NCBI GenBank assembly: GCA_964468045.1
Contig: CAYXTO010000013.1
Coordinates: 21,392-85,391, forward strand
Origin: an uncultured Caenibius sp.
GTDB lineage: Bacteria > Pseudomonadota > Alphaproteobacteria > Sphingomonadales > Sphingomonadaceae
DNA length: 64,000 nucleotides
Reading direction: 5' to 3'
The translations under genes were made by a program, and so were the position numbers. Below are positions 1 to 64,000 of the stretch, in pieces. The notes under the pieces were generated by a model. The model saw nothing but the letters and a program-made list of their open reading frames with translations. It was not told the DNA's origin and searched no databases. How positions within the stretch are numbered: position 1 is the stretch's first letter; each line of letters begins with the position of its first letter.

Positions 1-767
1 GCGTTCTTCTTGGCCTGCTCGAACATGTCGCGCACGCGGCTCGCGCCCACGCCCACGAACATCTCGACGAAATCCGAACCCGAGATGGTGAAGAACGGCA
101 CCCCGGCCTCACCCGCGATCGCGCGGGCCAGCAGGGTCTTGCCGGTGCCCGGGCTGCCGACCAGCAGCGCGCCCTTGGGGATCTGGCCGCCCAGCTTGGA
201 GAAGCGCTGCGGATCGCGCAGGAATTCGACGATCTCCTGCAATTCCTCGCGCGCTTCGTCGATCCCGGCCACATCATCGAAGGTGACCCGGCCCTGGCGT
301 TCGGTCAGCAACTTGGCCTTGGACTTGCCGAAGCCCATCGCGCCCGATCCGCCGCCCTTCTGCATCTGGCGCAGGGCGAAGAAGGCGACGCCGAGGATCA
401 GCAGGAACGGCAGCGACTGGACCAGGATATAGAGCAGAAGATTCGGCTCTTCCGCCTGGCGGCCGGCATATTTCACGCCATTGTCCTGCAGCAGCTTCGG
501 CAGTTCGATATCGTTGGGAATCGGCACGGTGGTGAAGGGCTGGTCGTTCTTCATCACGCCGGTGATGCGGTCGGTGCCGATCTGCACTTCCTTGACGCTG
601 CCTTCCGCGACCTTCTCGCGGAAATCCGAATAGCGCAGCTGCGTGCCGGCCGATGACGCCCCGGTGCCGAACGCGGACACCACGAACAGCAGGGCAAGGA
701 AGATTCCTCCCCAGATCAGAAGGCTCTTCATCCAGGGGTTGCCGCCCGGCGGCTGCTCGTCACGCAT
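1..767 (-). CDS. ftsH: ATP-dependent zinc metalloprotease FtsH, N-terminal part (3' end runs off the window)
   Basis: Absent from the ORF track because it is open at the window edge. Reverse-strand translation from the ATG at 765-767 gives [28 protein letters not shown]..., a second TM segment, then the AAA+ Walker A region [52 protein letters not shown], typical of FtsH. Confidence 0.9.
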
Positions 768-897
768 GGTCCACTCGTTCCTTTCCCCCTGAATGTAGGG
801 CCGCAGGGATGAATGGCAAGCTAATGCAGGCTGGAACCTCCGCATTTTTGCCTCGATCGGGCGGGAAAGAGGCCCGGCCGGGGAATTCGTAAATAGG

Positions 898-925
898 TTG
901 ACATTCTTCCGGTGCCCCGTAATTT
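898..925 (+). promoter_or_regulatory. Candidate sigma70-like promoter (TTGACA, 16 nt, TAATTT) ahead of the membrane-protein operon
   Basis: Perfect -35 hexamer at 898-903 and an AT-rich -10-like hexamer at 920-925, in the 317-nt intergenic region between divergent ftsH and 1085-1807. Sequence match only. Confidence 0.3.
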
Positions 926-1084
926 GCGTAGGCTGTCAACGCGAAATTGCAGGGCCTCCTGTCTGTCGCATCATCGCGATCCGGAGGTTTTGCCAACAAG
1001 GACGGGCGCCCGGATGATGGCGAGAATCTGAAAGCGGGGCGGCTCAAGCCGAAAATGCGGCGGGCCGGCTGGAGGAGAGGGATT

Positions 1085-1807
1085 ATGGTTCAGCTTACCA
1101 CTGACAACAGCTACGGCACCTGGAAGTTCTGCGCCTGGAACGGCATGATTTTCATGGTGGTTTTCATGATCTTCTGGGGCGGCCTGGGTCATAACCTGCC
1201 CCCTTATGGCGGCGATCTGCCGGCCAGCACCATCGCGGATTATTTCCGTGACAATCGCAACATGGTGAGGCTGGGCATGGTCATCTCGATGACCTTCGCC
1301 GTCAGCTACGCGGTGTGGGGAATTTCCATCGGCAAGGTCATGGATCACATCCTTGGCCGGGATCACATCCTCACCAACCTGCAGGTCTGGGGCGCCGGAC
1401 TGACGGTGGTGCCCATCCTGGTTTCTTCCTCCTTCTGGCTGACGGGCGCCTATCGTCCGGAGGCACTGCCGGATGAAATCCTGCAGTTGATGTACGACAT
1501 GGCCTGGCTGCTGATCGACCTGGCCTATTCGGTCACCTCGGTACAGATGATCGCGCTCGGCTTCGGCTGCCTGCGCGACAAACGCGCCCAGCCCTTCTTC
1601 CCGAAATGGGTCTGCTGGTATTCCATCTGGGTCGGCTTCATGTTCGTCGCCGAATGCCTGATGCCGTTCTTCAAGTCCGGGGCCTTCTCCCGGCAGGGTG
1701 TCCTGAACTTCTGGATCGAGTTCGTGATCTTCTTCATCTACGCGCCAATCATCACCTGGTACCTGCTGAAGGCGATCAATCGCATCCAGCGCGGCGAAGG
1801 CGCCTGA
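1085..1807 (+). CDS. Integral membrane protein of unknown family (about 6 predicted TM helices)
   Basis: Internal ATG of ORF 947-1807, preceded by GGAGGAGAGGG at 1071-1081. The 240-aa product is rich in hydrophobic stretches (FMVVFMIFWGGLG, VISMTFAVSYAVWGI, GLTVVPILVSSSFWL, FWIEFVIFFIYAPIITWYLL). I recognise no catalytic motif. Confidence 0.7.
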   Translation: MVQLTTDNSYGTWKFCAWNGMIFMVVFMIFWGGLGHNLPPYGGDLPASTIADYFRDNRNMVRLGMVISMTFAVSYAVWGISIGKVMDHILGRDHILTNLQVWGAGLTVVPILVSSSFWLTGAYRPEALPDEILQLMYDMAWLLIDLAYSVTSVQMIALGFGCLRDKRAQPFFPKWVCWYSIWVGFMFVAECLMPFFKSGAFSRQGVLNFWIEFVIFFIYAPIITWYLLKAINRIQRGEGA

Positions 1808-1810
1808 TCC

Positions 1811-2446
1811 ATGATGGACACGGTCACGGCACCCCGGCCGGGGAAGAAAGCGCACGGCGGAACCGCCGGTCACACTACCGGTGGCGACGCGCGCTTCCCG
1901 GGCGACGAAGGCGTCTGGTTCTTCATCGTTGCGGATATGTGCATGTTCGCGGTGTTCTTCCTGCTGTTCATGGCCGGACAGGCGGAGGACCCGGACACCT
2001 ATCGCGAATCGCGGGCCCAGCTCGTTCCGGCGATCGGGCTGGTGAACACGCTGATCCTGGTTCTGAGCGGCTGGTTCATGGCCCGGGCCGTGAACGCCGC
2101 CCGGGCCGGGGAATGGCGAATCGCGCAACGCAGGATCATCCATGCCCTGCTGGTCGGTTCCTGCTTCGGGATGCTCAAGATCTACGAATATTCGACGAAG
2201 ATTTCGGCGGGCATCACCATCCAGACCAACGAGTTCTTCACATATTATTTCGCCTTCACCGGCATTCACTTCCTTCATTTCCTGATCGGCATCGGCGTGC
2301 TGCTGGTCTGCCTCGGCAAGATCAGGCAGGCCGACAATCCGCACCGGCTGAAATGGATCGAGAGCGCCGGCAATTACTGGCACATGGTCGACCTGCTCTG
2401 GATGATCCTGTTCCCGATGATCTATCTCGCGGGAGGATGGAAATGA
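1811..2446 (+). CDS. Heme-copper oxidase subunit III family protein (NorE/NirO-like, orphan)
   Basis: 211 aa with 5 TM-like segments. C-terminal YWHMVDLLWMILFPMIYL and FTGIHFLHFLIGIGVLL blocks are typical of the cytochrome c oxidase subunit 3 family. Starts 3 nt after the preceding gene. Confidence 0.8.
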   Translation: MMDTVTAPRPGKKAHGGTAGHTTGGDARFPGDEGVWFFIVADMCMFAVFFLLFMAGQAEDPDTYRESRAQLVPAIGLVNTLILVLSGWFMARAVNAARAGEWRIAQRRIIHALLVGSCFGMLKIYEYSTKISAGITIQTNEFFTYYFAFTGIHFLHFLIGIGVLLVCLGKIRQADNPHRLKWIESAGNYWHMVDLLWMILFPMIYLAGGWK

Positions 2447-2709
2447 CCCTCCGGATCAACGAGAACATCGCCCTCGTCCTGCTTGTCCTGCTTTCGCTCG
2501 GCAGCTTCGTCCTGGTCGAGGAGGACATCATGTCGCTCGCGGCCAGCCTTGCCGCTTTCGCCATCGGGCTGGTCAAGATAAACCTCGTGTTCGGCAGCTT
2601 CATGCATCTGGGCTGGCGACATCGCCCCTGGCGACAGGTACTCACTGTATGGCTGGCCGCAGTGGCGGTCATCCTTGCCACCGGGTTGGCAGTTCTTTCT
2701 TGGGAGTAG
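2443..2709 (+). CDS. Small two-TM membrane protein, prokaryotic oxidase subunit IV / NorF-like
   Basis: ATG at 2443 overlaps the upstream TGA (ATGA). The 88-aa product is MTLRINENIALVLLVLLSLGSFVLV...WRQVLTVWLAAVAVILATGLAVLSW. Size, two helices and its position after a subunit III homolog fit subunit IV-family proteins. Confidence 0.6.
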   Translation: MTLRINENIALVLLVLLSLGSFVLVEEDIMSLAASLAAFAIGLVKINLVFGSFMHLGWRHRPWRQVLTVWLAAVAVILATGLAVLSWE

Positions 2710-2713
2710 ATTG

Positions 2714-3658
2714 ATGTTTGACAATTCCGTTCTGGCCGAACCTGAAATGGCCATCGACCCGGCCCATGACGGCCGCCACGAACTGCCCAAGATCGCCATG
2801 GGGCGGGAATCCATCCCCTATATCGTGGTCCTGCCGGAGGAACGAATCGCCTTCTTCACCTACACCTGGGTCTCAGCCGACAGCAGGGCGGGTGCGGCCA
2901 TCGCGGTCTTCGGCCCCGGTGTCGGCGACAAGCCGATCCAGCAGCGCCTGCCGGACCGCCCGGTTCCCGCGGACATGGGTTTCGACAAGTGGGAAATCGA
3001 CGGGTTCCGGATGGAACAGGACCTGAAGTTCGACAAGGCGAAGATCCATTGGGAAACGCCGGAAGCGACGATCGATTTCACTTTCGAGGCGTTCCACCCG
3101 CCCTATGCCTATGCTTCCGACCCGCGCGGCTGCCCCAAATATTGCGCGACGGACCGGATCGAGCAGGCCGGCCGCGTCACCGGCACGCTGAAGCTGCCCG
3201 GCCGCACGATCGAGTTTGAAAGCACCGGGCACCGCGACCACAGCTGGGGCACGCGGGACTGGGTTCCCTTCCAGCAATATGAATGGTTCGTCGGCCAGAG
3301 CGGCACCGATATCGCGGTCCACTTCTGGCGCTTCCATGCGCTCGGCAAGGAGCATGTGCGCGGCTTCGTCTACAAGGACGGGCTGATGTCGCGGATCGAG
3401 ACGGTGGAGAATGACGTCGATTACGACGATCAGTACTGGCAGACCGGCTATCGCGCGCGCCTGGTCGACGCAGCCGGGCGGGAAACCACGGTGGAAACCG
3501 AGGTATTCGGTCATTACACGCTGCTGCCCGATCCGGTGGTGAGCCTGAACGAAAGCGGCGGGCGCGCCTTGATCGACGGCAAACCCGGTATAGGCTGGAT
3601 GGAATGCGCCTGGCCGACAGCCTATCTGGAACACATTCGCGCCCACGGCCCGTATTGA
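2714..3658 (+). CDS. Conserved hypothetical protein, unnamed family A, copy 1 of 3
   Basis: ATG at 2714 with GGGAG at 2702-2706. The 314-aa soluble-looking protein shares the blocks QAGRVTGTLKLPGRTIEFESTGHRDHSWGTRDW with the products of 34289-35248 and 57043-57981. Confidence 0.75.
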   Translation: MFDNSVLAEPEMAIDPAHDGRHELPKIAMGRESIPYIVVLPEERIAFFTYTWVSADSRAGAAIAVFGPGVGDKPIQQRLPDRPVPADMGFDKWEIDGFRMEQDLKFDKAKIHWETPEATIDFTFEAFHPPYAYASDPRGCPKYCATDRIEQAGRVTGTLKLPGRTIEFESTGHRDHSWGTRDWVPFQQYEWFVGQSGTDIAVHFWRFHALGKEHVRGFVYKDGLMSRIETVENDVDYDDQYWQTGYRARLVDAAGRETTVETEVFGHYTLLPDPVVSLNESGGRALIDGKPGIGWMECAWPTAYLEHIRAHGPY

Positions 3659-3720
3659 GACAGGGCCGGTTCAGCCCTATCGCTGGATGAGACCGAAGAG
3701 TACCTAAGGGAGATTGATTC

Positions 3721-4827
3721 ATGGAAGCCGTCGCCGCCGTTCTGGAGGAGCCTTCGGGCCCGTTCTCCATCGAAACCGTCGAAGTGGCCGCGCCCAAGGC
3801 GGGCGAAGTGCTGGTCGATATCAAGGCGGTCGGCATCTGCCATACCGATCTCGCCGCCGCGACCGGCGCCTTCGGCAATCCCTTCCCGGTGGTGCTGGGC
3901 CACGAGGGTGCGGGCGTGGTCGAAGCCGTCGGCGAAGGCGTCACCAACGTCAGGCCGGGCGACAAGGTGCTGCTGACCTTCAACAGCTGCGGCGAATGCA
4001 AGCGCTGCAAGTCCAACGATCCGGCCTACTGCCTCCAGTTCTTCCCGATGAACTTCGGCTGCGTCCACAGCGACGGCACGAACCGCCTCTCCAAGGACGG
4101 CGCCACGGTCTATGACAACTTCTTCGGCCAGTCGTCCTTCGCGGCCAAGGCGGTGGCCAATTCCCGCAACGTGCTGAAAGTGGCAGACGACGCCGATCTC
4201 GCCACGCTCGCGCCTCTCGGCTGCGGCATCCAGACCGGCGCCGGCGGCGTGATGCGCTCGCTCAGCGCGAAGCCGGGCGAATCGCTGGTGGTGATCGGCG
4301 GCGGCGCGGTGGGGCTTTCGGCCGTGATGGGCGGCAAGATCGCCGGATGCGATCCGATCATCCTCATCGAACCGCAGGCCGCCCGCCGCGAGGAAGGGCT
4401 GGCGCTGGGCGCCACCCATGCGATCGATCCCGCGGCACAGGCCAGCACGGCCGAAGCGGTTCGCGCCATCGTGCCGGAAGGCGTGGACATGGTGGTCGAC
4501 ACCAGCGGCTACCTGCCCGCGGTCGAGCAGGCCGTGAACATGGTCTGCACGCTGGGCCGGATCGGCCTGATCGGCGTGCCCGGCTCGCTCGATGCGGCCC
4601 TTCCCGTCCCGCTCGTCCAGTTCATCACCATGGGCGGTACGGTTCGCGGCATCATCGAGGGTGACAGCGACATCATCGGCTTCCTCCCCGAGTTGATCGC
4701 GCACCATGCCGCCGGCCGCCTGCCGGTGGACAGGATCATCTCACGCTATCCCTTCAGCGATATCAATCGGGCTATCGAGGACGGCCATCACGGCAAGTGC
4801 ATCAAGGCCGTGCTGACATTCGACTGA
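3721..4827 (+). CDS. Zinc-dependent alcohol dehydrogenase (MDR family, aryl/alkyl-alcohol dehydrogenase-like)
   Basis: GICHTDL and GHEGAGVVEAVGEGV catalytic-zinc motifs, CGECKRCKSNDPAYC structural-zinc loop, GGGAVGLSAV Rossmann motif. RBS AAGGGAG at 3706-3712. Confidence 0.9.
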   Translation: MEAVAAVLEEPSGPFSIETVEVAAPKAGEVLVDIKAVGICHTDLAAATGAFGNPFPVVLGHEGAGVVEAVGEGVTNVRPGDKVLLTFNSCGECKRCKSNDPAYCLQFFPMNFGCVHSDGTNRLSKDGATVYDNFFGQSSFAAKAVANSRNVLKVADDADLATLAPLGCGIQTGAGGVMRSLSAKPGESLVVIGGGAVGLSAVMGGKIAGCDPIILIEPQAARREEGLALGATHAIDPAAQASTAEAVRAIVPEGVDMVVDTSGYLPAVEQAVNMVCTLGRIGLIGVPGSLDAALPVPLVQFITMGGTVRGIIEGDSDIIGFLPELIAHHAAGRLPVDRIISRYPFSDINRAIEDGHHGKCIKAVLTFD

Positions 4828-4837
4828 GAGGACCGAG

Positions 4838-5626
4838 ATGACCAATCCAAGCATGCGACTTGAGCGCGACGGCGCGCTGGCGCGCATTACCTTCACCCAG
4901 GCCGAGCGCGGCAATCCGATCGACGGGGAATTCTGCAGCGCATTCGGCGATATTGCGGACGATATTTCGGAAGACCGTTCGGTCCGCGCGGTGCTGATCA
5001 CCGCCGAGGGCAAGAATTTCAGTTTTGGCGGGGACGTGCGCAAGTTCCAGGCGGCGAAGGATGACCTGCCGAAGCTGATCAAGGAATGGACCCGCGACCT
5101 GCATGTCGGCATTGCCCGCCTGCAGCGGATGGATGCCCCGATCGTCGCCGCGATCCAGGGCATCTGCACCGGGGGAATGACCGGCACGATCGCGGGCTCC
5201 GACATCGTCGTGATCGAACCGTCCACCAAGTTCGTCGCGGCCTATGCGGGTATCGGCTATTCCAACGACGCCAGTTCCTCGGTGATGTTCGCGCGGCGCA
5301 TGGGCATCGCCCGCGCCAAGCGGTTCCTGATCATGAACGAGATTCTCGATGCGGAGGCCGCCGTCGCGGCTGGCCTAGCCGACGAAATCGTCCCGGCGGA
5401 CAGCCTTCTCGCCAGGGCCGAGGAAATCGCGCAGCGGCTCGCCCAGGGGCCGACGCGCGCCTTCGGCGAAATCCGGCGGCTGCTCAATAGCGTGGGCGAC
5501 CAGCCGCTGGAAACGCAGCTCGAGCTGGAAGCGCAGGCGCTGGCTCGCATCGCCCGTACCGCCGACGCGCAGGAAGGGCTCACCGCTTTCGTCGAGAAGC
5601 GCAAACCGCAATTTCGGGGAGAGTGA
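4838..5626 (+). CDS. Enoyl-CoA hydratase/isomerase (crotonase) family protein
   Basis: 262 aa with a crotonase-fold pattern: LARITFTQAERGNPID, FSFGGDV oxyanion region, and C-terminal EGLTAFVEKRKPQF typical of the family. Confidence 0.9.
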   Translation: MTNPSMRLERDGALARITFTQAERGNPIDGEFCSAFGDIADDISEDRSVRAVLITAEGKNFSFGGDVRKFQAAKDDLPKLIKEWTRDLHVGIARLQRMDAPIVAAIQGICTGGMTGTIAGSDIVVIEPSTKFVAAYAGIGYSNDASSSVMFARRMGIARAKRFLIMNEILDAEAAVAAGLADEIVPADSLLARAEEIAQRLAQGPTRAFGEIRRLLNSVGDQPLETQLELEAQALARIARTADAQEGLTAFVEKRKPQFRGE

Positions 5627-5632
5627 TCGGAA

Positions 5633-7192
5633 ATGTGGCTGTATCCGGAAGTTCGCACTCTCGGGCAATTCATCGAATATCATGCCCGCAAGACGCCTGA
5701 TCGGCGCGCGCTGGTGTGGGGTGACCGCACGATTTCCTTCGCCGAATATGATCGCGCCGCCAATCGGGTTGCAAATGGGCTGATCGCGCGGGGGGTCGAG
5801 GCGGGCCATCGCGTGGGCTTCTTTGGCCTGAACAGCCCGGATTTCTATTTTGCGCTGACCGGCACCGCGAAGACCCGCGGCGCATTCACGGTGTTCAACT
5901 GGCGGCTGGCCGTACCCGAGCTGGTCCAGCTGATCCAGGACAGCCAGACCCGGCTGTGCATAGTCGAACGCGCGCTGGAGGATTTGTGGAACGAGGCGAT
6001 CGCTTCCTGCACAGGCGGGATCGAGACGATCTGGATCGACGAGACCACCACCCTGGAAACGATCTTCGCCGATCAGCCGGGGGAAAAGCCCGACATCTTC
6101 ATCAGCGAGGAAGATACCGCGATCCAGCTTTACACCTCCGGCACCACGGGGATTCCCAAGGGGGTGATGCTCAGCCACGGCGGCTTCAACCGCATGCGGC
6201 TGTGCGAGCATTTCGAGCCCACCTATCATTGGGAAGATGATGACATCTTCATCAATCCGCTTCCCAATTTCCATCTGCTGTCGATCGGCATCGCCTTTCA
6301 GTGCCTCTACAACGGCGTCGGGATCTCGATCGTGCGGCAGTTCAATCCCGCCACGGTGCTGGCGACGATCCAGCATGACAGGCCGACCCTGCTGACGCTG
6401 ACGCCCACGATGATCCAGATGCTGCTGGATCATCCGGATGCCCAGACCACGGATTTCTCGTCGCTGCGCCTGACCCTTTATGCGGGTTCGCCGATTTCGC
6501 TGGGGCTGATCAAGCGCGCCATCGAAATGATGCCTTGCAAGTTCATGCAGTTCTACGGCGCGACAGAGGCCAACGGCGCCTTTTCGATCCTGCGTCCGGA
6601 GGAGCATGACCTCAATGACGAGGCCAAGCTGCAAAGCTGCGGACGGCCCCTGCCGCTGATCGAATTCCGCATCGTGGATTCCGAAGGAAACGAAGTGCCC
6701 GATGGCGAACCCGGCGAATTGCTGGTCCGCGCGCCCGCCATTTTCATGGGCTACTGGAACCAGCCGGAAACCACCGCCAAGGTGATAGAAAGCGGCTGGT
6801 ATCACTCCGGCGATGTCGCCCGGCGCGATGCCGAGGGGCTGTATTATATCGTGGACCGGGTGAAGGACATGATCGTCTCGGGGGGCGAGAACATCTATTC
6901 CGCCGAAGTCGAGAATGTCATTTCCACTCACCCCCAGGTCGCGGCCGTGGCGGTGATCGGGGTGCCGGATGCGCGCTGGGGGGAAGCGGTCAAGGCCTGC
7001 GTGATCGCGAAGCCCGACCAGACGGTGGATGAAGCCGACATCCTGGCCTATGCGCGGGAGAAGCTCGCCGGCTACAAGGTGCCGAAGAGCGTCGATTTCT
7101 TCGAGAGCTTCCCGCTGGTGCCCAGCGGCAAGGTGTCCAAGAAGGATCTGCGCGCACCCTATTGGGAAGGCGTGGGCCGCTCCGTTTCCTGA
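5633..7192 (+). CDS. AMP-dependent acyl-CoA synthetase/ligase
   Basis: AMP-binding motif LYTSGTTGIPKGVMLSH, GYWNQPE, YHSGDVARRDAEGLYYIVDRVKDMIVSGGENIY, and C-terminal PSGKVSKKDLR. Confidence 0.9.
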   Translation: MWLYPEVRTLGQFIEYHARKTPDRRALVWGDRTISFAEYDRAANRVANGLIARGVEAGHRVGFFGLNSPDFYFALTGTAKTRGAFTVFNWRLAVPELVQLIQDSQTRLCIVERALEDLWNEAIASCTGGIETIWIDETTTLETIFADQPGEKPDIFISEEDTAIQLYTSGTTGIPKGVMLSHGGFNRMRLCEHFEPTYHWEDDDIFINPLPNFHLLSIGIAFQCLYNGVGISIVRQFNPATVLATIQHDRPTLLTLTPTMIQMLLDHPDAQTTDFSSLRLTLYAGSPISLGLIKRAIEMMPCKFMQFYGATEANGAFSILRPEEHDLNDEAKLQSCGRPLPLIEFRIVDSEGNEVPDGEPGELLVRAPAIFMGYWNQPETTAKVIESGWYHSGDVARRDAEGLYYIVDRVKDMIVSGGENIYSAEVENVISTHPQVAAVAVIGVPDARWGEAVKACVIAKPDQTVDEADILAYAREKLAGYKVPKSVDFFESFPLVPSGKVSKKDLRAPYWEGVGRSVS

Positions 7193-7203
7193 CGCGGTTG
7201 CGA

Positions 7204-7224
7204 CGAGGGCCTTGTCGGCCCTCG
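7204..7224. terminator. GC-rich hairpin between convergent genes (possible bidirectional terminator, no U-tract)
   Basis: CGAGGGCC (7204-7211), loop TTGTC, GGCCCTCG (7217-7224). Lies in the 51-nt gap between the stops of 5633-7192 (+) and 7244-9109 (-). Confidence 0.3.
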
Positions 7225-7243
7225 CCGCCTCCCCAGCCCGGGA

Positions 7244-9109
7244 CTATAGATCCACCACCAGTTGCGCGCCCCTTGCTCGGGATACGCACAGGCACATATG
7301 CCTGTTTTCGGCTTTCTCCTCGTCCGAGAAATAGGCGTCGCGATGCTCGGCCTCGCCGGAAACGATATCCGCCGCGCACCGCCCGCAGGTGCCCTGCATG
7401 CAGGCGAAGGGCACCTCGATCCCCGCCATCGCCAGCGCATCGATGATGGTGCGGTCGGGCGGCACCTCCACCGATCTGCCGGAGCGGGCGAGTTGCAGGT
7501 TGAACGCCCGGTTCTCGCTGTCGTCGGCAACGGCGGCCGAGAAGGATTCCGTGCGGATCTGGGCCTCGCGCCAGCCTCTCGCGGCTGCTTCCCGGCGGAG
7601 CCAGTCCATGAAGGGCTGCGGACCGCAGAGATAAAGCAGATCTTCCGACCCATGGGTTCCCAGCACTGCGTCGAGATCGATGCCCGAACCGCCCTCGGGC
7701 CGATCCAGATGCACCGTGGCGCAGCGTGACATCGGCCCCTGGGCAAGGTCCTTGCGGAACGCGATTGCGCCTTCATCCCGCGAACAGACATGGAGGTGAT
7801 AAGGCTTGCCCAGCGCATGGAGGCGATGCGCCATCGCCAGCAGCGGCGTGATGCCGATGCCGCCCGCCACCAGCACGAAGCGGGGTGCGTTTTCATAAAG
7901 CACGAAGTTGTTGCGCGGACGGGAGACCGCGATCTCGTCGCCCACCTTCAGCGCATGCATGGCGCGCGAGCCGCCGCGCCCGCCGTCCTCCCGCTTGACC
8001 GCGATGCGATAGCGATTGGCGGCCTGGTCGTGGGACACCAGGGAATATTGGCGGACCAGCCCGTCCGGCAGGTGAACCTCGACATGCGCCCCGGCATCGC
8101 CTGATGGCAGGACGCGGCCGTCGGCCGGCTCAAGATCGAAGGAACGGATGGCATCGGCCTGATCCTCGATCCTGGCGACGCGCATGGCGATCGGCGCACG
8201 ATCCTCCTCGGTCGGGATATGGAATTCTCCCGGCCCTTCGAACCAGCCGCGATCGGGGATGCCCTGCCGGCGCAATACGCCATTGGCGAGCTCCCATACG
8301 CGCCTGTACTTGTACCAGGGCACATGCGGCACGAGGTGGTGAATCGTGTGGTCTTCCTGTCCGAACATCAGCCGCCGGAACGATGAATTGCCCCGCACGT
8401 AAACCGTCGACTGGAACGGTTCATGCTCCCAGGTCAGCCCGGTGGGATGCTGGATATGCGCGAAGGTATAGGCGACGATACCCAGGCCCACGCGCTGCGG
8501 CACCACATAGAGCAGCAGGAATTCCTTCCACCAGGGCGACATCAGGAAGGCGACATGGGAAATCACCACCGTCGCCAGCATGATATGGAACCAGAGGGCG
8601 ACCTTGCCCGACCAGTAATGCCGGCCATAGCGATAATACCAGCCGACCCAGTGCAGATCGGCGAACATCAGGTAGGATACGCCCAGCCATTTCGGCAGAT
8701 CGACGAAGCCGGTGTCGGGATCGCGCCCTTCCTCGCCGGTATAGCGATGATGGTCCATATGAATGGCGCGGAACACCGTCATGTTCACACCGGGCAGGAG
8801 CAGCTGGCCGGGGATCACGCCGAGAAGATCGTTCAGCACGCCATTGCTGGAAACCGCGCGGTGCGAGGCATCGTGCAGCGGCGTGAAGGCCAGATAGACC
8901 GCGCCGAGGTTGAACAGCATCGCGATCCACAAGGGAAGATGGCCGCTCATATAGCCCCATACCCCGAGGCCGAACGCGCCCAGCGCCAGCGCGACCAGCG
9001 CCGCCTGCTGGAACGCCAGAAGCGGCACGCGCATCACATCCGCATAGCGCGGGTCTTTCACAACTTGATTAAGTACATCCCTGACTGCGGGATTTCTGGT
9101 CATGGCCAT
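7244..9109 (-). CDS. Membrane fatty-acid-desaturase-family di-iron enzyme fused to a phthalate-dioxygenase-reductase-type (flavin/NAD/2Fe-2S) reductase
   Basis: The N-terminal ~300 aa has TM helices and three His boxes (HDASH, HMDHHRY, HTIHHLVPHVPWY). The C-terminal ~310 aa has RxYS-like flavin site RQYSLVS, NAD site LVAGGIGITPLL and a plant-type ferredoxin motif CMQGTCGRCAADIVSGEAEH. Confidence 0.85.
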   Translation of the reverse strand: MAMTRNPAVRDVLNQVVKDPRYADVMRVPLLAFQQAALVALALGAFGLGVWGYMSGHLPLWIAMLFNLGAVYLAFTPLHDASHRAVSSNGVLNDLLGVIPGQLLLPGVNMTVFRAIHMDHHRYTGEEGRDPDTGFVDLPKWLGVSYLMFADLHWVGWYYRYGRHYWSGKVALWFHIMLATVVISHVAFLMSPWWKEFLLLYVVPQRVGLGIVAYTFAHIQHPTGLTWEHEPFQSTVYVRGNSSFRRLMFGQEDHTIHHLVPHVPWYKYRRVWELANGVLRRQGIPDRGWFEGPGEFHIPTEEDRAPIAMRVARIEDQADAIRSFDLEPADGRVLPSGDAGAHVEVHLPDGLVRQYSLVSHDQAANRYRIAVKREDGGRGGSRAMHALKVGDEIAVSRPRNNFVLYENAPRFVLVAGGIGITPLLAMAHRLHALGKPYHLHVCSRDEGAIAFRKDLAQGPMSRCATVHLDRPEGGSGIDLDAVLGTHGSEDLLYLCGPQPFMDWLRREAAARGWREAQIRTESFSAAVADDSENRAFNLQLARSGRSVEVPPDRTIIDALAMAGIEVPFACMQGTCGRCAADIVSGEAEHRDAYFSDEEKAENRHMCLCVSRARGAQLVVDL

Positions 9110-9144
9110 TGGTCAGCACTCCTGCTCCCGATTCTCCACGCTTT

Positions 9145-9185
9145 GCGTATATTAGATACGCATTATGCGCTTTGACCTGAGTCAA
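9145..9185 (-). promoter_or_regulatory. Two short inverted repeats in the promoter region of the desaturase-reductase gene
   Basis: GCGTAT-N5-ATACGC at 9145-9161 and TTGAC-CTGA-GTCAA at 9172-9185, 36-76 nt upstream of the start at 9109. On the minus strand a TAATAT -10-like hexamer overlaps the first repeat. Confidence 0.3.
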
Positions 9186-9232
9186 AATGGGAAAAAGCAG
9201 GAGCGGCGCCTGTGGTCGCGTCGCTTCAGTCG

Positions 9233-10189
9233 TCAGGCAGGATAGGGTGGCATCCCCATGCGCGCCCGCGCGCGGGCATAATCCTCCACCAGCCATTCGA
9301 TGTAATCGCCCGCCGGCTCGGAGCGCTTGATCGCGCCGATGCCCTGCCCCGCGCTCCAGATATCCTTCCAGGCCTTGGCATTGTCGCCGCCGCCGTCGAT
9401 ATTGATCGCCTTGCCTTCGGGGCGAACGAGCTGGGCCGGATCGAGGCCATTCTCGAGGATGGAGGGGCGCAGGAAATTGGCGTTCACCCCGGTGAAGCAA
9501 TTGGTCACCACGATATCGTCCGCCACGCCGTCGACGATCATCTGCTTGAAGCCGGGCTGGGTATTCGCTTCCGCGCTCGCGAGGAAGGGCGAGCCGATAT
9601 AGGCGAAATCCGCGCCGAGCACTTCCGCCGCCAGCACGGCCTGCCCGTTGGCGATCGCGCCGGACAGCAGCACCAGGCCATCCCACCATTCGCGCAGTTC
9701 CTGCATCAGTGCGAAAGGCGAGCGATCCCCCGTGTGCCCGCCGGCGCCCGCGCCCACCGCAATGATCCCGTCCACCCCCATCTCCGCACATTTGCGGGCA
9801 TGGCGGTCCTTGATCACATCCTGGAACACCAGCGAGCCATTGGCCTGCAAGGCGCGCACCAGATCGGGATTGGCGGCCAGCGCCAGCACCACGATCGGCA
9901 CCTTATGCTTCAGCACGATCTCCAGATCCGCTTCCAGCCGCGAGTTGGACTTGTGCGCCACCAAATTGATCGCATAGGGCACATCGCCGACGCTGGCCGC
10001 AATCCGCGCGATATCCGCATCCAGTTGCTCGCTGGTGCGCGGGTTGAGCGCGGGCATCGAACCGATGATCCCGGCCCTGCACTGCTCGATCACCAGATCG
10101 GCGGTGGAGGCGATGAACATCGGCCCGGCCATGACCGGCAGCCGCAAATTGGCCTTCAGGCGGCGCGCAAGCTCGGCGCGATTGGACAT
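9233..10189 (-). CDS. FMN-dependent oxidoreductase, nitronate monooxygenase (NMO / 2-nitropropane dioxygenase) family
   Basis: Start moved to MSNRAEL (ATG 10187-10189), 1 nt after the upstream stop. TIM-barrel NMO pattern: LPVMAGPMFIAS, GVDGIIAVGAGAGGHTG, GADFAYIGSPFLAS. Confidence 0.85.
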   Translation of the reverse strand: MSNRAELARRLKANLRLPVMAGPMFIASTADLVIEQCRAGIIGSMPALNPRTSEQLDADIARIAASVGDVPYAINLVAHKSNSRLEADLEIVLKHKVPIVVLALAANPDLVRALQANGSLVFQDVIKDRHARKCAEMGVDGIIAVGAGAGGHTGDRSPFALMQELREWWDGLVLLSGAIANGQAVLAAEVLGADFAYIGSPFLASAEANTQPGFKQMIVDGVADDIVVTNCFTGVNANFLRPSILENGLDPAQLVRPEGKAINIDGGGDNAKAWKDIWSAGQGIGAIKRSEPAGDYIEWLVEDYARARARMGMPPYPA

Positions 10190-10190
10190 T

Positions 10191-11042
10191 CTAGTTACCC
10201 CTCCATTCGATGCGGCCGCCGTCGAGCACCTTGCGATCCCCCACAAAGCCCTGGAAATGCGCCTGCGTCCCGTCCTTCCATATCCGGAAAGTCAGGGTGT
10301 CGCCCGGCATCACCACGCCCGAAAAACGGCACGACAGATGGCCGACAGCCGACGGGTCCCGGCCCAGCGCGCGGGAAACGGCGACGCCCGCGATGCCGTA
10401 GCTCGCCAGCCCTTGCAGGATCGGCCGCTCGAACCCGGCCTTCTTGGCGAAATCGGGCTTGAGATGGAGCGGGTTCCAGTCCCCCGACAGGCGATAGATC
10501 AGCGCCGCGCGCGGCGACGTCTCGAAGCTGCCGGTCGCATCGGGATCACTCGCAAAATCGAAGCCCTGCTCGCGCGCGGGCGGCTCCCCGCCGAAGCCGC
10601 CATCGCCGCGCAGCAACAGCGTCTGGTGCAGGCGGCAATAGGAGCGGCCATCGGCGGCGTCGCGGATTTCCCGCTCCACCACCATGATCGCGCCCTTGCC
10701 TTCGCCGCGATCCGCCAGCGTATGGACACGGGCAGTGCCGACGATCTCGCCGGAGGCGGGCAGCGGATGCTCGAACCACGCCGCCTGCGCCATATGGACC
10801 AGCTTGGTGAAGTCGATCCCGAACTTGGGGTCGCGCATCCACATGCCGGGCGAGGCCAGCGTCACCGCATAGGTGGGCAGCACCTTGAGCGCGGTCTCGT
10901 CCATGAAGGCGAGATCGCCTTCATCGAGCGGATCGCGGGCAAGACCGACCCCCAATGCGTAGAGGATCGCGTCGCGCGCCTGCCATGCATGGCGCGTCTC
11001 GCCGAAATCATGGGCGAACAGCGCGGCGCTATCGATCGGCAT
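10191..11042 (-). CDS. MaoC-like double hot-dog (R)-specific enoyl-CoA hydratase (MFE-2 hydratase-2-like)
   Basis: 283 aa. C-terminal half has the hydratase-2 motif region YRLSGDWNPLHLKPDFAKKAGFERPILQGL. The N-terminal half is a degenerate hot-dog, as in peroxisomal MFE-2 / Hsd4B-type proteins. Confidence 0.85.
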   Translation of the reverse strand: MPIDSAALFAHDFGETRHAWQARDAILYALGVGLARDPLDEGDLAFMDETALKVLPTYAVTLASPGMWMRDPKFGIDFTKLVHMAQAAWFEHPLPASGEIVGTARVHTLADRGEGKGAIMVVEREIRDAADGRSYCRLHQTLLLRGDGGFGGEPPAREQGFDFASDPDATGSFETSPRAALIYRLSGDWNPLHLKPDFAKKAGFERPILQGLASYGIAGVAVSRALGRDPSAVGHLSCRFSGVVMPGDTLTFRIWKDGTQAHFQGFVGDRKVLDGGRIEWRGN

Positions 11043-11046
11043 GGCG

Positions 11047-11961
11047 TCAGCAGGGGTCCCAGGTGAACACGTCGCCCGAGCGGTGCAGCGGATAGAAATC
11101 GTTGCGAAACTGGTCGAACACCCGCTCCGTCACCGTTTCCGGCGTCCAGCCATCCGAAGTATGCGCGGTGCGGATCGGGCGCGGCTGCGAGAACAGGTAG
11201 ATCTCGTTGTTGCGCACGCCGAAGATCTGCCCGGTCACGTCCCTCGCCTCGTCACTGGTCAGGGCCACCACGAAGGGCGCGATCTTGTTGGCATCGAGCT
11301 TCTTCAGCCCTTCCACGCGCTTCTGCTGTTCCGGCGTATCGGTCGGGATCGAATCGATCATCCGGGTCCAGGCGAAGGGCGCGACCGCGTTGGAACGCAC
11401 GCCGAAGCGCTGCATGTCGATCGCGATGCTCTTGGACAGGCCGACGATGCCCATCTTCGCCGATGCATAATTGGCCTGGCCGAAATTGCCGATCAGGCCC
11501 GCAGTGGACGTCATGTGGACATAGGCGCCGGAGCCCTGCTCCTTGAAGTAGGGGGCGGCGGCGCGGCTGGTGTTGAAGCTGCCCTTGAGGTGGACCGCCA
11601 GCACCGCGTCGAAATCGTCCGGCCCCATCTTGTGGAAGAACAGGTCGCGCAGATTGCCGGCATTGTTCACCACGCCGTCGATCCGGCCGAAATTGTCGAT
11701 GGCGGCCTTGATCATGGCGACGCCGCCTTCCCAATCCGCCACGGAATCATGGCTGGCGACAGCCTTGCCGCCCATGGCGCGGATCTCTTCCACGACCTGC
11801 TCGGCCGGCGAGGGGCCTTCCTGCCCTTCCCCGGTCAGCGAAACGCCGAGATCGTTGACCACCACGGCCGCGCCGGCCTTCGCCATTTCCAGCGCGATGC
11901 CGCGCCCGACGCCGCGCCCGGCGCCGGTGACGAGGACGGCCTTGCCTTCCATCATGCCCAT
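11047..11961 (-). CDS. SDR-family 3-hydroxyacyl-CoA dehydrogenase (MFE-2 dehydrogenase-domain-like)
   Basis: TGAGRGVGRG cofactor motif, NNAG, catalytic YASAKMG. The extended C-terminal region is as in MFE-2 / Hsd4A-type enzymes. 4 nt from the downstream hydratase gene. Confidence 0.85.
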   Translation of the reverse strand: MGMMEGKAVLVTGAGRGVGRGIALEMAKAGAAVVVNDLGVSLTGEGQEGPSPAEQVVEEIRAMGGKAVASHDSVADWEGGVAMIKAAIDNFGRIDGVVNNAGNLRDLFFHKMGPDDFDAVLAVHLKGSFNTSRAAAPYFKEQGSGAYVHMTSTAGLIGNFGQANYASAKMGIVGLSKSIAIDMQRFGVRSNAVAPFAWTRMIDSIPTDTPEQQKRVEGLKKLDANKIAPFVVALTSDEARDVTGQIFGVRNNEIYLFSQPRPIRTAHTSDGWTPETVTERVFDQFRNDFYPLHRSGDVFTWDPC

Positions 11962-11971
11962 GTGACTTACC

Positions 11972-13150
11972 TCAATAGCTCCTGGGGAGTTCCAGCACCT
12001 TTTCGGCGATGAAGCTCATGATCAGTTGTTCGGTGATGGGGGCGAGGCGGGTCAGCACGCTTTCGCGGAACAGCCGCTCGACGTGATATTCCTTGGCATA
12101 GCCGAAGCCGCCATGGGTCGCGACCGCCTGATAGGCCGCATCGAAGCAGGCCCGGGCCGCCAGGAACTTGGCCGCATTGGCTTCCGCCCCGCAGGGCAGG
12201 CCGCTGTCGTACAGGCGCGCGGCCTTCTCGACCATCAGCCAGGCGCTTTCCAGATACATCCACTTTTCCGCGAGCGGATGCTGGATGCCCTGGTTCTGGC
12301 CGATCTGCCGATCGAACACGACGCGTTCCTTGGCGTATTTCACTGCGCGGCGCAGCGCATCGCGGCCGATGCCGATCGCCTCGCAGGCGATCAGGATGCG
12401 TTCCGGGTTGAGGCTGTGCAGGATGTAGCCGAAGCCCTTGCCCTCCTCGCCGATCCGGTCCTCCTCGGGAATGAACAGGTCCTCGATGAAGATGGCGTTC
12501 GAATCCACCGCCTTGCGGCCCATCTTGGGGATCAGGTGGACGTCGATCTTGGAACGGTCGAGATCGGTGTAGAAGATCGTGATGCCATCGGTCGGCTTCT
12601 TGCAATCCTCGAACTTGGTGGTGCGCGTCAGCAGCATGATCTTGTTCGCCACCTGCGCGGTGGAGGTCCACACCTTCTGCCCGTTCACCCGATAGCCGCC
12701 CGGCACCTTCTCGGCGAAGGTCTTGATCCGGGTGGTGTTGAGCCCGGCATCCGGCTCGGTGAAGCCGAAGCACACCTGGTCCTCGCCAGCGACGAGCCGG
12801 GGCACCCAGCGCGCCTTCTGCTCGTCCGTGCCCTTGACCACGATGGGATGCGGGCCGAACAGATTGATGTGGATGGTGGACGCCGCCGCGAAGCCGCCGC
12901 CCGAAGCAGCGACCTCGTTCATCATGGTCATCGCTTCGGTCACACCGAGGCCGGACCCGCCATATTCCTCCGGCATGGTGATGCCCAGCCAGCCGCCCTC
13001 GGCCATGGCGCGGTGAAATTCGCGGGGGAACTTGCCGTCGTCGTCGCGGGCAAGCCAGTATTCGTCGTCGAAGGGTGCGCAGGCCGCGCGCACGCCTTCG
13101 CGAATGGCGTTCAGGTCTTCCTCCGTTGGCAGGGGCCGTTGCTCACTCAT
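11972..13150 (-). CDS. Acyl-CoA dehydrogenase
   Basis: 392 aa. ACAD blocks FGFTEPDAGLNTT, VNGQKVWTSTA, and C-terminal GGFGYAKEYHVERLFRES with the catalytic Glu context. Confidence 0.9.
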   Translation of the reverse strand: MSEQRPLPTEEDLNAIREGVRAACAPFDDEYWLARDDDGKFPREFHRAMAEGGWLGITMPEEYGGSGLGVTEAMTMMNEVAASGGGFAAASTIHINLFGPHPIVVKGTDEQKARWVPRLVAGEDQVCFGFTEPDAGLNTTRIKTFAEKVPGGYRVNGQKVWTSTAQVANKIMLLTRTTKFEDCKKPTDGITIFYTDLDRSKIDVHLIPKMGRKAVDSNAIFIEDLFIPEEDRIGEEGKGFGYILHSLNPERILIACEAIGIGRDALRRAVKYAKERVVFDRQIGQNQGIQHPLAEKWMYLESAWLMVEKAARLYDSGLPCGAEANAAKFLAARACFDAAYQAVATHGGFGYAKEYHVERLFRESVLTRLAPITEQLIMSFIAEKVLELPRSY

Positions 13151-13219
13151 CTTGTCAGGCTCCGTCTGATGTTTCTTGTCGAATAACGGGACATATGCAG
13201 GCGAGGGTCGCTCGCGATC

Positions 13220-14092
13220 TCATGCTTCTCCGGCGGCGGCCAGCGTCTTGCGGGCGGCGACCAGATGCGGGATGTCGACCATCTTGCCGTCGATCCCGAG
13301 CGTGCCCGCATCGGGATTGGCGGCAAAGGCATCCACCACGCGCCGGGCGAAAGCCACTTCCTCGTCCGAGGGGGAGAAGCAGCGATTGATCGTCTCGACC
13401 TGCGCGGGGTGGATCGCGACGCGGCCGGTAAACCCGTCGCGCCGGGCGCGGCGGCAATCGGCTTCCAGCCCTTCCGGGTCCTTGAAGTTGGCATAGAGCG
13501 TATCGAGCGGCGCCACTCCGGCGGCGGCGGCGGCGAACAGGCACTGCGCCCGCGCGACCTGATAGGGAAAGGTCCAGCTTCCGTCCGGTTCCTTGTTGTC
13601 GGTGATGCCGATCGCGGCGCCGAGATCCTCCGCCCCCCACGTCAAGCCGACCAGCCGCTCGCCGGCCTGCTGGTAGCTCCCGAGCGCGAACATGGCCGCC
13701 GGGGTTTCGGTGGAAACCACCGCGATCTTGACCGTGCCCTGCGCAATGCCCGAGCGCTGCTCCAGCGCGTCGAGATAATGGCCGATCCGCTCGATGTCGT
13801 GGGCGCCATTGGCCTTGGGCACCAGGATCCCGGCAAGGCCCGGGCGGACCACCGCGGAAAGATCCGCCAGGGTCAGCCCGGTATCGAGCGGGTTGATCCG
13901 CACGAACAGCGCCGGTTCGACCTCGCCCGCCTGGTCCAGCCAGCCCTGCACCATTTCGCGGGCGGTGTCCTTCATCGAAGGCGCGACCGAATCCTCCAGG
14001 TCCAGGATCAGCACGTCGGCGCCGCTCTCGCGGGCCTTGGCGAACTTCTTGTCCGAATCGCCCGGGACGAACAGAAGCGAGCGCAGCCTCAT
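13220..14092 (-). CDS. HpcH/HpaI-CitE family CoA-ester lyase (citryl/malyl/beta-hydroxyacyl-CoA lyase-like)
   Basis: Start moved to MRLRSLLFVPGDSDKKFAKA (ATG 14090-14092), which overlaps the upstream stop as ATGA. CitE-type pattern LFVPG, DVLILDLEDSV, GAEDLGAAIG. Confidence 0.85.
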   Translation of the reverse strand: MRLRSLLFVPGDSDKKFAKARESGADVLILDLEDSVAPSMKDTAREMVQGWLDQAGEVEPALFVRINPLDTGLTLADLSAVVRPGLAGILVPKANGAHDIERIGHYLDALEQRSGIAQGTVKIAVVSTETPAAMFALGSYQQAGERLVGLTWGAEDLGAAIGITDNKEPDGSWTFPYQVARAQCLFAAAAAGVAPLDTLYANFKDPEGLEADCRRARRDGFTGRVAIHPAQVETINRCFSPSDEEVAFARRVVDAFAANPDAGTLGIDGKMVDIPHLVAARKTLAAAGEA

Positions 14093-14544
14093 GCCTGCGG
14101 CTTCTTCATCATCAGCGCGTTGCGCACGGTGCGGCAGACCACCTCGTCGCGCTGGTTGTAGCCGACATGCTCGAAAGTGACGATGCCCTGGGTCGGGCGC
14201 GATTTGCTCTCGCGCAGCGCCAGAACCTTGGTTTCGCTGCGGATCGTATCGCCCGCGAACACCGGCTTGGGGAAGGTTGTCTCGGTCATCCCGAGATTGC
14301 CGATGGTCGTGCCGAAAGTGGTGTCCTGCACCGAAAGGCCGATGACGAGGCCCAGCGTGAACATCGAATTCATCAGCGGCTTGCCGAATTCGGTCGTCTC
14401 GCAATAGGCGTGGTCGATATGGATCGCCGCCGGATTATAGGTCAGCGACGAGTACAGCATATTGTCCATGTCGAGCACGGTCCGGCGGACTTCGTGCCGG
14501 AAAACCTGACCTTCGGTGAATTCATCGAAATACAAACCCGGCAT
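14089..14544 (-). CDS. MaoC-family (single hot-dog) enoyl-CoA hydratase/dehydratase
   Basis: Start at MPGLYFDEFTEGQVF (ATG 14542-14544) with GAGGGA upstream. The hot-dog fold pattern is comparable to itaconyl/mesaconyl-CoA hydratase-like proteins. Confidence 0.8.
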   Translation of the reverse strand: MPGLYFDEFTEGQVFRHEVRRTVLDMDNMLYSSLTYNPAAIHIDHAYCETTEFGKPLMNSMFTLGLVIGLSVQDTTFGTTIGNLGMTETTFPKPVFAGDTIRSETKVLALRESKSRPTQGIVTFEHVGYNQRDEVVCRTVRNALMMKKPQA

Positions 14545-14557
14545 CTGCCCTGCTCCC

Positions 14558-15760
14558 TCAATCCTTGCGGCCGAGAATCGAGACGGCCGCGACATTGTTG
14601 AACGGCGCGCCGCCCAGATTGTGAGTCAGACCGAACTTCACATCCTGCCGCTGCCGTTCGCCAGCGCGCCCTAGCAGTTGGTTGTAGACTTCGTAAGCCA
14701 TCCTGAGACCCGAAGCGCCGACCGGGTGCCCGAAGCACTTCAGCCCGCCGTCGAGCTGGCACGGGATCGCGCCGCCGGCATCATAGCGTCCATCGAGAAT
14801 ATCGGCGGGAGCGCGGCCGGGGTCGGACAGGCCGAGATCTTCCATGATCACCAGCTCGGTGATCGAGAAGCAGTCATGCACCTCGGTCAGATCGATATCC
14901 GCCTTGGGATCGGAAATCCCGGCTTCGGCATAGGCGCGCTGCGCCGCCGCCTGGGTATTGGGCACATGGGCGCCGTCCCATTCGGAGAACTGCATCTCGC
15001 TGCCGTTGCTGGCGGAAAGCTGGATCGCCTTGATCGTCACCGGGTTGTCGATGCCCAGTTCCTTCGCGATCTCGGGCGTGGTGAGAATGGCGGCGGCCGC
15101 ACCGTCGGACACGCCGCAGCAATCGAACAACCCCAGCGGATCGGCAATCAGCGGGGCATTGACGATAGTTTCCATATCGATCGCCTTGCGCAGATGCGCC
15201 TTGGGCGAATGGACCCCGTTCTGATGGCTCTTCCACGAAACATGCGCCATCGCGCGCTTGAGATCGCCCGCATCGACTCCGTGCCTGGCGGCATAGGCTC
15301 CGGCCAGTTGCGCGAAGGTGCCGGGCGCGGAACCGTAGGGCATCCACAGGTCGTTCTGCACGCCCTTGGTCTTGAGCGGCAGCCCGCCGTAGCCGGTGTC
15401 CTTGAGCTTCTCGACGCCGATGGCCAGCGCCACGTCGACCGCGCCGGACGCCACCGCATAGGCCGCGCCGCGCAGGGCCTCCGTGCCAGTCGCGCACATG
15501 TTCTCGACCCGCGTTACCGGAACCCGGTCCAGCCGCAGGGCATGCGCCGCCGGCAGCGAGCTGTTGCCGACATTGATGTCGTCCAGCGCATTGCCGACCC
15601 ACACCGCCTCGATCCGCTTCCGGTCGATCCCGGCGTCGGCCAGCGCCTCGGTGAAAGCCTCTACCATCAGCCCTTCAGCGGCGATGTCCCAGCGCTCGCC
15701 GAAACGGGTGCAGCCCATGCCGATGACGGCGACCTTGTCCCTGATTCCGCGAGCCATCAA
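14558..15760 (-). CDS. SCP-x / lipid-transfer-protein-type thiolase with a complete catalytic set
   Basis: Nucleophile loop VENMCATGTEAL, HDCFS, and GGLKCFGHPVGASG all present. The start overlaps the stop of the upstream gene (ATGA). Confidence 0.9.
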   Translation of the reverse strand: MMARGIRDKVAVIGMGCTRFGERWDIAAEGLMVEAFTEALADAGIDRKRIEAVWVGNALDDINVGNSSLPAAHALRLDRVPVTRVENMCATGTEALRGAAYAVASGAVDVALAIGVEKLKDTGYGGLPLKTKGVQNDLWMPYGSAPGTFAQLAGAYAARHGVDAGDLKRAMAHVSWKSHQNGVHSPKAHLRKAIDMETIVNAPLIADPLGLFDCCGVSDGAAAAILTTPEIAKELGIDNPVTIKAIQLSASNGSEMQFSEWDGAHVPNTQAAAQRAYAEAGISDPKADIDLTEVHDCFSITELVIMEDLGLSDPGRAPADILDGRYDAGGAIPCQLDGGLKCFGHPVGASGLRMAYEVYNQLLGRAGERQRQDVKFGLTHNLGGAPFNNVAAVSILGRKD

Positions 15761-17184
15761 TTCTCTCCGATCCGGGGCCGCTGCAGAGGCGCGGCCTTCC
15801 AGAAGTAAGTGCGGAAACCGAGCAGCTTGTTCTGCGACTTGATCCGCAGGCGCATCCGCACCCGGTCGCCCACCGCGAAGCCTGCCTCGGGCCGGTCGAC
15901 CATCTCCATCAGCACGCGCGCCCCATTGTCGAACTGCACCAGGCCGAAATCGAACGGCGGATCGGGATTGAAGTTCAGGCGATCGGCCGTGACCGACACG
16001 ATCCGCGCTTCCTCGTCGGCCAGCCGCACATCCTCTAGCGACTCCGGCCCGTCGGCGGCCGGATTGACCGGGATCGCGCTCTTGGGGAACTGCACATTGC
16101 CGTGGCTATCGCGCCCGCCGATGAAGCCGATCATGTCGCGGCCCACCCGCTCCAGCACCGTGGCCTGGGCCTTCAGCTCGAATTCGGAGCGCATCCCCCA
16201 GTCGAGATCGATCACCCCGGACAGGTTGAGGAAGCGGGTATAGTCCGCCAGCGCCTGTCCTTCCGCCAGCATCGCGGCGAGGTCCTTCGCGCCGGGCACT
16301 TCCTCCACCACCTCGAACAGCATCACGTCGATGCCGCTGCCGAAACCCGCGAGCAGCACCACATCGCCCGGCTGCGCCACCGCGAAGGCCAGCCCCAGTC
16401 CGAACAGCGGATGCGCCGCGCCGAGATCACCGGCCTCATCCGACAATTGCTGGCAATGGTTGACCGCGCCGATGCCCAGCTTGCGCGCGGCGGCAGCCCA
16501 GCAGCCGGAGACCGGCTCGGCGCAGGCAACCTGGGCAATGGCTGCCGCTTCGATGCCCGCCTTTTCGCATGCGCTGCGGATGGCGGGGATGAACAGCTCC
16601 GCCACCGAAACGTCGCGGACGAAGCGTTCCTCATAGGCGTAGGGGGTCGGGTGATCGAGCGTGGTGTAGCGGTCCACCAGATCGTGGCTCAACGCGGCAT
16701 GGCCGATCAGCCGCGCCGCGCCGCTCTCACCCGTCAGCACCGCCGCCGCGCCATCGCCATAGGCAAGCTGGGCCGCGCTGCCCGCCTGGGTCCTGCGCTT
16801 CTCCGCCGCCGCGACAAGCTGCGGGCCGCCCGCCAGCAGCGAGTCGAGCAAGGCGCTGGTCCCGGCCCGGCGCATATTCGCGGCATCCAGGGTGCGCACC
16901 TTGCGCGGCAGGGCCAGCGCATCGAGCATGATGCCGGCCTGCGAACGGTCCGTGAAATAGGCGGAGGTCGAAGCGAAACGCAGCACCTCCACATCCGCCC
17001 CGGCAAGGTCCCGGGATGCCTCCACTGCCATGGTCAGCGGATCTTCATCCCAGCCCGCGACCGCGCGCGCGCCCTTGCGCGGCATCGGCAGGCCCGACCA
17101 CGCCAGCTGCCTGGCGGCCGCCTTGCGATCCAGCCGCAACAAGGGCAGATAGCCGCCCATTCCGGAAATCCATGCCTTCTGCAT
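15757..17184 (-). CDS. HMG-CoA-synthase/KAS III-like thiolase-fold domain fused to a C-terminal DUF35-type OB-fold domain
   Basis: N-terminus carries the WDEDPLTMAVEA motif of the HMGCS family, but the expected nucleophile loop reads DAANMRRAGTSAL with no Cys. The C-terminal ~130 aa (GNVQFPKSAIPV...GLVQFDNGARVLMEMVD...VGDRVRMRLRI) matches the DUF35 OB-fold pattern without zinc-ribbon cysteines. Confidence 0.8.
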   Translation of the reverse strand: MQKAWISGMGGYLPLLRLDRKAAARQLAWSGLPMPRKGARAVAGWDEDPLTMAVEASRDLAGADVEVLRFASTSAYFTDRSQAGIMLDALALPRKVRTLDAANMRRAGTSALLDSLLAGGPQLVAAAEKRRTQAGSAAQLAYGDGAAAVLTGESGAARLIGHAALSHDLVDRYTTLDHPTPYAYEERFVRDVSVAELFIPAIRSACEKAGIEAAAIAQVACAEPVSGCWAAAARKLGIGAVNHCQQLSDEAGDLGAAHPLFGLGLAFAVAQPGDVVLLAGFGSGIDVMLFEVVEEVPGAKDLAAMLAEGQALADYTRFLNLSGVIDLDWGMRSEFELKAQATVLERVGRDMIGFIGGRDSHGNVQFPKSAIPVNPAADGPESLEDVRLADEEARIVSVTADRLNFNPDPPFDFGLVQFDNGARVLMEMVDRPEAGFAVGDRVRMRLRIKSQNKLLGFRTYFWKAAPLQRPRIGEN

Positions 17185-17239
17185 CGTCTCTCTTCGCCAA
17201 ATCGCTTCAGCCGCCCGCGCCGGAAATCGACGAAGCGGC

Positions 17240-17297
17240 TTGACAGGTGCGGGTCATTTCGTAAACAAGTTGACTATCGGTTGGCAAGAGCTAATTG
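17240..17297 (+). promoter_or_regulatory. Candidate tandem promoters plus an imperfect palindrome with an AAC-NN-GTT core
   Basis: TTGACA at 17240-17245. TTGACT at 17270-17275, then 16 nt, then TAATTG at 17292-17297. The palindrome GTAAACAAGTTGAC at 17261-17274 (10 of 14 symmetric positions) overlaps the second -35, 48 nt upstream of the SDR start. Confidence 0.3.
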
Positions 17298-17321
17298 AGC
17301 CGATGCCATCAGGAGAGGCCA

Positions 17322-18212
17322 ATGGAAATTTTTCGCGACGATGTGCTGTCCGGCAAGAATATTCTGGTGACCGGCGGCGGCGGCGGCCTTGGCAAGGAAA
17401 TCGCGCAGGCGCTATCCGCAAAGCATGCCACGGTCCATATTTCCGGGCGCCGGCTCGGAATGCTGGAAGAAACCGCCGCGCGGATCTCGGCGCAGACCGG
17501 ACACCCCGTTCACGCCCATGCCTGCGACGTGCGCGACGCCGATGCGATGGACGCGCTGATCGAGGAAATCTGGCAGGACAAGCCGCTGACCGGGCTGATC
17601 AACAACGCGGCGGCCAACTTCATCTCGCCGACCAAGGATCTCAGTGCGCGGGGCTTCCGCGCCATCACCTCCACGGTGATGGACGGCAGCTTCCACGCCA
17701 CCCTGTCTTGCGGCAAGCGCTGGATTCGCGATGGCCTGCCCGGTTCGGTCGTCTCCAATCTCGTGACCTGGGTATGGACCGGATCCGCCTTCGTGGTGCC
17801 TTCGGCCATGGCCAAGACCGCGCTGCACGCCATGACCATGTCGCTGGCGGCGGAGTGGGGCCCCTACGGCATCCGCCTGAACGCGACCGCTCCCGGCCCC
17901 TTCCCGACGCCCGAAGCCTGGGAAAAGCTGAACCCGCTGCCCGATACGCAAAGCTCCGCGACCAATTGCGACACGATCCCGATGCGGCGCTACGGCAACA
18001 TGCCGGAGCTGACCAACCTCATCACTTTCCTGATGTCGGACGGCTGCGATTTCCTGACCGGGCAGACGATTGCGGTGGACGGGGCGCAGCATCTCGCGGC
18101 CCCCAGCACATTCGCCGACCTCACCAACCTCACCGATGAGCAGTGGCAGGCCGCCCGCGCGGCGATCGAAGCTTCCACCGCCAAATCCAAAGCCGCTCAG
18201 AACCAGGGCTAA
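17322..18212 (+). CDS. SDR-family reductase (2,4-dienoyl-CoA reductase / trans-2-enoyl-CoA reductase-like)
   Basis: Start at MEIFRDDVLSGK with AGGAGAGG at 17311-17318. VTGGGGGLGKE, NNAAANF and the SAMAKTAL active-site region resemble the DECR-type SDR subgroup. Confidence 0.8.
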   Translation: MEIFRDDVLSGKNILVTGGGGGLGKEIAQALSAKHATVHISGRRLGMLEETAARISAQTGHPVHAHACDVRDADAMDALIEEIWQDKPLTGLINNAAANFISPTKDLSARGFRAITSTVMDGSFHATLSCGKRWIRDGLPGSVVSNLVTWVWTGSAFVVPSAMAKTALHAMTMSLAAEWGPYGIRLNATAPGPFPTPEAWEKLNPLPDTQSSATNCDTIPMRRYGNMPELTNLITFLMSDGCDFLTGQTIAVDGAQHLAAPSTFADLTNLTDEQWQAARAAIEASTAKSKAAQNQG

Positions 18213-18218
18213 TCTTCC

Positions 18219-19382
18219 ATGATCGAACGCACGCTTTTCACCCCCGAGCACGAAATGTGGCGCGATACCGCCCGCAAATTCGTGGAGAAGGAAATCGTTC
18301 CCTTCCACGACCAGTGGGAGAAGGACGGCATCGTCCCGCGCGACCTCTGGCTCAAGGCGGGCGAGGCGGGCCTGCTGTGCTGCACCGTGCCGGAAGAATA
18401 TGGCGGGATCGGCGCCGACTATCTCTATGATGTCGTGGTGTTCGAGGAATTGTGGCGGGCCGGCACCAGCGGACCGGGCTTCCTGATCCATACCGACCTC
18501 GTCGCGACCTATATCAAGTCCTTCGGCACCGAGGAGCAGAAGCAGCAATGGCTGCCGAAGATGGTCACCGGCGAAGCCATCGGCTCGCTGGGCATGACCG
18601 AGCCCCATGCCGGCTCCGACCTCAAGGCGATCAAGACCAAGGCAGTACGCGACGGCGACGATTACGTCATCAACGGGCAGAAGGTGTTCATTTCCAACGG
18701 CCAGATGTGCGACGTGCTGGTGCTCGCCACCAAGACCGACAGCGAGGCGGGCGCCAAGGGCGTGACCCTGTTCCTGGTCGACACCAGCCTGCCCGGCTTC
18801 AAGCGCGGCCAGAATCTCGACAAGCTGGGGATGAAAGCGCAGGATACGTCGGAACTGTTCTTCGAGGATCTGCGCGTTCCGGCCAGCGCCATGCTGGGCG
18901 GCGAGGGCGAAGGCTTCAAGCTGATGATGACCAAGCTGTCGCAGGAACGGCTGGCCCAGGCCATCCGCTCCGCCACGGTGACCGAGACGATGATCGAATG
19001 GACGGTGGATTACACCTCGGAACGCAAGGCCTTCGGACAGACCATCGCCGATTTCCAGAACACCCAGTTCGTGCTGGCCGACCTCAAGGCCCGCTCGGTG
19101 ATGGCCCGGGTCTTCACCGACAAGTGCATCGAGCTGTTCATGCAGGACAAGCTGGACGCGGTGGATGCGGCGATGCTCAAGATGGTCACCTCGGAGCTGC
19201 ACTGCGAAGCGGCGGACAAGTGCCTCCAGCTGTTCGGCGGCTGGGGCTATATGTGGGAATATCCGATCTGCCGCGCCTATGCGGATTCCCGCATCGTCAA
19301 GATCGCGGGCGGCTCGATCGAGATCATGAAGACCATCATCGCGCGTGAAATGTTCAAGGGCAGGATCGGCAGGAAACAATGA
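18219..19382 (+). CDS. Acyl-CoA dehydrogenase
   Basis: 387 aa. GMTEPHAGSDL, INGQKVFISNG, and C-terminal GGWGYMWEYPICRAYADSRIVKIAGGSIEIMKTIIARE with the catalytic Glu. Confidence 0.9.
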   Translation: MIERTLFTPEHEMWRDTARKFVEKEIVPFHDQWEKDGIVPRDLWLKAGEAGLLCCTVPEEYGGIGADYLYDVVVFEELWRAGTSGPGFLIHTDLVATYIKSFGTEEQKQQWLPKMVTGEAIGSLGMTEPHAGSDLKAIKTKAVRDGDDYVINGQKVFISNGQMCDVLVLATKTDSEAGAKGVTLFLVDTSLPGFKRGQNLDKLGMKAQDTSELFFEDLRVPASAMLGGEGEGFKLMMTKLSQERLAQAIRSATVTETMIEWTVDYTSERKAFGQTIADFQNTQFVLADLKARSVMARVFTDKCIELFMQDKLDAVDAAMLKMVTSELHCEAADKCLQLFGGWGYMWEYPICRAYADSRIVKIAGGSIEIMKTIIAREMFKGRIGRKQ

Positions 19383-19879
19383 GCGCCAAGCCATATCGTC
19401 CGATGCAAAAGGATCTCGACGCCTATCTGCGGTTCGGGTTCCTGATCCACGATGTCTCGCGGCTGCGCCGCATCGTGGTGGACCGGGCGCTCAAGCCGCT
19501 GGGCATCACGCGCTCGCAATGGTGGGTGCTCGCCTTCCTGTCGCGCCGCGACGGGATGACGCAGACCGCGCTGGCCGCCGATCTCGACCTTACCAAGGTC
19601 GCCATCGGCGGGCTCATCGACCGCATGGAGTCGGCCGGCTTCGTCGAACGCCGGTCTGACGAACGCGATGCCCGCGCAAGGCGCGTGTTCCTGACCGGCG
19701 CGGGGCAGAACCTGGTCGCCACCATCCGCCGGGCGGTGGATGCGGTCGAATCCGATATCCTCGAAGTGGTCAGCGTCGAGGAGCTCGATGCCGCGGCGCA
19801 GGCCCTCGTCAAGGTGAAGGGACGCTTGCTCGAACTCTTGGGCGGCGAAACCGATTTCGCGCAGGACCTGGAGCCCTGA
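19379..19879 (+). CDS. MarR-family transcriptional regulator
   Basis: 166 aa. Winged-helix pattern LGITRSQWWVLAFLSRRDGMTQTALAADLDLTKVAIGGLIDRMESAGFVERRSDERDARARRVFLT. ATGA overlap with the ACAD gene. Confidence 0.85.
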   Translation: MSAKPYRPMQKDLDAYLRFGFLIHDVSRLRRIVVDRALKPLGITRSQWWVLAFLSRRDGMTQTALAADLDLTKVAIGGLIDRMESAGFVERRSDERDARARRVFLTGAGQNLVATIRRAVDAVESDILEVVSVEELDAAAQALVKVKGRLLELLGGETDFAQDLEP

Positions 19880-19910
19880 TCGCACAACCCAATCGTCAAT
19901 GGAGGAATTT

Positions 19911-20669
19911 ATGAAGGGATTGGCCGGAAAGGTGGCGATCGTCACCGGTGGCGGACAAGGTATCGGCAGGGCGCTGGCGTTGCGCCTGGCCGAGGAAGGC
20001 TGCAAGGTCGCAATCTTCGATCTCAGCATCGAAGCCGGCGAGGAGACCGCGAAGCTGGCCGGTGACGCAACCGTGAAGACCTACAAGGTCGATGTGAGCG
20101 ATTTCGACGCGGTTCAGGCTGCGGTAGAGGCCGTCGAGAACGATCTCGGTCCCGTCTGGGCGCTCGTCAACAATGCCGGCTGGGACAAGGTCCAGCCCTT
20201 CCTCACCACCACGCCCGATCTCTGGGAAAAGATCATCGCGATCAATCTCAAGGGCAATCTCAACACGCACTTCGCGGTCGCCAGCCGGATGGCCAGCCGT
20301 GGCGGCGGGCGCATCATCAATATCGCCTCGGATGCGGCGCGCGTCGGCACCAGCAATGAAGCCGTCTATTCGGCCTGCAAGGGCGGCCTGATCGCCTTCA
20401 CCAAGTCGATTGCCCGCGAGCTGGCCCGCAAGGGCGTGCTCGCCAATTGCGTCTGCCCGGGGCCGACCAACACCCCGATGATGGAAGCGACGCTGGGCCA
20501 GGGTCCGGAGGCCGAGAAGTGGAAGGACGCGATGGTCCGCGGCGTTCCGGTCAAGCGCATCGGCGAACCGGAAGACTATGCCGGCATGGTCGCGCTGCTC
20601 GCGTCGGACGATGGCGCCTACATCACCGGCCAGGCAATCTCGATTTCCGGCGGCCTGACGATGGTCTGA
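19911..20669 (+). CDS. SDR-family dehydrogenase, BadH-like (2-hydroxycycloalkane-carboxyl-CoA dehydrogenase-like)
   Basis: ATG at 19911 follows GGAGGA (19901-19906). An alternative ATG lies at 19899. VTGGGQGIG, NNAGWDKVQPFLTTTPDLWEKIIAINLKG, YSACKGG. The WDK..PF..T block is what I associate with BadH-type enzymes. Confidence 0.8.
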   Translation: MKGLAGKVAIVTGGGQGIGRALALRLAEEGCKVAIFDLSIEAGEETAKLAGDATVKTYKVDVSDFDAVQAAVEAVENDLGPVWALVNNAGWDKVQPFLTTTPDLWEKIIAINLKGNLNTHFAVASRMASRGGGRIINIASDAARVGTSNEAVYSACKGGLIAFTKSIARELARKGVLANCVCPGPTNTPMMEATLGQGPEAEKWKDAMVRGVPVKRIGEPEDYAGMVALLASDDGAYITGQAISISGGLTMV

Positions 20670-20675
20670 CCGCAG

Positions 20676-21104
20676 ATGGGTTTCGTGCAATCTCCTCCCG
20701 GCGGCTTCGAATTGCTGACTCCCAATAACCCCTATTGGGAGCAATTCGGCCCGGTCTATGCGGACCGGCCCAGGAAGCTGCTGGGTTTCAGGATTGCGGA
20801 GCACCACTGCAACCCGGTCAAATCGCTACACGGTGGGGCACTGGCCACTTTCGCCGACATGCAGCTCATGGCGCTGCCTGAGTATGACGGCAAGCTGGAA
20901 ACACACGCCCCCACCATCTCACTATCGCTGGACTATATCGGTCCGGCTCATCTCGGCGAGTGGGTCGAGGCGGAAGTGGTGGTCGATCGGACCACCCGGA
21001 GGCTTCTGTTCATTCGCTCGATGATCACCGCCGAGGGCCGCACCATCGCCCGGTCGAATGCCCTCTACCGCAATCACGACAAGACAGGATACCCCCTGAC
21101 ATGA
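20676..21104 (+). CDS. PaaI/YdiI-type hot-dog thioesterase
   Basis: 142 aa. HCNPVKSLHGGALATFADM is typical of PaaI-family thioesterases. Paralog of 62705-63223. Confidence 0.8.
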   Translation: MGFVQSPPGGFELLTPNNPYWEQFGPVYADRPRKLLGFRIAEHHCNPVKSLHGGALATFADMQLMALPEYDGKLETHAPTISLSLDYIGPAHLGEWVEAEVVVDRTTRRLLFIRSMITAEGRTIARSNALYRNHDKTGYPLT

Positions 21105-21889
21105 CCCAAGCATTCGAAGACATCATCTACGAAATTCGCGGCCGTGCGGCCTGGATCATCATCAACCGGCCCAAGCTGTACAACGCCTTCCGCGCCCAAA
21201 CGCTGGAAGAAATGATTTCCGCGTTCAAGCTGGCGGCAGACGACAAGGGCGTGTCCTGCGTCGTGCTCACCGGCGCGGGCGACAAGGCATTCTGCACCGG
21301 CGGCGACCAGAGCGCCCATGAAGGCCAGTATGACGGGCGCGGCATCGTCGGCCTGCCGATCGACGAATTGCAGTCGATCATCCGCGACATCCCCAAGCCG
21401 GTCATCGCCCGCATCAATGGCTTCGCGATCGGCGGCGGCAATGTCTTCGCCACGCTGTGCGACCTCTCGATCATGGCCGACACCGCCAAGCTCGGCCAGG
21501 TCGGCCCGAAGGTCGGCTCGATCGACGCCGGCTGGGGCACCGCTCTGCTGGCCCGCCACGTGGGCGACAAGAAGGCCCGCGAGATCTGGTATCTCAACCT
21601 GCAGTATACCGCGCAGGAAGCGCTGGCGATGGGCCTGGTCAACAGGGTCGTCCCCGCCGCCGAGCTGGACGACGCGGTGAACGAATGGACCGACATCATC
21701 GGCCAGCGTTCGCCCACCGCCCTTGCTCTCGCCAAGCGCAGCTTCAACGCCGACAGCGACAATATCCGCGGTATCTCGATGCTCGCGCTGAACGCGGTGA
21801 AGCTGTTCTACGATACCGCTGAATCGAAGGAAGGGGTCAACGCCTTCAACGAAAAGCGCACTCCGGATTTCCACAAATATGTCAAGTAA
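21101..21889 (+). CDS. MenB/BadI-subfamily crotonase (candidate beta-ketoacyl-CoA ring hydrolase / Dieckmann-type enzyme)
   Basis: ATGA overlap with the thioesterase gene. FCTGGDQ, GQVGPKVGSIDAGWGT, AREIWYLNLQYTAQEALAMGLVNRVVP, and C-terminal EGVNAFNEKRTPDF match the pattern shared by naphthoate synthase MenB and 2-ketocyclohexanecarboxyl-CoA hydrolase BadI. Confidence 0.85.
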   Translation: MTQAFEDIIYEIRGRAAWIIINRPKLYNAFRAQTLEEMISAFKLAADDKGVSCVVLTGAGDKAFCTGGDQSAHEGQYDGRGIVGLPIDELQSIIRDIPKPVIARINGFAIGGGNVFATLCDLSIMADTAKLGQVGPKVGSIDAGWGTALLARHVGDKKAREIWYLNLQYTAQEALAMGLVNRVVPAAELDDAVNEWTDIIGQRSPTALALAKRSFNADSDNIRGISMLALNAVKLFYDTAESKEGVNAFNEKRTPDFHKYVK

Positions 21890-21904
21890 GCTACGGGCTG
21901 CCGC

Positions 21905-23149
21905 ATGACGATCCAGCCGCGCCGCCTTGCATCCGGTGAACTCGCCGGGGCCCTGTCCCCCGGCGGGCACACCATCCTGTCCTCCTGCTCGGCGGAGAGC
22001 GATCTGCTCGCCGCCGAAGTGGAAGGTGCAGGCAGCGCGCTGGGCGATATGCGATTCTCGGGCATCTTCGTGCCCGCCGTGAACCGGCATGTGTGGCGGG
22101 CCGGCCCGGAAAGCAGCGTCACCACCTTCTTCCAGACACCCGACCTGCGCAAGGAAGGCGCGCGCAGCACCTTCCTGCCGCTGTGCTATCAGGACGTGAG
22201 CGGCTGGTACGGGCAGAACCCGCCCTCGGCGGCGCTGTTCATGTGCTCGCCCCCCGATGCGAATGGCCGCTGCAGCTTCGGCACCGAGGTCGCCTTCGTG
22301 GCGGACAACTGGCGCAGGACCCGCACCCGCATCGCCCATATCAATCCGCTGATGCCGGCCACGCCGGGCGATGAAGGCATTCCGTTCTCCGAGCTCACCG
22401 CCTATTTCGAGGCGGAACAGCCGCTCCGCACCATGGCCGTGGGCGGAACCGATCCGATCACCCAGGCCATCGCGGTCAACGCCGCCCGGTTCGTGGAGGA
22501 TGGAGCGACCGTGCAGACCGGCCTCGGCAAGCTGCCCGACGCCGTGCTGGACCTGTTGGTCGATCGCCGGAACCTGAGGCTCAATACCGGGCTGATCTGC
22601 GACGCCGCGCTGCGCCTCGTCAATTCCGGGGCCATGGCGGATGGCCCCTCCGCCATCGTCGGCTGCGCCTTCGGCGCTGAAACTCTCTATGCCGGGCTGG
22701 ACAACCCGCATTTCCAGTTCCGCCCGGTCTCCGTCACGCACGATGTCATTCGCCTTGCGGGCGTGCCGAAGCTGATAACCATCAACTCCGTGATGAGCGT
22801 GGATCTGTTCGGCCAGGGCTTTGCCGAGGCGTCCGCGCGCGGGTTCATGTCAGGCCCCGGCGGCGCCAGCGATTTCGCGCGCGCGGCGCGCTATAGCCCG
22901 GGCGGCCTGCGGATCATCATCCTGCCATCGGCGGCGGGCGATATCAGCCGTATCGTCGCTCCGGGCGAAGGGATCGGGCCCGCGTCGCTCAGCCGGATGG
23001 ACATCGACGTCGTGGTAACGGAACATGGCGCGGCGGACCTGCGCGGCAAGAGCCATCAGGACCGGGCAAAACTGCTGATCGGCATTGCCGATCCCGCCCA
23101 TCGCGAGGCATTGGAGCGCGCCTGGGCGGAAGTAGCGGTAATCATCTGA
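21905..23149 (+). CDS. Acetyl-CoA hydrolase/transferase family protein (CoA-transferase)
   Basis: 414 aa. C-terminal GPGGASDFARAA and VVTEHGAADLRGKS blocks are typical of the 4-hydroxybutyrate/acetyl-CoA transferase family. Confidence 0.85.
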   Translation: MTIQPRRLASGELAGALSPGGHTILSSCSAESDLLAAEVEGAGSALGDMRFSGIFVPAVNRHVWRAGPESSVTTFFQTPDLRKEGARSTFLPLCYQDVSGWYGQNPPSAALFMCSPPDANGRCSFGTEVAFVADNWRRTRTRIAHINPLMPATPGDEGIPFSELTAYFEAEQPLRTMAVGGTDPITQAIAVNAARFVEDGATVQTGLGKLPDAVLDLLVDRRNLRLNTGLICDAALRLVNSGAMADGPSAIVGCAFGAETLYAGLDNPHFQFRPVSVTHDVIRLAGVPKLITINSVMSVDLFGQGFAEASARGFMSGPGGASDFARAARYSPGGLRIIILPSAAGDISRIVAPGEGIGPASLSRMDIDVVVTEHGAADLRGKSHQDRAKLLIGIADPAHREALERAWAEVAVII

Positions 23150-23161
23150 AGGGAAGAGGAA

Positions 23162-24091
23162 ATGGCGAAGGACAAGGTTATCATCAGCTGCGCGATCACG
23201 GGGTCGATCCACACCCCGTCGATGTCGCCGCATCTTCCGGTCACACCCGCCGAGATCGCGGAAAGCGCGCTCGGCGCGGCGGAAGCCGGCGCGGCCATCG
23301 TGCATCTCCATGCCCGTAACCCGGAGGATGGCCGCCCCGATCAGTCGCCCGAGGCGTTCGAGCCCTTCCTCAAGGTCATCAAGCAAAGCTCCAACGTGGT
23401 GGTGAACCTCACCACCGGCGGATCGCCCTACATGCCGGTGGAAGAGCGGGTGAAGCCCGCCGAAGTGTGGAAGCCGGAGGTCGCCAGCCTCAACATGGGT
23501 TCGATGAACTTCGGCCTGTTTCCGATGCTGAAGCGCTACAAGGATTTCAAGTATGACTGGGAAGAGCCGATGCTCCGCAATTCGGACGATCTGGTCTTCC
23601 GCAACAGCTACAAGGACATCCGCTACGCGCTCGAAACGCTGAACAAGTCCGGCGCCCGCTACGAGTTCGAATGCTACGACACCAGCCACCTCTATAATCT
23701 GCACTATTTCTGGCAGGAAGGCCTCGTCCAAGCGCCATTGTTCATCCAGACCTGTTTCGGCCTGCTCGGCGGTATCGGCTCGCATCCTGACGATGTGATG
23801 CATATGAAGCGCACGGCCGACCGCCTGTTCGGCGACAATTACCGCTGGTCGGTGCTGGCTGCGGGCGTGGGCCAGATGCGCGTCGCGGCAATGGCCGCGT
23901 CAATGGGCGGCCATGTCCGGGTCGGCCTCGAGGATTCGCTCTGGATCGGGCGCGGCAAGCTGGCCGAAACCAACGCGGCGCAGGTCAGCAAGGTTCGCCA
24001 GATCATCGAAGGGCTCGGCCTTGAGATCGCCACGCCCGACGACGCGCGCGAAATCCTTTCGCTCAAGGGCGGCGATCAGGTCGGCTTCTGA
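23162..24091 (+). CDS. Beta-keto acid cleavage enzyme (BKACE, 3-keto-5-aminohexanoate cleavage enzyme family, DUF849)
   Basis: N-terminal VIISCAITGSIHTPSMSPHLPVTPAEIA...AAIVHLHARNPEDGRP and C-terminal GGHVRVGLEDSLW are the characteristic BKACE TIM-barrel / zinc-site blocks. Confidence 0.9.
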   Translation: MAKDKVIISCAITGSIHTPSMSPHLPVTPAEIAESALGAAEAGAAIVHLHARNPEDGRPDQSPEAFEPFLKVIKQSSNVVVNLTTGGSPYMPVEERVKPAEVWKPEVASLNMGSMNFGLFPMLKRYKDFKYDWEEPMLRNSDDLVFRNSYKDIRYALETLNKSGARYEFECYDTSHLYNLHYFWQEGLVQAPLFIQTCFGLLGGIGSHPDDVMHMKRTADRLFGDNYRWSVLAAGVGQMRVAAMAASMGGHVRVGLEDSLWIGRGKLAETNAAQVSKVRQIIEGLGLEIATPDDAREILSLKGGDQVGF

Positions 24092-24131
24092 CCGCATCAC
24101 CCAGCATTCCAGACTTTCAGGGACCGATAGA

Positions 24132-25415
24132 ATGAGCCTTGCCGATCTGACTCAATTCCGCGTCGAACAGCGGGATAACGGCCTCGTCCACTTCATCTTC
24201 GACGCGCCGCGCTCGATGAATGTCTTCTCCAACGCGGCGATCGCGGAGCTCGGCATCTTCGCGGACTGGCTGAAGGACAGCGACGCCAGGGGCGTGGTGA
24301 TCCGTTCCGGCAAGGCCAACGGCTTCTGCGCCGGGGCCGACCTCACGGAGCTGGCGGAAGCCTATCAGATGATCGTGGCGGCCCGCCCGGAAGACCGCTT
24401 CGACATCGCCTTCGATCATTTCTTCCGCCTCAGCCATGCGATCCGGCGGATGGAACGCGCCGGCAAGCCCATTGCCGCCGCGATCGCGGGGGTTGCACTC
24501 GGCGGCGGATGCGAGCTGGCGCTCGGCGCGCATTACCGCATCCTCGCGGATACGCCCCGCGCCATGCTGGGCCTGCCGGAACATGCCGTGGGCCTGCTGC
24601 CCGGCGCGGGCGGAACCCAGCGCATGACGCGACTGGTCGGCATCGACATCGGCCTCGAAGTCCTGCTGCACGGCCGCACCTTTGCGGGACAGGAAGCGCT
24701 GCAGGTCGGGGTGGCCAACCGTCTGGTGCCGGAAGGCGAGGAAGTCGCGGCGGCCGAGGAATGGTTGCTGGGCGCGCAAGCCAGCGCGATCCAGCCCTGG
24801 GATGCCAATGGATACCAGCCGCTGGCCCATGCCGATTATGCCGACGCCATCGAACGCCATCGTGGGGCCGAACTGGCGCGGATGCTGGGCCACGAACCGG
24901 CACCACTTTCCATTCTCGAATGCGTCGAGCTCGGCCTGATGCAGCATATGGACGGGGCGATCCGTTCCGAAATGGCCGTGTTCTCTCAGCTGATCCAGCG
25001 GCGAGAGCCCCGCAACATGATCCGCGCCTCGTTCCTCGGCAAGCAGGCCTTCGACAAGGCGCGCCGCGCCGAAGCGATCCCGCAAGCGGCAAAGGATGCT
25101 GCCGCAAAGGCAGGCGAGGCGGTGAACGATGCGCTGGCCGCCACCCCTGCCCTTGCCAGGGGCGGTTTCGGATCGGCCAAGGGCCAGGCACCCGTGCAGA
25201 ACAGCATCGAGCGTGGTTATTGGCTTGAGAGCAGCACCGCTGATGCTGCGGAAGCACGCAGCGCGGTCGCCAGGCTGAAAGCCGCCATCGAACCGCTCGC
25301 CGCAGGGTTGAGCGAGGACGAACGGCTGATCTTCGACCATATGCTGGTGCGGGAAGGCCTCGTTCCGGCCTATCTTGGCGGCAGCTACGGCATTCTGGAC
25401 GGTGACTGGAACTGA
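24132..25415 (+). CDS. Crotonase-fold protein with a ~230-aa C-terminal extension of unknown function
   Basis: Start moved to MSLADLTQFRVEQRDNGLVHFIFD (ATG 24132). The first ~190 aa are crotonase-like (GFCAGADL, AAIAGVALGGGCELAL). The remainder has no dehydrogenase Rossmann motif. Confidence 0.75.
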   Translation: MSLADLTQFRVEQRDNGLVHFIFDAPRSMNVFSNAAIAELGIFADWLKDSDARGVVIRSGKANGFCAGADLTELAEAYQMIVAARPEDRFDIAFDHFFRLSHAIRRMERAGKPIAAAIAGVALGGGCELALGAHYRILADTPRAMLGLPEHAVGLLPGAGGTQRMTRLVGIDIGLEVLLHGRTFAGQEALQVGVANRLVPEGEEVAAAEEWLLGAQASAIQPWDANGYQPLAHADYADAIERHRGAELARMLGHEPAPLSILECVELGLMQHMDGAIRSEMAVFSQLIQRREPRNMIRASFLGKQAFDKARRAEAIPQAAKDAAAKAGEAVNDALAATPALARGGFGSAKGQAPVQNSIERGYWLESSTADAAEARSAVARLKAAIEPLAAGLSEDERLIFDHMLVREGLVPAYLGGSYGILDGDWN

Positions 25416-25440
25416 GGCCCTCGCGGGGTCAGACAGAACC

Positions 25441-26472
25441 TCAGATCTGCCCGCCTTTTCCATCCGAGATACGGGCCAGCAAGGTGCCTTCGTTCCGCCC
25501 GGAGAACAGCAGGGACAGCGTTTCCGGCAGGTTTTTCAGTCCATCGCGCACGTCTTCGCGATGGGCCAGCAGACCCTTGGCATCCCAGGCCGCAAGGTCC
25601 GCAAGCCCTTGGGGGATGATGTCGAGATGATGGCGGACCAGGAAGCCTTCCATCCGGATCCCGCCATAGATCAACCGCATCATGTCGATCGGCGGCGCGG
25701 TGATCGCGCCTCCGCTCTCATAGCTCGAGATCTGGCCGCACAGCACGATCCGCCCGCGTGGCCGCATCCGCGCCGCGGCCGCCACCAGCATGTCGCCACC
25801 GACATTGTCGAAATAGATGTCGATCCCATCCGGGCAATGCGCATCCATGCCTGCCGCGACATCTTCCGACTTGTAGTCGATCAGATGCTCGATCCCGCAT
25901 TCCTCGCGCAGCCAGCGCAGCTTGTCCGGCCCACCAGCGATGCCGACGACCTTGCATCCGACAATGCGGCCGATCTGCGCGACGATGGAGCCCACCGACC
26001 CGGCCGCGCCCGACACCAGCAGCACCTCGCCCGCCTTCGGCTCGCCCAGGCGCATCAATCCGCAATAGGCGGTCAGCGCATTGATCCCCAGGACGCCCAT
26101 GGCATCCACCGATCCGATGTCCTCGGGAATGATCCGATAGCCTGCGGTCGGATCGACCCATTGCTGGTCCTGCCAGCTGCCCGATCCGAACAGCCGCGCC
26201 CCCGCCGGAAAGTCGGGGTTGTTGCTTTCGACAATCCGGCCGATCGCCGGCGCGAGGATGGGCTGCCCCAGCTCGACCACCGGATGAAAGCTGTCGCGCT
26301 GCCCGCTGATCCAGTTGCGGATCGTCGGCGCGCATAGCAGCAGTTCCCACTGTATCAGCACCTGGCCGGGAGCGCCCTGCCCCGCCACATCGGGCACTTC
26401 GCGATATTCAAAGCAATCACGCCCGACGGCGCCCACCGGATGCTTGGCAAGCAGCCACTGCCGATTGGTCAT
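25441..26472 (-). CDS. NADP-dependent zinc-independent MDR oxidoreductase (alkenal/enone double-bond reductase, YncB/PTGR1-like)
   Basis: 343 aa. VSGAAGSVGSIVAQIGRIVGCKVVGIAG cofactor motif, no zinc ligands. The N-terminal KHPVG...F pattern fits the leukotriene B4 dehydrogenase / enone reductase subgroup. Confidence 0.85.
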   Translation of the reverse strand: MTNRQWLLAKHPVGAVGRDCFEYREVPDVAGQGAPGQVLIQWELLLCAPTIRNWISGQRDSFHPVVELGQPILAPAIGRIVESNNPDFPAGARLFGSGSWQDQQWVDPTAGYRIIPEDIGSVDAMGVLGINALTAYCGLMRLGEPKAGEVLLVSGAAGSVGSIVAQIGRIVGCKVVGIAGGPDKLRWLREECGIEHLIDYKSEDVAAGMDAHCPDGIDIYFDNVGGDMLVAAAARMRPRGRIVLCGQISSYESGGAITAPPIDMMRLIYGGIRMEGFLVRHHLDIIPQGLADLAAWDAKGLLAHREDVRDGLKNLPETLSLLFSGRNEGTLLARISDGKGGQI

Positions 26473-26493
26473 CTCTGTTCCTTCTTGTTTCGT

Positions 26494-26784
26494 TCAGGAA
26501 TTGGCCGAAGCCACTACCACCTGGAATTCCGAATTGCCTTCGCGCAGTTTCTTGACCTGGGTATATTCCGGCGAATGCCAGAAGGTTTCTGCGGCTTCGA
26601 CCGAGGGAAACTCCAGCACGCCCACGGTGTGCCAGGGCCAATCGCCTTCGAGCACCACCGGCGGAACGCCACGACCGATCAATTTTCCGCCATGCGCCGC
26701 GATCAGCGGCTGCACTGCCTCGACATATTTGCCGAACTGCTCCGCATCATCCACGCGGGCAAAAACCACCATGTAAGCGGACAT
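26494..26784 (-). CDS. DUF1330 domain protein (dimeric alpha/beta-barrel superfamily)
   Basis: 96 aa. MSAYMVVFARVDDAEQFGKYVEAVQPLIAAHGGK...EFPSVEAAETFWHSPEY is the typical DUF1330 pattern. Confidence 0.8.
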   Translation of the reverse strand: MSAYMVVFARVDDAEQFGKYVEAVQPLIAAHGGKLIGRGVPPVVLEGDWPWHTVGVLEFPSVEAAETFWHSPEYTQVKKLREGNSEFQVVVASANS

Positions 26785-26809
26785 CAGGAAATCCTCCCCT
26801 CTGGTTTGT

Positions 26810-27700
26810 TCACTTTGCGAAGCGCGCTTCGGCGAAGTTGGCTATCTCGTCCATCGCTTCCCGCGTCGCTTCGAGGAAGGGGAAGAAAGTCCAGATATGG
26901 ACGAGATCGTCATGCAGGGAGAGGCGAACCTTGCCCCTGGCTTCCCCGATGCTCACCGCCAGGCGCACGGAATCGTCGCGCAAGGCTTCGGTCGAACTGG
27001 CGATCAGCATGATCGGCGGCAGCCCCCGATGATCGCCCCACAGCGGCGAAGCAAGCGGCTCCTTCTTCGGGTCGAGATCGCCGACATAGACCTTGCCCAT
27101 ACCGACGATCAGGTCTTGCTGGATCAGCGGATCGGTGTCGATGTTCGCGCTGTTGCCTTCGCCGGCCAGATCAGTGAGCGGCGCAATTCCAAGCGCACCG
27201 CACGGCAGAGGCAAGCCCCGGTCGCGCGCATTCATCAACGTGGCGATGCACAGCCCGCCGCCCGCCGAATCCCCGCTCAACAGGAATTTCTCCGGCGGAT
27301 GATTGGAAACGCACCACTGGTACACCTTCAAGCCGTCCTCGACCGGCGCGGGATAGGGATGCTCGGGAGCCAGGCGATAATCGGGAAGAATCACCGGAGC
27401 CCGGGTCGCGGCGGAAAGCCGGCCGCCGAACTCGCGATAGGCGCGGGCCGACCCCATGACATAGCCCCCGCTATGGAAGTGAACCACCAGCCGGTCAGCC
27501 TGGGCGCCGGGGGCGGTGACCTTGTAGCAGGGCACCCCTTCGATCTCGATCTGCTCGATGATCAGGTCCGCGGGCAACGGGATCTTGTCCGCCATGTCCT
27601 CGAAACCCTGGCGATACTCCTCGATCGGCGCATCGACCGCTTCGGGTGTCGCTTCGCGGAACATGGCGATAGCCCGGGCGCGGGCCTCTGCTTCGGTCAT
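26810..27700 (-). CDS. Alpha/beta-hydrolase esterase (hormone-sensitive-lipase family)
   Basis: Oxyanion HFHSGGY (HGGG-type) and nucleophile elbow GDSAGGG. 296 aa. Confidence 0.85.
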   Translation of the reverse strand: MTEAEARARAIAMFREATPEAVDAPIEEYRQGFEDMADKIPLPADLIIEQIEIEGVPCYKVTAPGAQADRLVVHFHSGGYVMGSARAYREFGGRLSAATRAPVILPDYRLAPEHPYPAPVEDGLKVYQWCVSNHPPEKFLLSGDSAGGGLCIATLMNARDRGLPLPCGALGIAPLTDLAGEGNSANIDTDPLIQQDLIVGMGKVYVGDLDPKKEPLASPLWGDHRGLPPIMLIASSTEALRDDSVRLAVSIGEARGKVRLSLHDDLVHIWTFFPFLEATREAMDEIANFAEARFAK

Positions 27701-27818
27701 CCTCTATCTCCTGCAGGGCCAGCCGAACTAGCCGAACCTCATTCGGATAATGAGTAGTCAGCAGCCCGATCGAAGGCAAGAGCCGCCTCGAGCCATCAAA
27801 ACGATCGGGAGCAGGAAC

Positions 27819-27837
27819 TGTCCGAAATTGTCCGAAA
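27819..27837 (+). repeat. Tandem direct repeat TGTCCGAAA x2 (10-bp period) upstream of the SDR gene
   Basis: TGTCCGAAA at 27819-27827 and 27829-27837, about 70 nt upstream of the start at 27909, in the 208-nt divergent intergenic region. Confidence 0.35.
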
Positions 27838-27908
27838 ATGACTCGCCTTTCCCGCCGGGCAGACGCTACACAGCGCGCGATTTGTTGATGCACGAAAGGG
27901 AGCAAGGC

Positions 27909-28649
27909 ATGGCCGGACGGCTGGAAGGAAAAGTTGCGATCATCACCGGGGCCGCGCAAGGCCAGGGCGCGCATGAAGCGCGCGCCTTTGTCGCGGAGGG
28001 CGCGAAAGTCATGCTGACGGATGTCAGGGACGAAGTGATGGATGTCGCCCGTGAGCTGGGCAATTCGGCCCGGGCCATGAAGCACGATGTCTCCGATGAA
28101 GACCAGTGGAATGCGGTCGTCGCCGAAACCATCGCCGCATTCGGCAAGGTCGACATCCTGGTCAACAATGCCGGGATCTTCGCACCCAATCCGATCACCG
28201 AGACCAGCAAGGAAAGCTATATCGCCCACTTCAACGTCAACCAGCTGGGCATGTTTCTGGGCATGAAGGCGGTGATCGAACCGATGAAGGCCAACGGCGG
28301 TGGCTCGATCGTCAATATCTCCTCGGGCGCCGGGCAGCGCGGCTATCCCGACATGATCGCTTACCTGTCCACCAAATGGGCTGCGTCCGGCATGACCAAG
28401 GGCGCGGCCCGCGAGCTGGCTCCGTTCAAGATCAGGGTCAATTCGATACACCCCGGCCTGATCGAAACGCCGATGATCACCGGCGCGGGCGGGGATGCCG
28501 ACTTCATGAAGGAAATCGCGGCCACCGTTCCGCTCGGCAAGATCGGCAAGACCGACGACGTGGTGGAGCCGGTGATCTATCTCGCCTCCGACCAGTCCAG
28601 CTATGTGACCGGCTCGCAGATGACGATGGACGGGGGAACGGGGCTCTAA
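27909..28649 (+). CDS. SDR-family dehydrogenase (3-alpha/20-beta-hydroxysteroid dehydrogenase-like classical SDR)
   Basis: Start at MAGRLEGKVAIITGAAQGQG with AAGGGAG upstream. NNAG, YLSTKWA catalytic region, PGLIETPM. Confidence 0.85.
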   Translation: MAGRLEGKVAIITGAAQGQGAHEARAFVAEGAKVMLTDVRDEVMDVARELGNSARAMKHDVSDEDQWNAVVAETIAAFGKVDILVNNAGIFAPNPITETSKESYIAHFNVNQLGMFLGMKAVIEPMKANGGGSIVNISSGAGQRGYPDMIAYLSTKWAASGMTKGAARELAPFKIRVNSIHPGLIETPMITGAGGDADFMKEIAATVPLGKIGKTDDVVEPVIYLASDQSSYVTGSQMTMDGGTGL

Positions 28650-28664
28650 GCCCCGCCCGGATGA

Positions 28665-29696
28665 TCAGATACGATAGAAGCGCGCGGCGTTGTCATGGAA
28701 CAGTGCCGCGCGTTCGCTTTCGCTGGCGCCTGAGGCCAGGCGCTTGAAGGCATTCCACAGCGTGACATAGTCGTACATCGCCTTGTCGACCGGGAAATTG
28801 CTCTCGAACACGCAGCGTTCCGCGCCGAACAGCTCGATTGTCGTTTCGAACCACGGGCGCCAGCTATCCGCCAGTTCCTGCGAACTGGGCGGCGTCGGCC
28901 GTTCATGCCATTCCGCGCCGGTGATGATCATTCCGAGCCCGCCCAGCTTGACATGGACGTTCGGGCAGCGGGCAAGCTCCGTCATATCCCTGCGCCAGTC
29001 GCTGAAGCGTTCCTTTTCCCGTGTCTTGTAGGGACCGACCCCGATCGGGGTGCCATAGTGATCCAGCATGACGCGCAGGTCCGGCAGCGCCCGCGCCACC
29101 TCCGCGAGTTCGGGCAATTGCTGGTGATAGAGCATCGCCTCATAGGACAGATCGTTGGCGATCAGCCGCTTCAGTCCATCGCGATAGGCAGGTTCGGCCA
29201 GCAGATAGCGCTGCGCGGGCTTCAGGACGATGCCATCGGGAAAATTGCTGTCATAGCTGACGCTATGCCGGATACCGCGCAAGCGCCCGTCCGCCACCCG
29301 GCGATGTTCGTTGAGCACATCCTCCAGCCTGTCGCCCAGGGTAAGGTCCGCAAAGGAAACGATCGCCGCGCATAATCTGGCCGCGATCCCGCGCCGCTCC
29401 GCTTCCCTGGCGACCCTGGTGACCGCTTCGGTTTCCCCGGCGCTGCGGAATTCGGCAGGACCTGAATCGCGATAGGCATAGCCCGCCTGGACCAGCACGG
29501 TGGCGACCACATTGTGCCCGCACGCCAGATCTTCCGCCAGCTCGTCGAGCAGATAGGCGTGGCCGCCTTCTTCCCACAGGTGATGATGGGCATCGATGAT
29601 CGGCAGGCCGGGATCGATTACCTCTTCGCGCGCCAGAGCGAGCCAGGCCGGATCGGGTGGCGGATACCGGTAGTGACCGGCAAGATCGAGTCCCAT
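28665..29696 (-). CDS. Amidohydrolase-2 family metal hydrolase (lactonase-like)
   Basis: Start moved to MGLDLAGHY (ATG 29694-29696). The N-terminal IIDAHHHLW motif and a C-terminal D-containing FESNFPVD are characteristic of amidohydrolase-2 lactonases / LigI-type enzymes. Confidence 0.8.
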   Translation of the reverse strand: MGLDLAGHYRYPPPDPAWLALAREEVIDPGLPIIDAHHHLWEEGGHAYLLDELAEDLACGHNVVATVLVQAGYAYRDSGPAEFRSAGETEAVTRVAREAERRGIAARLCAAIVSFADLTLGDRLEDVLNEHRRVADGRLRGIRHSVSYDSNFPDGIVLKPAQRYLLAEPAYRDGLKRLIANDLSYEAMLYHQQLPELAEVARALPDLRVMLDHYGTPIGVGPYKTREKERFSDWRRDMTELARCPNVHVKLGGLGMIITGAEWHERPTPPSSQELADSWRPWFETTIELFGAERCVFESNFPVDKAMYDYVTLWNAFKRLASGASESERAALFHDNAARFYRI

Positions 29697-29707
29697 GAGA
29701 TGAAGCC

Positions 29708-30415
29708 TTAGCGGTTGACAGGGTTGACAGGGTTGAGAAGTGTCATCGCCCGATCGAGCATCTTGGCAGTCGCCTTGTTGATGTCCTTCGGCTTGCGCAT
29801 CAGCAGCCAGGTCACGATCACCTGGTTGACGGCGCCAACCAGTATCGATGCGGTCTCGTAATAGTCGAGCTTCTCGCCGCTCCATTCGCCCCGCGCCGTT
29901 CCCATGCGCAAGGCATAGAGCAGGATCCGGGTGTAATCGTCGAACATATCCTTGAGCTCGCCCTGCGTGACCGTGACGCTGGGCCAGATTTCCAGATAGA
30001 GCGCCCGTGCCCAGTCGGGATTGCGACGCGCGAAATCGACCGAGAGGTAGAGGAAGTGCCAGACATATTCGTATGCGGTGGACTTCTTTTCGACAAGGGC
30101 GCGATATTCCTCGAAGAATCGGCACAGATTGGCCACCGGCACGGCGTGCGCGATGTCTTCCTTGCCTGCGTAATATTCATAGATGGTCGAGACCGGAATC
30201 CCGGCCTCCGCGGCAATGTCGGATATGCGCGATGCCGACAGGCCATCCCGCGCAAACACCCGCATGGCTGCGTTCAGGATCTCCTTCTCACGTTGCCGGC
30301 TGCGATCCTGCTTGCGGGAACTGTTCGGCTTGCACCGTTCCACCCTGCTATCGAGATAAGCGTACCACTCCTCGTCGGAGTAGGCATCCTGTTGTTTAGG
30401 CTGAATTGCCGCCAA
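29708..30415 (-). CDS. TetR-family transcriptional regulator
   Basis: HTH region KEILNAAMRVFARDGLSASRISDIAAEAGIPVSTIYEYYAGKEDI. 235 aa. Confidence 0.85.
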   Translation of the reverse strand: MAAIQPKQQDAYSDEEWYAYLDSRVERCKPNSSRKQDRSRQREKEILNAAMRVFARDGLSASRISDIAAEAGIPVSTIYEYYAGKEDIAHAVPVANLCRFFEEYRALVEKKSTAYEYVWHFLYLSVDFARRNPDWARALYLEIWPSVTVTQGELKDMFDDYTRILLYALRMGTARGEWSGEKLDYYETASILVGAVNQVIVTWLLMRKPKDINKATAKMLDRAMTLLNPVNPVNR

Positions 30416-30451
30416 TTTCTGGTTCTCCCGCTGCCGCCCTTTTCAGTCACC

Positions 30452-30469
30452 TAGCTTAAATATAAGCTA
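30452..30469. promoter_or_regulatory. Inverted repeat TAGCTTA-N4-TAAGCTA, candidate TetR operator
   Basis: Perfect 7-bp arms at 30452-30458 and 30463-30469. Lies 37 nt upstream of the TetR start, in the region divergent to the SnoaL/acyl-CoA synthetase/LLM genes. AT-rich relative to its surroundings. Confidence 0.4.
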
Positions 30470-30473
30470 CAGC

Positions 30474-30540
30474 AAAGTCGAGAAGTGGTCCCGAAGGCAA
30501 GCTGGCGGATGATTCGCCAGACCGACTCAAAAGTCGAGAA
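30474..30540. repeat. Pair of 11-bp direct repeats AAAGTCGAGAA
   Basis: Identical copies at 30474-30484 and 30530-30540 (56-bp period), in the same divergent intergenic region. Confidence 0.35.
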
Positions 30541-30600
30541 AAATTCTTGTTTCGGGGGTGCCAAAATGCTTTGAACCTGCTGCGGGATGAGGATCGGATT

Positions 30601-31176
30601 ATGAGCGACACAGTGGAAACCTCTGAGAAGCAGGGCTGGCAATTGCCCGGATGGGCACATGCGACCGGCGCGATCACCCTTGGCCCAGGCGTCCTGCACG
30701 GCGATGCGGAAGCTCGGCAGCTCGTGGTCGAGCGGGTGGCCCGCTATTGCTGGGCCTATGATGAACGGCGGGCGGATCTGCTCGCCGATTGCTTTACCGA
30801 GGATGGCGTCTGGGAAGGAAATGTGCTGGACCAGGTCCCGATCGGCCCGTTCAAGACACGCCAGGGGATAGTCGAATGGCTGACGGGTTTCTGGCCGCAC
30901 CAGCATGACCAGCGCCGGCATATGCTGCTCAACAATCTTGTTGAAAGTCTGGATTCCGACAGCGCAGTGACGTTCAGCTATCTGCTGCTGATGTCGAGCG
31001 ACGGTGAGGCCTCCAAGATCGAGTGCACCGGCTTCTACCGTTGCGAATTGTCCAGGCAGGGCAATGTCTGGCGGATCGGCAGGATGACCGCCTGTTTCGA
31101 TGCGCCGTTCTGGCCCGGCAAGCTCGATCGCATGAGTGAGAGGGGGCGGCGGCGGCATGGTGTCCTTGCAGACTGA
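30601..31176 (+). CDS. SnoaL-like / NTF2-superfamily protein
   Basis: Start at MSDTVETSEK (ATG 30601). VVERVARYCWAYDERRADLLADCFTEDGVWEG is the typical SnoaL_4-type N-terminal helix / cone pattern. Confidence 0.7.
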   Translation: MSDTVETSEKQGWQLPGWAHATGAITLGPGVLHGDAEARQLVVERVARYCWAYDERRADLLADCFTEDGVWEGNVLDQVPIGPFKTRQGIVEWLTGFWPHQHDQRRHMLLNNLVESLDSDSAVTFSYLLLMSSDGEASKIECTGFYRCELSRQGNVWRIGRMTACFDAPFWPGKLDRMSERGRRRHGVLAD

Positions 31177-32815
31177 ACTGCAGCCGGTGTCGGAAAGAAG
31201 GAAGCCGCTGACCGAATCCTACTGGCCTGCCAGTCAGGATTCGCAATTATATCCCGTGACCTGCGGCAGCGTGCTGCGCGCTTCGGCGGCGCGATGGCCC
31301 GACAAGGTGGCGCTGGTCGATCCCGGCGAAGATGGCCGGCCCATCCGCCGCTGGACCTATGCGGAATTGCTTGCCGAGGCCGAAAAGGTCGCCGATCTCC
31401 TCGCCGCGCGGTTTGCGAAAGGGACCCATGTCGCAATCTATGCGGCGAATTGCCCGGAATGGGTGTTCGTCCAGTTCGGCGCCGCATTGGCCGGAATGGT
31501 GCTGGTGACCGTAAATCCGGCCTGCAACACCGCAGAGCTCGCTTATATCTTGAGGCAGTCGCGATCGCGTGCCGTATTCCATCAGCAATCGTGGCGCGGC
31601 ATCGAAATGGGCGCCGTGGTGGATGAAGCGGCCGCGCGGGAACGGCTGGAGATCGCGCTGAAGGTCAATATCGACGATCCCGCCCGGCTTCGCGCCCCGG
31701 ATGGTCCGCCGGCGCCGTTGCCCAATGTCGCTCCCGCCGATCCGGCGATGATCCAGTATACGTCCGGCACCACGGGTTATCCCAAGGGCGTATTGCTGTC
31801 CCATCACCAGATCGCCAACACTTCGCGCATCATGGCGGAAGTGAAGGAGCTCGACGAGAGCACCATAAACCTTTCCGTGGCGCCGCTGTTCCACACCGGG
31901 GGCTGCGTGGGCGGTGTTCTCGGCGCGGTTCAGATGGGATCCACCCTCATTCTTCTGCGCTCCTTCGAGCCGGAGTTCATGCTGGACCTGATCGAGGCGG
32001 AAAAGGTCACATATACCTTCGCCGTGCCGACCATGCTGATCTCCTTGCTGCAAGCGCAGCGTCAGCGGCCGCGCGATCTTTCCAGCCTCTCCATGGTCTT
32101 CTCCGGCGGCGCGACAGTGCCGGTTTCGGTCGTGCAGGACACGGAACGGGAATTCGGCGTGCGCCTGATCATCGGCTATGGCCTGACCGAAAGCTCGCCA
32201 GCCATTACCCATACCCGCCCCGGCGACAATGCCAGGGACATCAGCGAAACCATCGGACGGCCCATCCCGCTGGTGGAGGTCAAGATCGTCGATCCGGAGA
32301 CCGGCGCAATCCAGCCGATCGGGGTCTCGGGTGAATTATGCTGCCGCGGTTTCAACGTCATGATGGGCTATTACGACATGCCCGAGGCGACCGCCGCCGC
32401 CATCGATCCGGACGGCTGGCTGCACTCGGGCGACCTGTGCCAGATGGACGAGCGCGGCTATTGCCGCATCACCGGCCGCCTGAAGGACATGATCATTCGC
32501 GGCGGCGAGAACATCTATCCGCGAGAGATCGAGGAAGTCCTGATCGCTCATCCTGAAATCGCTTCGGTCGCGGTGTTCGGTATCCCCGATGAATATTGGG
32601 GAGAGCAGGTGGGTTGCGCATTCGTGCCGGAACCTGGCCGGGCACCGAATGCGGCGACGCTGGCCGAACATTGCGGCAAGAGCCTGGCCCGCCACAAGAT
32701 CCCGAAGATATGGTTCTCGATGGCGGACCTGCCGCTGACTCCGTCCGGCAAGATCCAGAAATTCCGCCTGGGGGAAATGGCGGCGGCCGGCGATCTCGAT
32801 TACGCCCGGCTGTGA
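31157..32815 (+). CDS. AMP-dependent acyl-CoA synthetase/ligase
   Basis: IQYTSGTTGYPKGVLLSH, GYGLTESS, HSGDLCQMDERGYCRITGRLKDMIIRGGENIYPREIE, PSGKIQKF. ATG at 31157 preferred over GTG at 31136. Overlaps the SnoaL stop by 20 nt. Confidence 0.85.
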   Translation: MVSLQTELQPVSERRKPLTESYWPASQDSQLYPVTCGSVLRASAARWPDKVALVDPGEDGRPIRRWTYAELLAEAEKVADLLAARFAKGTHVAIYAANCPEWVFVQFGAALAGMVLVTVNPACNTAELAYILRQSRSRAVFHQQSWRGIEMGAVVDEAAARERLEIALKVNIDDPARLRAPDGPPAPLPNVAPADPAMIQYTSGTTGYPKGVLLSHHQIANTSRIMAEVKELDESTINLSVAPLFHTGGCVGGVLGAVQMGSTLILLRSFEPEFMLDLIEAEKVTYTFAVPTMLISLLQAQRQRPRDLSSLSMVFSGGATVPVSVVQDTEREFGVRLIIGYGLTESSPAITHTRPGDNARDISETIGRPIPLVEVKIVDPETGAIQPIGVSGELCCRGFNVMMGYYDMPEATAAAIDPDGWLHSGDLCQMDERGYCRITGRLKDMIIRGGENIYPREIEEVLIAHPEIASVAVFGIPDEYWGEQVGCAFVPEPGRAPNAATLAEHCGKSLARHKIPKIWFSMADLPLTPSGKIQKFRLGEMAAAGDLDYARL

Positions 32816-32823
32816 TCCCCGGC

Positions 32824-32904
32824 TGGCCGGAGATTGACCTGACCATCGAAACCTCCATTACCGACAAATAACCAAAATTGATTCGGATTTTGGCCGGAGA
32901 TTGA
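32824..32904 (+). repeat. 14-bp perfect direct repeat TGGCCGGAGATTGA flanking an AT-rich spacer
   Basis: Copies at 32824-32837 and 32891-32904. The second ends 14 nt before the LLM start codon, the first begins 8 nt after the synthetase stop. Confidence 0.5.
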
Positions 32905-32918
32905 AAGGAAACCATAAC

Positions 32919-34118
32919 ATGGCGCAAAAGCGCATGAGATTTGGTGCATTCATTGCGCCGCATACCCCAACCGACGAGCATCCCTCGCTGAGCCTTGAAG
33001 AGGATATGGAGCGAGTGGTGTGGATGGAAAAGCTGGGTTTCGATGAAGCCTGGATTGGCGAACATCACTCCAGCGGCTGGGAAATCAACGGCAGCCCGGA
33101 GATCTTCATCGCCGCGGTCTCGCAACGCACCAGCCGAATCAAGCTCGGCACCGGGGTGGTTTCACTGCCCTATCACAATCCTTTTACGGTGGCCGACCGC
33201 ATCCGGCAGCTCGACCATGTCACCAAGGGCCGCACCATTCTCGGCATGGGGCCGGGCTCGCTGCCGTCCGATGCGTACATGATGGGCATTCCCACCGCTG
33301 AAGCGCGGGACCGGATGGAGCAAGCGATCGAGCCGATCGTGCGGCTGCTGAACAATGAGATCGTGACCGCCAAGACCGACTGGTTCAACCTGCAGGAAGC
33401 CAGGCTCCAGCTCGATCCCTATAATGACGATGGCGTGGAAGTAGCTGTCGCCAGCCAGGTTTCGCCGACCGGGGCGCGAGCGGCGGGCAAGTTCGGCCTG
33501 TCGATGTTGGCGATCGGCGCGACCTCTGCAGGCGGGTTCAATGCGCTGGCCTCCAACTGGGCGATCGCCGAAGAAACCGCCGCCGAGCACGGCAACCAGA
33601 TGGACCGGAATGGCTGGCGCCTGGTCGGACCCGTTCACGTGGCCGAAACCCGCGAAAAGGCCCGCGAGAATGTCCGTTACGGATTGGAACGGTGGATCGA
33701 ATACATGTCGCAGGTTGCGGCTATTCCGCTGGCGCCGCCTGCCGGGCAGGATCCGGTGGATTATATGATCGATACCGGGTTCGGAGTGATCGGAACGCCG
33801 GACGATTTCGTGGCGCAGATGAGCCGGCTGTCGGAGCAATCGGGCGGGTTCGGCTGCTTCCTCAACCTGGACAATCACTGGGCCGACTGGGAGCAGACCA
33901 AGCGCTCCTACGAGCTGATCGCCCGCTTCGCCATTCCGAAGATCAACAAGCTCAACGAATCCCGCATCCGTTCGGAGACCTGGCTGCGGGAGAACAACGC
34001 CCAGTTCAAGGGCGAACTGACCGCGGCGGTGCGCTCCAAGATGGAGGAATACGCCCGGGAAAAGGGCATGGACAAGCTGTCCCCCGATCTCGTCGCACAC
34101 TTCAAGGCCAATACCTGA
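32919..34118 (+). CDS. Luciferase-like (LLM-class) flavin-dependent monooxygenase/oxidoreductase
   Basis: ATG at 32919. MRFGAFIAPH...GFDEAWIGEHHSSGWEINGSPEIFIAAVSQRTSRIKLGTGVVSLPYHNPF is the typical LLM TIM-barrel N-terminus, seen in proteins annotated as limonene monooxygenase-like. Confidence 0.85.
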   Translation: MAQKRMRFGAFIAPHTPTDEHPSLSLEEDMERVVWMEKLGFDEAWIGEHHSSGWEINGSPEIFIAAVSQRTSRIKLGTGVVSLPYHNPFTVADRIRQLDHVTKGRTILGMGPGSLPSDAYMMGIPTAEARDRMEQAIEPIVRLLNNEIVTAKTDWFNLQEARLQLDPYNDDGVEVAVASQVSPTGARAAGKFGLSMLAIGATSAGGFNALASNWAIAEETAAEHGNQMDRNGWRLVGPVHVAETREKARENVRYGLERWIEYMSQVAAIPLAPPAGQDPVDYMIDTGFGVIGTPDDFVAQMSRLSEQSGGFGCFLNLDNHWADWEQTKRSYELIARFAIPKINKLNESRIRSETWLRENNAQFKGELTAAVRSKMEEYAREKGMDKLSPDLVAHFKANT

Positions 34119-34128
34119 AGGCCGATCC

Positions 34129-34159
34129 GGGGCGGTGCAATGCGCCGCCCCTTTATATT
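34129..34159 (+). terminator. Candidate rho-independent terminator after the LLM gene
   Basis: GGGGCGG (34129-34135), 9-nt loop, CCGCCCC (34145-34151), followed by TTTATATT. Confidence 0.45.
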
Positions 34160-34288
34160 GCAGCCGTCGATCAGGCTATCACTGAACAATTCGCCAGCGA
34201 TAGCCCCCAAGGTTCGTGGCTTTGTCATTGAAGCCTGCCAGTAGTACAGGACTGCCAGCCCCACCAACAATTATCCGGAGAGGACGAA

Positions 34289-35248
34289 ATGATTCGCCCC
34301 GAAGACGTAAGCTACCATACGCCCCAGGACGTCCAGTACGACTGGGCTGAAACCAGCTTCTTCTCCTTCCATGTTCCCGAAGCAAATCTTACGGGATGGA
34401 TCTATCTCATCGCCCGGACCGGCCTCGGCTCCATAGTCTGCGATATCGAAGTGATGGACCGGATCGGCCGGATCACTCTCGAAACCGTCTATTTCGACTT
34501 CCAGCAGCATCTGCCCTTGCCGGAAAAGCTCGAGGACTTCTCGCTGCTCAATGGCCTTTCCCTCAAGACCGAGAACGAACCGCGCGACTATGTTCTCGAT
34601 TACCAGGGCACGGACGACACCTTCTTCAAGCTGAAGTTTACCGGGCTGATGGATCCGTTCGATATCCATGATCCCAGCATGGATCCCCTTGCATCGGTGG
34701 ATCCCAACCAGAGCGGGTTCGGTTCCGCTTATGCAAACCACTTCGACATGACGGTTCACACCACCGGCAAGGTCCGCATCCGGGGCAAGGACTACGACAT
34801 CGATTGCGTGACGACGATGGATCACAGCTGGGGGCCCCGCAACGAGCGTGGCATGAACCCGATGGGCTGGATCAACGGCAATTTCGGGACCGATTTCGCT
34901 TTCCAGACAATCTGGAAGCTGGATCAGCTCAAGCAAGGCTGGGACCAGTTCGAGCTGGCCCACGGCTACGTGCTGATCGACGGCAAGGTGAAGGGCCTGA
35001 CCAAGGGCCGGATGCAGGCCGTCCGGCAAGGTCCCTTCCCGGCCGGGTATGAAACTGTCCTGACCGATCTGGACGGTCGCGAATACACCTTCACCGGCAC
35101 CACGGTGAACCAGACGCCCTGGGCTTGCTACAGCAACATCATGGCCATCAATTCGACCGTGAAGTGGTTCCACAATGGCCGGCCCGGCTATGGTCTCGCT
35201 CAGGAAAACTGGCCGCTCGACCGCTTGACCGGCAAGGGCCTTGCCTGA
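34289..35248 (+). CDS. Conserved hypothetical protein, unnamed family A, copy 2 of 3
   Basis: 319 aa. Shares WAETSFFSFHVPE and HTTGKVRIRGKDYDIDCVTTMDHSWGPRNE with the corresponding blocks of 57043-57981 and 2714-3658. RBS GGAGAGGA upstream. Confidence 0.75.
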   Translation: MIRPEDVSYHTPQDVQYDWAETSFFSFHVPEANLTGWIYLIARTGLGSIVCDIEVMDRIGRITLETVYFDFQQHLPLPEKLEDFSLLNGLSLKTENEPRDYVLDYQGTDDTFFKLKFTGLMDPFDIHDPSMDPLASVDPNQSGFGSAYANHFDMTVHTTGKVRIRGKDYDIDCVTTMDHSWGPRNERGMNPMGWINGNFGTDFAFQTIWKLDQLKQGWDQFELAHGYVLIDGKVKGLTKGRMQAVRQGPFPAGYETVLTDLDGREYTFTGTTVNQTPWACYSNIMAINSTVKWFHNGRPGYGLAQENWPLDRLTGKGLA

Positions 35249-35291
35249 AGGTCACTCCGCGAAAGACGGACCGAAGCTGATGTCTTGAGCA

Positions 35292-35329
35292 AAAAGGCCG
35301 CGCCCCATCCGGACGCGGCCTTTTGTTTT
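35292..35329. terminator. Bidirectional rho-independent terminator
   Basis: AAAAGGCCGCG (35292-35302) pairs with CGCGGCCTTTT (35314-35324), with an A-tract upstream and TTTTGTTTT downstream. Lies between convergent genes. Confidence 0.65.
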
Positions 35330-35366
35330 GTGTCCTATGCCCGGGATAAAATCCCGGCCTTTGGCA

Positions 35367-36830
35367 TCATCCGTATTTGCGCAGGGTCATGTTGAGGGTG
35401 GAGGACTTCACCTCGATCACCGGCATGTTGGCGATCTTCATCAGCTTGCGCGCCTGCTCCAGCTCCGGCGTCGACAGCAGCGGATAGTTCCGCCGGATTG
35501 GCCCGGCTGCCTTCATCTTGTCCCTGTCTGCCTGCGGAACAGTCATCCGATAGATCAGCTCGTCCTCGTCCTCGGTGTCGTACTGCTTCTTCAACTCTTC
35601 CAGCGTCGGCTCCTCCGGCGGGTTGGCCAGCACTTCCTTGGCCCGGCTCGACGCCATGATCTTGTCCATCACCTCCGGATCCACCGGCGCCACGGGCTTG
35701 CCGTAATATTCCGCCGCATACTGGATCACTTCATCCGGCACCGTCCCATAGCGCTTGCCCGTCACCACATTCAGCACCGCCTGGATCCCCACCAGCTGGC
35801 TGAACGGCGTCGCCATCCCCGGATAGCCCAGGTCCCGCCGCACCGCCGCCACCTCGTCCAGAACCTCGTCCAGCTTGTCCATCATGTTGTGGTTGGCCAA
35901 CTGCGCCTTGAACGTGCCCATCATCCCGCCCGGGATCTGGTGCTCGATCGAGAAGATGTCGTATTCGGCATACTGGTTCACCAGGAAGCCCGCCGCCTTG
36001 CCGACCGCCTCGAAATGATCGGCCACCGGCTTGAACAGCGCTTCATCCAGATTGTGGGTATGGCCCTTGAGCTGGATGTTCCTGGCCATGATCTCGGTTG
36101 AGGGCACCGAGGGTCCATTGGCCATCGGCCGGCTCGCGGTGTGGATCACCGACACCCCGAAATCGATCGCATCGAGATAGGCCTTGGCCGACATCCCCAG
36201 CAGGTTGTTCGAATGCATCTCGATCGGCTTGCCGTTGGCCACCTTCACCAAGGCCGGCACCAGCGTCGACAGCCGCTCCCGCTCCAGCACACCCGCCGTG
36301 TCGTAGAGCAGGATGGAGTCGATGTTGGGATCGGAAGCCAGGATCCCGGCCTTCTCGATGAAATATTCGTCGGTATGGACCGGCGAAAGCGCGAACATGA
36401 TGGCGCCAGCCACCTGCGCCCCGTTCGCCGCCTTCGCTTCCTTGGCAAGCCGGCGCATATTGTCGGTGCCCAGCAGCACGTCATACAGCCAGAACGAGCG
36501 CACGCCATGCGCGCACAGGCGGCGCACCCACAGGTCCATCAGCGCCGGCGGCGTGATGCCGAAGGTGACGTTGGCATTGGCGCGCAGGCCCGCCCGGACC
36601 GGGGTGTTGGGCATCGACGCCACCAGCAGGTCCAGCCCGGACCAGTAATCCTCCTGGCAATAGCGGATCAGCACGTCCATCATGCCGCCGCCGGTCAGGT
36701 CGATGATCTTGAACCCGGTCCTGTCGATCAGCGGGGAGACCGGCAGCGCCATCCCGGCCTGCATCCGCAGGCCCCACAGGCTTTGCTGCCCGTCACGCAT
36801 GGTTTCGTCGAGAAATTCGATATGGGCCAT
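35367..36830 (-). CDS. OadA/PycB-type carboxyltransferase-like subunit (HMGL-like TIM barrel plus conserved carboxylase domain) without a biotinyl domain
   Basis: Start moved to MAHIEFLDETMRDGQQSL (ATG 36828-36830). The N-terminal D-x-T-x-RD-x-QS motif and the central EHQIPGGMMGTF...VRRDLGYPGMATPFSQLVGIQAVLNVV blocks match oxaloacetate decarboxylase alpha / pyruvate carboxylase B. There is no C-terminal MKM/biotinyl motif. Confidence 0.85.
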   Translation of the reverse strand: MAHIEFLDETMRDGQQSLWGLRMQAGMALPVSPLIDRTGFKIIDLTGGGMMDVLIRYCQEDYWSGLDLLVASMPNTPVRAGLRANANVTFGITPPALMDLWVRRLCAHGVRSFWLYDVLLGTDNMRRLAKEAKAANGAQVAGAIMFALSPVHTDEYFIEKAGILASDPNIDSILLYDTAGVLERERLSTLVPALVKVANGKPIEMHSNNLLGMSAKAYLDAIDFGVSVIHTASRPMANGPSVPSTEIMARNIQLKGHTHNLDEALFKPVADHFEAVGKAAGFLVNQYAEYDIFSIEHQIPGGMMGTFKAQLANHNMMDKLDEVLDEVAAVRRDLGYPGMATPFSQLVGIQAVLNVVTGKRYGTVPDEVIQYAAEYYGKPVAPVDPEVMDKIMASSRAKEVLANPPEEPTLEELKKQYDTEDEDELIYRMTVPQADRDKMKAAGPIRRNYPLLSTPELEQARKLMKIANMPVIEVKSSTLNMTLRKYG

Positions 36831-36834
36831 CGGC

Positions 36835-38205
36835 TCAGCTTCCCATCTTCTTGTCAAAGTCCGGCAGGCACTTGTCTTCCGCCCAGCGGGTTGTGATCTG
36901 GTTGTTCCGGAAATCGGGATGATCGACGATGAACGCAGCAAGCGGCATCGTGGTCTTGATCCCTTCCAGTTCGAATGCATTGATCGCCGCGATCAGCTTG
37001 TCGATCGCCTCGTTGCGGTCCTTCCCATACACGATCAGCTTGCCGATCATGGAATCGTAGAACGGTGGAACGAGGTAGTTCTCGCCGGCATGGCTATCCA
37101 GGCGGATACCCTCGCCCTGCGGCGGGTTCCACTTGGTGATCCGCCCGGGCGATGGTGCGAAATCGCGCTGCGCATCCTCCGCATTGATGCGGCATTCGAT
37201 GGCGTGGCCCCGAACTTCGACTTCATCCTGGGTGATACCGATCCCTTCGCCGCCCGCGACGCGAAGCTGGCAAGCGATCAGGTCGCGCCCGGTGATCTCT
37301 TCCGTCACCGGATGCTCGACCTGGATGCGCGAGTTGACCTCGATGAAGTAGAAATCGTTGCGATCGACGTCGTAGAGGAACTCGACCGTGCCGGCATTGC
37401 GATACTTCGCGGTCGAGGTGAGGCGCACCGCGGATTCATGCAACCGCTTGCGGACATCGTCCGGCACCGCCGTGGCCGGCGCTTCCTCGATCAGCTTCTG
37501 ATAACGGCGCTGGACGGTGCAGTCCCGCTCGCCGAAATGGACGACATTACCTTCGCCGTCACCGACGATCTGCACTTCGACATGGCGTGCCCGTTCGACA
37601 AAGCGTTCCATGTAAAGGCGATTGTCGCCAAAGGCGCTCTCCGCTTCGCGTGAGGCGCGTTCGAACGATGCGTCCAGTTCTTCCGGCGACACCGCCTTGA
37701 ACATCCCTCGTCCGCCGCCGCCGGCAGTCGCCTTCATGACCACCGGATAGCCGAGCTGGTCCGCAGCCTTCTTCGCCTCTTCCACGGAACGGATATGGTC
37801 TGTTCCAGGAACAGTCTGGACGTTGGCCGCAGCGGCCAATTCACGCGAAGAGATCTTGTCGCCCAGAATTTCGATGGAATCCGGACGGGGACCGACGAAG
37901 ACGATCCCTTCCTGCTCGCAAAGCCTGGCAAGCTCCGGCTTTTCCGACAGGAAACCATAGCCCGGATGCAAGGCATCGCAGCCGGTAGCCACGGCGGCGT
38001 GCACCACCAGGTTGACATCGAGATAGCTCTTGGTCGACGGCGCCGGCCCCAGCACGACCGCACGGTCGGCCATGCGCGCGCCCATGCTGTCCTTATCGGC
38101 GGCGGAAACCCCGATCACCGTCTCGATGCCAAGCGCCTTCGCGGTGCGCAGCACGCGGACCGCGATTTCGCCACGATTGGCGACAAAAAGGCGTTTGATC
38201 GCCAC
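36835..38205 (-). CDS. Biotin carboxylase (ATP-grasp) subunit
   Basis: RLFVANRGEIAVRVLRTAKALGIETV, HPGYGFLSE, GYPVVMKATAGGGGRGM, EVNSRIQVEHPVTE. 456 aa. Confidence 0.92.
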   Translation of the reverse strand: MAIKRLFVANRGEIAVRVLRTAKALGIETVIGVSAADKDSMGARMADRAVVLGPAPSTKSYLDVNLVVHAAVATGCDALHPGYGFLSEKPELARLCEQEGIVFVGPRPDSIEILGDKISSRELAAAANVQTVPGTDHIRSVEEAKKAADQLGYPVVMKATAGGGGRGMFKAVSPEELDASFERASREAESAFGDNRLYMERFVERARHVEVQIVGDGEGNVVHFGERDCTVQRRYQKLIEEAPATAVPDDVRKRLHESAVRLTSTAKYRNAGTVEFLYDVDRNDFYFIEVNSRIQVEHPVTEEITGRDLIACQLRVAGGEGIGITQDEVEVRGHAIECRINAEDAQRDFAPSPGRITKWNPPQGEGIRLDSHAGENYLVPPFYDSMIGKLIVYGKDRNEAIDKLIAAINAFELEGIKTTMPLAAFIVDHPDFRNNQITTRWAEDKCLPDFDKKMGS

Positions 38206-38208
38206 GGG

Positions 38209-38718
38209 TCAGGCCTTTTCGACGTAGAACAGCGGCTGTCCGTGCTCGACCATGTCGGCATCGTTGACGCAAACCTGCACGACCTTGCCGGAAACGCCAG
38301 CCTTCACCGCGGTGAAGAGCTTCATCACTTCGAGCAGGCAGATTTCGGTGTCTTCCGTGACCTGCTGGCCGATTTCCACGAAGGGCGCCGCGCCTGGCTT
38401 CGGTGCGCGGTAGAAGGTGCCGAGGTTCGGCGCTGTCACCGCCACCCAATTGGCCGGAATGCTGTCCGCAGCCGGCGCGCTTGCAGCGGGAGCCGAAGCG
38501 GCGGGCGCTGCAGCCGGGGCCGCAGGAGCGGCGGCGGCAGGTGCGGCGACAGCCGCCGGAGCGCTGGCAAGACCGCCGCCAATACCCGAAGTAAGCTGCG
38601 CATCGGCGCGCCGCGACAGGAACAGGTGCAGCCCGTCCAGTTCGATGTGCAATTCGTCCCAATCGGATTGTTCGAACAAATCGACAATCGCCACTACGTC
38701 TTTTGAGTTGTCAGACAC
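38209..38718 (-). CDS. Biotin carboxyl carrier protein
   Basis: Ala/Pro-rich linker (APAAVAAPAAAAPAAPAAAPAASAPAAS) followed by the biotinyl domain with CLLEVMKLFTAVKA (E-V-M-K-L attachment motif). Confidence 0.85.
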   Translation of the reverse strand: MSDNSKDVVAIVDLFEQSDWDELHIELDGLHLFLSRRADAQLTSGIGGGLASAPAAVAAPAAAAPAAPAAAPAASAPAASAPAADSIPANWVAVTAPNLGTFYRAPKPGAAPFVEIGQQVTEDTEICLLEVMKLFTAVKAGVSGKVVQVCVNDADMVEHGQPLFYVEKA

Positions 38719-38776
38719 CTGTCACTCGCTCCCGAAAAATGAATCCCCACGCCGGCCGAATCTATCGGCCAGCAGA

Positions 38777-40237
38777 TTACTTTGCCGATTCCAGCAACTT
38801 GTCACGCACCGAACGGCGCAGAATCTTGTTGGCCCCGCTCTTGGGAAGTTCATCCCACACATGGATCTCCTTCGGGCGCTTCACGCTCGAAAGCTTCCCG
38901 CGCGCGAATTCCATGATCGCCTCCGGATCGAGATCGCCGGTTCCGGCGACCACGGCCACCACGCGATCGCCCCATTTCTCGTCCGGCAGGCCAACCACCG
39001 CCACTTCGGAGACGCCGGGATAATCCATCAGGCCATCTTCGACTTCGCGCGGATAGATATTGTAGCCGCCCGAGATCAGCATGTCGTTCTTGCGATCGAC
39101 GATATAGAAGAAGCCATCCTCGTCCATGATGCCGATGTCGCCGGTGTGGAGCCAGCCATTGCGAAAGGCTTCGGCGGTCTTTTCCGGCATCTGCCAGTAT
39201 CCCGCCATGGTCTGCGGGCCACGGCAGACGATCTCGCCACGCTCACCCGGCGGCAGCGGATTGTCCTCGTCGTCGAAGATCGCGACCTCGACCACCGAGA
39301 ACGGACGTCCGCACGAACCCACGCGGTCATGATGTTCCGGGCGCAGATAGGTGATCGCCATCGGGCTTTCGGCCTGGCCGTAGCATTGTGCGAACACGCG
39401 GCCGAAACGCTCCTCGCCCCGCTTCATCACGTTTGGAGAGATGGAGGAGCCGCCATAGGAGATGATCTTGAAGCTGGTCTTCACCTGGTTGCCGACCGGA
39501 TCGTCCAGCAGCATGGCCAGCATCGTCGGCACCAGGAAGGAATAGGACGCCTGGGTCTGCTCCGCCAGCTTGAGATATTCGGTCGTGTCGAACTTGGTCA
39601 TCATGACCGAATGCACGCCGCGAATGATCGACGGCAGGAAGTAGGCACCCCCGGCATGGGCGATCGGCGCCCCGTGCAGGAAGATCTCCCCTTCGGCCAG
39701 TTCGGGGATGAGATCGGCCAGGAAGACATTGATCTCGACGAGATCGCTGCGGGTCGTCAGCACAACGACCTTCGACTTGCCGGTGGTGCCGCCGGTGAAT
39801 GCGAAGCGCAGCGGTGCATCCAGATCGCGGTCCACCGCACAGGGGTTCTGTTCACCCTTTTCGATCATTTCCAGCAGTTCTGGGAGCTGGATCTGGATTT
39901 CCGTATTGAGCTCGTCGATCCCGTCGTGGATCACGCAACGCGATTGCGACGCTTCAAGCTTGTGCAGATGGGTGTCGAGCGTTTCCTTCACATTGAGCTG
40001 CACCCGGACCAGCCCGGCCTTGAGGATCGCATAATAGGCGATCATGCATTCCGTGGAATTGGGCAGCAGCACCGCAACGCGATCGCCCGGATTGAGGCCC
40101 TTGGCGATCAGCGCGTTGCCGAGACGATCGGTCGCCGCATCGAAATCCCGGAAGCTGAGAGTGCGGTCGCCTTCGGTAATGCAAGGCGCATCCTTGTATT
40201 GGAGCGCCGCCCGGCGGATGATCGAACCGATCTGCAT
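38777..40237 (-). CDS. AMP-dependent acyl-CoA synthetase/ligase
   Basis: FTGGTTGKSKVVVL, YGQAESP, HTGDIGIMDEDGFFYIVDRKNDMLISGGYNIYPREVE, SGANKILRR. Confidence 0.9.
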   Translation of the reverse strand: MQIGSIIRRAALQYKDAPCITEGDRTLSFRDFDAATDRLGNALIAKGLNPGDRVAVLLPNSTECMIAYYAILKAGLVRVQLNVKETLDTHLHKLEASQSRCVIHDGIDELNTEIQIQLPELLEMIEKGEQNPCAVDRDLDAPLRFAFTGGTTGKSKVVVLTTRSDLVEINVFLADLIPELAEGEIFLHGAPIAHAGGAYFLPSIIRGVHSVMMTKFDTTEYLKLAEQTQASYSFLVPTMLAMLLDDPVGNQVKTSFKIISYGGSSISPNVMKRGEERFGRVFAQCYGQAESPMAITYLRPEHHDRVGSCGRPFSVVEVAIFDDEDNPLPPGERGEIVCRGPQTMAGYWQMPEKTAEAFRNGWLHTGDIGIMDEDGFFYIVDRKNDMLISGGYNIYPREVEDGLMDYPGVSEVAVVGLPDEKWGDRVVAVVAGTGDLDPEAIMEFARGKLSSVKRPKEIHVWDELPKSGANKILRRSVRDKLLESAK

Positions 40238-40254
40238 CGAAAACCCTCTCTGTC

Positions 40255-41304
40255 CTACTTCGCCATGGCGTGATCATGCATCAGCACGACACGACCGGTG
40301 ATTTCTTTCGCTTCCATCGCCCGGTGGGCCTCGGCGGCTTCGCTGACCGGCATGACGCGCCCGATCTCCGGCGTGATCTTCCCATCTGCCACGATCTGGA
40401 TGATCTTGCGCAGATCGTTGAGCGTCGCGTGGGCGCTGCCGATGAATTCCAGTTCCTTGAGGATCGAAAGCGCGGGATTGAACGGCCAGTTGCCCGGCTC
40501 CATCGTGCCTACGATGACCATGCGACCACCGGCCCGGATCGAGCGCACGCTCGACGGAAAGGTCGCGGCGCCGGCGATCTCGAGCACGCCATCAACGCCG
40601 ATGCCATCGGTCCAGTCGCGCAGTTCCTTGTGGAAGCCGCCCTCGCCCGCGACCACCACATGATCCGCGCCCGCATCCTTCAATTGCCGGGCCTTCGCCG
40701 GCGAAGTGGTCGCGGCGACCACGCGCAACCCGCCCAGCGCAGCCAGGCGAACCGCGTGGATGCCCACGCCCCCGGAAGCGCCGGTGATCAGCACCGTGCT
40801 GCCGATCGGCAGGGCCGCCCGGCGCAGCGCATGATAGCCCGTGCCGATCGCACAGCTCAGGACGGGCGCCACGTCCAGCGGGATTTCCTCGGGCAGATGC
40901 AGCGTATTGCGCTCCGAAGCGATGACATATTCGCCATAGCCGCCCGAGATCTGCTCGCCATAGAATCCGGCGCCGGAAACGCAGATGTTCTCCTGCCCGT
41001 TGCGGCAGGGAATGCAGGTGCCGCAACCGATCCGCTGGATCATCGCGACCCGGTCGCCGACCTTGAACCTGGTGATCAGCGATCCGACCTCGACCACTTC
41101 CCCGGCCACCTCATGCCCCATCACGCAGGGCAGCTGGGTGGTCGAGAAATGACCGGCGCGATTGAGCAGGTCGTGCCCGCACACGCCGCAGCCGGCGACG
41201 CGCACCAGCATCTGGTCCGCGGTGATTTCCGGAACCGGCACTTCCACCTGGTGCAGGACGGAAGGAGCGCCGAATTCGGAAAGCTGGATCGCCTTCATCT
41301 TCAT
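40255..41304 (-). CDS. Zinc-binding MDR-family dehydrogenase/reductase
   Basis: CGVCGHD, GHEVAGEVVEVG, structural-zinc loop CGTCIPCRNGQENIC, cofactor motif ITGASGGVGIHAV. Confidence 0.85.
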   Translation of the reverse strand: MKMKAIQLSEFGAPSVLHQVEVPVPEITADQMLVRVAGCGVCGHDLLNRAGHFSTTQLPCVMGHEVAGEVVEVGSLITRFKVGDRVAMIQRIGCGTCIPCRNGQENICVSGAGFYGEQISGGYGEYVIASERNTLHLPEEIPLDVAPVLSCAIGTGYHALRRAALPIGSTVLITGASGGVGIHAVRLAALGGLRVVAATTSPAKARQLKDAGADHVVVAGEGGFHKELRDWTDGIGVDGVLEIAGAATFPSSVRSIRAGGRMVIVGTMEPGNWPFNPALSILKELEFIGSAHATLNDLRKIIQIVADGKITPEIGRVMPVSEAAEAHRAMEAKEITGRVVLMHDHAMAK

Positions 41305-41310
41305 CCGGCG

Positions 41311-42432
41311 TTACCCCGCCGCCAGCAAAGCGACGGTGCCCGCCAGCACGCGTTCCTGATGATACTCGGTCGAACCGTAGAGCGTGCCCAGCAGGCGGCC
41401 CCGGCGATAATGAAAATGCAGCGCCATTTCCCAGGTATAACCCATCCCGCCATGCAGCTGGATCGCCTCGCGCATCACATGCACTGCCATCCGGTTGGCC
41501 TTGGACTTGGCCATCGACACAGCACGCTCCCGCTCATCCACATCGGCCGAAGCCATCGCCCAGGATGCATAGTAGGCGCCGGAACGGGCCGTGTTCAGAT
41601 CGACCGCCATGTCGGCGCAGCGATGCTTGATCGCCTGGAACGCACCGATCGGCTGGCCGAACTGCACGCGTTCCTTCACATAGCCGAGGGTGACGTCGAG
41701 CAGCCTACCGCCGATGCCGACCATGCCGAGCGAAGCGATCGTCGCCAGCAGATCGATCACATAAGCGGCATTCGCCGCACTGGCGGCGCCCAGAATGTCT
41801 TCCCTGGCGATCGCGACATTGTCGAAGCCGATGCTGTAGTAATCGCCGCTGATATCCAGCGCTTCCTCGCGGGAGATGGACACCCCATCGCGGTTGCGGT
41901 CGATCGCCAGCAGAATCGGTTCGCCAGCGACGTCCTTGGCGATCACCAGCAGCAGATCGGCGCGATCGGCGCCCGCCACCAGCAGCTTCCTGCCATTGAG
42001 GCGGTTGTCGGCAGTAAGCGCCGAGGCGAAACCCTCAGCCGCATAGCCGCCATCCTTCTCATAGACCGCGAACGCCACGCGAAGGCCGCCCGTGGAAAGG
42101 TCTTCCAGCCACTTCGCCTTCTGCGCATCATCGCCGAACCGGGCGATGACCAGGCTGGCCGCGATGGTGTCGGTCACCGTCAGGGGAACCAGCGCGGCGC
42201 CGAATTCCTCGGCGATCAGGGCCAGATCGACCGTGGTCAGGCCAAGGCCGCCCTGCTCTTCGGGAACCAGCAGGCCGAACAGGCCCAGCTCGGCCAGCTT
42301 CGGCCACAGCTCCGCCTCAAGCGCCACCGGATCGCCACCGTCGCGCAGGAGGTCGATCGGATATTCGGCGGAGAGGCTCTCACGAACCGTCTCCTGGAAC
42401 ATGTATTGTTCTTCGTTGAAGTCGAAATTCAT
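41311..42432 (-). CDS. Acyl-CoA dehydrogenase family protein, second member of an adjacent pair (beta-like subunit)
   Basis: Start moved to MNFDFNEEQYMF (ATG 42430-42432), 7 nt after the stop of the upstream ACAD. Overall ACAD fold pattern, but more divergent than its partner. Confidence 0.8.
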   Translation of the reverse strand: MNFDFNEEQYMFQETVRESLSAEYPIDLLRDGGDPVALEAELWPKLAELGLFGLLVPEEQGGLGLTTVDLALIAEEFGAALVPLTVTDTIAASLVIARFGDDAQKAKWLEDLSTGGLRVAFAVYEKDGGYAAEGFASALTADNRLNGRKLLVAGADRADLLLVIAKDVAGEPILLAIDRNRDGVSISREEALDISGDYYSIGFDNVAIAREDILGAASAANAAYVIDLLATIASLGMVGIGGRLLDVTLGYVKERVQFGQPIGAFQAIKHRCADMAVDLNTARSGAYYASWAMASADVDERERAVSMAKSKANRMAVHVMREAIQLHGGMGYTWEMALHFHYRRGRLLGTLYGSTEYHQERVLAGTVALLAAG

Positions 42433-42439
42433 GGCGGGC

Positions 42440-43630
42440 CTACTTCGGCAGGCCGAGCACGCGCTCGGCGATGATATTGCGCTGGATCTCGGATGTGCCG
42501 GAATAGATCGTGAAGGCACGGCTCTGCAGGCAGCTCATCGGGAAACGCCCCCGCGCCAGTGCATCCTCATCACCCTGCATCAGCAGCGCTTCCGGACCGA
42601 GAATCTCGATCGACATGTCGAACATGTCCTGCGCCACATGGCTCCAGTAGAGCTTCATCATGGAGCTTTCCGGGCCGGGCTTCTCGCCCTTGATCGCCTT
42701 GCTGAACTCGCGCAGGCAATTCATCCGCATCAGCTCGAGATCGACGATGGATTGGGCCAGGCGCTGACGAATGGCGGGATTATCGATCGCCTTCCCCTCA
42801 CCAAGCTCGACCTCGCCGGCGGTTTCGATCAGCAGATCGAGCTCCTGCTTGAAGCGGATCTGCCGGGCAAGCGCATCTTCCGCGCCGCGTTCGTAGGACA
42901 GCGTGGTCATCGCGATGCGCCAGCCATCGTTCAGTTCGCCAACGAGATTTTCCTTCGGAACGCGAACATTCTCGAAGAAGGTTTCGTTGAATTCCTTCTC
43001 CCCCGAAATCTGGGTGAGCGGGCGGATGGTGATTCCCGGCGTGCTCATGTCGACCAGGAAGAAGCTCAGCCCCTTGTGCTTCGGGGCGTTCTGATCGGTC
43101 CGCGCCAGCAGGATGCACCATTGGGAATACTGGGCGAAGCTGGTCCAGATCTTCTGCCCGTTGATGACGAATTCATCGCCGTCGAGATCAGCGCGGCAAC
43201 GGGAGGACGCCAGGTCCGACCCGGCATTCGGCTCGGAGAAGCCCTGGCACCAGATTTCCTCGGCAGCGAGGATCTTGGGAAGGTAGCGTTCGCGCTGCGC
43301 TTCCGACCCGTGGTGCATCAGCGTGGTGGCCGCAAGGTTGCGGCCGATGACATTGATGCCTTCCGGGGCCTGTGCGCGGGCCAGTTCTTCCGCGAAGATG
43401 CCCTGTTCGACCAAGGTCGCGCCACGGCCGCCATATTTCTGGGGCCAGCTGATGCCACTCCACCCGCCTTCATAGAGCTTGCGCTCCCAGTCGATCCGGA
43501 AATGGGCGCGCTCATCCTCGTCTTCCGGTTCGAAGATGGTCTTGCCCCAGCCTTTCGGCAAGGCATCGACCAGCCACGCACGCACCTCGCTGCGGAAACG
43601 CTGTTCTTCTTCCGAGTAATTGAAATCCAT
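42440..43630 (-). CDS. Acyl-CoA dehydrogenase, first member of the pair (alpha-like subunit)
   Basis: WPQKYGGRGATLVEQ, CQGFSEPNAGSDLAS, INGQKIWTSFA, and C-terminal IYSGTSEIQRNIIAERVLGLPK resemble the FadE26/FadE28-type steroid/bulky-substrate ACADs. Confidence 0.9.
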   Translation of the reverse strand: MDFNYSEEEQRFRSEVRAWLVDALPKGWGKTIFEPEDEDERAHFRIDWERKLYEGGWSGISWPQKYGGRGATLVEQGIFAEELARAQAPEGINVIGRNLAATTLMHHGSEAQRERYLPKILAAEEIWCQGFSEPNAGSDLASSRCRADLDGDEFVINGQKIWTSFAQYSQWCILLARTDQNAPKHKGLSFFLVDMSTPGITIRPLTQISGEKEFNETFFENVRVPKENLVGELNDGWRIAMTTLSYERGAEDALARQIRFKQELDLLIETAGEVELGEGKAIDNPAIRQRLAQSIVDLELMRMNCLREFSKAIKGEKPGPESSMMKLYWSHVAQDMFDMSIEILGPEALLMQGDEDALARGRFPMSCLQSRAFTIYSGTSEIQRNIIAERVLGLPK

Positions 43631-43639
43631 GGGGTCGCC

Positions 43640-44425
43640 CTATTCCTTTCCGAATTCCGGGGCGCGCTTTTCACGGAAGGCGGCAACGCCTTCGGCATGG
43701 TCAGGCGTGGTGTAGGCCAGCGTCTGCGCATAGCCTTCGTATTCGAGCATCTGATCGAGCGTGGAATCCGCCGACTTGTTCAGCAGCGTCTTGATCATGG
43801 CCAGCGCGACCGGCGGGCCGGCGGCGATTTCCTTCGCGATCTTCCCGGCTTCGGCCAGCAGATCGTCATGCGGGACGACATGGTTCACAATGCCGAGATC
43901 GTAGGCTTCCTGCGCGCTGATCTTCTTGGCGGTGAAGCACAGTTCCTTCGCCTTGTTCACACCAACGATGCGGGTGAGGAAGTAAAGCCCGCCGAGATCC
44001 GGCACCAGACCCATCTTGGTGAAGATCTGGCTGTACATGGCCTTGTCGCTGGAAACGATGAAATCGCACGCCAGCGCGATGTTGAAGCCCGCGCCGACGG
44101 CCACGCCGTTCACGGCTGCGATCACCGGCTTTTCCAGGTCGAATAGCGGACGCAGCACATTGCGCAGGATGCCGCGATGGCGCGCGCGACGGGCCAGCAG
44201 CTTCATGTTCGGGTCCATGCCGCGGACATCGGCGCCGGCGCAGAAACCACGGCCCGCACCCGTCAAGATGACGCAACGCACTTCCGGATTGGCGGCGATC
44301 TCGCCAATCAGGTAATTCAGTTCCTTGTACATCTGGTCATTGGTGCTGTTCAGCGCGTCAGGGCGGTTCAGCGTGATCGTCGCTACACGCTCGTCCAGCT
44401 CATAGGTGATCGTTTCGAAATCCAA
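43640..44425 (-). CDS. Enoyl-CoA hydratase (crotonase)
   Basis: No in-frame ATG near the conserved N-terminus. TTG at 44423-44425 is preceded by AGGAG 8 nt upstream, giving (M)DFETITYELDERVATITLNRPDALN. FCAGADV, AAVNGVAVGAGFNIALACD, EGVAAFREKRAPEF. Confidence 0.85.
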   Translation of the reverse strand: MDFETITYELDERVATITLNRPDALNSTNDQMYKELNYLIGEIAANPEVRCVILTGAGRGFCAGADVRGMDPNMKLLARRARHRGILRNVLRPLFDLEKPVIAAVNGVAVGAGFNIALACDFIVSSDKAMYSQIFTKMGLVPDLGGLYFLTRIVGVNKAKELCFTAKKISAQEAYDLGIVNHVVPHDDLLAEAGKIAKEIAAGPPVALAMIKTLLNKSADSTLDQMLEYEGYAQTLAYTTPDHAEGVAAFREKRAPEFGKE

Positions 44426-44468
44426 GGTCTCAACTCCTAGGCAACCTGCGCAAGAATGCAGGCAATGA

Positions 44469-45302
44469 TCAGAATGCGATTGCGTCAGACTGCTGCGGCG
44501 GCACGAACGCGATATCCCCTTCGGTCGAATCCGGAATCGCCCACCAGTCCTCAGGCATATGCGTCGGAATGCGGAAATCATGCGCGGGCACGACGATATC
44601 GGCATGGTCCATCACGCGCTGCATCGCCGCCGCCCAGTCACGCTCGCTTTCAGAGCGGATGGGGCCCGGCAGGAATGTGTCGGCAAGATAGCGGGTCGGC
44701 CTGTCCGTGGCCCGCGGATCGGCGGGATACCAATATTTGTAATGGTCCCCCAGATCAGACACGAGCGCGACCTTGCCCTTGGCCGTGGTCACGATCGGAA
44801 CCTGCATGCCCGGCGTATGGGAAGGAACATGCAGGACGTGGATGCCATCCACGAAATCGAAATCGCCCTCGACCAGGCGCAGACCCTTGGGGCGCTTGCG
44901 GCTCAGAAGCTCGGCCATGATGTGGCCCTTGAAGAAAGGCCGCTGGCTCGGCGTCGGATCGATCGCGTGGAACAGTTCCTCGCGCTGCACCACGACGCAG
45001 GCATTGGGAAACAGGTCGGTGTTGTCGGCATGGTCGAAATGCATGTGGGTCAGGATGACATGGCTGATATCGTCCGGGGTCAGCCCATGTTCGGCAAGGC
45101 GTGCGCGCAAGGCCGCGTGGCCGCCGCCCCAGCCGCTCACCTTCAGCATCTCCTCGATCCGGGCGATATCGGTCATCCCGCTATCGACCAGGAAATGCTG
45201 CTTGCCGTCGGTCACGAGCCAGACGTGAATGGGGTCGCGATGGATCTTCCCGCCTTGCGGCAGATAGAGTTCACCAATCCTGAGCGAATGAACCTCGAAC
45301 AT
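44469..45302 (-). CDS. MBL-fold metallo-hydrolase (lactonase-like)
   Basis: H-x-H-x-D-H motif THMHFDHADN. 277 aa. Pattern resembles N-acyl-homoserine-lactonase-type MBL proteins. Confidence 0.85.
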   Translation of the reverse strand: MFEVHSLRIGELYLPQGGKIHRDPIHVWLVTDGKQHFLVDSGMTDIARIEEMLKVSGWGGGHAALRARLAEHGLTPDDISHVILTHMHFDHADNTDLFPNACVVVQREELFHAIDPTPSQRPFFKGHIMAELLSRKRPKGLRLVEGDFDFVDGIHVLHVPSHTPGMQVPIVTTAKGKVALVSDLGDHYKYWYPADPRATDRPTRYLADTFLPGPIRSESERDWAAAMQRVMDHADIVVPAHDFRIPTHMPEDWWAIPDSTEGDIAFVPPQQSDAIAF

Positions 45303-45321
45303 CCCAACTTACCCGATTATT

Positions 45322-45349
45322 GCCCCGCGCCTGTTTCCGGGCGCGGGGC
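45322..45349 (-). other. 10-bp GC-rich hairpin inside the operon (between the DUF35 gene and the MBL gene)
   Basis: GCCCCGCGCC (45322-45331), 8-nt loop, GGCGCGGGGC (45340-45349). No clear U-tract on the transcribed (minus) strand. Confidence 0.4.
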
Positions 45350-45357
45350 ATTTGCAT

Positions 45358-46287
45358 TTACTCGTCGATGACCTCGAACCGCTCGATGTCCGACACGCTG
45401 CCCTTGCGCTCGCCTTGCGTCCAGATCGCGCGGACACGGGTGCCCGGCTTGATCTTCTGCTTGGCGCTTTCAAGGTCCTCGATATCGATCATGTGGATCA
45501 TGCGGGTGGAAGCTCCATCGAGAACGATCTCGGCATAGACATAGGGCACCTGCCGGGTCTGGCCAAAGACTTCCATGTTGATGATCGAACATGCGCGGAT
45601 CGTGCCGGTGTTGGCGCACGCCTTCCAGGTGCCGGTGCGCTTATGCGTCACGTCGTCGACCTCGCGCGGCGGCAGCAGCGCATCGTCGCCATTCGAGGTG
45701 CGCACGCCCATCACCCGTCCATGCTCGCGGATCTCGTCGAACATGCGGCCGTAATAGGGGCCGTAGGCATGCTCGTAGTCGAGAGTCATGGAATAGTCGA
45801 TGACGCCAAGCGGTTCGGCTGGATCGGTCAGATCCTTGACCGCGCCGGCCGGCGCGTCGGCCGATGGGACGAAGCCGGCGATCGCCAGGATGGACGTGCC
45901 CTGGTCATCATCGCTCCATTTCGCCGCGACGCGCTGGCCGACCGACAAATCGCCCAGATCGGCAAGGATCTTGTGCGGGAATTCGTTGTCGCAGCCATCA
46001 AGGCGGATCAGGCCGATGACCTCGCCGTTCACGCGGGTGAAGGCGGTGAGAACACCGGTTTCCGGAACCTGGACCAGCGCCACGGGCTCGTCGCCGTTGA
46101 CGGGCGAAAAGTCCTGCGCGGGGGCAACCACCTTGCCATCGGGGAACTTCGAGCCGACGATGCGGCGGTTCGGCATTTCCGCGAGGAACGTTCCGGCCGC
46201 TCGGCCAGGAGTCAGCGTGTAAGGCATGCTGATCTGGCTGTGGAAGGTCGGAAGATCGAGCGGGTAAGCTTCTGGTGCGGAGTACAT
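45358..46287 (-). CDS. Tandem DUF35-type OB-fold protein (two OB-fold modules, no zinc-ribbon cysteines)
   Basis: 309 aa. Two repeats of the DUF35 C-terminal OB pattern (GVLTAFTRV...IGLIRLDG...VGQRVAAKW and GTIRACSIIN...YVYAEIVLDG...PGTRVRAIW). Confidence 0.8.
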   Translation of the reverse strand: MYSAPEAYPLDLPTFHSQISMPYTLTPGRAAGTFLAEMPNRRIVGSKFPDGKVVAPAQDFSPVNGDEPVALVQVPETGVLTAFTRVNGEVIGLIRLDGCDNEFPHKILADLGDLSVGQRVAAKWSDDDQGTSILAIAGFVPSADAPAGAVKDLTDPAEPLGVIDYSMTLDYEHAYGPYYGRMFDEIREHGRVMGVRTSNGDDALLPPREVDDVTHKRTGTWKACANTGTIRACSIINMEVFGQTRQVPYVYAEIVLDGASTRMIHMIDIEDLESAKQKIKPGTRVRAIWTQGERKGSVSDIERFEVIDE

Positions 46288-46299
46288 CTGTCGTTCTCC

Positions 46300-47451
46300 T
46301 TAAGCGCTCAGCACGGCACAGCCGCGCAGGTTGGCCCAGCCGCCGCCCGACTGGACGAGTGCGGTCTTGGCGCCTTTGATCTGGTGGCTCTCGTTGCGGC
46401 CCATGACCTGGGTCGCCCCTTCGATCAGCCGGATAACGCCGACCGCGCCGATCGGATTGGCGCCCATGCAGCCTCCCGAGGGATTGACCGGAATATCGCC
46501 ATCGAGCTGGGTGGCGCCGGAAGCGATCAGCTCAGCCGCCTGGCCCGGAGGGCACAGACCAAGGCTTTCGTAATAGTTGAGCTCGAAGCAGCTATAGGGC
46601 TCCTGCACCTCGACCACGTCGAACTGGCGACGCGGATTGGTGATGCCGGCGGCGCGATAGACGCGCTTCGAAGCGATTGCGAGCGGTTCCGACAGCATCA
46701 GCGAGCGTTCCGGGGCATTGTCCGCTTCGCAGCAATAGGCAATGCCGCGAATCCATGCCGGCGTGGTGGTCGAATGGTGCGCCACCTTCTCGTTGGCGAG
46801 AACGATGGCAGCCGCGCCGTCCGAGATCGGCGGCACGTCGAGCAGCTTGATCGGCCAGCACAACGGCCGGGAATTGAGCACGTCCTCGACGGTCACTTCC
46901 TTCTTCACATGCGCATAGGGATTGGCGATCGCGTTCTTGCGATTCTTGGCCGCAACCATCGCCGCGGCTTCTTCCGTATGGCCCAGCACCTCCATGCGCG
47001 CCCGCCAGTAAGCGGCGGAAAAGCCCATGATGCCGACCGCGAACTCACGACCCCAGAACGGATCGTAAAGCGTCGAGATCGAGTACTGAAGCTGGCCTTC
47101 GGACAGCTTGTCGTACGCGACCACGAGCGTGCGCTCCGAATAGCCGCCCGCGACCTGGTAATAGCCGGCAAGAGCGCCGGCAAAGCCTGCGCCGCCGCCG
47201 CTGGTGAGGCGCACGACCGACTTGCCCTGCGCGCCGATCGCATCGACTACCCACTTTTCCGGCTGGTTCACCGCAGCGAACAGCACGGGGCCGGTAGCGA
47301 CGACCACCGTGTCGATCTCATCCATCGACAGCTTCGCGTCAGCCAATGCACGATCCACCGCCTCGCGGACGAGACCAGCCTGGCTGACATCGGTCCGACG
47401 GCGTGCGTGATGCGTCTGTCCGACGCCTACAATTCCTACTTCACGGCCCAT
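46300..47451 (-). CDS. Thiolase-fold (SCP-x/Ltp-like) protein with an incomplete catalytic set
   Basis: ATG at 47449-47451 (TTG alternative at 47457). The expected nucleophile loop reads VRLTSGGGAGFAGAL with no Cys. The C-terminal GGCMGANPIGAVG has Asn where canonical thiolases have His. Confidence 0.85.
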   Translation of the reverse strand: MGREVGIVGVGQTHHARRRTDVSQAGLVREAVDRALADAKLSMDEIDTVVVATGPVLFAAVNQPEKWVVDAIGAQGKSVVRLTSGGGAGFAGALAGYYQVAGGYSERTLVVAYDKLSEGQLQYSISTLYDPFWGREFAVGIMGFSAAYWRARMEVLGHTEEAAAMVAAKNRKNAIANPYAHVKKEVTVEDVLNSRPLCWPIKLLDVPPISDGAAAIVLANEKVAHHSTTTPAWIRGIAYCCEADNAPERSLMLSEPLAIASKRVYRAAGITNPRRQFDVVEVQEPYSCFELNYYESLGLCPPGQAAELIASGATQLDGDIPVNPSGGCMGANPIGAVGVIRLIEGATQVMGRNESHQIKGAKTALVQSGGGWANLRGCAVLSA

Positions 47452-47453
47452 GA

Positions 47454-48560
47454 TCAAACCTCGAGAGTAAAGACGCAGTTGGTCTGCATCGCGACACCGC
47501 CGGTGCCGTGGACGACAGCGCGGCTCGGCGCGGCTGCGCCGGACTGGGGTTGCAAAAGCTGGCCGGACGCAGCCGCCAGACGCGCAAGACCCGTAGCCAG
47601 CACCGGATCGGCCGGCAAAGCGCCGCCCGAACGGTTGACCTTGTCGGACAGCGCCGCATCGAGACCCTTGCCTGCCTTGGCGACGCCGATGCCTTCCAGC
47701 GCCAGCAGCTCGCCAACGACCGAGCTGCCGCTGACCTCGACCACATCCGCTTCGGCCGCATTCCAGCCGGCCTTGGCCGATGCCATCGCGGCCGCGCTGG
47801 CGACCGAATCAAGCTTGCCGGCGCCACGTGCGGCAAAGGAATGGGTATCCATCGAAGTGCCCATGCCGGTGATGAAGACGGGCGGACGACCCAGCCGGCG
47901 AGCGATCTCTTCGGTGCTGAGGAGAATTGCGACAGCGCCGTCCACCGGGCGCGAGATCATCAGCTCTGTCAGCGGCGCGGCCCCTTCGCCCGATGCCAGC
48001 ACGGCATCGACGTCGGGCACGCTGTCGATCGCGACCTGACCGCCTTCGGCGGCCGCGGCCCAGCGCTTCGCCACGACATCGGCGAGATCGCGATCCTTGA
48101 CGCCGCTGGCATCGAGGTAACGCTGCGCCTGGATGCCGAGGGCAACACGCTGATTGAAACCGACGGGCCGCTGGTAGAACGGCTCCACCATGGACGACCA
48201 GTACAGGCTGATGTCGGATTCCGAAGGCTTGGAATAGGCCACGATCAGGCCGATGGACGAACCCGCGCGGAGCTTGTTCACGCCATAGAGCGCGCCCCAC
48301 AGCCCGTCCTCCTCGACACGCGCCTCTTCCTTGTGATGGGCGCCGAGCGCACCAAGGAAGCCGCAGTTCGAGATCGAACGGCCATCGAGCACGTCACTGC
48401 CGGAGTCGATGATGAAATCGACATCGTCCAGCGTCAGGCCCGTGCCCTTGAACACATCCGTAACGACTGCGGAAATGAGGTCGATATGCTGGGCGCTATC
48501 CCATGCGGGACGCAGCTGGGTCATCGACGTCGAAATAATGCCAACGCGAGGCATGCTCAT
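47454..48560 (-). CDS. Thiolase-fold (SCP-x/Ltp-like) protein, degenerate partner
   Basis: 368 aa. The C-terminal loop reads NRSGGALPADPVLATG and lacks both the Cys and the His of the canonical CxGHP motif. RBS AGGGGGG upstream. Confidence 0.8.
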   Translation of the reverse strand: MSMPRVGIISTSMTQLRPAWDSAQHIDLISAVVTDVFKGTGLTLDDVDFIIDSGSDVLDGRSISNCGFLGALGAHHKEEARVEEDGLWGALYGVNKLRAGSSIGLIVAYSKPSESDISLYWSSMVEPFYQRPVGFNQRVALGIQAQRYLDASGVKDRDLADVVAKRWAAAAEGGQVAIDSVPDVDAVLASGEGAAPLTELMISRPVDGAVAILLSTEEIARRLGRPPVFITGMGTSMDTHSFAARGAGKLDSVASAAAMASAKAGWNAAEADVVEVSGSSVVGELLALEGIGVAKAGKGLDAALSDKVNRSGGALPADPVLATGLARLAAASGQLLQPQSGAAAPSRAVVHGTGGVAMQTNCVFTLEV

Positions 48561-48621
48561 GATGCACCCCCCTGCGTTGCCGGCTCAGTCATGTTCATGG
48601 CCAACCTTCCTGAAAAACACC

Positions 48622-48649
48622 CTCTCCAAACTTCTCTCCAAATTTGGAG
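48622..48649 (-). promoter_or_regulatory. Operator-like array: CTCTCCAAA x2 (12-bp period) merging into the perfect 14-bp palindrome CTCCAAATTTGGAG
   Basis: Direct copies at 48622-48630 and 48634-48642. Palindrome at 48636-48649. Lies 62-89 nt upstream of the thiolase-fold gene start (48560), in a 240-nt lower-GC intergenic region. Confidence 0.4.
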
Positions 48650-48800
48650 CGGCACGCGAAAAACCGGAGGGGGGAAGCCCGCCGGCATAAATTAAGTCGA
48701 GTGTCCGAATAGGAACGACGCCTTTTCGAGTCAACCCGCGTTTTCGAAATAACATCGGCTTTTTGAATGACAAGCGCCAAATGCTCCCAATCCCTGAAAT

Positions 48801-49601
48801 TCAGACATCGCTAAACTTTGGAGAACGGCCCTGCAGGAATGCGGCAACACCTTCCTGGCTATCGCGAGTGGCCACCAAATCAGCGGACAGCGACTGCGCA
48901 TCCAGATAGGCTTCCATCCAGCTCATGCCCTCGAGTCGCGACGAGGCGATCTTGCGGGCCTGGATCGAAGGCAGGCTCTTGGCCGCTATCGCCTCCGCCA
49001 GCTGCAGCGCCTTGGGCAACACCTCTTCACGGGGCACGACGTAATTGAAGAAGCCTGTCGGCTCCAATTCACGCGCCGTGTATTTCTGGCCGGTGAAGAG
49101 GATCTCCCGCATCTTCGCTTCGGGCATCTTGAGCATCGAGAACAGGCCGGCGCCTCCGCAGACCAACCCATAGTCGATCTCAGGGCACGAGAACTTCGCA
49201 TCCTCCCACGCGATCCGCATGTCGCACAGCCCGGACAGGATCATGCCTATGCCGATGGCCGGCCCATTCACGGCGGCGATGACCGGCCGATCCAGATAAT
49301 AGAAGGAAGGGAGCTTTTCATTGATGTAGCGATAGCGCTCCTTGCGCTTCGCGGTGTCCATCCCGACGAAGTCGTTGAGGTCCGCTCCGCCGCACCACGC
49401 GCGCGCCTCCTCCGGGGCGGTCAGAATCAGCACCCTGATCGCCGGATCCCCGGCCACGCGTTCGCTCAGGTCGCCGATATTCTCGTAAACCGACAAGGAT
49501 ACCGCATTCACCGGCGGCCGGCTGAAGGTCGCCAGGCCGACTCCGGAAGCCAGCAGATCGAGGCGCAAGGCGCCGAATTCTTCTGTCCTGACTATATCCA
49601 T
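48801..49601 (-). CDS. Enoyl-CoA hydratase/isomerase (crotonase) family protein
   Basis: Start at MDIVRTEEFG (ATG 49599-49601) with GGGGAGA upstream. WCGGADL, AAVNGPAIGIGMILSGLCD, EGVAAFLQGRSPKF. Confidence 0.85.
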   Translation of the reverse strand: MDIVRTEEFGALRLDLLASGVGLATFSRPPVNAVSLSVYENIGDLSERVAGDPAIRVLILTAPEEARAWCGGADLNDFVGMDTAKRKERYRYINEKLPSFYYLDRPVIAAVNGPAIGIGMILSGLCDMRIAWEDAKFSCPEIDYGLVCGGAGLFSMLKMPEAKMREILFTGQKYTARELEPTGFFNYVVPREEVLPKALQLAEAIAAKSLPSIQARKIASSRLEGMSWMEAYLDAQSLSADLVATRDSQEGVAAFLQGRSPKFSDV

Positions 49602-49740
49602 CTTCTCCCCGCATCGAAAACGCAATTTCCCGGCTGCCGTAACTGCACGTCCGGGACGGGTAAAGCCGAAAGACTTTTTGATTCGGTTTGACCTGTCTTG
49701 CCTCTCTTTCTACACCCAAGAGCGGAGGGAGAAGAATAAA

Positions 49741-52140
49741 ATGGCGAAGCTCGCATCACGGTCTCTTGCAACCATACTGCTCATCATCGGCCTGATGGTC
49801 GGATTGGGCGGAGCCTGGCTCATCGTGCTGGGGGGCTCGCCCTATTATCTTCTCGGCGGCATGGCCGTGGCGCTGTCCGGGTTCTGGCTGTGGCGCTCCA
49901 ACTCCCGCGCCGGCTGGCTCTATGCGGCCTTCCTGATCGTCACCGCCTTGTGGGCGCTGTGGGAAGTCGGCCTCGATGGCTGGCAGCTGACCGCACGCAT
50001 CATCGGTCCGGCCCTGTTCGGTCTGTTCTTCGCGCTGCCCGGTGTGAGGAAGCAGATCGGCAAGAGCGGATGGGCCGCTGCCGCTGCCGGCCTGCTGGGT
50101 TTCCTGGTGGTGTTCGGCGCGGCCCTGCGCTCCCCGATGGAAGTGGCCGCGGACAAGGCACCCCAGGTGCGCACGGCGCAGACGCTCGGTAACGACAACG
50201 AATGGAGCGCCTGGGCCCGCGACAATGCCGGATCGCATTTCTCCCCCCTGAGCCAGATCACCCCGGCCAATGTCGACAAGCTCGAACTCGCCTGGGAATT
50301 CGACACCGGCTACGACCCGATGACCGATGCCGCGCCCAGTCCGCTCCAGGCGACTCCGCTGATGGTGGATGGCCGGCTTTACCTCTGCACGCAGACCAAC
50401 GTCGTCTTCGCGCTCGATCCGGAAACCGGCAAGGAACTCTGGCGCTTCGATCCCAAGGTCGACCCGACCGGCGGCACCGCCGTGCGTACCTGCCGCGGCG
50501 TGACCTATTATGAAAGCCAGGCAACGGCGCCCGCCCAAGGTGCTGGTGCTGCTGGTACGGCGCCTGCCGCCGTGCCCTTCTGTGCTCGCCGGATCATCAC
50601 CGGCACCTTCGGCGCGCAGCTGATCGCGCTCGACAGCGCCACCGGCAAGCCCTGCCCGGGCTTCGGCGAAAACGGCATCGTCGACCTCAAGGAAGGCATG
50701 GGCGAAGTGCTGCCGGGCTATTATCATATCTCTTCGGCCCCCACGATCGTGCGCGGTACGATCGTCGTTGGCGGCTGGGTGGCCGATAATCTGAGCGCCA
50801 ATCAGCCGTCCGGCGTCATCCGCGGCTTCGATGCGGAAACCGGCCGGCTGCGCTGGGCATGGGACGCCGGCAATCCGGCCAACCGGAACGGCCCGCCGCC
50901 GGGACAATGGTATACCCGCTCGACTCCCAACAGCTGGGCCCCGATGAGCGCGGACGAGGAACTGGGCCTCGTCTATGTGCCTACCGGCAATCCCGCGCCG
51001 GACTATTTCGGCGGCTACAGGTCGCAGGCGAGCGAGACGTACGGCAGCGCGGTCGTCGCGCTGGATGCGCAGACGGGGGAGCCGAAATGGCATTTCCAGA
51101 CCGCGCACCATGATCTTTGGGATTATGACGTCGCATCCCAGCCCACGCTGTTCAACTTCCCCGGCAAGAACGGGCCGATCCCGGCCCTGGCCCAGGCGAC
51201 CAAGCGCGGCGAATTGTTCGTGCTGGATCGCCGGACCGGCACACCGCTGACCCAGGTCGTCGAGAAGCCTGCGCCGCAAAGAGGCAAGGTGCCGGACGAT
51301 CGCCTCTCCCCGACCCAGCCGTTCTCCACCGGGATGCCCAGCTTCGCCGGGGATCGCCTGACCGAAAAGGACATGTGGGGCATCACTCCGATCGACCAGC
51401 TGTTCTGCCGGATCTGGTTCAAGCGGCTGCGGTATGACGGGCCGGTGACTCCTCCGGGGCTGGACGAGGCGATCGTCTATCCCAGCATCGGCGGCGGCAT
51501 GAACTGGGGCGGCGTGGCGTTCGATCCGGATCGCCGGATCATGATCATCAATTCACTCTATTATGCAACGCTGCTGTCGCTTATTCCGCGGGTAGAAGCC
51601 GACCGGCAGATCGAAGCGGCAGGCAAGGCGGGCGACAGCCACGATCTGGCGCTGGCCGCCGCACCGCTGCCGATGGCCGGGACGCCCTATGGCGCTCGGG
51701 TGCGGGGTTTCACGACACCGCTCAACACGCTGTGCCACGCGCCGCCCTATGGCCGGATGACGGCGGTCGACATGGATACGCAGAAGATCCTCTGGCAACG
51801 TCCGGTAGGCACCGTCCAGGATAGCGGCCCGCTCGGCCTCAAGGTCGGCCTGCCGATCCGCATGGGCATGCCGGGCTTCGGCGGATCTCTGGTTACACGC
51901 AGCGGCCTGACGTTCTTCGGCGCCCAGAAGGAGCAAGCCTTCCGCGCCTTCGACACCGCGACCGGAAAGGAACTCTGGTCCACCCGGATGCCGGCATCCG
52001 GCAATGCGAATCCGATGACCTATAGCGGCCCCAGGAGCGGGCGCCAGTTCGTCGTGATTGCCGCCAGCGGTCACGTCACCTCCCAATCCTTGCCTCTGGG
52101 CCGGACTTTCCGCGCTTATGCCCTTCCGGAGAAAAAATGA
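49741..52140 (+). CDS. Membrane-bound PQQ-dependent dehydrogenase (glucose/quinate/shikimate dehydrogenase family)
   Basis: ATG at 49741 after GGAGGGAGAAG. The N-terminal 5-TM anchor (GGSPYYLLGGMAVALSGFWLW...LWALWEVGLDGWQL) is typical of Gcd/QuiA. It is followed by the PQQ beta-propeller (repeated W-motifs, DLWDYD). Confidence 0.9.
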   Translation: MAKLASRSLATILLIIGLMVGLGGAWLIVLGGSPYYLLGGMAVALSGFWLWRSNSRAGWLYAAFLIVTALWALWEVGLDGWQLTARIIGPALFGLFFALPGVRKQIGKSGWAAAAAGLLGFLVVFGAALRSPMEVAADKAPQVRTAQTLGNDNEWSAWARDNAGSHFSPLSQITPANVDKLELAWEFDTGYDPMTDAAPSPLQATPLMVDGRLYLCTQTNVVFALDPETGKELWRFDPKVDPTGGTAVRTCRGVTYYESQATAPAQGAGAAGTAPAAVPFCARRIITGTFGAQLIALDSATGKPCPGFGENGIVDLKEGMGEVLPGYYHISSAPTIVRGTIVVGGWVADNLSANQPSGVIRGFDAETGRLRWAWDAGNPANRNGPPPGQWYTRSTPNSWAPMSADEELGLVYVPTGNPAPDYFGGYRSQASETYGSAVVALDAQTGEPKWHFQTAHHDLWDYDVASQPTLFNFPGKNGPIPALAQATKRGELFVLDRRTGTPLTQVVEKPAPQRGKVPDDRLSPTQPFSTGMPSFAGDRLTEKDMWGITPIDQLFCRIWFKRLRYDGPVTPPGLDEAIVYPSIGGGMNWGGVAFDPDRRIMIINSLYYATLLSLIPRVEADRQIEAAGKAGDSHDLALAAAPLPMAGTPYGARVRGFTTPLNTLCHAPPYGRMTAVDMDTQKILWQRPVGTVQDSGPLGLKVGLPIRMGMPGFGGSLVTRSGLTFFGAQKEQAFRAFDTATGKELWSTRMPASGNANPMTYSGPRSGRQFVVIAASGHVTSQSLPLGRTFRAYALPEKK

Positions 52141-52625
52141 TGGCCAGCCTTGCAGTCAGCCCGTTCAGCCCGCCCGAACTGCTCGAGAAAGCGAGCAGTG
52201 ACGATGCGCGGGAGTGGGTTCCAGCGGCCATGGACGGCGTGTGGATGCGTCCTTTGCTGTTCGATACCGTTGCTGGCGCATGGGTGAATGTCACGCGGCT
52301 GGAACGGGAAGGCTTCATCAGCCGCCATGCGCATCCCTGCCCGGTCCACGCCTATGTGCTGTCCGGCCAATGGCGCTATGCGGAAAGGGACTGGATCGCA
52401 ACCGCAGGCAGCTACCTGCTCGAACCGCCGGGCGACATCCACACGCTGATGGGATTACCAGGCGGGTCGGAAACGCTTTTCTGGATTGGCGGAACGTTGG
52501 TCGAACTCGACGAAAACGGCAATACGACCGGCTATGCCGATGTGTTCACCCGCATCGAACAGGCTGCAAAGCACTTCGAAAAGGTCGGGCTTGGCCGCGA
52601 TTACGTGAAGCGTTTCATTCGCTGA
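52137..52625 (+). CDS. Cupin, 2,4'-dihydroxyacetophenone dioxygenase (DAD)-like family
   Basis: ATGA overlap with the PQQ dehydrogenase gene. RHAHPCPVHAYVLSGQWRYAERDWIATAGSYLLEPPGDIHTL is the His-rich cupin pattern I associate with DAD-family proteins. Confidence 0.75.
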   Translation: MMASLAVSPFSPPELLEKASSDDAREWVPAAMDGVWMRPLLFDTVAGAWVNVTRLEREGFISRHAHPCPVHAYVLSGQWRYAERDWIATAGSYLLEPPGDIHTLMGLPGGSETLFWIGGTLVELDENGNTTGYADVFTRIEQAAKHFEKVGLGRDYVKRFIR

Positions 52626-52647
52626 CGTCGAACCGGTTTGGTCCAGG

Positions 52648-52682
52648 AAAAAAGCCGCGCCCGTCAGGACGCGGCTTTTTTT
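52648..52682. terminator. Bidirectional rho-independent terminator
   Basis: AAAAAAGCCGCG (52648-52659) pairs with CGCGGCTTTTTT (52670-52681), flanked by an A-tract and a T-tract. Lies between the convergent cupin and BVMO genes. Confidence 0.7.
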
Positions 52683-52700
52683 ATTTCACTTCCCGGGTTT

Positions 52701-54359
52701 TCAGGCGTCGACCAAGGCCCCCTGACGCATCACGAAGCCTTCGTAACCGTTGGCTTTCACCTCCGCCACCTTCGCGCGGTAGGCGGGATTGCCGCCATTA
52801 TACACCAGCAGGCGATGGCCCCGCTTAGCGCCTTCGCCGAACTCGCCCCAGAACCAGCTGTTGGTGGCGGTGGTGAGCAAGGTCTGGTTGGCGACATCAT
52901 AGACATGCTGCGTCCATTCCTCCGCGGCGCTCTCTTCCGTTTCGATCCGTTCCACCCCATTGTCCTTCATGTACTGGAACAGGTCCGCGACCCATTCCAC
53001 CTGGGCTTCGGAACAGCGCGGGATATTGCAGAACGTGGCACCGTTGTGCGCACCGACCAATGTGAAGAGATTCGGAAATTCGGGAATCTGGAGGCCAAGA
53101 TAGGTGAAGGGGCCGTTGAACCAGGCTTCCTTCATCGTTTTTCCACCGATCCCGCGAATATCCATCTGCTTGATGCCGCCGATGATGGCATCGAAGCCGG
53201 TGGCATAGATGATCATGTCGAGATCGTACTTGGCATGCTCCGTTTCGATGCCTTCGGGCGTCATGCGCTGGATCGGATCTTCGTGAATATCCACCAGATG
53301 GACGTTCGGCTGGTTGTAGGCCTCGTAATACTTGGTTTCCATCGGCACGCGCTTCAGGCCGAAGCCGTGGTCCTTGGGAATCAGCTTTTCCGCGACCTTC
53401 GGATCCTTCACCCGCTCGCGAATCTTCTTGGCGATGAAATCGGTGATGTAGCCATTCACCTTGGGATCGGTGAACATGTCCGCATAATGGCCGACCCAGA
53501 TGGCGTAGCCTGACTGGTTGTAAAGCTCTTCGAACAGAGCCTCACGCTCCTCATGCGTCGTACCTTCGGCCGTTTCGTACATGAAATCGTGCTGGAAGCC
53601 GGAATTGGTGTTTCCGCACTTCTCGAAGATCTTCGGATAGTTCGCCTTGATCTCGGCCATGCGCTCCGGCTCGATCGGCTTGTCGCACAGCGGCGCGCAC
53701 CAATTGGGATGGCGCTGAAAGACATAGAGCTCGCCGGCCGTCTTGGCCACTTCCTGGATGACCTGAACCCCGGTTGCGCCGGTGCCGATCACACCCACGC
53801 GCTTGCCCGCGAAATCGACCTTCTGCCCGCCATAGCCATCGCGCTCATGCGGCCAGTAATAGGTGTGATAGGTCTCGCCCCGGAACAGGTCCATGCCCGG
53901 ATAGTTGGGCATATTCGGATGAGAGAGCGCCCCGACGCAAGTCAGCAGGAAGCGGGACTTGTACACCTCCGCATTGTCCAGCTCGACCGACCAGCTGTTT
54001 TCCTCATTGTTGAAGATGGCCTTCTTGATCTGCGTATTGAACGTGATGTCCTTGCGCACATCCATCTTGTCCGCCGCCTTGCTGAAGAACTCGTTGAGTT
54101 CCGGCTGGGTGGCGAATTCGGTCTTCCAGTCCCATTCCTGCAGCAGCTCGGGCAGGAACGAATAGGGATAGGTGTAGGATTCCGAATCCAGCTTGCAGCC
54201 CGGATAGCGGTTCATCGTCCAGGTGCCGCCCACATCCCCGTTCTTCTCGAACGCATGGACTGAATAGCCCATCTTCCGCAGACGATAGAGCGTATACATC
54301 CCGGTGATGCCAGCACCGATGATGATGACATCGAAATCCAGATCAGACCTTTGTGCCAT
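52701..54359 (-). CDS. Type I Baeyer-Villiger monooxygenase (FAD/NADPH, cyclohexanone-monooxygenase-like)
   Basis: GAGITG FAD motif, GGTW, BVMO fingerprint FRGETYHTYYWP (FxGxxxHxxxWP), second Rossmann motif GTGATG. 552 aa. Confidence 0.92.
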   Translation of the reverse strand: MAQRSDLDFDVIIIGAGITGMYTLYRLRKMGYSVHAFEKNGDVGGTWTMNRYPGCKLDSESYTYPYSFLPELLQEWDWKTEFATQPELNEFFSKAADKMDVRKDITFNTQIKKAIFNNEENSWSVELDNAEVYKSRFLLTCVGALSHPNMPNYPGMDLFRGETYHTYYWPHERDGYGGQKVDFAGKRVGVIGTGATGVQVIQEVAKTAGELYVFQRHPNWCAPLCDKPIEPERMAEIKANYPKIFEKCGNTNSGFQHDFMYETAEGTTHEEREALFEELYNQSGYAIWVGHYADMFTDPKVNGYITDFIAKKIRERVKDPKVAEKLIPKDHGFGLKRVPMETKYYEAYNQPNVHLVDIHEDPIQRMTPEGIETEHAKYDLDMIIYATGFDAIIGGIKQMDIRGIGGKTMKEAWFNGPFTYLGLQIPEFPNLFTLVGAHNGATFCNIPRCSEAQVEWVADLFQYMKDNGVERIETEESAAEEWTQHVYDVANQTLLTTATNSWFWGEFGEGAKRGHRLLVYNGGNPAYRAKVAEVKANGYEGFVMRQGALVDA

Positions 54360-54413
54360 AAGGCATCTCCCAATTCAGCAGCTGTGCCGATTCCGGCTAA
54401 GCTCCGGGATATT

Positions 54414-54476
54414 CTAGCGCCTTGACCTTGATCAAGAAAGCGAATCTTTCTCGGCTTTTGATCAAGGCCTCGCTAG
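54414..54476. repeat. Nested inverted-repeat element containing two TTGATCAA palindromes
   Basis: CTAGCG (54414-54419) / CGCTAG (54471-54476). CCTTGATCAA (54426-54435) / TTGATCAAGG (54458-54467). GAAAG / CTTTC around 54436-54450. Lies between the EthD stop and the BVMO start. Confidence 0.5.
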
Positions 54477-55261
54477 AGCGCCCACTCGCGCTCAACGTAG
54501 GGATACTCCTTCCCGGAAAACAGGAACGACTGCCCCAGCTCTATGAAATTGCGCTCGTCCTGAGCCGCCGTCAACCTGGCCTGTTCCACATCGGCGCCGC
54601 CGGGAACACGCGAGCGGTCGAACCACGCCTCGGCATGCCCGATAAACCGCCCCACTCCGAAGCCGAGCGCCGACGCGACCTGCCCGGTCAGCGGATAATC
54701 GCGGCGATGGACCTGATAATAGCAGGTGGTGCCCCGCGCGACGGCATGGGAGCGGACCAGCGGGCCATGCTCGGTCAGCCAATAGCTTTGGGCCTCGGCA
54801 TCGGTCATGCCGGCGCGCGGCATCAGCGGAAAGGCGAGCTTCAGCAGCGGCGTGCGCGGCCGCGCGGCGACACGCCCGGGAGCGGAGGAAACCTGCGGAA
54901 ATTCGTGCGCCAGCCAGCACAGCGATCCGGCCGCGTCGATAATTCCCTCGCCCGCCTGGCGGACCAGAGCGAGCGCAGAAGCGCCCCCAGAAGAGCCACA
55001 GAGCGACTCAAGCGCATCATGGGATGGCCACCAGAAGTCCGCCATCGCCTCGAACGGGCTGATCAGGCTGCCGCGCAACTCCGTTGCGATGCGATCGCCT
55101 TCCGCTGCATCGGGGTCGGCATGGAACTGGACGTAGCGGATCAGCCCGAGCTTCGCCTGCAAGCCCGCGACGGCGGGCCCGACCACATCCCGTAAGCCGG
55201 CGAAGAACGCCTCGGGAGCCAGCGCCGCATCGCGTTTCAGAAGACAGACCAGCCTTATCAT
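54473..55261 (-). CDS. Tandem EthD-domain protein (two dimeric alpha/beta-barrel modules)
   Basis: MIRLVCLLKRDAALAPEAFFAGL... and a second module LLKLAFPLMPRAGMTDAEAQSYWLTEHGPLV... both fit the EthD N-terminal pattern (beta-strand, K/R-R, helix with F/Y-W). Confidence 0.75.
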   Translation of the reverse strand: MIRLVCLLKRDAALAPEAFFAGLRDVVGPAVAGLQAKLGLIRYVQFHADPDAAEGDRIATELRGSLISPFEAMADFWWPSHDALESLCGSSGGASALALVRQAGEGIIDAAGSLCWLAHEFPQVSSAPGRVAARPRTPLLKLAFPLMPRAGMTDAEAQSYWLTEHGPLVRSHAVARGTTCYYQVHRRDYPLTGQVASALGFGVGRFIGHAEAWFDRSRVPGGADVEQARLTAAQDERNFIELGQSFLFSGKEYPYVEREWAL

Positions 55262-55303
55262 TCCTACATCCCCTCCGCACGATCGAGGATAGCCCCGATC
55301 GCC

Positions 55304-55804
55304 TCAGATCACCGTTTCGAGCGGCGGCAGCTTGTCGCGGTCAGGATCGATCCCGTTGCCCTTGAACCACACCCGGCTGCGCAGCGCATCCTTCTCGCCA
55401 TAAGCGAGAATTACATCCCAGGCACCGCGTGGCAATGGCTTGCGGCCTTCATCGCCGAGGATGACCCGGTCGATCGCATGGCCGAGCGTGCAGATGCCCC
55501 CATTGAGCGCATCGATATCGTACAGGTCGAGATCCGCCACCTGACCGAGCGCGGCGCGCAGACCGGCGGCCTGCTCATCATCCACCTCGGGCGCGAGCGC
55601 TTCGGCCAACTCGCGGATCATCCGGAAGGAACCGGCTTCGTAGCGCACGGCGTGCTTCCATTGATCCTTGAGCATGGCGAGATGGCCGACGATCAGGCGC
55701 ACCTGCTCCTGCGCCAGTTTCTGGTCATCCGGAATGGCGGGAGCGACCACTTCCTGCATCGCCTTCATCATGTTCCTGAAGCGGACATCGACACTGGGCA
55801 GCAT
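55304..55804 (-). CDS. Hypothetical protein (166 aa, probably all-helical), translationally coupled to the kinase gene
   Basis: ATG at 55802-55804 overlaps the kinase stop (ATGA), with AGGAGGA 7 nt upstream. No recognisable motif. Confidence 0.65.
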   Translation of the reverse strand: MLPSVDVRFRNMMKAMQEVVAPAIPDDQKLAQEQVRLIVGHLAMLKDQWKHAVRYEAGSFRMIRELAEALAPEVDDEQAAGLRAALGQVADLDLYDIDALNGGICTLGHAIDRVILGDEGRKPLPRGAWDVILAYGEKDALRSRVWFKGNGIDPDRDKLPPLETVI

Positions 55805-56997
55805 CAGATTTCCTCCTTGAGCATCTTGGTGATCTGTTCGAGGAAAACCGCGCCCGCCGAGCCGAGCCAGGTCATCACGTTTTCCTGATGATTGGTGTGC
55901 CCTTCGGCGACGCGCATCGCCTGGCCGAGATCCATCACCGCGCATTTGTAGGCGTTCAGCATCTCATACCAGCGCAACTTGACCGGATCGATCACATTGC
56001 CCGACAGCTGCTGATATTTTTCCAGAAACTCTTCGCGCGGGAGAAAGCCGGAAACGAGGAACTGCCCGTTGTCGTCGAGATAGCCGAACAGGCGCTGGAT
56101 GGTCCAGGCGATGTCCTCATGATAATCGCCCAGATGGCCCAGCTCCCAGTCGAGCACGGCCGTGAATTGCCCGCTCGGCTCCTCGAACATGAAATTGCCG
56201 ATGCGCAGGTCGCCGTGCACCACCCCGACCTTGTCGCAAACCGGGATGTTCTCCCGCAGCCAGCGTTCGCACAGGGTAATGATCGGCACGGGCTCGACTA
56301 TCGCGTTCCAGTAAAGGCCGGACCAGAAGTTCAGCTCCCACAACGCGGCATCCGTGGTGCCCGCCCTCGGCCTGGCGAAGAGCGAGAGATCCTTCGAACG
56401 CCAGTCCAGCCCATGGGTCTTGACGAATGCATCGACGAACTGGGGCGTAAGCTTGGGCGCGATGTCGTCGAAGCGGGTGCCCATGCCCGACACGCCCTTG
56501 GCCCCGCCGCTGGTGGGCTCGGTCACCCCGGAAACGAATTCCAGGATGGAGCCCGCCTGATCCAGTATGTCGGCATCGACATCGACGTGGCGGATCGTGG
56601 CGACCGGCAAGGTGCCGATCATCGCGTTCTGCAATTGCGCCTCGCGACCGCGGCAGGATTGGGAAATCCCTTCCGGCGGATCCATCCGCAGGACGAGCTT
56701 CTCGCCGCCCGGCCTGTCGGCATGGGCCACATCGAAAATGAACTGCTCCTTGGAAGCCCCGCCGGACATGCGGCGCACGTTCGCGATGGTGGCGTCCTTG
56801 TAGCCGAGATGATCGAAATAGCGCTTGAGCATCGCCGCGATCTCGTCACTCGTGCGGGCGCGATAAGGCCCCTTCCGCCGATAGGCGAGCGTGCGCTCCA
56901 GAACCCATTTCTGCCGGGGGTCCATCGCATCGCGATCCCATGGATCGGCAAAGGTCTTATCGTCCCCTTCGCGGACTTCCTCTTCAAGCATCTGCAT
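55804..56997 (-). CDS. APH-fold phosphotransferase (aminoglycoside phosphotransferase / ACAD10-11 N-terminal kinase-like family)
   Basis: SGGASKEQFIFDV nucleotide-lobe block, catalytic loop VVHGDLRIGNFMFEE (HGD-x4-N), and VLDWELGHLGDYHEDIAW (DWE motif). Confidence 0.85.
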   Translation of the reverse strand: MQMLEEEVREGDDKTFADPWDRDAMDPRQKWVLERTLAYRRKGPYRARTSDEIAAMLKRYFDHLGYKDATIANVRRMSGGASKEQFIFDVAHADRPGGEKLVLRMDPPEGISQSCRGREAQLQNAMIGTLPVATIRHVDVDADILDQAGSILEFVSGVTEPTSGGAKGVSGMGTRFDDIAPKLTPQFVDAFVKTHGLDWRSKDLSLFARPRAGTTDAALWELNFWSGLYWNAIVEPVPIITLCERWLRENIPVCDKVGVVHGDLRIGNFMFEEPSGQFTAVLDWELGHLGDYHEDIAWTIQRLFGYLDDNGQFLVSGFLPREEFLEKYQQLSGNVIDPVKLRWYEMLNAYKCAVMDLGQAMRVAEGHTNHQENVMTWLGSAGAVFLEQITKMLKEEI

Positions 56998-57042
56998 CTC
57001 CTTGGTGCCGGTCTACCCAGCCGGCCTGAACCTCGAGTGAAA

Positions 57043-57981
57043 CTAGTTTCCGTTGCCGCGCCACGGGAAATTGAAGCCGCCTTCGCCCATGCCATAGCCG
57101 AGCGTGCCGTCCGCGAGCCGGAACTCCATCATCTGCTCGACCATCATGAAAGTGTCGAACGGATAGTGCCAATGGAACATCGGCTTGCCTGTGAACTCCC
57201 ACAGGCGGCCGGTTTCATCCCATATCTTCCAATGGCCCGATTTGAAGCGGACGCCGTCTTCGTAATATTCGATTTCCTCTTCCATACGGTCGATCGCCAT
57301 CCAGCGCGTGCCATCATGCAGGATTTTCTGATAGCTGTGCCCGTGGTCGGTGATGCCGTGGACGGCGACGCAGGCCATGCCATTGTCGAAGATCGGCCAG
57401 ACGAGGCGATAATGGTGAAGCCCGGACCAGTTGCGCGGCCCCGCGCTGATATCGCGCCAGCCCGTGGTATCGATCGCCACGGTTTCGCCATTCTTCAGCT
57501 TGAGCGTACCCTTGACCGAGCACACGCCCTCGGGGTGGTAGAAACTCAGCTCGCGCCCGATCGCGTCATCGTCGCTCTTCTCGTCCTTGCCGACATGGAT
57601 GCTGTCGCAAAGCTCGAACAGCTGATCCCACAAGAGATCCGCCGAGAAATCCTCATGCGCGATGGTGACCCTGCAGCTCTGGAGGGGTTTCTCGACCTTG
57701 AAGGTAATCCCGGCCAGGGTGACGCCCGGATCGGGCCGATCCTCGGTATAGGGGAGGTTCATGTTGCTGCGCAGGAACAGCGGCTTTCCATCGCGGAAGA
57801 AGATCGCCCAGCAATTGCTTTCACCGAGGTTCTCCAGAAACCCCATCCGGATGAAGGCGCCGCAGCCCGTGTGGCGGTCATAGAAATTGAAGAAGTAGCT
57901 CTGGTTCCATTTGCGGATGTCCGGATTGCGGATCAGCTTCTCGCAATCCCGCTGCAGGGCATCCAGAGTCAGCTCGGTCAT
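57043..57981 (-). CDS. Conserved hypothetical protein, unnamed family A, copy 3 of 3
   Basis: Start at MTELTLDALQ (ATG 57979-57981) with GGGAGAG upstream. WNQSYFFNFYDRH and VCSVKGTLKLKNGETVAIDTTGWRDISAGPRNW align with the other two copies. Confidence 0.75.
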   Translation of the reverse strand: MTELTLDALQRDCEKLIRNPDIRKWNQSYFFNFYDRHTGCGAFIRMGFLENLGESNCWAIFFRDGKPLFLRSNMNLPYTEDRPDPGVTLAGITFKVEKPLQSCRVTIAHEDFSADLLWDQLFELCDSIHVGKDEKSDDDAIGRELSFYHPEGVCSVKGTLKLKNGETVAIDTTGWRDISAGPRNWSGLHHYRLVWPIFDNGMACVAVHGITDHGHSYQKILHDGTRWMAIDRMEEEIEYYEDGVRFKSGHWKIWDETGRLWEFTGKPMFHWHYPFDTFMMVEQMMEFRLADGTLGYGMGEGGFNFPWRGNGN

Positions 57982-58069
57982 GTTTCTCTCCCGTATTTGC
58001 GTTGCCCCATACGCAAAAGAGCCCCGGCCGTAAAGCCGGAGCCCCCATTGCAACCGATTTTTGTTCGGA

Positions 58070-60529
58070 TCAGTTGAACTTGAAGCCGAAGGTCACGCCA
58101 TAGGTGGCCGGCATGCCCGCGAAGCGAGCGGCCGAGTCAGCCGAGGAGATCACGTTGGTCCAGTAGTAGGTGTTGAAGATGTTCTTGCCCCAGACCATGA
58201 CCTTCCAGGCGCCTTCCGGAGCCTCGTAGCCCAGGCGGGCGTCAACCGTGGTCCAGCCCTTGAGAGCGAACGGGTTGGTCACGCCAGCCGGCAGGAAGCA
58301 GACCGGATCGCCGGAGGTATCGACCTGGCAACCCTCTAGATACCTCATCCTGCGAGCACCCGGCTGCGAGTCGGACTTGGTCCGCGCGCTGAGGGTGACA
58401 CCGAAGAACGGCGAACCGCCATTTTCGAGTTCCTTGCGGTAATCGAGGTTGACCGTGCCCGACCATTCCGGCGTGAACGGCAGGTCATCACCTGCGAAGT
58501 CGTCCGCAACACCCAGCACGTTGTAGTTGTACGGAGCCGCCGGGCTCTCCTTGATCTTGGAGTTCAGGTAGGTCACCGCGCCGCTCAGGGTCAGACCATC
58601 GGTCGGACGAACGGTCAGTTCGGCTTCCGCACCCCAGATGCGGGACTTGGGAATGTTGACCAGGGTTTCCAGGCCACCGAAGATCGCGTCAAGCAAGCGA
58701 CCACGGATCTGCTTGTCCTTGTAGTCCATGTAGAAGCCGGCCGCATTGAACTGGACCGCACGGTTGGCCAGCGAAGCCTTGAAACCGCCTTCAAAGGCCG
58801 TCACCGATTCCTGCGTCACCGGCTCGAGCGCAACGAACAAAGCTGCCGCCAAGGTCGGGAAGGAACCTGCCTTGTAGCCACGTGACACGTTGGCATAGAC
58901 CAGCACGTCCGGATTGACCTTGTAGTCAACGCCGACACGCCAGGAGACATTGTCTTCCTTCAAATTGCCACGGAACACTTCACCCGGCACGCCATCATAG
59001 TTGAGCGTGTAGCAGCCTTCCGGTGGGATCGGCGTGAACGGGTTACCGCTGATACCGCCCAGCACGTTGAAGAACTTGTTCACGTTGCCGTTGGGGGAAG
59101 TGTAGGAACACATCGCGTTCTTGTTCGAAGTGTCGGTGTAACGCGCAGCGGCTTTCAAGGTCAGCTGCTCGGTCACGTCGAATTCGAGGTTACCGAACAC
59201 GGCGATGTTCTCGATCTTCTGGAGATTCCGCGCGCCCGAATAGTTGATGTAGAACAGGCTGGAATCGTGGCTGGTGTTGTCGAAATAACGCAGGCCCTGA
59301 TCGTCCAGGGTCTTGCTCTTTTCGTAGTTGGCGCCAAGCAGCCAGCGGATCTGCGAAACCGGATCATTGGCCAGGCGGAGTTCCTGGTTGAAGGTCTTGA
59401 TGAAACCGTCGTTCTTCTCAAGATCGTAGGTGACATAGGCCATGCCGTCGCCATCCACGCCCTGGTTCTGCTTGTAATGCGCGTAGGAGGTCAGCGAGGT
59501 CAGGGTCAGCGAACCGAGCTCGATATCGGCCCGCATCGCCGCCTGCCACATCCGGCGATTGGAATAGGGGTCAAGATTGGTCTGGCCCCACTTCGCACGC
59601 TCGACCGGATCCAGCTGGCCCGCGTAACCTACATCGTTGGACGCCACGGTGCCCGGATCGGAAACGAGCGTCGACCAATCGGCGATACGCGGATTGCCGA
59701 ACGACCACAGCGCGCCCGGATTGCGATAGAAATCATGCAGGATTTCGCGTTCCGCGCTCCAGTTCTGGACGCGGATACCGACCAGCTGCTGCGCCTGCGG
59801 CTGCGACTTGTCGCGCCAGGCGTTGACGTTGAACGACAGCTTGACGGTTTCGCTGGCATCCACATCGAGCAGCATGCGGCCGGCGACATAGGACTGGCCG
59901 CCGTTGGTGTCGCGGCGAGTCGCGCTGTACTGCCAATCGTCGCCGTTCAGGCCGGTCACGGCCACACGGCCACGCACGCCTTCGGCCAGCGGGCCGCTGA
60001 TGAAGGCATTGCCTTCGATCGTGTTGAAGCGGCCGTAGCTGATGTCACCGCCGGCCTCGAAGGTTTCGGTCGGCTTGTTGGCGATGTAGTTGATCGCGCC
60101 GCCGGTGGAGTTCTGGCCGAACAGGGTGCCCTGCGGACCCTTCAGCGCTTCGATGCGCTGCAGGTCGTAAGCGGCGTGCGAGGCAAGCGCCGGGAACGGC
60201 ATCGGGATCTGGTCGAGATAGACGGAAACGGCCGGATAGACGCCCAGCGAGCTTTCGTTGAAGCCGACGCCACGCAGCGTCAGGATCGGCGTACCGGTGT
60301 TCGACGGCGCGAAGGCGAGGCCCGGAACCACCGAAGCAACGTCGGAAAGCGACGTCAGCTTGCGTTCCTGCAGAGCCGCACCGGAAATGGCGGTGATGGT
60401 CAGACCGACGTCGTTGAGGTTTTCCTCACGCTTGTTGGCCGTAACGACGATTTCGCCTGCATCCTGGGCGATAGCTACGCCAGGCACCATGATCATGGCA
60501 GTTGCGAGTAGATAATTGCGGAAATGCAT
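58070..60529 (-). CDS. TonB-dependent outer-membrane receptor
   Basis: Start at MHFRNYLLATAMIMVPGVAIAQ (signal peptide) with GGGAGGA upstream. Plug domain IVVTANKREENLNDV...RIEALKGPQGTLFGQNSTGGAINY. Long beta-barrel ending in an aromatic-rich YGVTFGFKFN. Confidence 0.92.
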   Translation of the reverse strand: MHFRNYLLATAMIMVPGVAIAQDAGEIVVTANKREENLNDVGLTITAISGAALQERKLTSLSDVASVVPGLAFAPSNTGTPILTLRGVGFNESSLGVYPAVSVYLDQIPMPFPALASHAAYDLQRIEALKGPQGTLFGQNSTGGAINYIANKPTETFEAGGDISYGRFNTIEGNAFISGPLAEGVRGRVAVTGLNGDDWQYSATRRDTNGGQSYVAGRMLLDVDASETVKLSFNVNAWRDKSQPQAQQLVGIRVQNWSAEREILHDFYRNPGALWSFGNPRIADWSTLVSDPGTVASNDVGYAGQLDPVERAKWGQTNLDPYSNRRMWQAAMRADIELGSLTLTSLTSYAHYKQNQGVDGDGMAYVTYDLEKNDGFIKTFNQELRLANDPVSQIRWLLGANYEKSKTLDDQGLRYFDNTSHDSSLFYINYSGARNLQKIENIAVFGNLEFDVTEQLTLKAAARYTDTSNKNAMCSYTSPNGNVNKFFNVLGGISGNPFTPIPPEGCYTLNYDGVPGEVFRGNLKEDNVSWRVGVDYKVNPDVLVYANVSRGYKAGSFPTLAAALFVALEPVTQESVTAFEGGFKASLANRAVQFNAAGFYMDYKDKQIRGRLLDAIFGGLETLVNIPKSRIWGAEAELTVRPTDGLTLSGAVTYLNSKIKESPAAPYNYNVLGVADDFAGDDLPFTPEWSGTVNLDYRKELENGGSPFFGVTLSARTKSDSQPGARRMRYLEGCQVDTSGDPVCFLPAGVTNPFALKGWTTVDARLGYEAPEGAWKVMVWGKNIFNTYYWTNVISSADSAARFAGMPATYGVTFGFKFN

Positions 60530-60734
60530 CAAGTTCCTCCCTGAAGCGAACTCCGACATGAGTTCGGCTTTTCCAGAGAGCGGCTCGTAATTTCGGACGA
60601 CGGATTGTCAACGTATTCCCGACAATGTTTCAGGAAAATACTCCAACGTGTTGCAAAAAAGGCGCAGCCGCTTTTCTACGGTGATCCTCGGGTCTGGAGT
60701 GTGATTTCCCCGCCGTGCCGTTCAAAGCAAACCA

Positions 60735-60761
60735 GGCCGGCAACGCCACGCGCTGCCGGCC
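60735..60761 (-). terminator. Candidate terminator after the DDN-like gene
   Basis: GGCCGGCA (60735-60742), 11-nt loop, TGCCGGCC (60754-60761). On the minus strand it is followed by TGGTTTGCTTTG. Confidence 0.45.
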
Positions 60762-60785
60762 CGATCCCAATTATGGCAAGGCTGG

Positions 60786-61304
60786 TTAGAGAGTGACGCC
60801 TTCGGGCAGGTCGAGCGCGACCACCGGGATCTCCCGCTGGCAACGAGTCTGATATTCAGCCTGGGCCGGCTGCTCCTTGGTGATGAAATCCCAATAGGCC
60901 TTGCGCGCTTCGCCGGTGATCACGCGCGCGGTGGCTTCGGAGCCGTTGGCGCCGACCTGGATGCGGCACTGCGGGTTCGCCTGCAGGTTGAGGAACCATA
61001 CCGGCGGCTCTTCCGTGCCGCCGCGCGAGGCGACGATCAGGATATCGCCATTGAAGCGATAATATTGCAGCGCCGTGTTGCGCCATTCCCCGCTCTTGCG
61101 GCCGAGATGGTGCAGCAGCAGGCAGGAAACCGGGCCGCCCGGCGTGCCGATCGCGATCGGATCCCAGTAATGCGCCGCCTCCGGATCGGTGAGATATTGC
61201 TGCCGGTGCTTTTCCAGCTCTTCCTTCACCAGGTCCGGGAGAGCCTTGAACTCATCCTTCGCAAAATTTGCTGCGCGAACCTCATCCATCTTTCCAGACG
61301 ACAT
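60786..61304 (-). CDS. Deazaflavin-dependent nitroreductase (DDN / DUF385, split beta-barrel FDOR-A) family protein
   Basis: LLLHHLGRKSGEWRNTALQYYRFNGDILIVASRGGTEEPPVWFLNLQANPQCRIQVG matches the G-R-K-S-G...R...P-L...V-A-S-x-G-G...P-x-W-x-x-N-L-x-A-N-P pattern of the family. Confidence 0.8.
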   Translation of the reverse strand: MSSGKMDEVRAANFAKDEFKALPDLVKEELEKHRQQYLTDPEAAHYWDPIAIGTPGGPVSCLLLHHLGRKSGEWRNTALQYYRFNGDILIVASRGGTEEPPVWFLNLQANPQCRIQVGANGSEATARVITGEARKAYWDFITKEQPAQAEYQTRCQREIPVVALDLPEGVTL

Positions 61305-61494
61305 CTCTCTACTCTCCCGATTTCGCTACGAAGAGCGAGGTAAACCGGCAGGGCCTGTCATTGTCAATCGATTCTCCTTCGGCTTTTGGAGATTCGCGCT
61401 GCCCCCTTGGCTTGCCGGGCGACAGGCTATAGGCGGGTGTTCCGCAAAACCATGGGCCATCAGCAGGCCGGACCACATCCAACTGGACGAGGAT

Positions 61495-62691
61495 ATGCCG
61501 ACAGACATTCGCAGCAACCCAGACAAGGCCTGGATCGAAGCCGTTCGCGAGCGGTATGAGGTCGAACGGACGGTGGACCTCGCCCTCACCCGCAAGCTGG
61601 AGCGGCGCGGCGCGCAGACTTTCAGCATCGCCCAGCTCGATGAATTGACCCAGCGGCTGGAAGCCTTCCTGGCGAAGCGGCTCGAAGGACCTTTCGCGAT
61701 TCGCAACCTGCGCGCGCTGACGGGGGGCAATTCCAAGGAGCAGTTCTCCTTCGAGCTCGACTGGAATTGCAATGGCGAGGCCCGCAAGGGCGAAAAGATG
61801 GTGCTCCGCCGCGAGCAGGCCGAATCCATCGTGGAGGCCGACAAGCTGAGGGAATTCCAGCTGGTCAGGGTGGCCGCATCGATGATGCCGGTTCCTACCG
61901 CCTACTGGCTGGACGAAAGCGGGGATGAGCTGGGCCGCCCCGCGCTGATCTACAGCTTCGTGACCGGAGTGCAGAAGCCGACCAAGTCAACCAGCAAGGT
62001 CACTGGAATCGGGATCAATTTCGATGCCGATTACCGCGCCGCGCTCGGGCCGCAATTCATCGATTACCTCGCGCGGATCCATAATTTCGAGCCTGCCGGG
62101 CACGACCTGTCCGCCTTCGATATGCCGCAGGTCGGCACCACTCAGGATGTGGACTGGCAGATCAACTGGTGGGCCAGGGCCTGGTTCGAGGACCGGCTGG
62201 AAGAGGTCCCGCTCATGACTATGGCCGAGCGGTGGCTCCGGGCCAACCGCAAGCCCCTCGATCATGTGTCGCTGATCCACGGCGATTTCCGCACCGGCAA
62301 CTTCCTGTTCGACGAGGATACGCTCAAGATCACGGCGATACTCGATTGGGAAACCGGATATTTCGGCGATCGCCATGGCGATCTAGCGTGGGTCCTCAAT
62401 CCGGTCTTCATCACCCCATCCGAAACCGGCGAGCCGCTGTACACTTCGCTCTTCGCACGCGACAAGTTCCTGCGTGATTACGAGAAGGCGAGCGGCCTCA
62501 CGGTGGATGAGGAACGGCTGACCTATTATAATATATTCGCTTATTGGCGTTCGGTCGTGCTCACCCTGGGCGCCGGCCCGCGCGCGGCGGGGGCGCTCAA
62601 GACTCATCAGGACGTCGTGCTGAGCTGGTTCGCGGGGATTTCCTATCCTCTCATCGAGGCACTGCGCCGGGAACTGGACAAGGTCGTCTGA
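61495..62691 (+). CDS. APH-fold phosphotransferase, paralog of 55804-56997
   Basis: Start moved to MPTDIRSNPDK (ATG 61495). TGGNSKEQFSFEL, LIHGDFRTGNFLFDE, ILDWETGYFGDRHGDLAW align block for block with the other kinase. Confidence 0.85.
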   Translation: MPTDIRSNPDKAWIEAVRERYEVERTVDLALTRKLERRGAQTFSIAQLDELTQRLEAFLAKRLEGPFAIRNLRALTGGNSKEQFSFELDWNCNGEARKGEKMVLRREQAESIVEADKLREFQLVRVAASMMPVPTAYWLDESGDELGRPALIYSFVTGVQKPTKSTSKVTGIGINFDADYRAALGPQFIDYLARIHNFEPAGHDLSAFDMPQVGTTQDVDWQINWWARAWFEDRLEEVPLMTMAERWLRANRKPLDHVSLIHGDFRTGNFLFDEDTLKITAILDWETGYFGDRHGDLAWVLNPVFITPSETGEPLYTSLFARDKFLRDYEKASGLTVDEERLTYYNIFAYWRSVVLTLGAGPRAAGALKTHQDVVLSWFAGISYPLIEALRRELDKVV

Positions 62692-62704
62692 TCGGCAGTC
62701 CAGC

Positions 62705-63223
62705 ATGACAAGCCCGACACCGGACGGCTTCGTCCGCTTCGACAATCTGGCAGGCAATGCCTACATGGAAATGGTCGGCCCGCTGTTCATGCGGGTCGAT
62801 TCCGAACGCGGCCCCTTGTTCGGCTTCCGGGTCGAGCAGCGTCACTGCAACGCCATCGGCATCTGCCATGGCGGAATGATCGCCACCTTCGCCGATATCT
62901 ACCTGCCGACCCAATTGCGGTTCGATCCGGAATTCGACGACGGCTATACGCCCACGATATCCCTGACGCTCGATTTTCTGGGCATGGCCAGGGTCGGCGC
63001 ATGGGTCGAGGGAAGCGGGCGCCTGCTCAGAAGAACCGGCCGGATAATCTTCACCGAGGGCCTTGTCACCGCCGATGGCGAACCGGTCCTGCGGGCGAGC
63101 GGAACGTTCCGGAAAGGCAAGCCGGGCGAGCGGGTCGATACCAACGAGCATCTGCAATCACTGGCGGGGACGTGGCCGACTCCGCCGCTTTCCGGCCCGG
63201 GGCCTTCAGTGCGCCGCCAGTGA
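62705..63223 (+). CDS. PaaI-type hot-dog thioesterase, paralog of 20676-21104
   Basis: HCNAIGICHGGMIATFADI and TPTISLTLDFLGMARVGAWVEGSG align with the other thioesterase. The low-complexity C-terminal tail overlaps the convergent MFS gene by 18 nt. Confidence 0.8.
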   Translation: MTSPTPDGFVRFDNLAGNAYMEMVGPLFMRVDSERGPLFGFRVEQRHCNAIGICHGGMIATFADIYLPTQLRFDPEFDDGYTPTISLTLDFLGMARVGAWVEGSGRLLRRTGRIIFTEGLVTADGEPVLRASGTFRKGKPGERVDTNEHLQSLAGTWPTPPLSGPGPSVRRQ

Positions 63224-64000
63224 AGTATCGCCCGCGGCCAACGCCCGCTCCGTCACCGTAGCCTCGCCTTCCGGCAGGATGATGGCGAGCCGCCACAGCA
63301 GCAGCAGCAAGGGCGGCATGACTAGGAAAAGCGAGAGCATCGCCATCTGCAGATTGCCGGTGATGTCGCTGATCACCCCCACCATGTAGGGCCCGAGACC
63401 GAGGCCAACGAGGCTGCTGGCCAGGGTCTGCACGGCGAACCCCGCCCCCCGCAGACGGGGAATGACCAGGTCCTGCGCGCTGGCGATCATGATCGGCGAC
63501 CAGACCGTCAGCAGCATCAGCGAAAAGAAGTTCAGCACGAAGAACTGCATGACGCTGGTGGTGGTATATTGGACGATCGTGACGGCGGAGAAGCCGATCA
63601 TGCAAAGGATCAGGAAATATATGCGCCCCGCGGGATGGCGCAGCTTGACCCAATCCCCGATCCATCCGCCAAGGAATGTGCCGAGACCGCCGCCAAAGAC
63701 GGCTATCAGGCCGAGCGCGAGGCCATCTTCCGGCCCGAGCCCGAGATAGCGATTGCCATATACATAGACGAAGGCGCCGGTGGCGTAGGTATAGATTCCC
63801 AGCAGGCCGCAGCAGAGCGCGAGCAGGCGGTAAGTCTTCCCGCCCAGGGTGAGCGCATGGGTGACCGGATCGCGCAGCCTCACCGACTGGCCCCAGCTGA
63901 ATGCCGCATAGGAGCCGATGCCGATGGCGAGCCACTGAACCAGATTGCTCGTCACGGTGAAGCCGGCAATGGTTCCGATCACGGCGCGCCGCTCTGGCGG
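63206..64000 (-). CDS. MFS-type transporter, C-terminal part (5' end beyond the window)
   Basis: Continuous hydrophobic helices (GLGTFLGGWIGDW, FFVLNFFSLMLLTVWSPIMIA, GLGLGPYMVGVISD). The reading frame stays open to the window edge. Confidence 0.75.
   Translation of the reverse strand, partial: PPERRAVIGTIAGFTVTSNLVQWLAIGIGSYAAFSWGQSVRLRDPVTHALTLGGKTYRLLALCCGLLGIYTYATGAFVYVYGNRYLGLGPEDGLALGLIAVFGGGLGTFLGGWIGDWVKLRHPAGRIYFLILCMIGFSAVTIVQYTTTSVMQFFVLNFFSLMLLTVWSPIMIASAQDLVIPRLRGAGFAVQTLASSLVGLGLGPYMVGVISDITGNLQMAMLSLFLVMPPLLLLLWRLAIILPEGEATVTERALAAGDTSLAAH

What the first reader, a model, noticed from the sequence alone, without database searches (positions are those of the whole stretch)
14558..17184. 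Canonical SCP-x thiolase coupled to a Cys-less HMG-CoA-synthase-like domain fused to DUF35: a bacterial one-gene version of the archaeal scaffold?
Seen: the first gene of the 10-kb operon (15757-17184) has an HMGCS/KAS III-like N-domain. It keeps the EDxxTM-type block (WDEDPLTMAVEA), but its expected nucleophile loop reads DAANMRRAGTSAL with no Cys. The domain is fused to a DUF35-type OB-fold that lacks zinc-ribbon cysteines. The gene overlaps (ATGA) a thiolase that retains all catalytic residues (NMCATG, HDCFS, CFGHP).

Established: in archaea, thiolase, HMG-CoA synthase and a DUF35 protein form a channeling complex with DUF35 as the scaffold. In steroid degraders the DUF35 domain of ChsH2 docks the thiolase-fold aldolase Ltp2.

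Inference: the fusion is probably a non-catalytic or repurposed partner. It would tether the thiolase, perhaps to drive an unfavourable thiolysis/condensation or to bind a bulky acyl-CoA. I am not aware of this exact fusion being characterised.
Basis: partly seen in the sequence, partly recalled or inferred. Interest (0 to 1): 0.6.

Follow-up and report, generated by a model that had tools for sequence, protein, structure and literature searches.

The report
Dead HMG-CoA-synthase/DUF35 partner of a thiolase
Two coupled genes encode a working thiolase and a partner made of a catalytically dead HMG-CoA-synthase-like domain fused to a zinc-less DUF35 domain. This gene architecture was characterised biochemically in Pseudomonas fluorescens in 2026, and here it sits in a conserved operon for breaking down CoA-linked fatty-acid-like compounds.

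Summary
ORF 15757-17184 (-) encodes 475 aa: an HMGS/KAS-III-fold domain fused to a DUF35 OB-fold. All four HMGS catalytic residues (E-C-H-N) are replaced (T73, R105, A222, D253), and the zinc-ribbon cysteines are gone. The next gene (14558-15757, -) is an SCP2/archaeal-type thiolase with Cys88, H294-DCF and GH344P intact. The stop/start overlap is TGATG, not ATGA.

The non-catalytic-partner reading is supported, but the fusion is not uncharacterised. Nat Commun 2026 (PMC12960953) purified a fused HMGS-DUF35/ACAT complex from P. fluorescens. It has the same motif pattern, including His294, and it only thiolyses acetoacetyl-CoA.

- The family is large: 214 50%-identity clusters and at least 593 species genomes.
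- None of 95 diverse members has the catalytic Glu, Cys or His.
- An intact thiolase lies downstream in 77 of 80 loci.
- Recurrent neighbours are MFE-2-type dehydrogenase, hydratase 2, acyl-CoA dehydrogenase and CoA ligase genes.
- Natural fusions to an MFE-2-type SDR and to SCP2 domains exist.
- The zinc-less ribbon marks the clade that carries a conserved ~14-kb catabolic cluster.

The pair is most likely the thiolase of an (R)-specific beta-oxidation route for a branched or alicyclic acyl-CoA; the substrate is unknown. Verdict: new member of a known kind, modest interest.

The parts
15757..17184 (-). Gene for the 475-aa fusion protein (HMGS-like domain + DUF35); first gene of the minus-strand operon
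   Evidence: ORF and translation; Pfam and NCBIfam; AF2 model with pLDDT 96 and pTM 0.95
16165..17184 (-). HMGS/KAS-III-fold domain (about residues 1-340). Tetrad equivalents are T73, R105, A222, D253. It also carries E139Q and R174T at positions that are E or R in 86 of 95 relatives
   Evidence: Alignments to PhlA and archaeal HMGS; column counts; Foldseek top hits 9skh_A, 9vbt_B, 6esq_I/J, 5mg5_A
15775..16122 (-). DUF35 domain (about residues 355-470): a zinc-less ribbon followed by an OB-fold with invariant R447, Y460, W462, K463
   Evidence: Pfam PF01796; family profile matches DUF35 chain 6esq_E (5e-24) and PhlB 5m3k_B (4.5e-16); Cys counts; invariant columns
14558..15757 (-). SCP2/archaeal-type thiolase (399 aa from the ATG) with Cys88, H294-D-C296-F and G-H344-P; its start overlaps the fusion gene's stop (TGATG)
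   Evidence: PDB matches 7yvy_A 3e-57, 6esq_A 7e-53, SCP2-thiolase 6hsj 1e-48, BbsB 7pxp_C 2e-44
14089..14544 (-). Small MaoC-type (mesaconyl-CoA-hydratase-like) hydratase
   Evidence: Pfam; conserved at +2.1 kb in the 23 orthologous loci
13220..14092 (-). CitE/HpcH-type CoA-ester lyase
   Evidence: Pfam; synteny
11972..13150 (-). Acyl-CoA dehydrogenase
   Evidence: Pfam; synteny at 79-92% identity
11047..11961 (-). MFE-2-type (3R)-hydroxyacyl-CoA dehydrogenase (SDR)
   Evidence: Pfam; PDB 2et6 7e-100, 1gz6, 1zbq; 47% identical to the SDR domain naturally fused to an HMGS-DUF35 protein, P0164
10191..11042 (-). MFE-2-type hydratase 2 (MaoC + hydratase-2 N-domain)
   Evidence: Pfam
9233..10246 (-). 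NMO-family flavoprotein ORF; the true start is probably near 10194
   Evidence: Pfam; the S. macrogoltabida orthologue is 315 aa and overlaps the hydratase gene by 4 nt
7244..9109 (-). Membrane di-iron desaturase/hydroxylase fused to an FNR/2Fe-2S reductase. It is the last gene on this strand and is not conserved with the cluster elsewhere
   Evidence: Pfam; no match in any of the 80 related loci
17295..19382 (+). Divergent SDR and acyl-CoA dehydrogenase genes. They begin the conserved opposite-strand half of the cluster, which continues with BadH-like SDR, PaaI thioesterase, BadI-like crotonase, CoA-transferase and BKACE up to about 24.1 kb
   Evidence: Pfam; synteny; RefSeq annotation of the S. 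macrogoltabida plasmid

Best explanation
The 475-aa protein is a non-catalytic structural subunit. It combines an HMG-CoA-synthase-fold domain that has lost its whole catalytic tetrad with a DUF35 domain that has lost its zinc site. It most likely assembles with the thiolase encoded immediately downstream, as PhlA+PhlB do with PhlC and as HMGS+DUF35 do with the archaeal thiolase. In those complexes the partners keep the thiolase soluble or competent and contribute to a shared CoA/substrate chamber.

The thiolase is the only catalyst of the pair. It uses Cys88 as nucleophile, the HDCF loop and His344 to cleave a 3-oxoacyl-CoA with CoA. In this organism it would serve as the last step of an (R)-specific, MFE-2-like beta-oxidation module (acyl-CoA dehydrogenase, hydratase 2, (3R)-hydroxyacyl-CoA dehydrogenase). 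That module belongs to a conserved ~14-kb catabolic cluster, probably for a methyl-branched and/or alicyclic carboxylate.

Shown here: domain identity, residue losses, thiolase motifs, adjacency, synteny and natural fusions. Inferred: complex formation, direction of the reaction and the substrate class.
For: 1) Tetrad loss: alignments to PhlA and archaeal HMGS give T73/R105/A222/D253. Among 95 diverse family members none has Glu, Cys or His at the three key positions.
2) Homology to complex subunits: the family profile matches PhlA-type 9skh_A at 5e-71, PhlA 5m3k_A at 1e-67, archaeal HMGS 6esq_I at 3e-62, DUF35 6esq_E at 5e-24 and PhlB at 4.5e-16. Foldseek on the AF2 model (pLDDT 96) ranks the same chains first.
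3) Thiolase intact: C88, H294DCF and GH344P are present. The closest solved chains are DUF35-partnered or SCP2 thiolases. Partner thiolases keep HDCF in 75 of 77 loci and CFGHP in 71 of 77.
4) Obligate pairing: a thiolase lies downstream on the same strand in 77 of 80 loci, and in 74 of 77 it starts within about 120 nt. Identity to the window's proteins co-varies between the two genes (r = 0.97). The thiolase is more conserved than the fusion protein (69% vs 46% mean identity).
5) Published biochemistry: a fused HMGS-DUF35/ACAT complex from P. fluorescens lacks E-C-H-N and keeps Cys, HDxF (His294) and GHx. It makes no HMG-CoA or acetoacetyl-CoA but thiolyses acetoacetyl-CoA, and H294Y nearly abolishes this (PMC12960953). 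PhlA and PhlB are non-catalytic but required (PMC6392133).
6) Catabolic context: the operon encodes an MFE-2-type SDR (2et6, 7e-100), hydratase 2, an acyl-CoA dehydrogenase and a MaoC+CitE pair. The cluster is syntenic in 23 loci from Novosphingobium, Sphingopyxis, Bradyrhizobium, Mesorhizobium and others. Distant loci recurrently carry SDR, ACAD, hydratase 2 and CoA-ligase genes.
7) Rosetta-stone fusions: HMGS-DUF35 is naturally fused to an SDR that is 47% identical to the operon's MFE-2-type SDR, and to SCP2 domains.
8) No bona fide HMGS scores above the family cut-off in the window's own genome.
Against: - No experiment or multimer model on these two proteins was possible, so complex formation is inferred from homology and gene coupling.
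- The substrate is unknown, and acetoacetyl-CoA thiolysis in the published relative may be a surrogate activity.
- Several residues stay invariant or nearly so in the dead domain (D46, E47, D48, R106, E185, R187). Most are shared with true HMGS and PhlA, so they may be structural or CoA-binding, but a residual function is not excluded.
- This protein has also lost E139 and R174, which most relatives keep. Its contribution to a CoA site may therefore be weaker than in its relatives.
Confidence: 0.75

Rival explanations
1. The HMGS-like domain is not a mere scaffold. It has acquired a new catalytic or substrate-delivery function using family-conserved residues, for example binding and presenting the bulky acyl chain or catalysing an auxiliary step.
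For: Strong conservation inside the dead domain: D46, E47 and G252 are invariant, D48 is 94/95, R106 is 84/95, E185/R187 are 82/95 and 89/95, and H258 is 55/95. The paper reports that an interfacial chamber is retained in PpATase and SmaATase.
Against: Most of these residues are also present in true HMGS and in non-catalytic PhlA, which fits structural or CoA-binding roles. The position of the former nucleophile is hypervariable (L, Q, R, A, M...). The window's protein has itself lost E139 and R174. The domain evolves faster than the thiolase.
Confidence: 0.1
2. The pair works biosynthetically, condensing acyl-CoAs (reverse thiolase), as in the archaeal mevalonate or fatty-acid-synthesis complexes.
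For: Thiolases are reversible, and archaeal thiolase/DUF35 pairs act in synthesis (10.1101/2024.07.05.601840; PMC12960953).
Against: A dead HMGS removes the exergonic pull. The P. fluorescens relative formed no acetoacetyl-CoA from acetyl-CoA. The operon contains acyl-CoA dehydrogenases, a CoA-ester lyase and hydratases, and related loci add a TonB-dependent receptor, CoA ligases and an alkane monooxygenase.
Confidence: 0.05
3. It is a PhlACB/MucABC-like CoA-independent C-acyltransferase acting on a small-molecule acceptor.
For: The closest solved relatives of the fusion protein are PhlA-type subunits.
Against: PhlC and MucB have lost the HDxF motif. The thiolase here, and 75 of 77 partners, keep HDCF. 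PhlC is only a weak match (1.7e-16) compared with the archaeal thiolase (7e-53). No PKS or NRPS gene was found among the genes annotated between 7.2 and 27.7 kb.
Confidence: 0.03
4. It is an evolutionary leftover, a complex that lost its primary function and is not tied to any pathway (the reading offered for the P. fluorescens complex).
For: The authors' interpretation of 1,001 loci without PKS/NRPS neighbours. The distribution is patchy: 5 of 400 sampled genomes of the phylum.
Against: The 14-kb synteny is conserved across several alphaproteobacterial families, with 79-92% identical neighbours. Beta-oxidation neighbours recur in distant loci. Natural fusions to an MFE-2-type SDR and SCP2 exist. 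Thiolase motifs are strictly retained.
Confidence: 0.05

Closest known systems
PfACAT/HMGS-DUF35 complex of Pseudomonas fluorescens (Nat Commun 2026;17:2196, PMC12960953)
   Same: A single polypeptide with HMGS-like then DUF35 domains. The HMGS tetrad E-C-H-N is absent. The adjacent thiolase keeps the catalytic Cys, HDxF with His at position 294, and GHx. There are no PKS/NRPS neighbours.
   Different: The sequence relationship could not be measured because no accession was available. The window's protein has a zinc-less ribbon and two further substitutions (E139Q, R174T). It sits in a defined, conserved catabolic cluster, whereas the paper regarded its locus as not recruited to a pathway.
PhlACB (PpATase, PDB 5M3K/5MG5), CsATase (9SKH) and MucABC (9VBO/9VBT) C-acyltransferases
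   Same: A dead HMGS-like subunit (PhlA: Glu to Cys83, Cys to Gly115), a DUF35 subunit and an SCP2-type thiolase-fold catalytic subunit. These are the best sequence and fold matches of the fusion protein.
   Different: There the three subunits are separate proteins. The thiolase-fold subunit has lost HDxF and performs Friedel-Crafts acyl transfer in antibiotic biosynthesis. Here the HMGS-like and DUF35 parts are fused and the thiolase is canonical.
[quoted passage not shown]
   Same: All three modules are homologous: profile E 3e-62 (HMGS), 5e-24 (DUF35), and 7e-53 (thiolase, single-sequence search).
   Different: The archaeal HMGS is active (E82, C114, H238, N270) and pulls the condensation for mevalonate synthesis. 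Its DUF35 is a separate zinc-ribbon protein. Here the HMGS is dead and fused, zinc-less, and in a catabolic context.
BbsAB benzoylsuccinyl-CoA thiolase (PDB 7PXP)
   Same: A catabolic SCP2-type thiolase with HDxF that needs a DUF35 subunit. BbsB matches the window's thiolase at 2e-44.
   Different: It has no HMGS-like component, its DUF35 binds zinc, and it works in anaerobic toluene degradation.
Peroxisomal SCPx thiolase + MFE-2 (D-bifunctional protein)
   Same: The operon combines an SCP2-type thiolase with an MFE-2-type (3R)-dehydrogenase and hydratase 2. Relatives of the fusion protein carry SCP2 domains.
   Different: In eukaryotes these are multidomain enzymes without an HMGS-like/DUF35 partner.

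Membership tests
Bacterial fused HMGS-DUF35 / ACAT thiolase complex (PfACAT/HMGS-DUF35 type) | HMGS-like and DUF35 domains in one polypeptide | tested here: met
   Pfam and NCBIfam. The family profile aligns positions 2-339 to HMGS/PhlA chains and 347-480 to DUF35/PhlB chains. The AF2 model is confident.
Bacterial fused HMGS-DUF35 / ACAT thiolase complex (PfACAT/HMGS-DUF35 type) | [quoted passage not shown] | tested here: met
   The equivalents are T73, R105, A222 and D253.
Bacterial fused HMGS-DUF35 / ACAT thiolase complex (PfACAT/HMGS-DUF35 type) | Adjacent thiolase retains the catalytic Cys, HDxF and GHx | tested here: met
   C88, H294DCF and GH344P. His294 has the same number as the residue mutated in PfACAT.
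Bacterial fused HMGS-DUF35 / ACAT thiolase complex (PfACAT/HMGS-DUF35 type) | Forms a complex and thiolyses 3-oxoacyl-CoA without making HMG-CoA | not testable with these tools
   This needs protein work. Only homology and gene coupling are available.
Bacterial fused HMGS-DUF35 / ACAT thiolase complex (PfACAT/HMGS-DUF35 type) | Sequence homology to the characterised P. fluorescens proteins | not tested
   The text held gives no accession or sequence and no supplements are held. Cluster look-ups returned no Pseudomonas names.
Archaeal thiolase/HMGS/DUF35 mevalonate complex | Catalytically active HMGS (Glu, Cys, His, Asn) | tested here: not met
   All four residues are replaced. The NCBIfam HMGS score is 83.8 bits against a cut-off of 244.
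Archaeal thiolase/HMGS/DUF35 mevalonate complex | DUF35 with a four-Cys zinc ribbon | tested here: not met
   There is no Cys in the ribbon segment. The same holds in all 23 orthologous loci.
PhlACB/MucABC C-acyltransferases | Thiolase-fold subunit has lost the HDxF motif, and the genes lie in a PKS or NRPS cluster | tested here: not met
   HDCF is present. The neighbours are beta-oxidation-type genes.
ChsH2(DUF35)/Ltp2 and Shy/Sal steroid side-chain aldolases | Thiolase-fold partner lacks the Cys nucleophile and acts as a retro-aldolase; DUF35 is fused to a MaoC hydratase | tested here: not met
   Cys88 and all thiolase motifs are present. DUF35 is fused to an HMGS-like domain, not to MaoC.
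SCP2/archaeal-type thiolases (NCBIfam PRK06157) | Whole-protein score above the curated cut-off, with the acid/base Cys in the HDCF loop | tested here: met
   652.5 bits against a cut-off of 403. H294-D-C296-F is present.

The most novel reading that the evidence does not exclude
The dead-HMGS/DUF35 protein is the organising hub of a bacterial counterpart of the peroxisomal MFE-2/SCPx system. On this reading it docks the thiolase and also the (3R)-hydroxyacyl-CoA dehydrogenase (and, in relatives, SCP2 lipid-binding domains). Bulky branched or alicyclic 3-oxoacyl-CoAs would then be channelled through a shared CoA chamber. This would give the roughly 1,000 'orphan' bacterial HMGS/ACAT/DUF35 loci a defined physiological role in beta-oxidation of recalcitrant lipids.
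Probability: 0.25. Interest if true: 0.55.

Novelty: new member of a known kind. Interest (0 to 1): 0.3.

Why it matters
The architecture is no longer new. What matters is physiology. The only paper on this fused complex left about 1,000 such bacterial loci without a pathway and called them evolutionary intermediates. The conserved synteny found here (MFE-2-type dehydrogenase, hydratase 2, acyl-CoA dehydrogenases, MaoC+CitE lyase, BadH/BadI-like ring-opening genes, CoA ligases) points to a working role. So do the natural fusions to an MFE-2-type SDR and to SCP2. That role would be the thiolase step in degrading branched or alicyclic acyl-CoAs in sludge and soil bacteria. The cluster is present in cultured strains (Novosphingobium resinovorum, Sphingopyxis macrogoltabida, Bradyrhizobium spp.), so this can be tested directly. 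The zinc-less clade also shows that the DUF35 ribbon can do without its metal.

Tried and rejected
Two independent residue-level alignments agree, and no conserved Cys exists anywhere in the protein.
- A second HMGS-like hit in the window's own genome (L003) is a FabH-sized 321-aa ORF, not a fusion.
- A link to the unknown bile-salt side-chain route of Sphingobium sp. Chol11 is rejected. The Chol11 papers describe other genes and note that thiolase homologues are missing.
- A triple fusion with the thiolase, which would have allowed a single-chain model of the complex, was not found among longer proteins. P0240 (723 aa) joins the domain to unrelated ATP-grasp and molybdopterin domains and was not pursued.
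- The search for related loci with the 95-sequence alignment failed because no stretch was conserved enough. A 12-sequence alignment worked.
- The Vögeli et al. 2018 paper (PMC5879682) is not held, so conservation of CoA-site residues could not be checked against it.
- The listing of cluster members gave no Pseudomonas names.
- Promoter and terminator scans gave no more sites than shuffled sequence.
- No RNA holder is listed among the sequencing runs, so expression was not examined and read laying was not used.
- The greedy ORF calling is contaminated by long antisense ORFs in these GC-rich loci. Only clusters confirmed by Pfam were used.
Full report
**What is there**

Two ORFs lie on the minus strand. 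The first, 15757-17184, encodes 475 aa. The second is a thiolase ORF ending at 14558. Its ATG at 15757 shares one base with the upstream TGA, since the junction reads GAATTGATGGCT. A TTG three bases further upstream would give a 4-nt overlap. The pair is therefore translationally coupled, but not by ATGA.

Domain searches on the 475-aa protein:
- Pfam places a DUF35 OB-fold (PF01796) at residues 389-446, above threshold, plus a sub-threshold KAS-III C-terminal match.
- NCBIfam's archaeal HMG-CoA synthase model matches residues 5-322 at E 1e-23. The score is 84 bits against a cut-off of 244, so this is a homologue and not an HMGS.

The thiolase passes the curated PRK06157 model (652 bits against 403). 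It carries NMC88ATG, H294DCF and CFGH344P.

**Is the HMGS-like domain really dead?**

Single-sequence phmmer against PDB chains finds PhlA-type proteins first. A profile of 95 diverse relatives matches the following chains:
- PhlA-type 9skh_A at 5e-71
- PhlA 5m3k_A at 1e-67
- archaeal HMGS 6esq_I at 3e-62
- MucA 9vbo_A at 3e-46

The C-terminal part of the profile matches the archaeal DUF35 chain 6esq_E (5e-24) and PhlB (4.5e-16).

I counted along the printed alignments. PhlA Cys83 and Gly115 are the positions the PhlACB paper gives as the Glu and Cys equivalents (PMC6392133). They align with T73 and R105. Archaeal HMGS E82, C114, H238 and N270 are the tetrad mutated in PMC12960953. They align with T73, R105, A222 and D253.

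In the 95-member alignment:
- The Glu position is Thr in 80 and never Glu.
- The Cys position is hypervariable and never Cys.
- The His position is never His.
- The Asn position is Asn in 18 and Asp in 33.

The protein's four cysteines are at non-conserved positions. An AF2 model built on this alignment is very confident (pLDDT 96, pTM 0.95). Foldseek ranks PhlA-type, MucA and complexed archaeal HMGS chains first (E about 1e-21, target TM about 0.8).

**The DUF35 part**

Of the 95 relatives, 81 have all four ribbon cysteines (CxxC...CxxC). The window's protein has none. In 80 related genomic loci the zinc-less state is found in all 23 loci of the orthologous clade (53-73% identity). It also occurs separately in a second small group, while most of the remaining loci keep four Cys. 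The OB-fold keeps the family's invariant R447, Y460, W462 and K463. The window's protein additionally carries Q139 and T174 where 86 of 95 relatives have Glu and Arg.

**The thiolase**

Its closest solved relatives are:
- an acetyl-CoA acetyltransferase, 7yvy_A (3e-57)
- the thiolase of the archaeal complex, 6esq_A (7e-53)
- SCP2-type thiolases (1e-48)
- BbsB (2e-44)
- PhlC, far weaker (1.7e-16)

Established knowledge, not tested here: in SCP2-type thiolases the acid/base cysteine lies in the HDCF loop.

**Already in print**

PMC12960953 (Nat Commun, January 2026) mined 1,030 bacterial loci with co-localised HMGS, ACAT and DUF35 genes. Of these, 1,001 lacked adjacent secondary-metabolism machinery. 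[quoted passage not shown] Its HMGS domain lacks E-C-H-N, and its ACAT keeps Cys, HDxF and GHx. It makes neither HMG-CoA nor acetoacetyl-CoA but thiolyses acetoacetyl-CoA, and H294Y nearly abolishes this activity.

The window's thiolase has its HDxF histidine at the same number, 294. I could not obtain the P. fluorescens sequences, so membership rests on the defining features rather than on measured identity.

**Spread and pairing**

- An exhaustive search of 50%-identity representatives gives 214 clusters at E <= 1e-30, nearly all 465-495 aa and aligned end to end.
They are mostly Alpha-, Beta- and Gammaproteobacteria, with some Acidobacteriota and other groups.
- Plasmid records add distant Rhodococcus copies.
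- In an even sample of the phylum only 5 of 400 other genomes carried it. Only three candidates per genome were scored in that search.
- The window's own genome has one copy and no true HMGS.

In 77 of 80 loci a thiolase lies downstream on the same strand; the other three loci had no scored thiolase match, two of them on contigs that end just after the gene. In 74 of those 77 it starts within about 120 nt of the fusion gene's stop. HDCF is present in 75 of 77 and CFGHP in 71 of 77. Identities of the two genes to the window's proteins correlate at r = 0.97. The thiolase is more conserved than the fusion protein (mean 69% vs 46%). This is the pattern expected of a catalytic subunit with a faster-evolving structural partner.

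**Context and likely role**

The operon continues downstream with these genes:
- a small MaoC hydratase
- a CitE-type CoA-ester lyase
- an acyl-CoA dehydrogenase
- an SDR whose best solved relatives are MFE-2 (3R)-hydroxyacyl-CoA dehydrogenases (2et6, 7e-100)
- an MFE-2-type hydratase 2
- an NMO-family flavoprotein
- a desaturase-reductase fusion

The divergent genes encode an SDR, an acyl-CoA dehydrogenase, a BadH-like SDR, a PaaI thioesterase, a BadI-like crotonase, a CoA-transferase and a BKACE.

This roughly 14-kb arrangement, apart from the desaturase, is syntenic in 23 loci. They come from Novosphingobium, Sphingopyxis, Bradyrhizobium, Mesorhizobium, Kumtagia, Roseiarcus and others. On the S. 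macrogoltabida plasmid it lies next to an alkane 1-monooxygenase, an aldehyde dehydrogenase, CoA ligases and a TonB-dependent receptor.

Distant loci (36-42% identity) keep the pair. They often add the MFE-2-type SDR, hydratase 2, an acyl-CoA dehydrogenase or a CoA ligase.

Natural longer proteins join HMGS-DUF35 to other domains:
- an SDR plus an SCP2 domain (about 910 aa)
- an SDR alone (800 aa)
- two SCP2 domains (722 aa)

That SDR domain is 47% identical (E 3e-64) to the operon's MFE-2-type SDR and unrelated to the other SDR of the cluster.

Together these results argue for a working thiolase step in an (R)-specific beta-oxidation route for a lipophilic, probably branched or alicyclic, acyl-CoA. 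They argue against the "not yet recruited" reading offered in the paper. The substrate itself remains unknown, and this part is inference.

**Mechanism**

Shown: one active site (the thiolase) and a partner without HMGS chemistry. Inferred from the solved homologous complexes (PMC6392133; PMC12960953): the HMGS-like domain dimerises, and the DUF35 part bridges it to the thiolase dimer. On this view the partner is needed for solubility or competence and lines a common CoA/substrate chamber. Because the second, exergonic condensation is gone, there is no basis for "driving an unfavourable reaction". Thiolysis is favourable on its own.

**Verdict**

The architecture is known, so this is a new member of a known kind, specifically a zinc-less, further degenerated clade. 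The useful addition is a testable physiological context.

Noticed in passing
proteins P0164, P0272, P0273 (~910 aa), P0162 (800 aa), P0159 (722 aa); not in the window: Natural fusions join the dead-HMGS/DUF35 protein to an MFE-2-type SDR and/or SCP2 sterol-carrier domains. This amounts to a bacterial mosaic of the peroxisomal MFE-2/SCPx domain set.
   Followed up: partly
loci L031, L048, L059, L062, L066, L077, L084: A second group of fusion proteins keeps only one ribbon cysteine (GGRCTxTGxxQFP...ISVNPN). This suggests an independent loss of the zinc site.
   Followed up: no
window 13220-14544 (-) with 11972-13150 (-): A MaoC hydratase, a CitE-type lyase and an acyl-CoA dehydrogenase sit directly after the thiolase and are conserved with it.
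   Followed up: partly
window 7244-9109 (-): The membrane di-iron desaturase/hydroxylase fused to its FNR/2Fe-2S reductase ends the operon here. It has no counterpart in any of the 80 related loci, so it is a lineage-specific addition.
   Followed up: partly
window 19899-24091 (+): The BadH-like SDR, PaaI thioesterase, BadI-like crotonase, acetyl-CoA hydrolase/transferase-family CoA-transferase and BKACE are conserved as a block with the fusion-thiolase operon in all full-length orthologous loci. This hints at an alicyclic ring-opening route feeding the beta-oxidation module.
   Followed up: partly
L085 (Sphingopyxis macrogoltabida plasmid NZ_CP013345.1, 283-313 kb): The whole cluster is plasmid-borne in a cultured strain. 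It lies next to an alkane 1-monooxygenase, an aldehyde dehydrogenase, three AMP-binding CoA ligases and a TonB-dependent receptor, which makes this a convenient system for genetics.
   Followed up: no
window 14558-17184: Near-identical DNA occurs in contigs of bioreactor, activated-sludge and wastewater metagenomes from several studies. No RNA run is listed.
   Followed up: no

What the first reader, a model, noticed from the sequence alone, without database searches (positions are those of the whole stretch)
35367..38718. Three-component biotin carboxylase whose OadA/PycB-like carboxyltransferase lacks the biotinyl domain and two canonical metal-site residues
Seen: BCCP (EVMKL motif), biotin carboxylase and a 487-aa carboxyltransferase-like gene are separated by 3 and 4 nt, at the 3' end of a beta-oxidation operon. 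They lie directly downstream of an acyl-CoA synthetase.
- The transferase keeps the N-terminal D-E-T-M-RDGQQS block and the conserved carboxylase domain (EHQIPGGMMGTF, VRRDLGYPGMATPFSQLVGIQAV).
- Where OadA/pyruvate carboxylase have IKDM(A/S)G, with the carbamylated Lys, it reads LLYDTAG.
- Where they have H-x-H it reads EMHSNN, with the second His replaced by Asn.
- It has no C-terminal biotinyl domain.

Established: this TIM-barrel transferase type acts on 2-oxo acids (pyruvate, oxaloacetate, 2-oxoglutarate), not on acyl-CoAs. Acyl-CoA carboxylases use crotonase-fold AccD-type transferases, which are absent from this window.

Inference: this is an ATP- and biotin-dependent carboxylase for an unconventional enolisable substrate. 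That could be a ketone or keto acid produced by the CitE-type lyase or by ring opening. Its beta-keto acid product would be captured by the adjacent ligase or by the BKACE. This would be a biotin-dependent counterpart of acetone/acetophenone-type carboxylation. It is one of the best candidates for new biochemistry in the window.
Basis: partly seen in the sequence, partly recalled or inferred. Interest (0 to 1): 0.75.

Follow-up and report, generated by a model that had tools for sequence, protein, structure and literature searches.

The report
Three-part biotin carboxylase, altered transferase
Three adjacent genes encode an ATP- and biotin-dependent carboxylase whose transferase subunit has replaced two of its four usual metal-binding residues. 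It belongs to an uncharacterised, strongly conserved relative of the recently discovered aryl-ketone carboxylases, and most likely adds CO2 to a non-aromatic ketone during breakdown of branched or ring-containing acids.

Summary
BCCP (38209-38718), biotin carboxylase (36835-38205) and a 487-aa PycB/OadA-like carboxyltransferase (CT, 35367-36830) lie 3 and 4 nt apart on the minus strand, at the end of a 13-gene operon.

In the CT, Tyr176 replaces the carbamylated Lys and Asn208 replaces the second His. There is no biotinyl domain. Both substitutions are invariant in 118 homologue clusters of 78-100% identity, so the site is selected, not decayed.

Three-subunit biotin carboxylases with a BCCP-less PycB-like CT are already known to carboxylate ketones (HpeCBA, AcvCDE, XccABC). 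This CT is not one of them:
- it is only 33% identical to an AcvE-type CT, which keeps Lys and HxH;
- it sits in a separate clade;
- it has no aryl kinase or phosphatase nearby.

Its context is aliphatic or alicyclic: an Ltp-type retro-aldolase lacking the thiolase Cys and His, a two-subunit acyl-CoA dehydrogenase, a hydratase, a lactonase-like protein, a Zn-ADH and a CoA ligase. BadI-like and BKACE genes lie nearby.

Best reading (about 0.5): a kinase-independent carboxylase for a non-aromatic ketone, yielding a beta-keto acid that the adjacent ligase activates. I class it as a new variant of a known kind.

The parts
35367..36830 (-). Carboxyltransferase subunit, 487 aa. TIM-barrel plus PYC_OADA domain, no biotinyl domain. 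Y176 replaces the carbamylated Lys and N208 replaces the second His of HxH.
   Evidence: Invariance of the site in 118 clusters. Foldseek top hits are OadA CT, PycB and 5S at TM about 0.7, from a modest model (pLDDT 64).
36835..38205 (-). Biotin carboxylase subunit (ATP-grasp), 456 aa.
   Evidence: Pfam Biotin_carb_N, CPSase_L_D2 and Biotin_carb_C. PDB biotin carboxylases at 1e-145 to 1e-130. NCBIfam accC equivalog score 581.8, below the cutoff of 626.5.
38209..38718 (-). Biotin carboxyl carrier protein, 169 aa, with the EVMKL biotinylation motif and an Ala/Pro-rich linker.
   Evidence: TIGR00531 score 120.2 against a cutoff of 115.2.
38777..40237 (-). Acyl-CoA (AMP-forming) ligase, proposed to activate the beta-keto acid product.
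   Evidence: AMP-binding domains. It is 64% identical to the ligase embedded in the sister Y-type carboxylase cluster L006.
40255..41304 (-). Zn-dependent alcohol dehydrogenase. Possibly interconverts a secondary alcohol and a ketone (inference).
   Evidence: ADH_N and ADH_zinc_N domains. Conserved in L001, L012 and L014.
41311..42444 (-). Acyl-CoA dehydrogenase small subunit (PimD-like). The start codon is uncertain.
42440..43630 (-). Acyl-CoA dehydrogenase large subunit (PimC-like).
   Evidence: TIGR03204 score 288.9, below cutoff. Synteny.
43640..44425 (-). Enoyl-CoA hydratase-family protein.
44469..45302 (-). MBL-fold hydrolase, lactonase-like.
45358..46287 (-). DUF35 / OB_ChsH2_C protein, 309 aa. 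Partner of the thiolase-like pair.
46300..47457 (-). Thiolase-superfamily protein lacking the catalytic Cys and His. Putative aldol-lyase subunit (Ltp3-like).
   Evidence: It is 87-96% identical across loci.
47454..48560 (-). Second thiolase-superfamily protein lacking the catalytic Cys and His (Ltp4-like).
48801..49625 (-). Enoyl-CoA hydratase-family protein at the head of the gene run. Its homologue is also syntenic in the Chelatococcus locus.
28665..29708 (-). Amidohydro_2 protein, lactonase-like. It is the partner of the carboxylase seen in the most loci, across two orders.
23174..24091 (+). BKACE. Passes the NCBIfam equivalog '3,5-dioxohexanoate:acetyl-CoA acetone transferase'. A possible alternative outlet for a beta-keto acid.
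   Evidence: 543.6 bits against a cutoff of 430. A 58%-identical homologue sits beside the carboxylase in L011.
20960..21889 (+). BadI-like 2-ketocyclohexanecarboxyl-CoA hydrolase (ring-opening crotonase).
   Evidence: TIGR03210 score 404.6, just below the cutoff of 467.6.

Best explanation
BCCP, BC and CT form a dedicated ATP- and biotin-dependent carboxylase.

Steps:
1. BC uses ATP and bicarbonate to carboxylate the biotin on the separate BCCP.
2. The BCCP-less TIM-barrel CT transfers that CO2 to the alpha-carbon of a ketone enolate. The proposed substrate is a non-aromatic, non-phosphorylated ketone, either alicyclic (cyclohexanone-type) or a methyl or ethyl ketone.
3. The resulting beta-keto acid is thioesterified by the adjacent CoA ligase, or alternatively taken by a BKACE.
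4. The CoA ester is then cleaved or ring-opened and fed into beta-oxidation.

The ketone would probably be made in the same operon. A two-subunit acyl-CoA dehydrogenase and a hydratase would convert a beta-branched or cycloalkyl-substituted acyl-CoA to a tertiary 3-hydroxyacyl-CoA. The Cys-less Ltp-type aldolase with its DUF35 partner would split that into acetyl-CoA plus a ketone. The Zn-ADH could also supply the ketone from a secondary alcohol.

The active site is remodelled but probably live. Asp13, His206 and Arg12/Gln16/Arg83 are kept, as is the Thr/Ser of the TPxSQ motif. The carbamyl-Lys has become Tyr176 and the second His has become Asn208. This suggests a harder, oxygen-rich Mg/Mn-type site, or polarisation of the carbonyl by Tyr.

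Shown: gene content, residue changes, their conservation, clade position and synteny. Inferred: the substrate class, the order of steps and the metal chemistry.
For: 1. The triad has intact BC and BCCP and is tightly packed, with 3-nt and 4-nt gaps.
2. The CT has the PycB/OadA/5S fold and keeps part of that site.
3. There is precedent for ketone carboxylation by homologous three-subunit enzymes. HpeCBA carboxylates 4-phospho-acetophenone and 4-phospho-acetovanillone using one ATP -> ADP (PMC9618137). AcvCDE has a CT 26% identical to PycB. MarK-acvCDEF is a third example.
4. The altered site is under strong selection. Y176, N208, N209 and LLYDTAGVL are invariant in 118 clusters of 78-100% identity. 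Named members include Novosphingobium, Sphingomonas, Chelatococcus and Parvularculaceae.
5. Sister Y-type clusters (L006, L007) and an E-type cluster (L008) link the carboxylase to a CoA ligase and a true thiolase. This is the logic carboxylate, then ligate, then thiolyse. The window ligase is 64% identical to the L006 ligase.
6. thl1 and thl2 lack the thiolase Cys and the GHP His that four neighbouring true thiolases keep. They also have a DUF35 partner. This matches an Ltp-type aldolase, whose product is a ketone.
7. The block thl1-thl2-DUF35-MBL-ECH-ACAD1-ACAD2-(ADH)-(ligase)-carboxylase is conserved in eight sphingomonad loci.
8. There is a ketone and alicyclic theme around it:
- a chnABCDE-like set (SDR, Zn-ADH, esterase, BVMO, ALDH) next to the operon in L001 and L002;
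- a BVMO, an esterase, lactonase-like MBL and Amidohydro_2 proteins, a BadI-like hydrolase and PimCD-like dehydrogenases in the window.
9. The Chelatococcus locus pairs the carboxylase with a BKACE and a 3-oxoacid CoA-transferase, both of which handle beta-keto acids.
10. A biotin synthase gene follows the carboxylase genes in Novosphingobium SG720.
Against: - No activity data exist for this clade.
- The nearest characterised enzymes are only about 33% identical, keep the canonical Lys and HxH, and need a phosphorylated phenolic substrate.
- Loss of two of the four metal ligands could mean a different chemistry or no catalysis.
- The operon fits an Atu/Liu-like order equally well, with carboxylation of an enoyl-CoA before hydration and cleavage.
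- In Rhizobiales loci the aldolase and dehydrogenase block is absent, so the ketone source there must differ.
- The BadI-like and BKACE genes are 11-14 kb from the carboxylase in this window. They are absent within 10 kb in the sphingomonad relatives examined.
- The roles of the MBL and Amidohydro_2 proteins are unexplained.
Confidence: 0.5

Rival explanations
1. Atu/Liu-like order. The acyl-CoA dehydrogenase first makes a 3-alkyl-2-enoyl-CoA. The carboxylase then carboxylates its gamma-carbon (vinylogous enolate), as geranyl-CoA and methylcrotonyl-CoA carboxylases do. The same step is classically proposed for C28 of C24-branched sterol side chains. The hydratase and the Ltp-type lyase then release acetyl- or propionyl-CoA plus a free beta-keto acid, which the ligase re-activates.
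For: The operon holds exactly the needed set: a dehydrogenase pair, a carboxylase, a hydratase, a Cys-less aldolase with DUF35, and a ligase. A review describes desaturation, then C28 carboxylation, then hydration, then Ltp3-Ltp4 aldol cleavage, then an obligatory re-thioesterification, and names no carboxylase (PMC6678751). The HMGL-like superfamily includes HMG-CoA lyase, which binds an acyl-CoA (general knowledge).
Against: All known acyl-CoA carboxylases use crotonase-fold Carboxyl_trans subunits, and none is present in the window. The homologues with known function act on free ketones or 2-oxo acids. Rhizobiales loci keep the carboxylase without the dehydrogenase, hydratase and aldolase genes.
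Confidence: 0.15
2. It is an Hpe/Acv/Xcc-type carboxylase of a phosphorylated (aryl) ketone. The kinase and phosphatase would be encoded elsewhere, for example by the APH-family genes at 55804-56997 or 61189-62691.
For: The gene order BCCP-BC-CT is the same as acvCDE. The closest Y-type relatives outside the window clade (L006, L007) and the E-type L008 do sit with PPDK_N/PEP-utiliser kinases. L008 also has a phosphatase. An APH gene precedes BCCP-CT in Panacagrimonas. Kinase and carboxylase genes are clustered in only 52 of 836 cases according to PMC13101465.
Against: No kinase or phosphatase lies within 10 kb in any of the window-clade loci examined. The operon partners are aliphatic and alicyclic beta-oxidation genes, with no aromatic ring-cleavage genes in the window. 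The CT is only 33% identical to the AcvE-type CT and falls in another clade.
Confidence: 0.08
3. It is an ordinary 2-oxo-acid carboxylase (pyruvate or 2-oxoglutarate) built from three subunits, serving anaplerosis.
For: The best PDB and NCBIfam matches are PycB, OadA and the 5S subunit. R12, Q16 and R83 are kept. In PC these positions bind pyruvate (from memory).
Against: All family cutoffs are missed by a wide margin. The carbamyl-Lys and one His are replaced. The genes are embedded in and co-conserved with a catabolic operon and a CoA ligase. The clade is patchy among named sphingomonads and a few other Alphaproteobacteria, as expected of an accessory trait.
Confidence: 0.07
4. The CT is catalytically dead (a scaffold or regulator), or the BCCP and BC genes are the cell's housekeeping accBC that merely lie here.
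For: Two of the four metal ligands are lost. BCCP passes the AccB equivalog cutoff. In some relatives BC is not adjacent to the CT.
Against: The substituted residues and their surroundings are invariant over 118 clusters, and 197 of 487 positions are invariant overall. BC misses the accC equivalog cutoff. BC and BCCP co-vary with the CT across loci, and orthologous sets occur in Y- and E-type clusters. The clade is absent from most sphingomonads, whereas acetyl-CoA carboxylase is essential (inference). Sphingobium japonicum UT26S is reported to have separate accB/accC-like genes.
Confidence: 0.05

Closest known systems
HpeCBA (Rhodococcus rhodochrous GD02), AcvCDE (Sphingobium lignivorans SYK-6, Novosphingobium aromaticivorans) and XccABC (Aromatoleum aromaticum EbN1): three-subunit biotin-dependent carboxylases of (phospho)hydroxyphenyl methyl ketones
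   Same: Separate BCCP, BC and CT genes in one transcription unit. Like AcvE (described as PycB-like), the CT is PycB-like and about 490 aa with no biotinyl domain. The order BCCP-BC-CT is the same as in acvCDE. The product is a beta-keto acid that is passed to a CoA ligase or a BKACE.
   Different: The window CT is only 33% identical to an AcvE-type CT and lies in a different clade. The AcvE-type keeps Lys (FYIKDPGG) and HxH (EVHPHC), whereas the window CT has Tyr and HxN. There is no kinase or phosphatase. The neighbours are aliphatic and alicyclic beta-oxidation genes, not aromatic ones.
PycB / OadA / transcarboxylase 5S / pyruvate carboxylase CT domain (DRE-TIM 2-oxo-acid carboxyltransferases)
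   Same: Same fold and domain order, TIM barrel plus PYC_OADA. The Asp of RDxxQS, the first His, Arg83 and the TPxSQ motif are all kept.
   Different: Carbamyl-Lys -> Tyr176 and second His -> Asn208. Also Tyr -> Phe90 and PGGM[LI][ST]N -> PGGMMGT. There is no C-terminal BCCP domain. All family score cutoffs are missed.
Uncharacterised 'E-type' and kinase-linked 'Y-type' clusters (Rhodococcus oxybenzonivorans pRB98, Panacagrimonas, Novosphingobium resinovorum pSA1, metagenomic P0121)
   Same: These are the closest relatives, at 45-67% identity. They share the PGGMxGT motif and the loss of the carbamyl-Lys, and they are linked to a CoA ligase, or DUF35 plus thiolase, or both.
   Different: The E-type has Glu in place of Lys and keeps HxH. 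L006-L008 carry PPDK_N/PEP-utiliser kinases with conserved 517-aa and 200-aa unknowns, and they use true Cys-containing thiolases. L008 also carries a phosphatase.
Geranyl-CoA / 3-methylcrotonyl-CoA carboxylase pathways (Atu/Liu), and the proposed C28 carboxylation with Ltp3-Ltp4 cleavage in C24-branched sterol degradation
   Same: The same pathway problem, removal of a beta-alkyl branch. The same parts list: dehydrogenase, biotin carboxylase, hydratase, lyase, then re-activation (plus general knowledge).
   Different: Those carboxylases use crotonase-fold CT subunits acting on acyl-CoA. Here the CT is a TIM-barrel type, and the lyase is of the thiolase superfamily rather than HMG-CoA-lyase type.
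Acetone and acetophenone carboxylases (AcxABC, Apc)
   Same: The same formal reaction: ATP-dependent carboxylation of a ketone to a beta-keto acid.
   Different: Those enzymes are biotin-independent and hydantoinase-related (plus general knowledge). None of the window ORFs scanned carries a hydantoinase-type domain.
2-Oxoglutarate carboxylase CfiAB
   Same: A biotin carboxylase subunit paired with a PycB-like CT. The window BC matches the CfiA structures at about 1e-128.
   Different: CfiB carries its own BCCP domain and acts on a 2-oxo acid in the reductive TCA cycle (general knowledge). The context here is catabolic.

Membership tests
PycB / OadA / 5S / PC carboxyltransferase (2-oxo-acid type) | TIM-barrel HMGL-like domain followed by the PYC_OADA 'conserved carboxylase' domain | tested here: met
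   PF02436 at 1.2e-28. phmmer 5.6e-61 to 5ks8_C. Foldseek TM about 0.7 to 2nx9, 5ks8 and 1rqb.
PycB / OadA / 5S / PC carboxyltransferase (2-oxo-acid type) | Metal site of Asp + carbamylated Lys + His-x-His | tested here: not met
   Asp13 and His206 are kept. Lys -> Tyr176 and the second His -> Asn208. The changes are invariant in the clade.
PycB / OadA / 5S / PC carboxyltransferase (2-oxo-acid type) | Score above the curated family cutoffs | tested here: not met
   Best NCBIfam score 327.1 against 402. oadA 285.5 against 756.5. Pfam HMGL-like 20.6 against 29.
PycB / OadA (large subunits) | C-terminal biotinyl (BCCP) domain on the same chain | tested here: not met
   No Biotin_lipoyl hit. The protein ends about 47 residues after the CT domain.
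Hpe / Acv / Xcc three-subunit ketone carboxylases | Separate BCCP, BC and BCCP-less PycB-like CT genes in one cluster | tested here: met
   Compared with the published descriptions and the MarK-BCCP-BC-CT-HAD plasmid cluster.
Hpe / Acv / Xcc three-subunit ketone carboxylases | CT falls in the same sequence clade as AcvE, HpeB and the Xcc CT (these are 42-55% identical to each other) | tested here: not met
   33.4% identity to the AcvE-type CT. It lies in a separate NJ clade. HpeB and the Xcc CT sequences themselves were not available.
Hpe / Acv / Xcc three-subunit ketone carboxylases | Clustered with an aryl-ketone kinase (HpeHI, AcvAB or MarK) and a phosphatase (HpeD or AcvF) | tested here: not met
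   None in the operon, and none within 10 kb in any window-clade locus examined.
Hpe / Acv / Xcc three-subunit ketone carboxylases | ATP- and bicarbonate-dependent carboxylation of the acetyl group of a phosphorylated hydroxyphenyl ketone | not testable with these tools
   Needs an enzyme assay.
Acyl-CoA carboxylases (ACC, PCC, MCC, GCC) | Crotonase-fold Carboxyl_trans (AccA/AccD-type) transferase | tested here: not met
   No such domain in any ORF of the window that was scanned.
Housekeeping AccB / AccC | Passes the accC and BCCP equivalog models, with a genomic context of fatty-acid synthesis | tested here: inconclusive
   BC scores 581.8, below 626.5 (TIGR00514), but 609.5, above 597, for the PRK08591 subfamily. 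BCCP scores 120.2, above 115.2. The context is catabolic. The rest of the genome could not be inspected.
Ltp-type steroid side-chain aldolases (Ltp2-ChsH2 DUF35; Ltp3-Ltp4), applied to thl1, thl2 and the DUF35 protein | Thiolase-superfamily fold without the catalytic Cys and His, working with a DUF35 partner | tested here: met
   The Cys and the GHP His are absent in thl1 and thl2 but present in five thiolases aligned with them. A DUF35 gene is adjacent. The SCP2-thiolase fold family includes 6ok1. That Ltp2 lacks these residues is from memory. Direct orthology to Ltp3 and Ltp4 was not tested.

The most novel reading that the evidence does not exclude
The operon encodes a previously undescribed way to remove a beta-alkyl branch or a ring substituent from an acyl-CoA.

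In this reading, dehydrogenation, hydration and an Ltp-type retro-aldol cleavage first release acetyl- or propionyl-CoA plus a free ketone. A kinase-independent, biotin-dependent TIM-barrel carboxylase then carboxylates that aliphatic or alicyclic ketone. Its active site has dispensed with the carbamyl-Lys/His metal site. The chain or ring can then re-enter beta-oxidation as a beta-ketoacyl-CoA.

This would be an alternative to the geranyl-CoA-carboxylase (Atu) logic. It would also be a biotin-dependent counterpart of acetone carboxylase. It would suggest that the long-unassigned 'C28 carboxylation' of C24-branched sterol side chains acts on the 24-ketone after Ltp3-Ltp4 cleavage, rather than on the enoyl-CoA.
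Probability: 0.2. Interest if true: 0.8.

Novelty: new variant of a known kind. Interest (0 to 1): 0.55.

Why it matters
Biotin-dependent carboxylation of ketones by PycB-like transferases has been shown only since 2022. So far it is known only for phosphorylated aryl methyl ketones from lignin.

This locus defines a large, very conserved and uncharacterised sister clade. It numbers more than 120 clusters at 90% identity. Named members include Novosphingobium, Sphingomonas, Chelatococcus and Parvularculaceae. It has three distinctive features:
- it has no kinase;
- it sits among genes for alicyclic or branched aliphatic acid degradation;
- it has rebuilt the metal site that defines the whole OadA/PycB/PC transferase family.

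If the substrate is a plain aliphatic or alicyclic ketone, several things follow:
- the known chemistry of biotin enzymes would be extended;
- bacteria would have an oxygen-independent alternative to Baeyer-Villiger cleavage of ketones, relevant to naphthenic acids, terpenoids and sterol side chains;
- a new CO2-fixing C-C bond-forming biocatalyst would be available.

The Lys->Glu and Lys->Tyr series across related clades is also a natural experiment on what the carbamylated lysine does in this enzyme family.

Tried and rejected
- Working idea: the K->Y and H->N changes are the family signature of the characterised ketone carboxylases. Rejected. The AcvE-type CT, identified by MarK-BCCP-BC-CT-HAD synteny on a Sphingobium yanoikuyae plasmid, keeps K and HxH.
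- Working idea: thl1/thl2/DUF35 is the thiolase for the beta-ketoacyl-CoA. Rejected. Both proteins lack the catalytic Cys and His.
- My recollection that the catalytic Thr of PC lies in the PGGM motif was wrong. Offsets from the ranges place RePC T882 in the TPxSQ motif, which the window CT keeps (T341). This mapping is approximate.
- Looking up the exact window protein (P0001) in the contig index found nothing.
- The listing of cluster members gave no organism names that identified HpeB, AcvE or the Xcc CT. Their actual sequences were never obtained.
- The genome-contig scan with the single protein returned only 20 loci. None was N. aromaticivorans, SYK-6 or EbN1.
- Literature searches for the OadA and PC ligand residues found no usable paper.
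- A search for a described sphingomonad carboxylase/DUF35 operon gave nothing relevant. Searches for an assigned C28 sterol carboxylase also named none.
- The AlphaFold model was only moderately confident (pLDDT 64), because the allowed alignment was shallow. It was used only for fold assignment.
- No terminator-like or promoter-like site was found downstream of the CT.
- The housekeeping accBC check was not possible.

Full report
**1. The observation**

On the minus strand the ORF list gives three genes:
- a 169-aa BCCP at 38209-38718, with the EVMKL motif;
- a 456-aa biotin carboxylase (BC) at 36835-38205;
- an ORF at 35367-36980 whose sensible start, MAHIEFLDETMRDGQQS at 36830, yields a 487-aa carboxyltransferase (CT).

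The intergenic gaps are 3 and 4 nt. An AMP-binding CoA ligase (38777-40237) lies directly upstream. The triad closes a co-directional gene run. In order, from 49625 down to 35367, the run is: enoyl-CoA hydratase (ECH), two thiolase-like genes, DUF35, an MBL-fold hydrolase, a second ECH, two acyl-CoA dehydrogenases, a Zn-ADH, the ligase, BCCP, BC and CT.

Pfam and NCBIfam confirm intact BCCP and BC. The CT has a PYC_OADA domain, a sub-threshold HMGL-like hit and no biotinyl domain. It misses every PycB, OadA and 5S cutoff.

phmmer against PDB sequences aligns the CT to PycB 5ks8_C (5.6e-61), OadA 2nx9_A and the 5S subunit, with no gaps around the critical motifs. Transferring the numbering to 2nx9:
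- R12/D13 = R16/D17 and H206 = H207 are kept;
- Y176 stands where K178 is, and N208 where H209 is.

That these four OadA residues are the Zn ligands, with K178 carbamylated, is from my own knowledge. I found no paper stating it.

Further differences from the canonical proteins are H->Q15, Y->F90 and PGGM[LI][ST]N -> PGGMMGT. By offset from the ranges, the catalytic Thr of Rhizobium etli pyruvate carboxylase (T882, the residue mutated in PDB 3tw6) falls in the TPxSQ motif. The window protein keeps that motif (T341, S344). This mapping is approximate.

An AlphaFold model was only moderately confident (pLDDT 64). It still puts Y176 and H206/N208 at the C-terminal ends of consecutive barrel strands. 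Foldseek returns OadA CT, PycB and 5S as best matches at TM about 0.7.

**2. Is the altered site decay?**

No. The CT has more than 120 homologue clusters at 78-100% identity. Those with a source name include Novosphingobium, Sphingomonas, Chelatococcus and Parvularculaceae.

In 118 full-length members, the following are all invariant: R12, D13, Q16, R83, F90, Y176, H206, N208, N209, G305, T306 and the whole LLYDTAGVL stretch. Overall, 197 of 487 positions are invariant. The remodelled site is under strong purifying selection.

**3. Where it sits among relatives**

A search of one representative per 50%-identity cluster found 335 relatives at E <= 1e-30. Many are BCCP-less proteins of 480-500 aa. 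Aligning them shows three states:
- a 'Y-type' (LLYDTxG, H-x-N-N, PGGMMGT). This is the window clade plus a 67% relative (P0121) and a 65% relative on Novosphingobium resinovorum pSA1;
- an 'E-type' (xxEDxxG, HxH kept, PGGM[TA]GT) at 43-46% identity. Examples are Rhodococcus oxybenzonivorans pRB98 and Panacagrimonas;
- many 'K-type' proteins with the canonical Lys and HxH.

A neighbour-joining tree makes the Y-type monophyletic and places it next to the E-type groups.

**4. What is already known**

Three-subunit biotin carboxylases with a PycB-like, BCCP-less CT are known to carboxylate ketones.
- HpeCBA of Rhodococcus rhodochrous GD02 carboxylates 4-phospho-acetophenone and 4-phospho-acetovanillone, using one ATP -> ADP. 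It does not act on the unphosphorylated ketones (PMC9618137).
- AcvCDE of Sphingobium SYK-6 does the same within acvABCDEF. AcvE is 26% identical to PycB (bioRxiv 10.1101/2022.04.28.489975).
- N. aromaticivorans has marK-acvCDEF (PMC12624787).
- XccABC of A. aromaticum is the predicted anaerobic counterpart.

A 'biotin-dependent counterpart of acetophenone carboxylation' already exists.

I could not obtain the HpeB, AcvE or Xcc CT sequences themselves. However, a Sphingobium yanoikuyae plasmid carries Tm-1-like (MarK) - BCCP - BC - CT - HAD, preceded by a thioesterase and a BKACE. This is the published marK-acvCDEF layout. Its CT is only 33.4% identical to the window CT. It keeps Lys (FYIKDPGG) and HxH (EVHPHC) and falls in a K-type clade far from the window protein.

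So the window enzyme is a relative of the characterised ketone carboxylases, not a member of their clade. The Lys/His loss is specific to its own lineage.

**5. Genomic context of the clade**

Eight sphingomonad loci keep the block thl1-thl2-DUF35-MBL-ECH-ACAD1-ACAD2-(ADH)-(ligase)-carboxylase. The order of CT, BCCP and BC varies, and sometimes BC lies up to 10 kb away beside a second BCCP.
- In Novosphingobium SG720 a biotin synthase gene follows the carboxylase genes.
- In L001 and L002 the divergent neighbour is a chnABCDE-like set of SDR, Zn-ADH, esterase, Baeyer-Villiger monooxygenase and aldehyde dehydrogenase. That is a ketone-to-diacid module.
- In two Rhizobiales loci (Chelatococcus L011 and Rhizobiaceae L017) the aldolase and dehydrogenase block is absent. 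An Amidohydro_2 protein is retained.
- L011 adds an ABC transporter, a BKACE (58% identical to the window's), a long ECH and a 3-oxoacid CoA-transferase.

Sister Y- and E-type clusters (L006, L007, L008) place the carboxylase with several partners:
- PPDK_N/PEP-utiliser kinases and two conserved unknown proteins;
- a CoA ligase, which in L006 is 64% identical to the window ligase;
- a true thiolase, with an OB-fold (DUF35) partner in L008;
- in L008, a phosphatase.

Across the superclade the recurring logic is: carboxylate, then make the CoA ester, then cleave.

**6. Key anatomical points in the operon**

The two thiolase-like proteins lack the nucleophilic Cys and the GHP His. Five thiolases aligned with them retain both. 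The two proteins belong to the SCP2-thiolase/Ltp fold family and have a 309-aa DUF35 partner. This is the signature of Ltp-type retro-aldolases. That Ltp2 lacks the Cys is from memory. A review describes Ltp3-Ltp4 as a heteromeric aldol-lyase (PMC6678751).

Retro-aldol cleavage of a tertiary 3-hydroxyacyl-CoA yields acetyl- or propionyl-CoA plus a ketone. The dehydrogenase pair (best hits PimC and PimD, below cutoff) and the ECH supply the preceding steps.

Elsewhere in the window:
- a BadI-like 2-ketocyclohexanecarboxyl-CoA hydrolase (404.6 bits, cutoff 467.6);
- a BKACE passing the '3,5-dioxohexanoate:acetyl-CoA acetone transferase' equivalog (543.6 bits, cutoff 430);
- a BVMO, an esterase and lactonase-like MBL and Amidohydro_2 proteins.

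The island as a whole deals with ketones, lactones and alicyclic or branched acyl-CoAs.

**7. Most likely mechanism (confidence about 0.5)**

1. BC carboxylates biotinyl-BCCP using ATP and bicarbonate.
2. The CT transfers CO2 to the alpha-carbon of a free, non-aromatic ketone. The ketone would come from the operon's own aldolase or from the Zn-ADH.
3. The ligase converts the beta-keto acid to a beta-ketoacyl-CoA, or a BKACE exchanges it with acetyl-CoA.
4. A thiolase or a BadI-type hydrolase cleaves that product.

Two concrete versions fit the gene set:
- cycloalkanone -> 2-oxocycloalkane-carboxylate -> CoA ester -> ring opening -> dicarboxyl-CoA -> PimCD-like dehydrogenase;
- 3-methyl-branched acyl-CoA -> methyl ketone + acetyl-CoA -> 3-oxo acid -> 3-oxoacyl-CoA.

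In the active site, Asp13, His206 and Asn208 could still hold a hard divalent ion. The E-type's Glu is a plausible stand-in for the carbamate, and Tyr176 may polarise the carbonyl. All of this is inference.

**8. Rivals**

- An Atu/Liu-like order, with gamma-carboxylation of the enoyl-CoA before hydration and cleavage. The gene set fits equally well and matches the classical C28 carboxylation scheme for C24-branched sterols, for which no carboxylase is named. However, all known acyl-CoA carboxylases use crotonase-fold transferases, which are absent here, and Rhizobiales loci lack the dehydrogenase and aldolase genes (confidence 0.15).
- A phospho-aryl ketone carboxylase with its kinase encoded elsewhere (0.08).
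- An ordinary 2-oxo-acid carboxylase (0.07).
- A dead CT, or housekeeping accBC (0.05).

**9. Verdict**

A ketone-type biotin carboxylase is the best reading, but the kind has been known since 2022.
- What is new is a distinct, widespread and uncharacterised clade. It has a rebuilt metal site, no kinase and an aliphatic or alicyclic context coupled to an Ltp-type aldolase.
- I class it as a new variant of a known kind, with interest 0.55.
- The most novel reading not excluded is a retro-aldol-then-ketone-carboxylation route for beta-branched or cycloalkyl acyl-CoAs, possibly explaining the sterol C28 carboxylation. Probability about 0.2.

Noticed in passing
window 19899-25415 (+ strand): A block of SDR, a BadI-like 2-ketocyclohexanecarboxyl-CoA hydrolase (20960-21889, TIGR03210 score 404.6 against 467.6), an acetyl-CoA hydrolase/transferase-family protein (21905-23149), a BKACE passing the '3,5-dioxohexanoate:acetyl-CoA acetone transferase' equivalog (23174-24091) and a long ECH (24147-25415). 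It looks like a ring-opening and beta-keto-acid module. Its link to the carboxylase is only suggested by the Chelatococcus locus.
   Followed up: partly
window 46300-48560 (-): Two thiolase-superfamily proteins lack the catalytic Cys and His. The downstream one (thl2) is the most conserved protein of the whole operon, at 87-96% identity across loci where the CT is 77-92% identical.
   Followed up: partly
window 7244-9109 (-): A 621-aa fusion of a membrane FA_desaturase/hydroxylase domain with an FNR-like reductase and a 2Fe-2S ferredoxin domain. This would be a self-sufficient di-iron hydroxylase or desaturase.
   Followed up: no
window 2675-3658, 34289-35248, 57043-58053; 55804-56997, 61189-62691: Three paralogues of DUF7064/DUF7065 (Rv3169 family, function unknown) and two APH-family phosphotransferases are scattered through the island. 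The DUF7064 gene next to the CT is conserved, together with an LLM oxidoreductase, in the closest relatives (L012-L014). It is also kept in L001, where the locus ends before that position.
   Followed up: no
L003 13401-14877; L009 12869-14915: A biotin synthase gene (Radical_SAM + BATS) preceded by a 142-aa unknown ORF directly follows the carboxylase genes in Novosphingobium SG720. On an Arthrobacter plasmid, a K-type CT-accB-accC set sits next to an ECF/BioY biotin transporter. Both look like dedicated biotin supply for accessory carboxylases.
   Followed up: no
L006 2691-6356; L007 5585-7099 and 15233-15820; L008 1575-5243: Conserved proteins of about 517 aa and about 200 aa, without any Pfam hit, accompany PPDK_N/PEP-utiliser proteins next to Y- and E-type carboxylases in three distant genomes. 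This may be a new multi-subunit kinase.
   Followed up: partly
L005 2322-6977: In Panacagrimonas the order is APH kinase - BCCP - E-type CT - DUF35 - thiolase, with no biotin carboxylase gene in the 13 kb held.
   Followed up: no
L015, L018, L019 (about 6-10 kb downstream of the CT): In some sphingomonad relatives BC is not next to the CT. Instead it lies 6-10 kb away, beside a second, shorter BCCP-like gene.
   Followed up: partly
window 41311-42519 vs 42440-43630: The mechanical ORF of the small acyl-CoA dehydrogenase subunit overlaps the large subunit by 80 nt. The real start is probably near 42444, as in the 377-aa homologues, which would give a 4-nt overlap.
   Followed up: no
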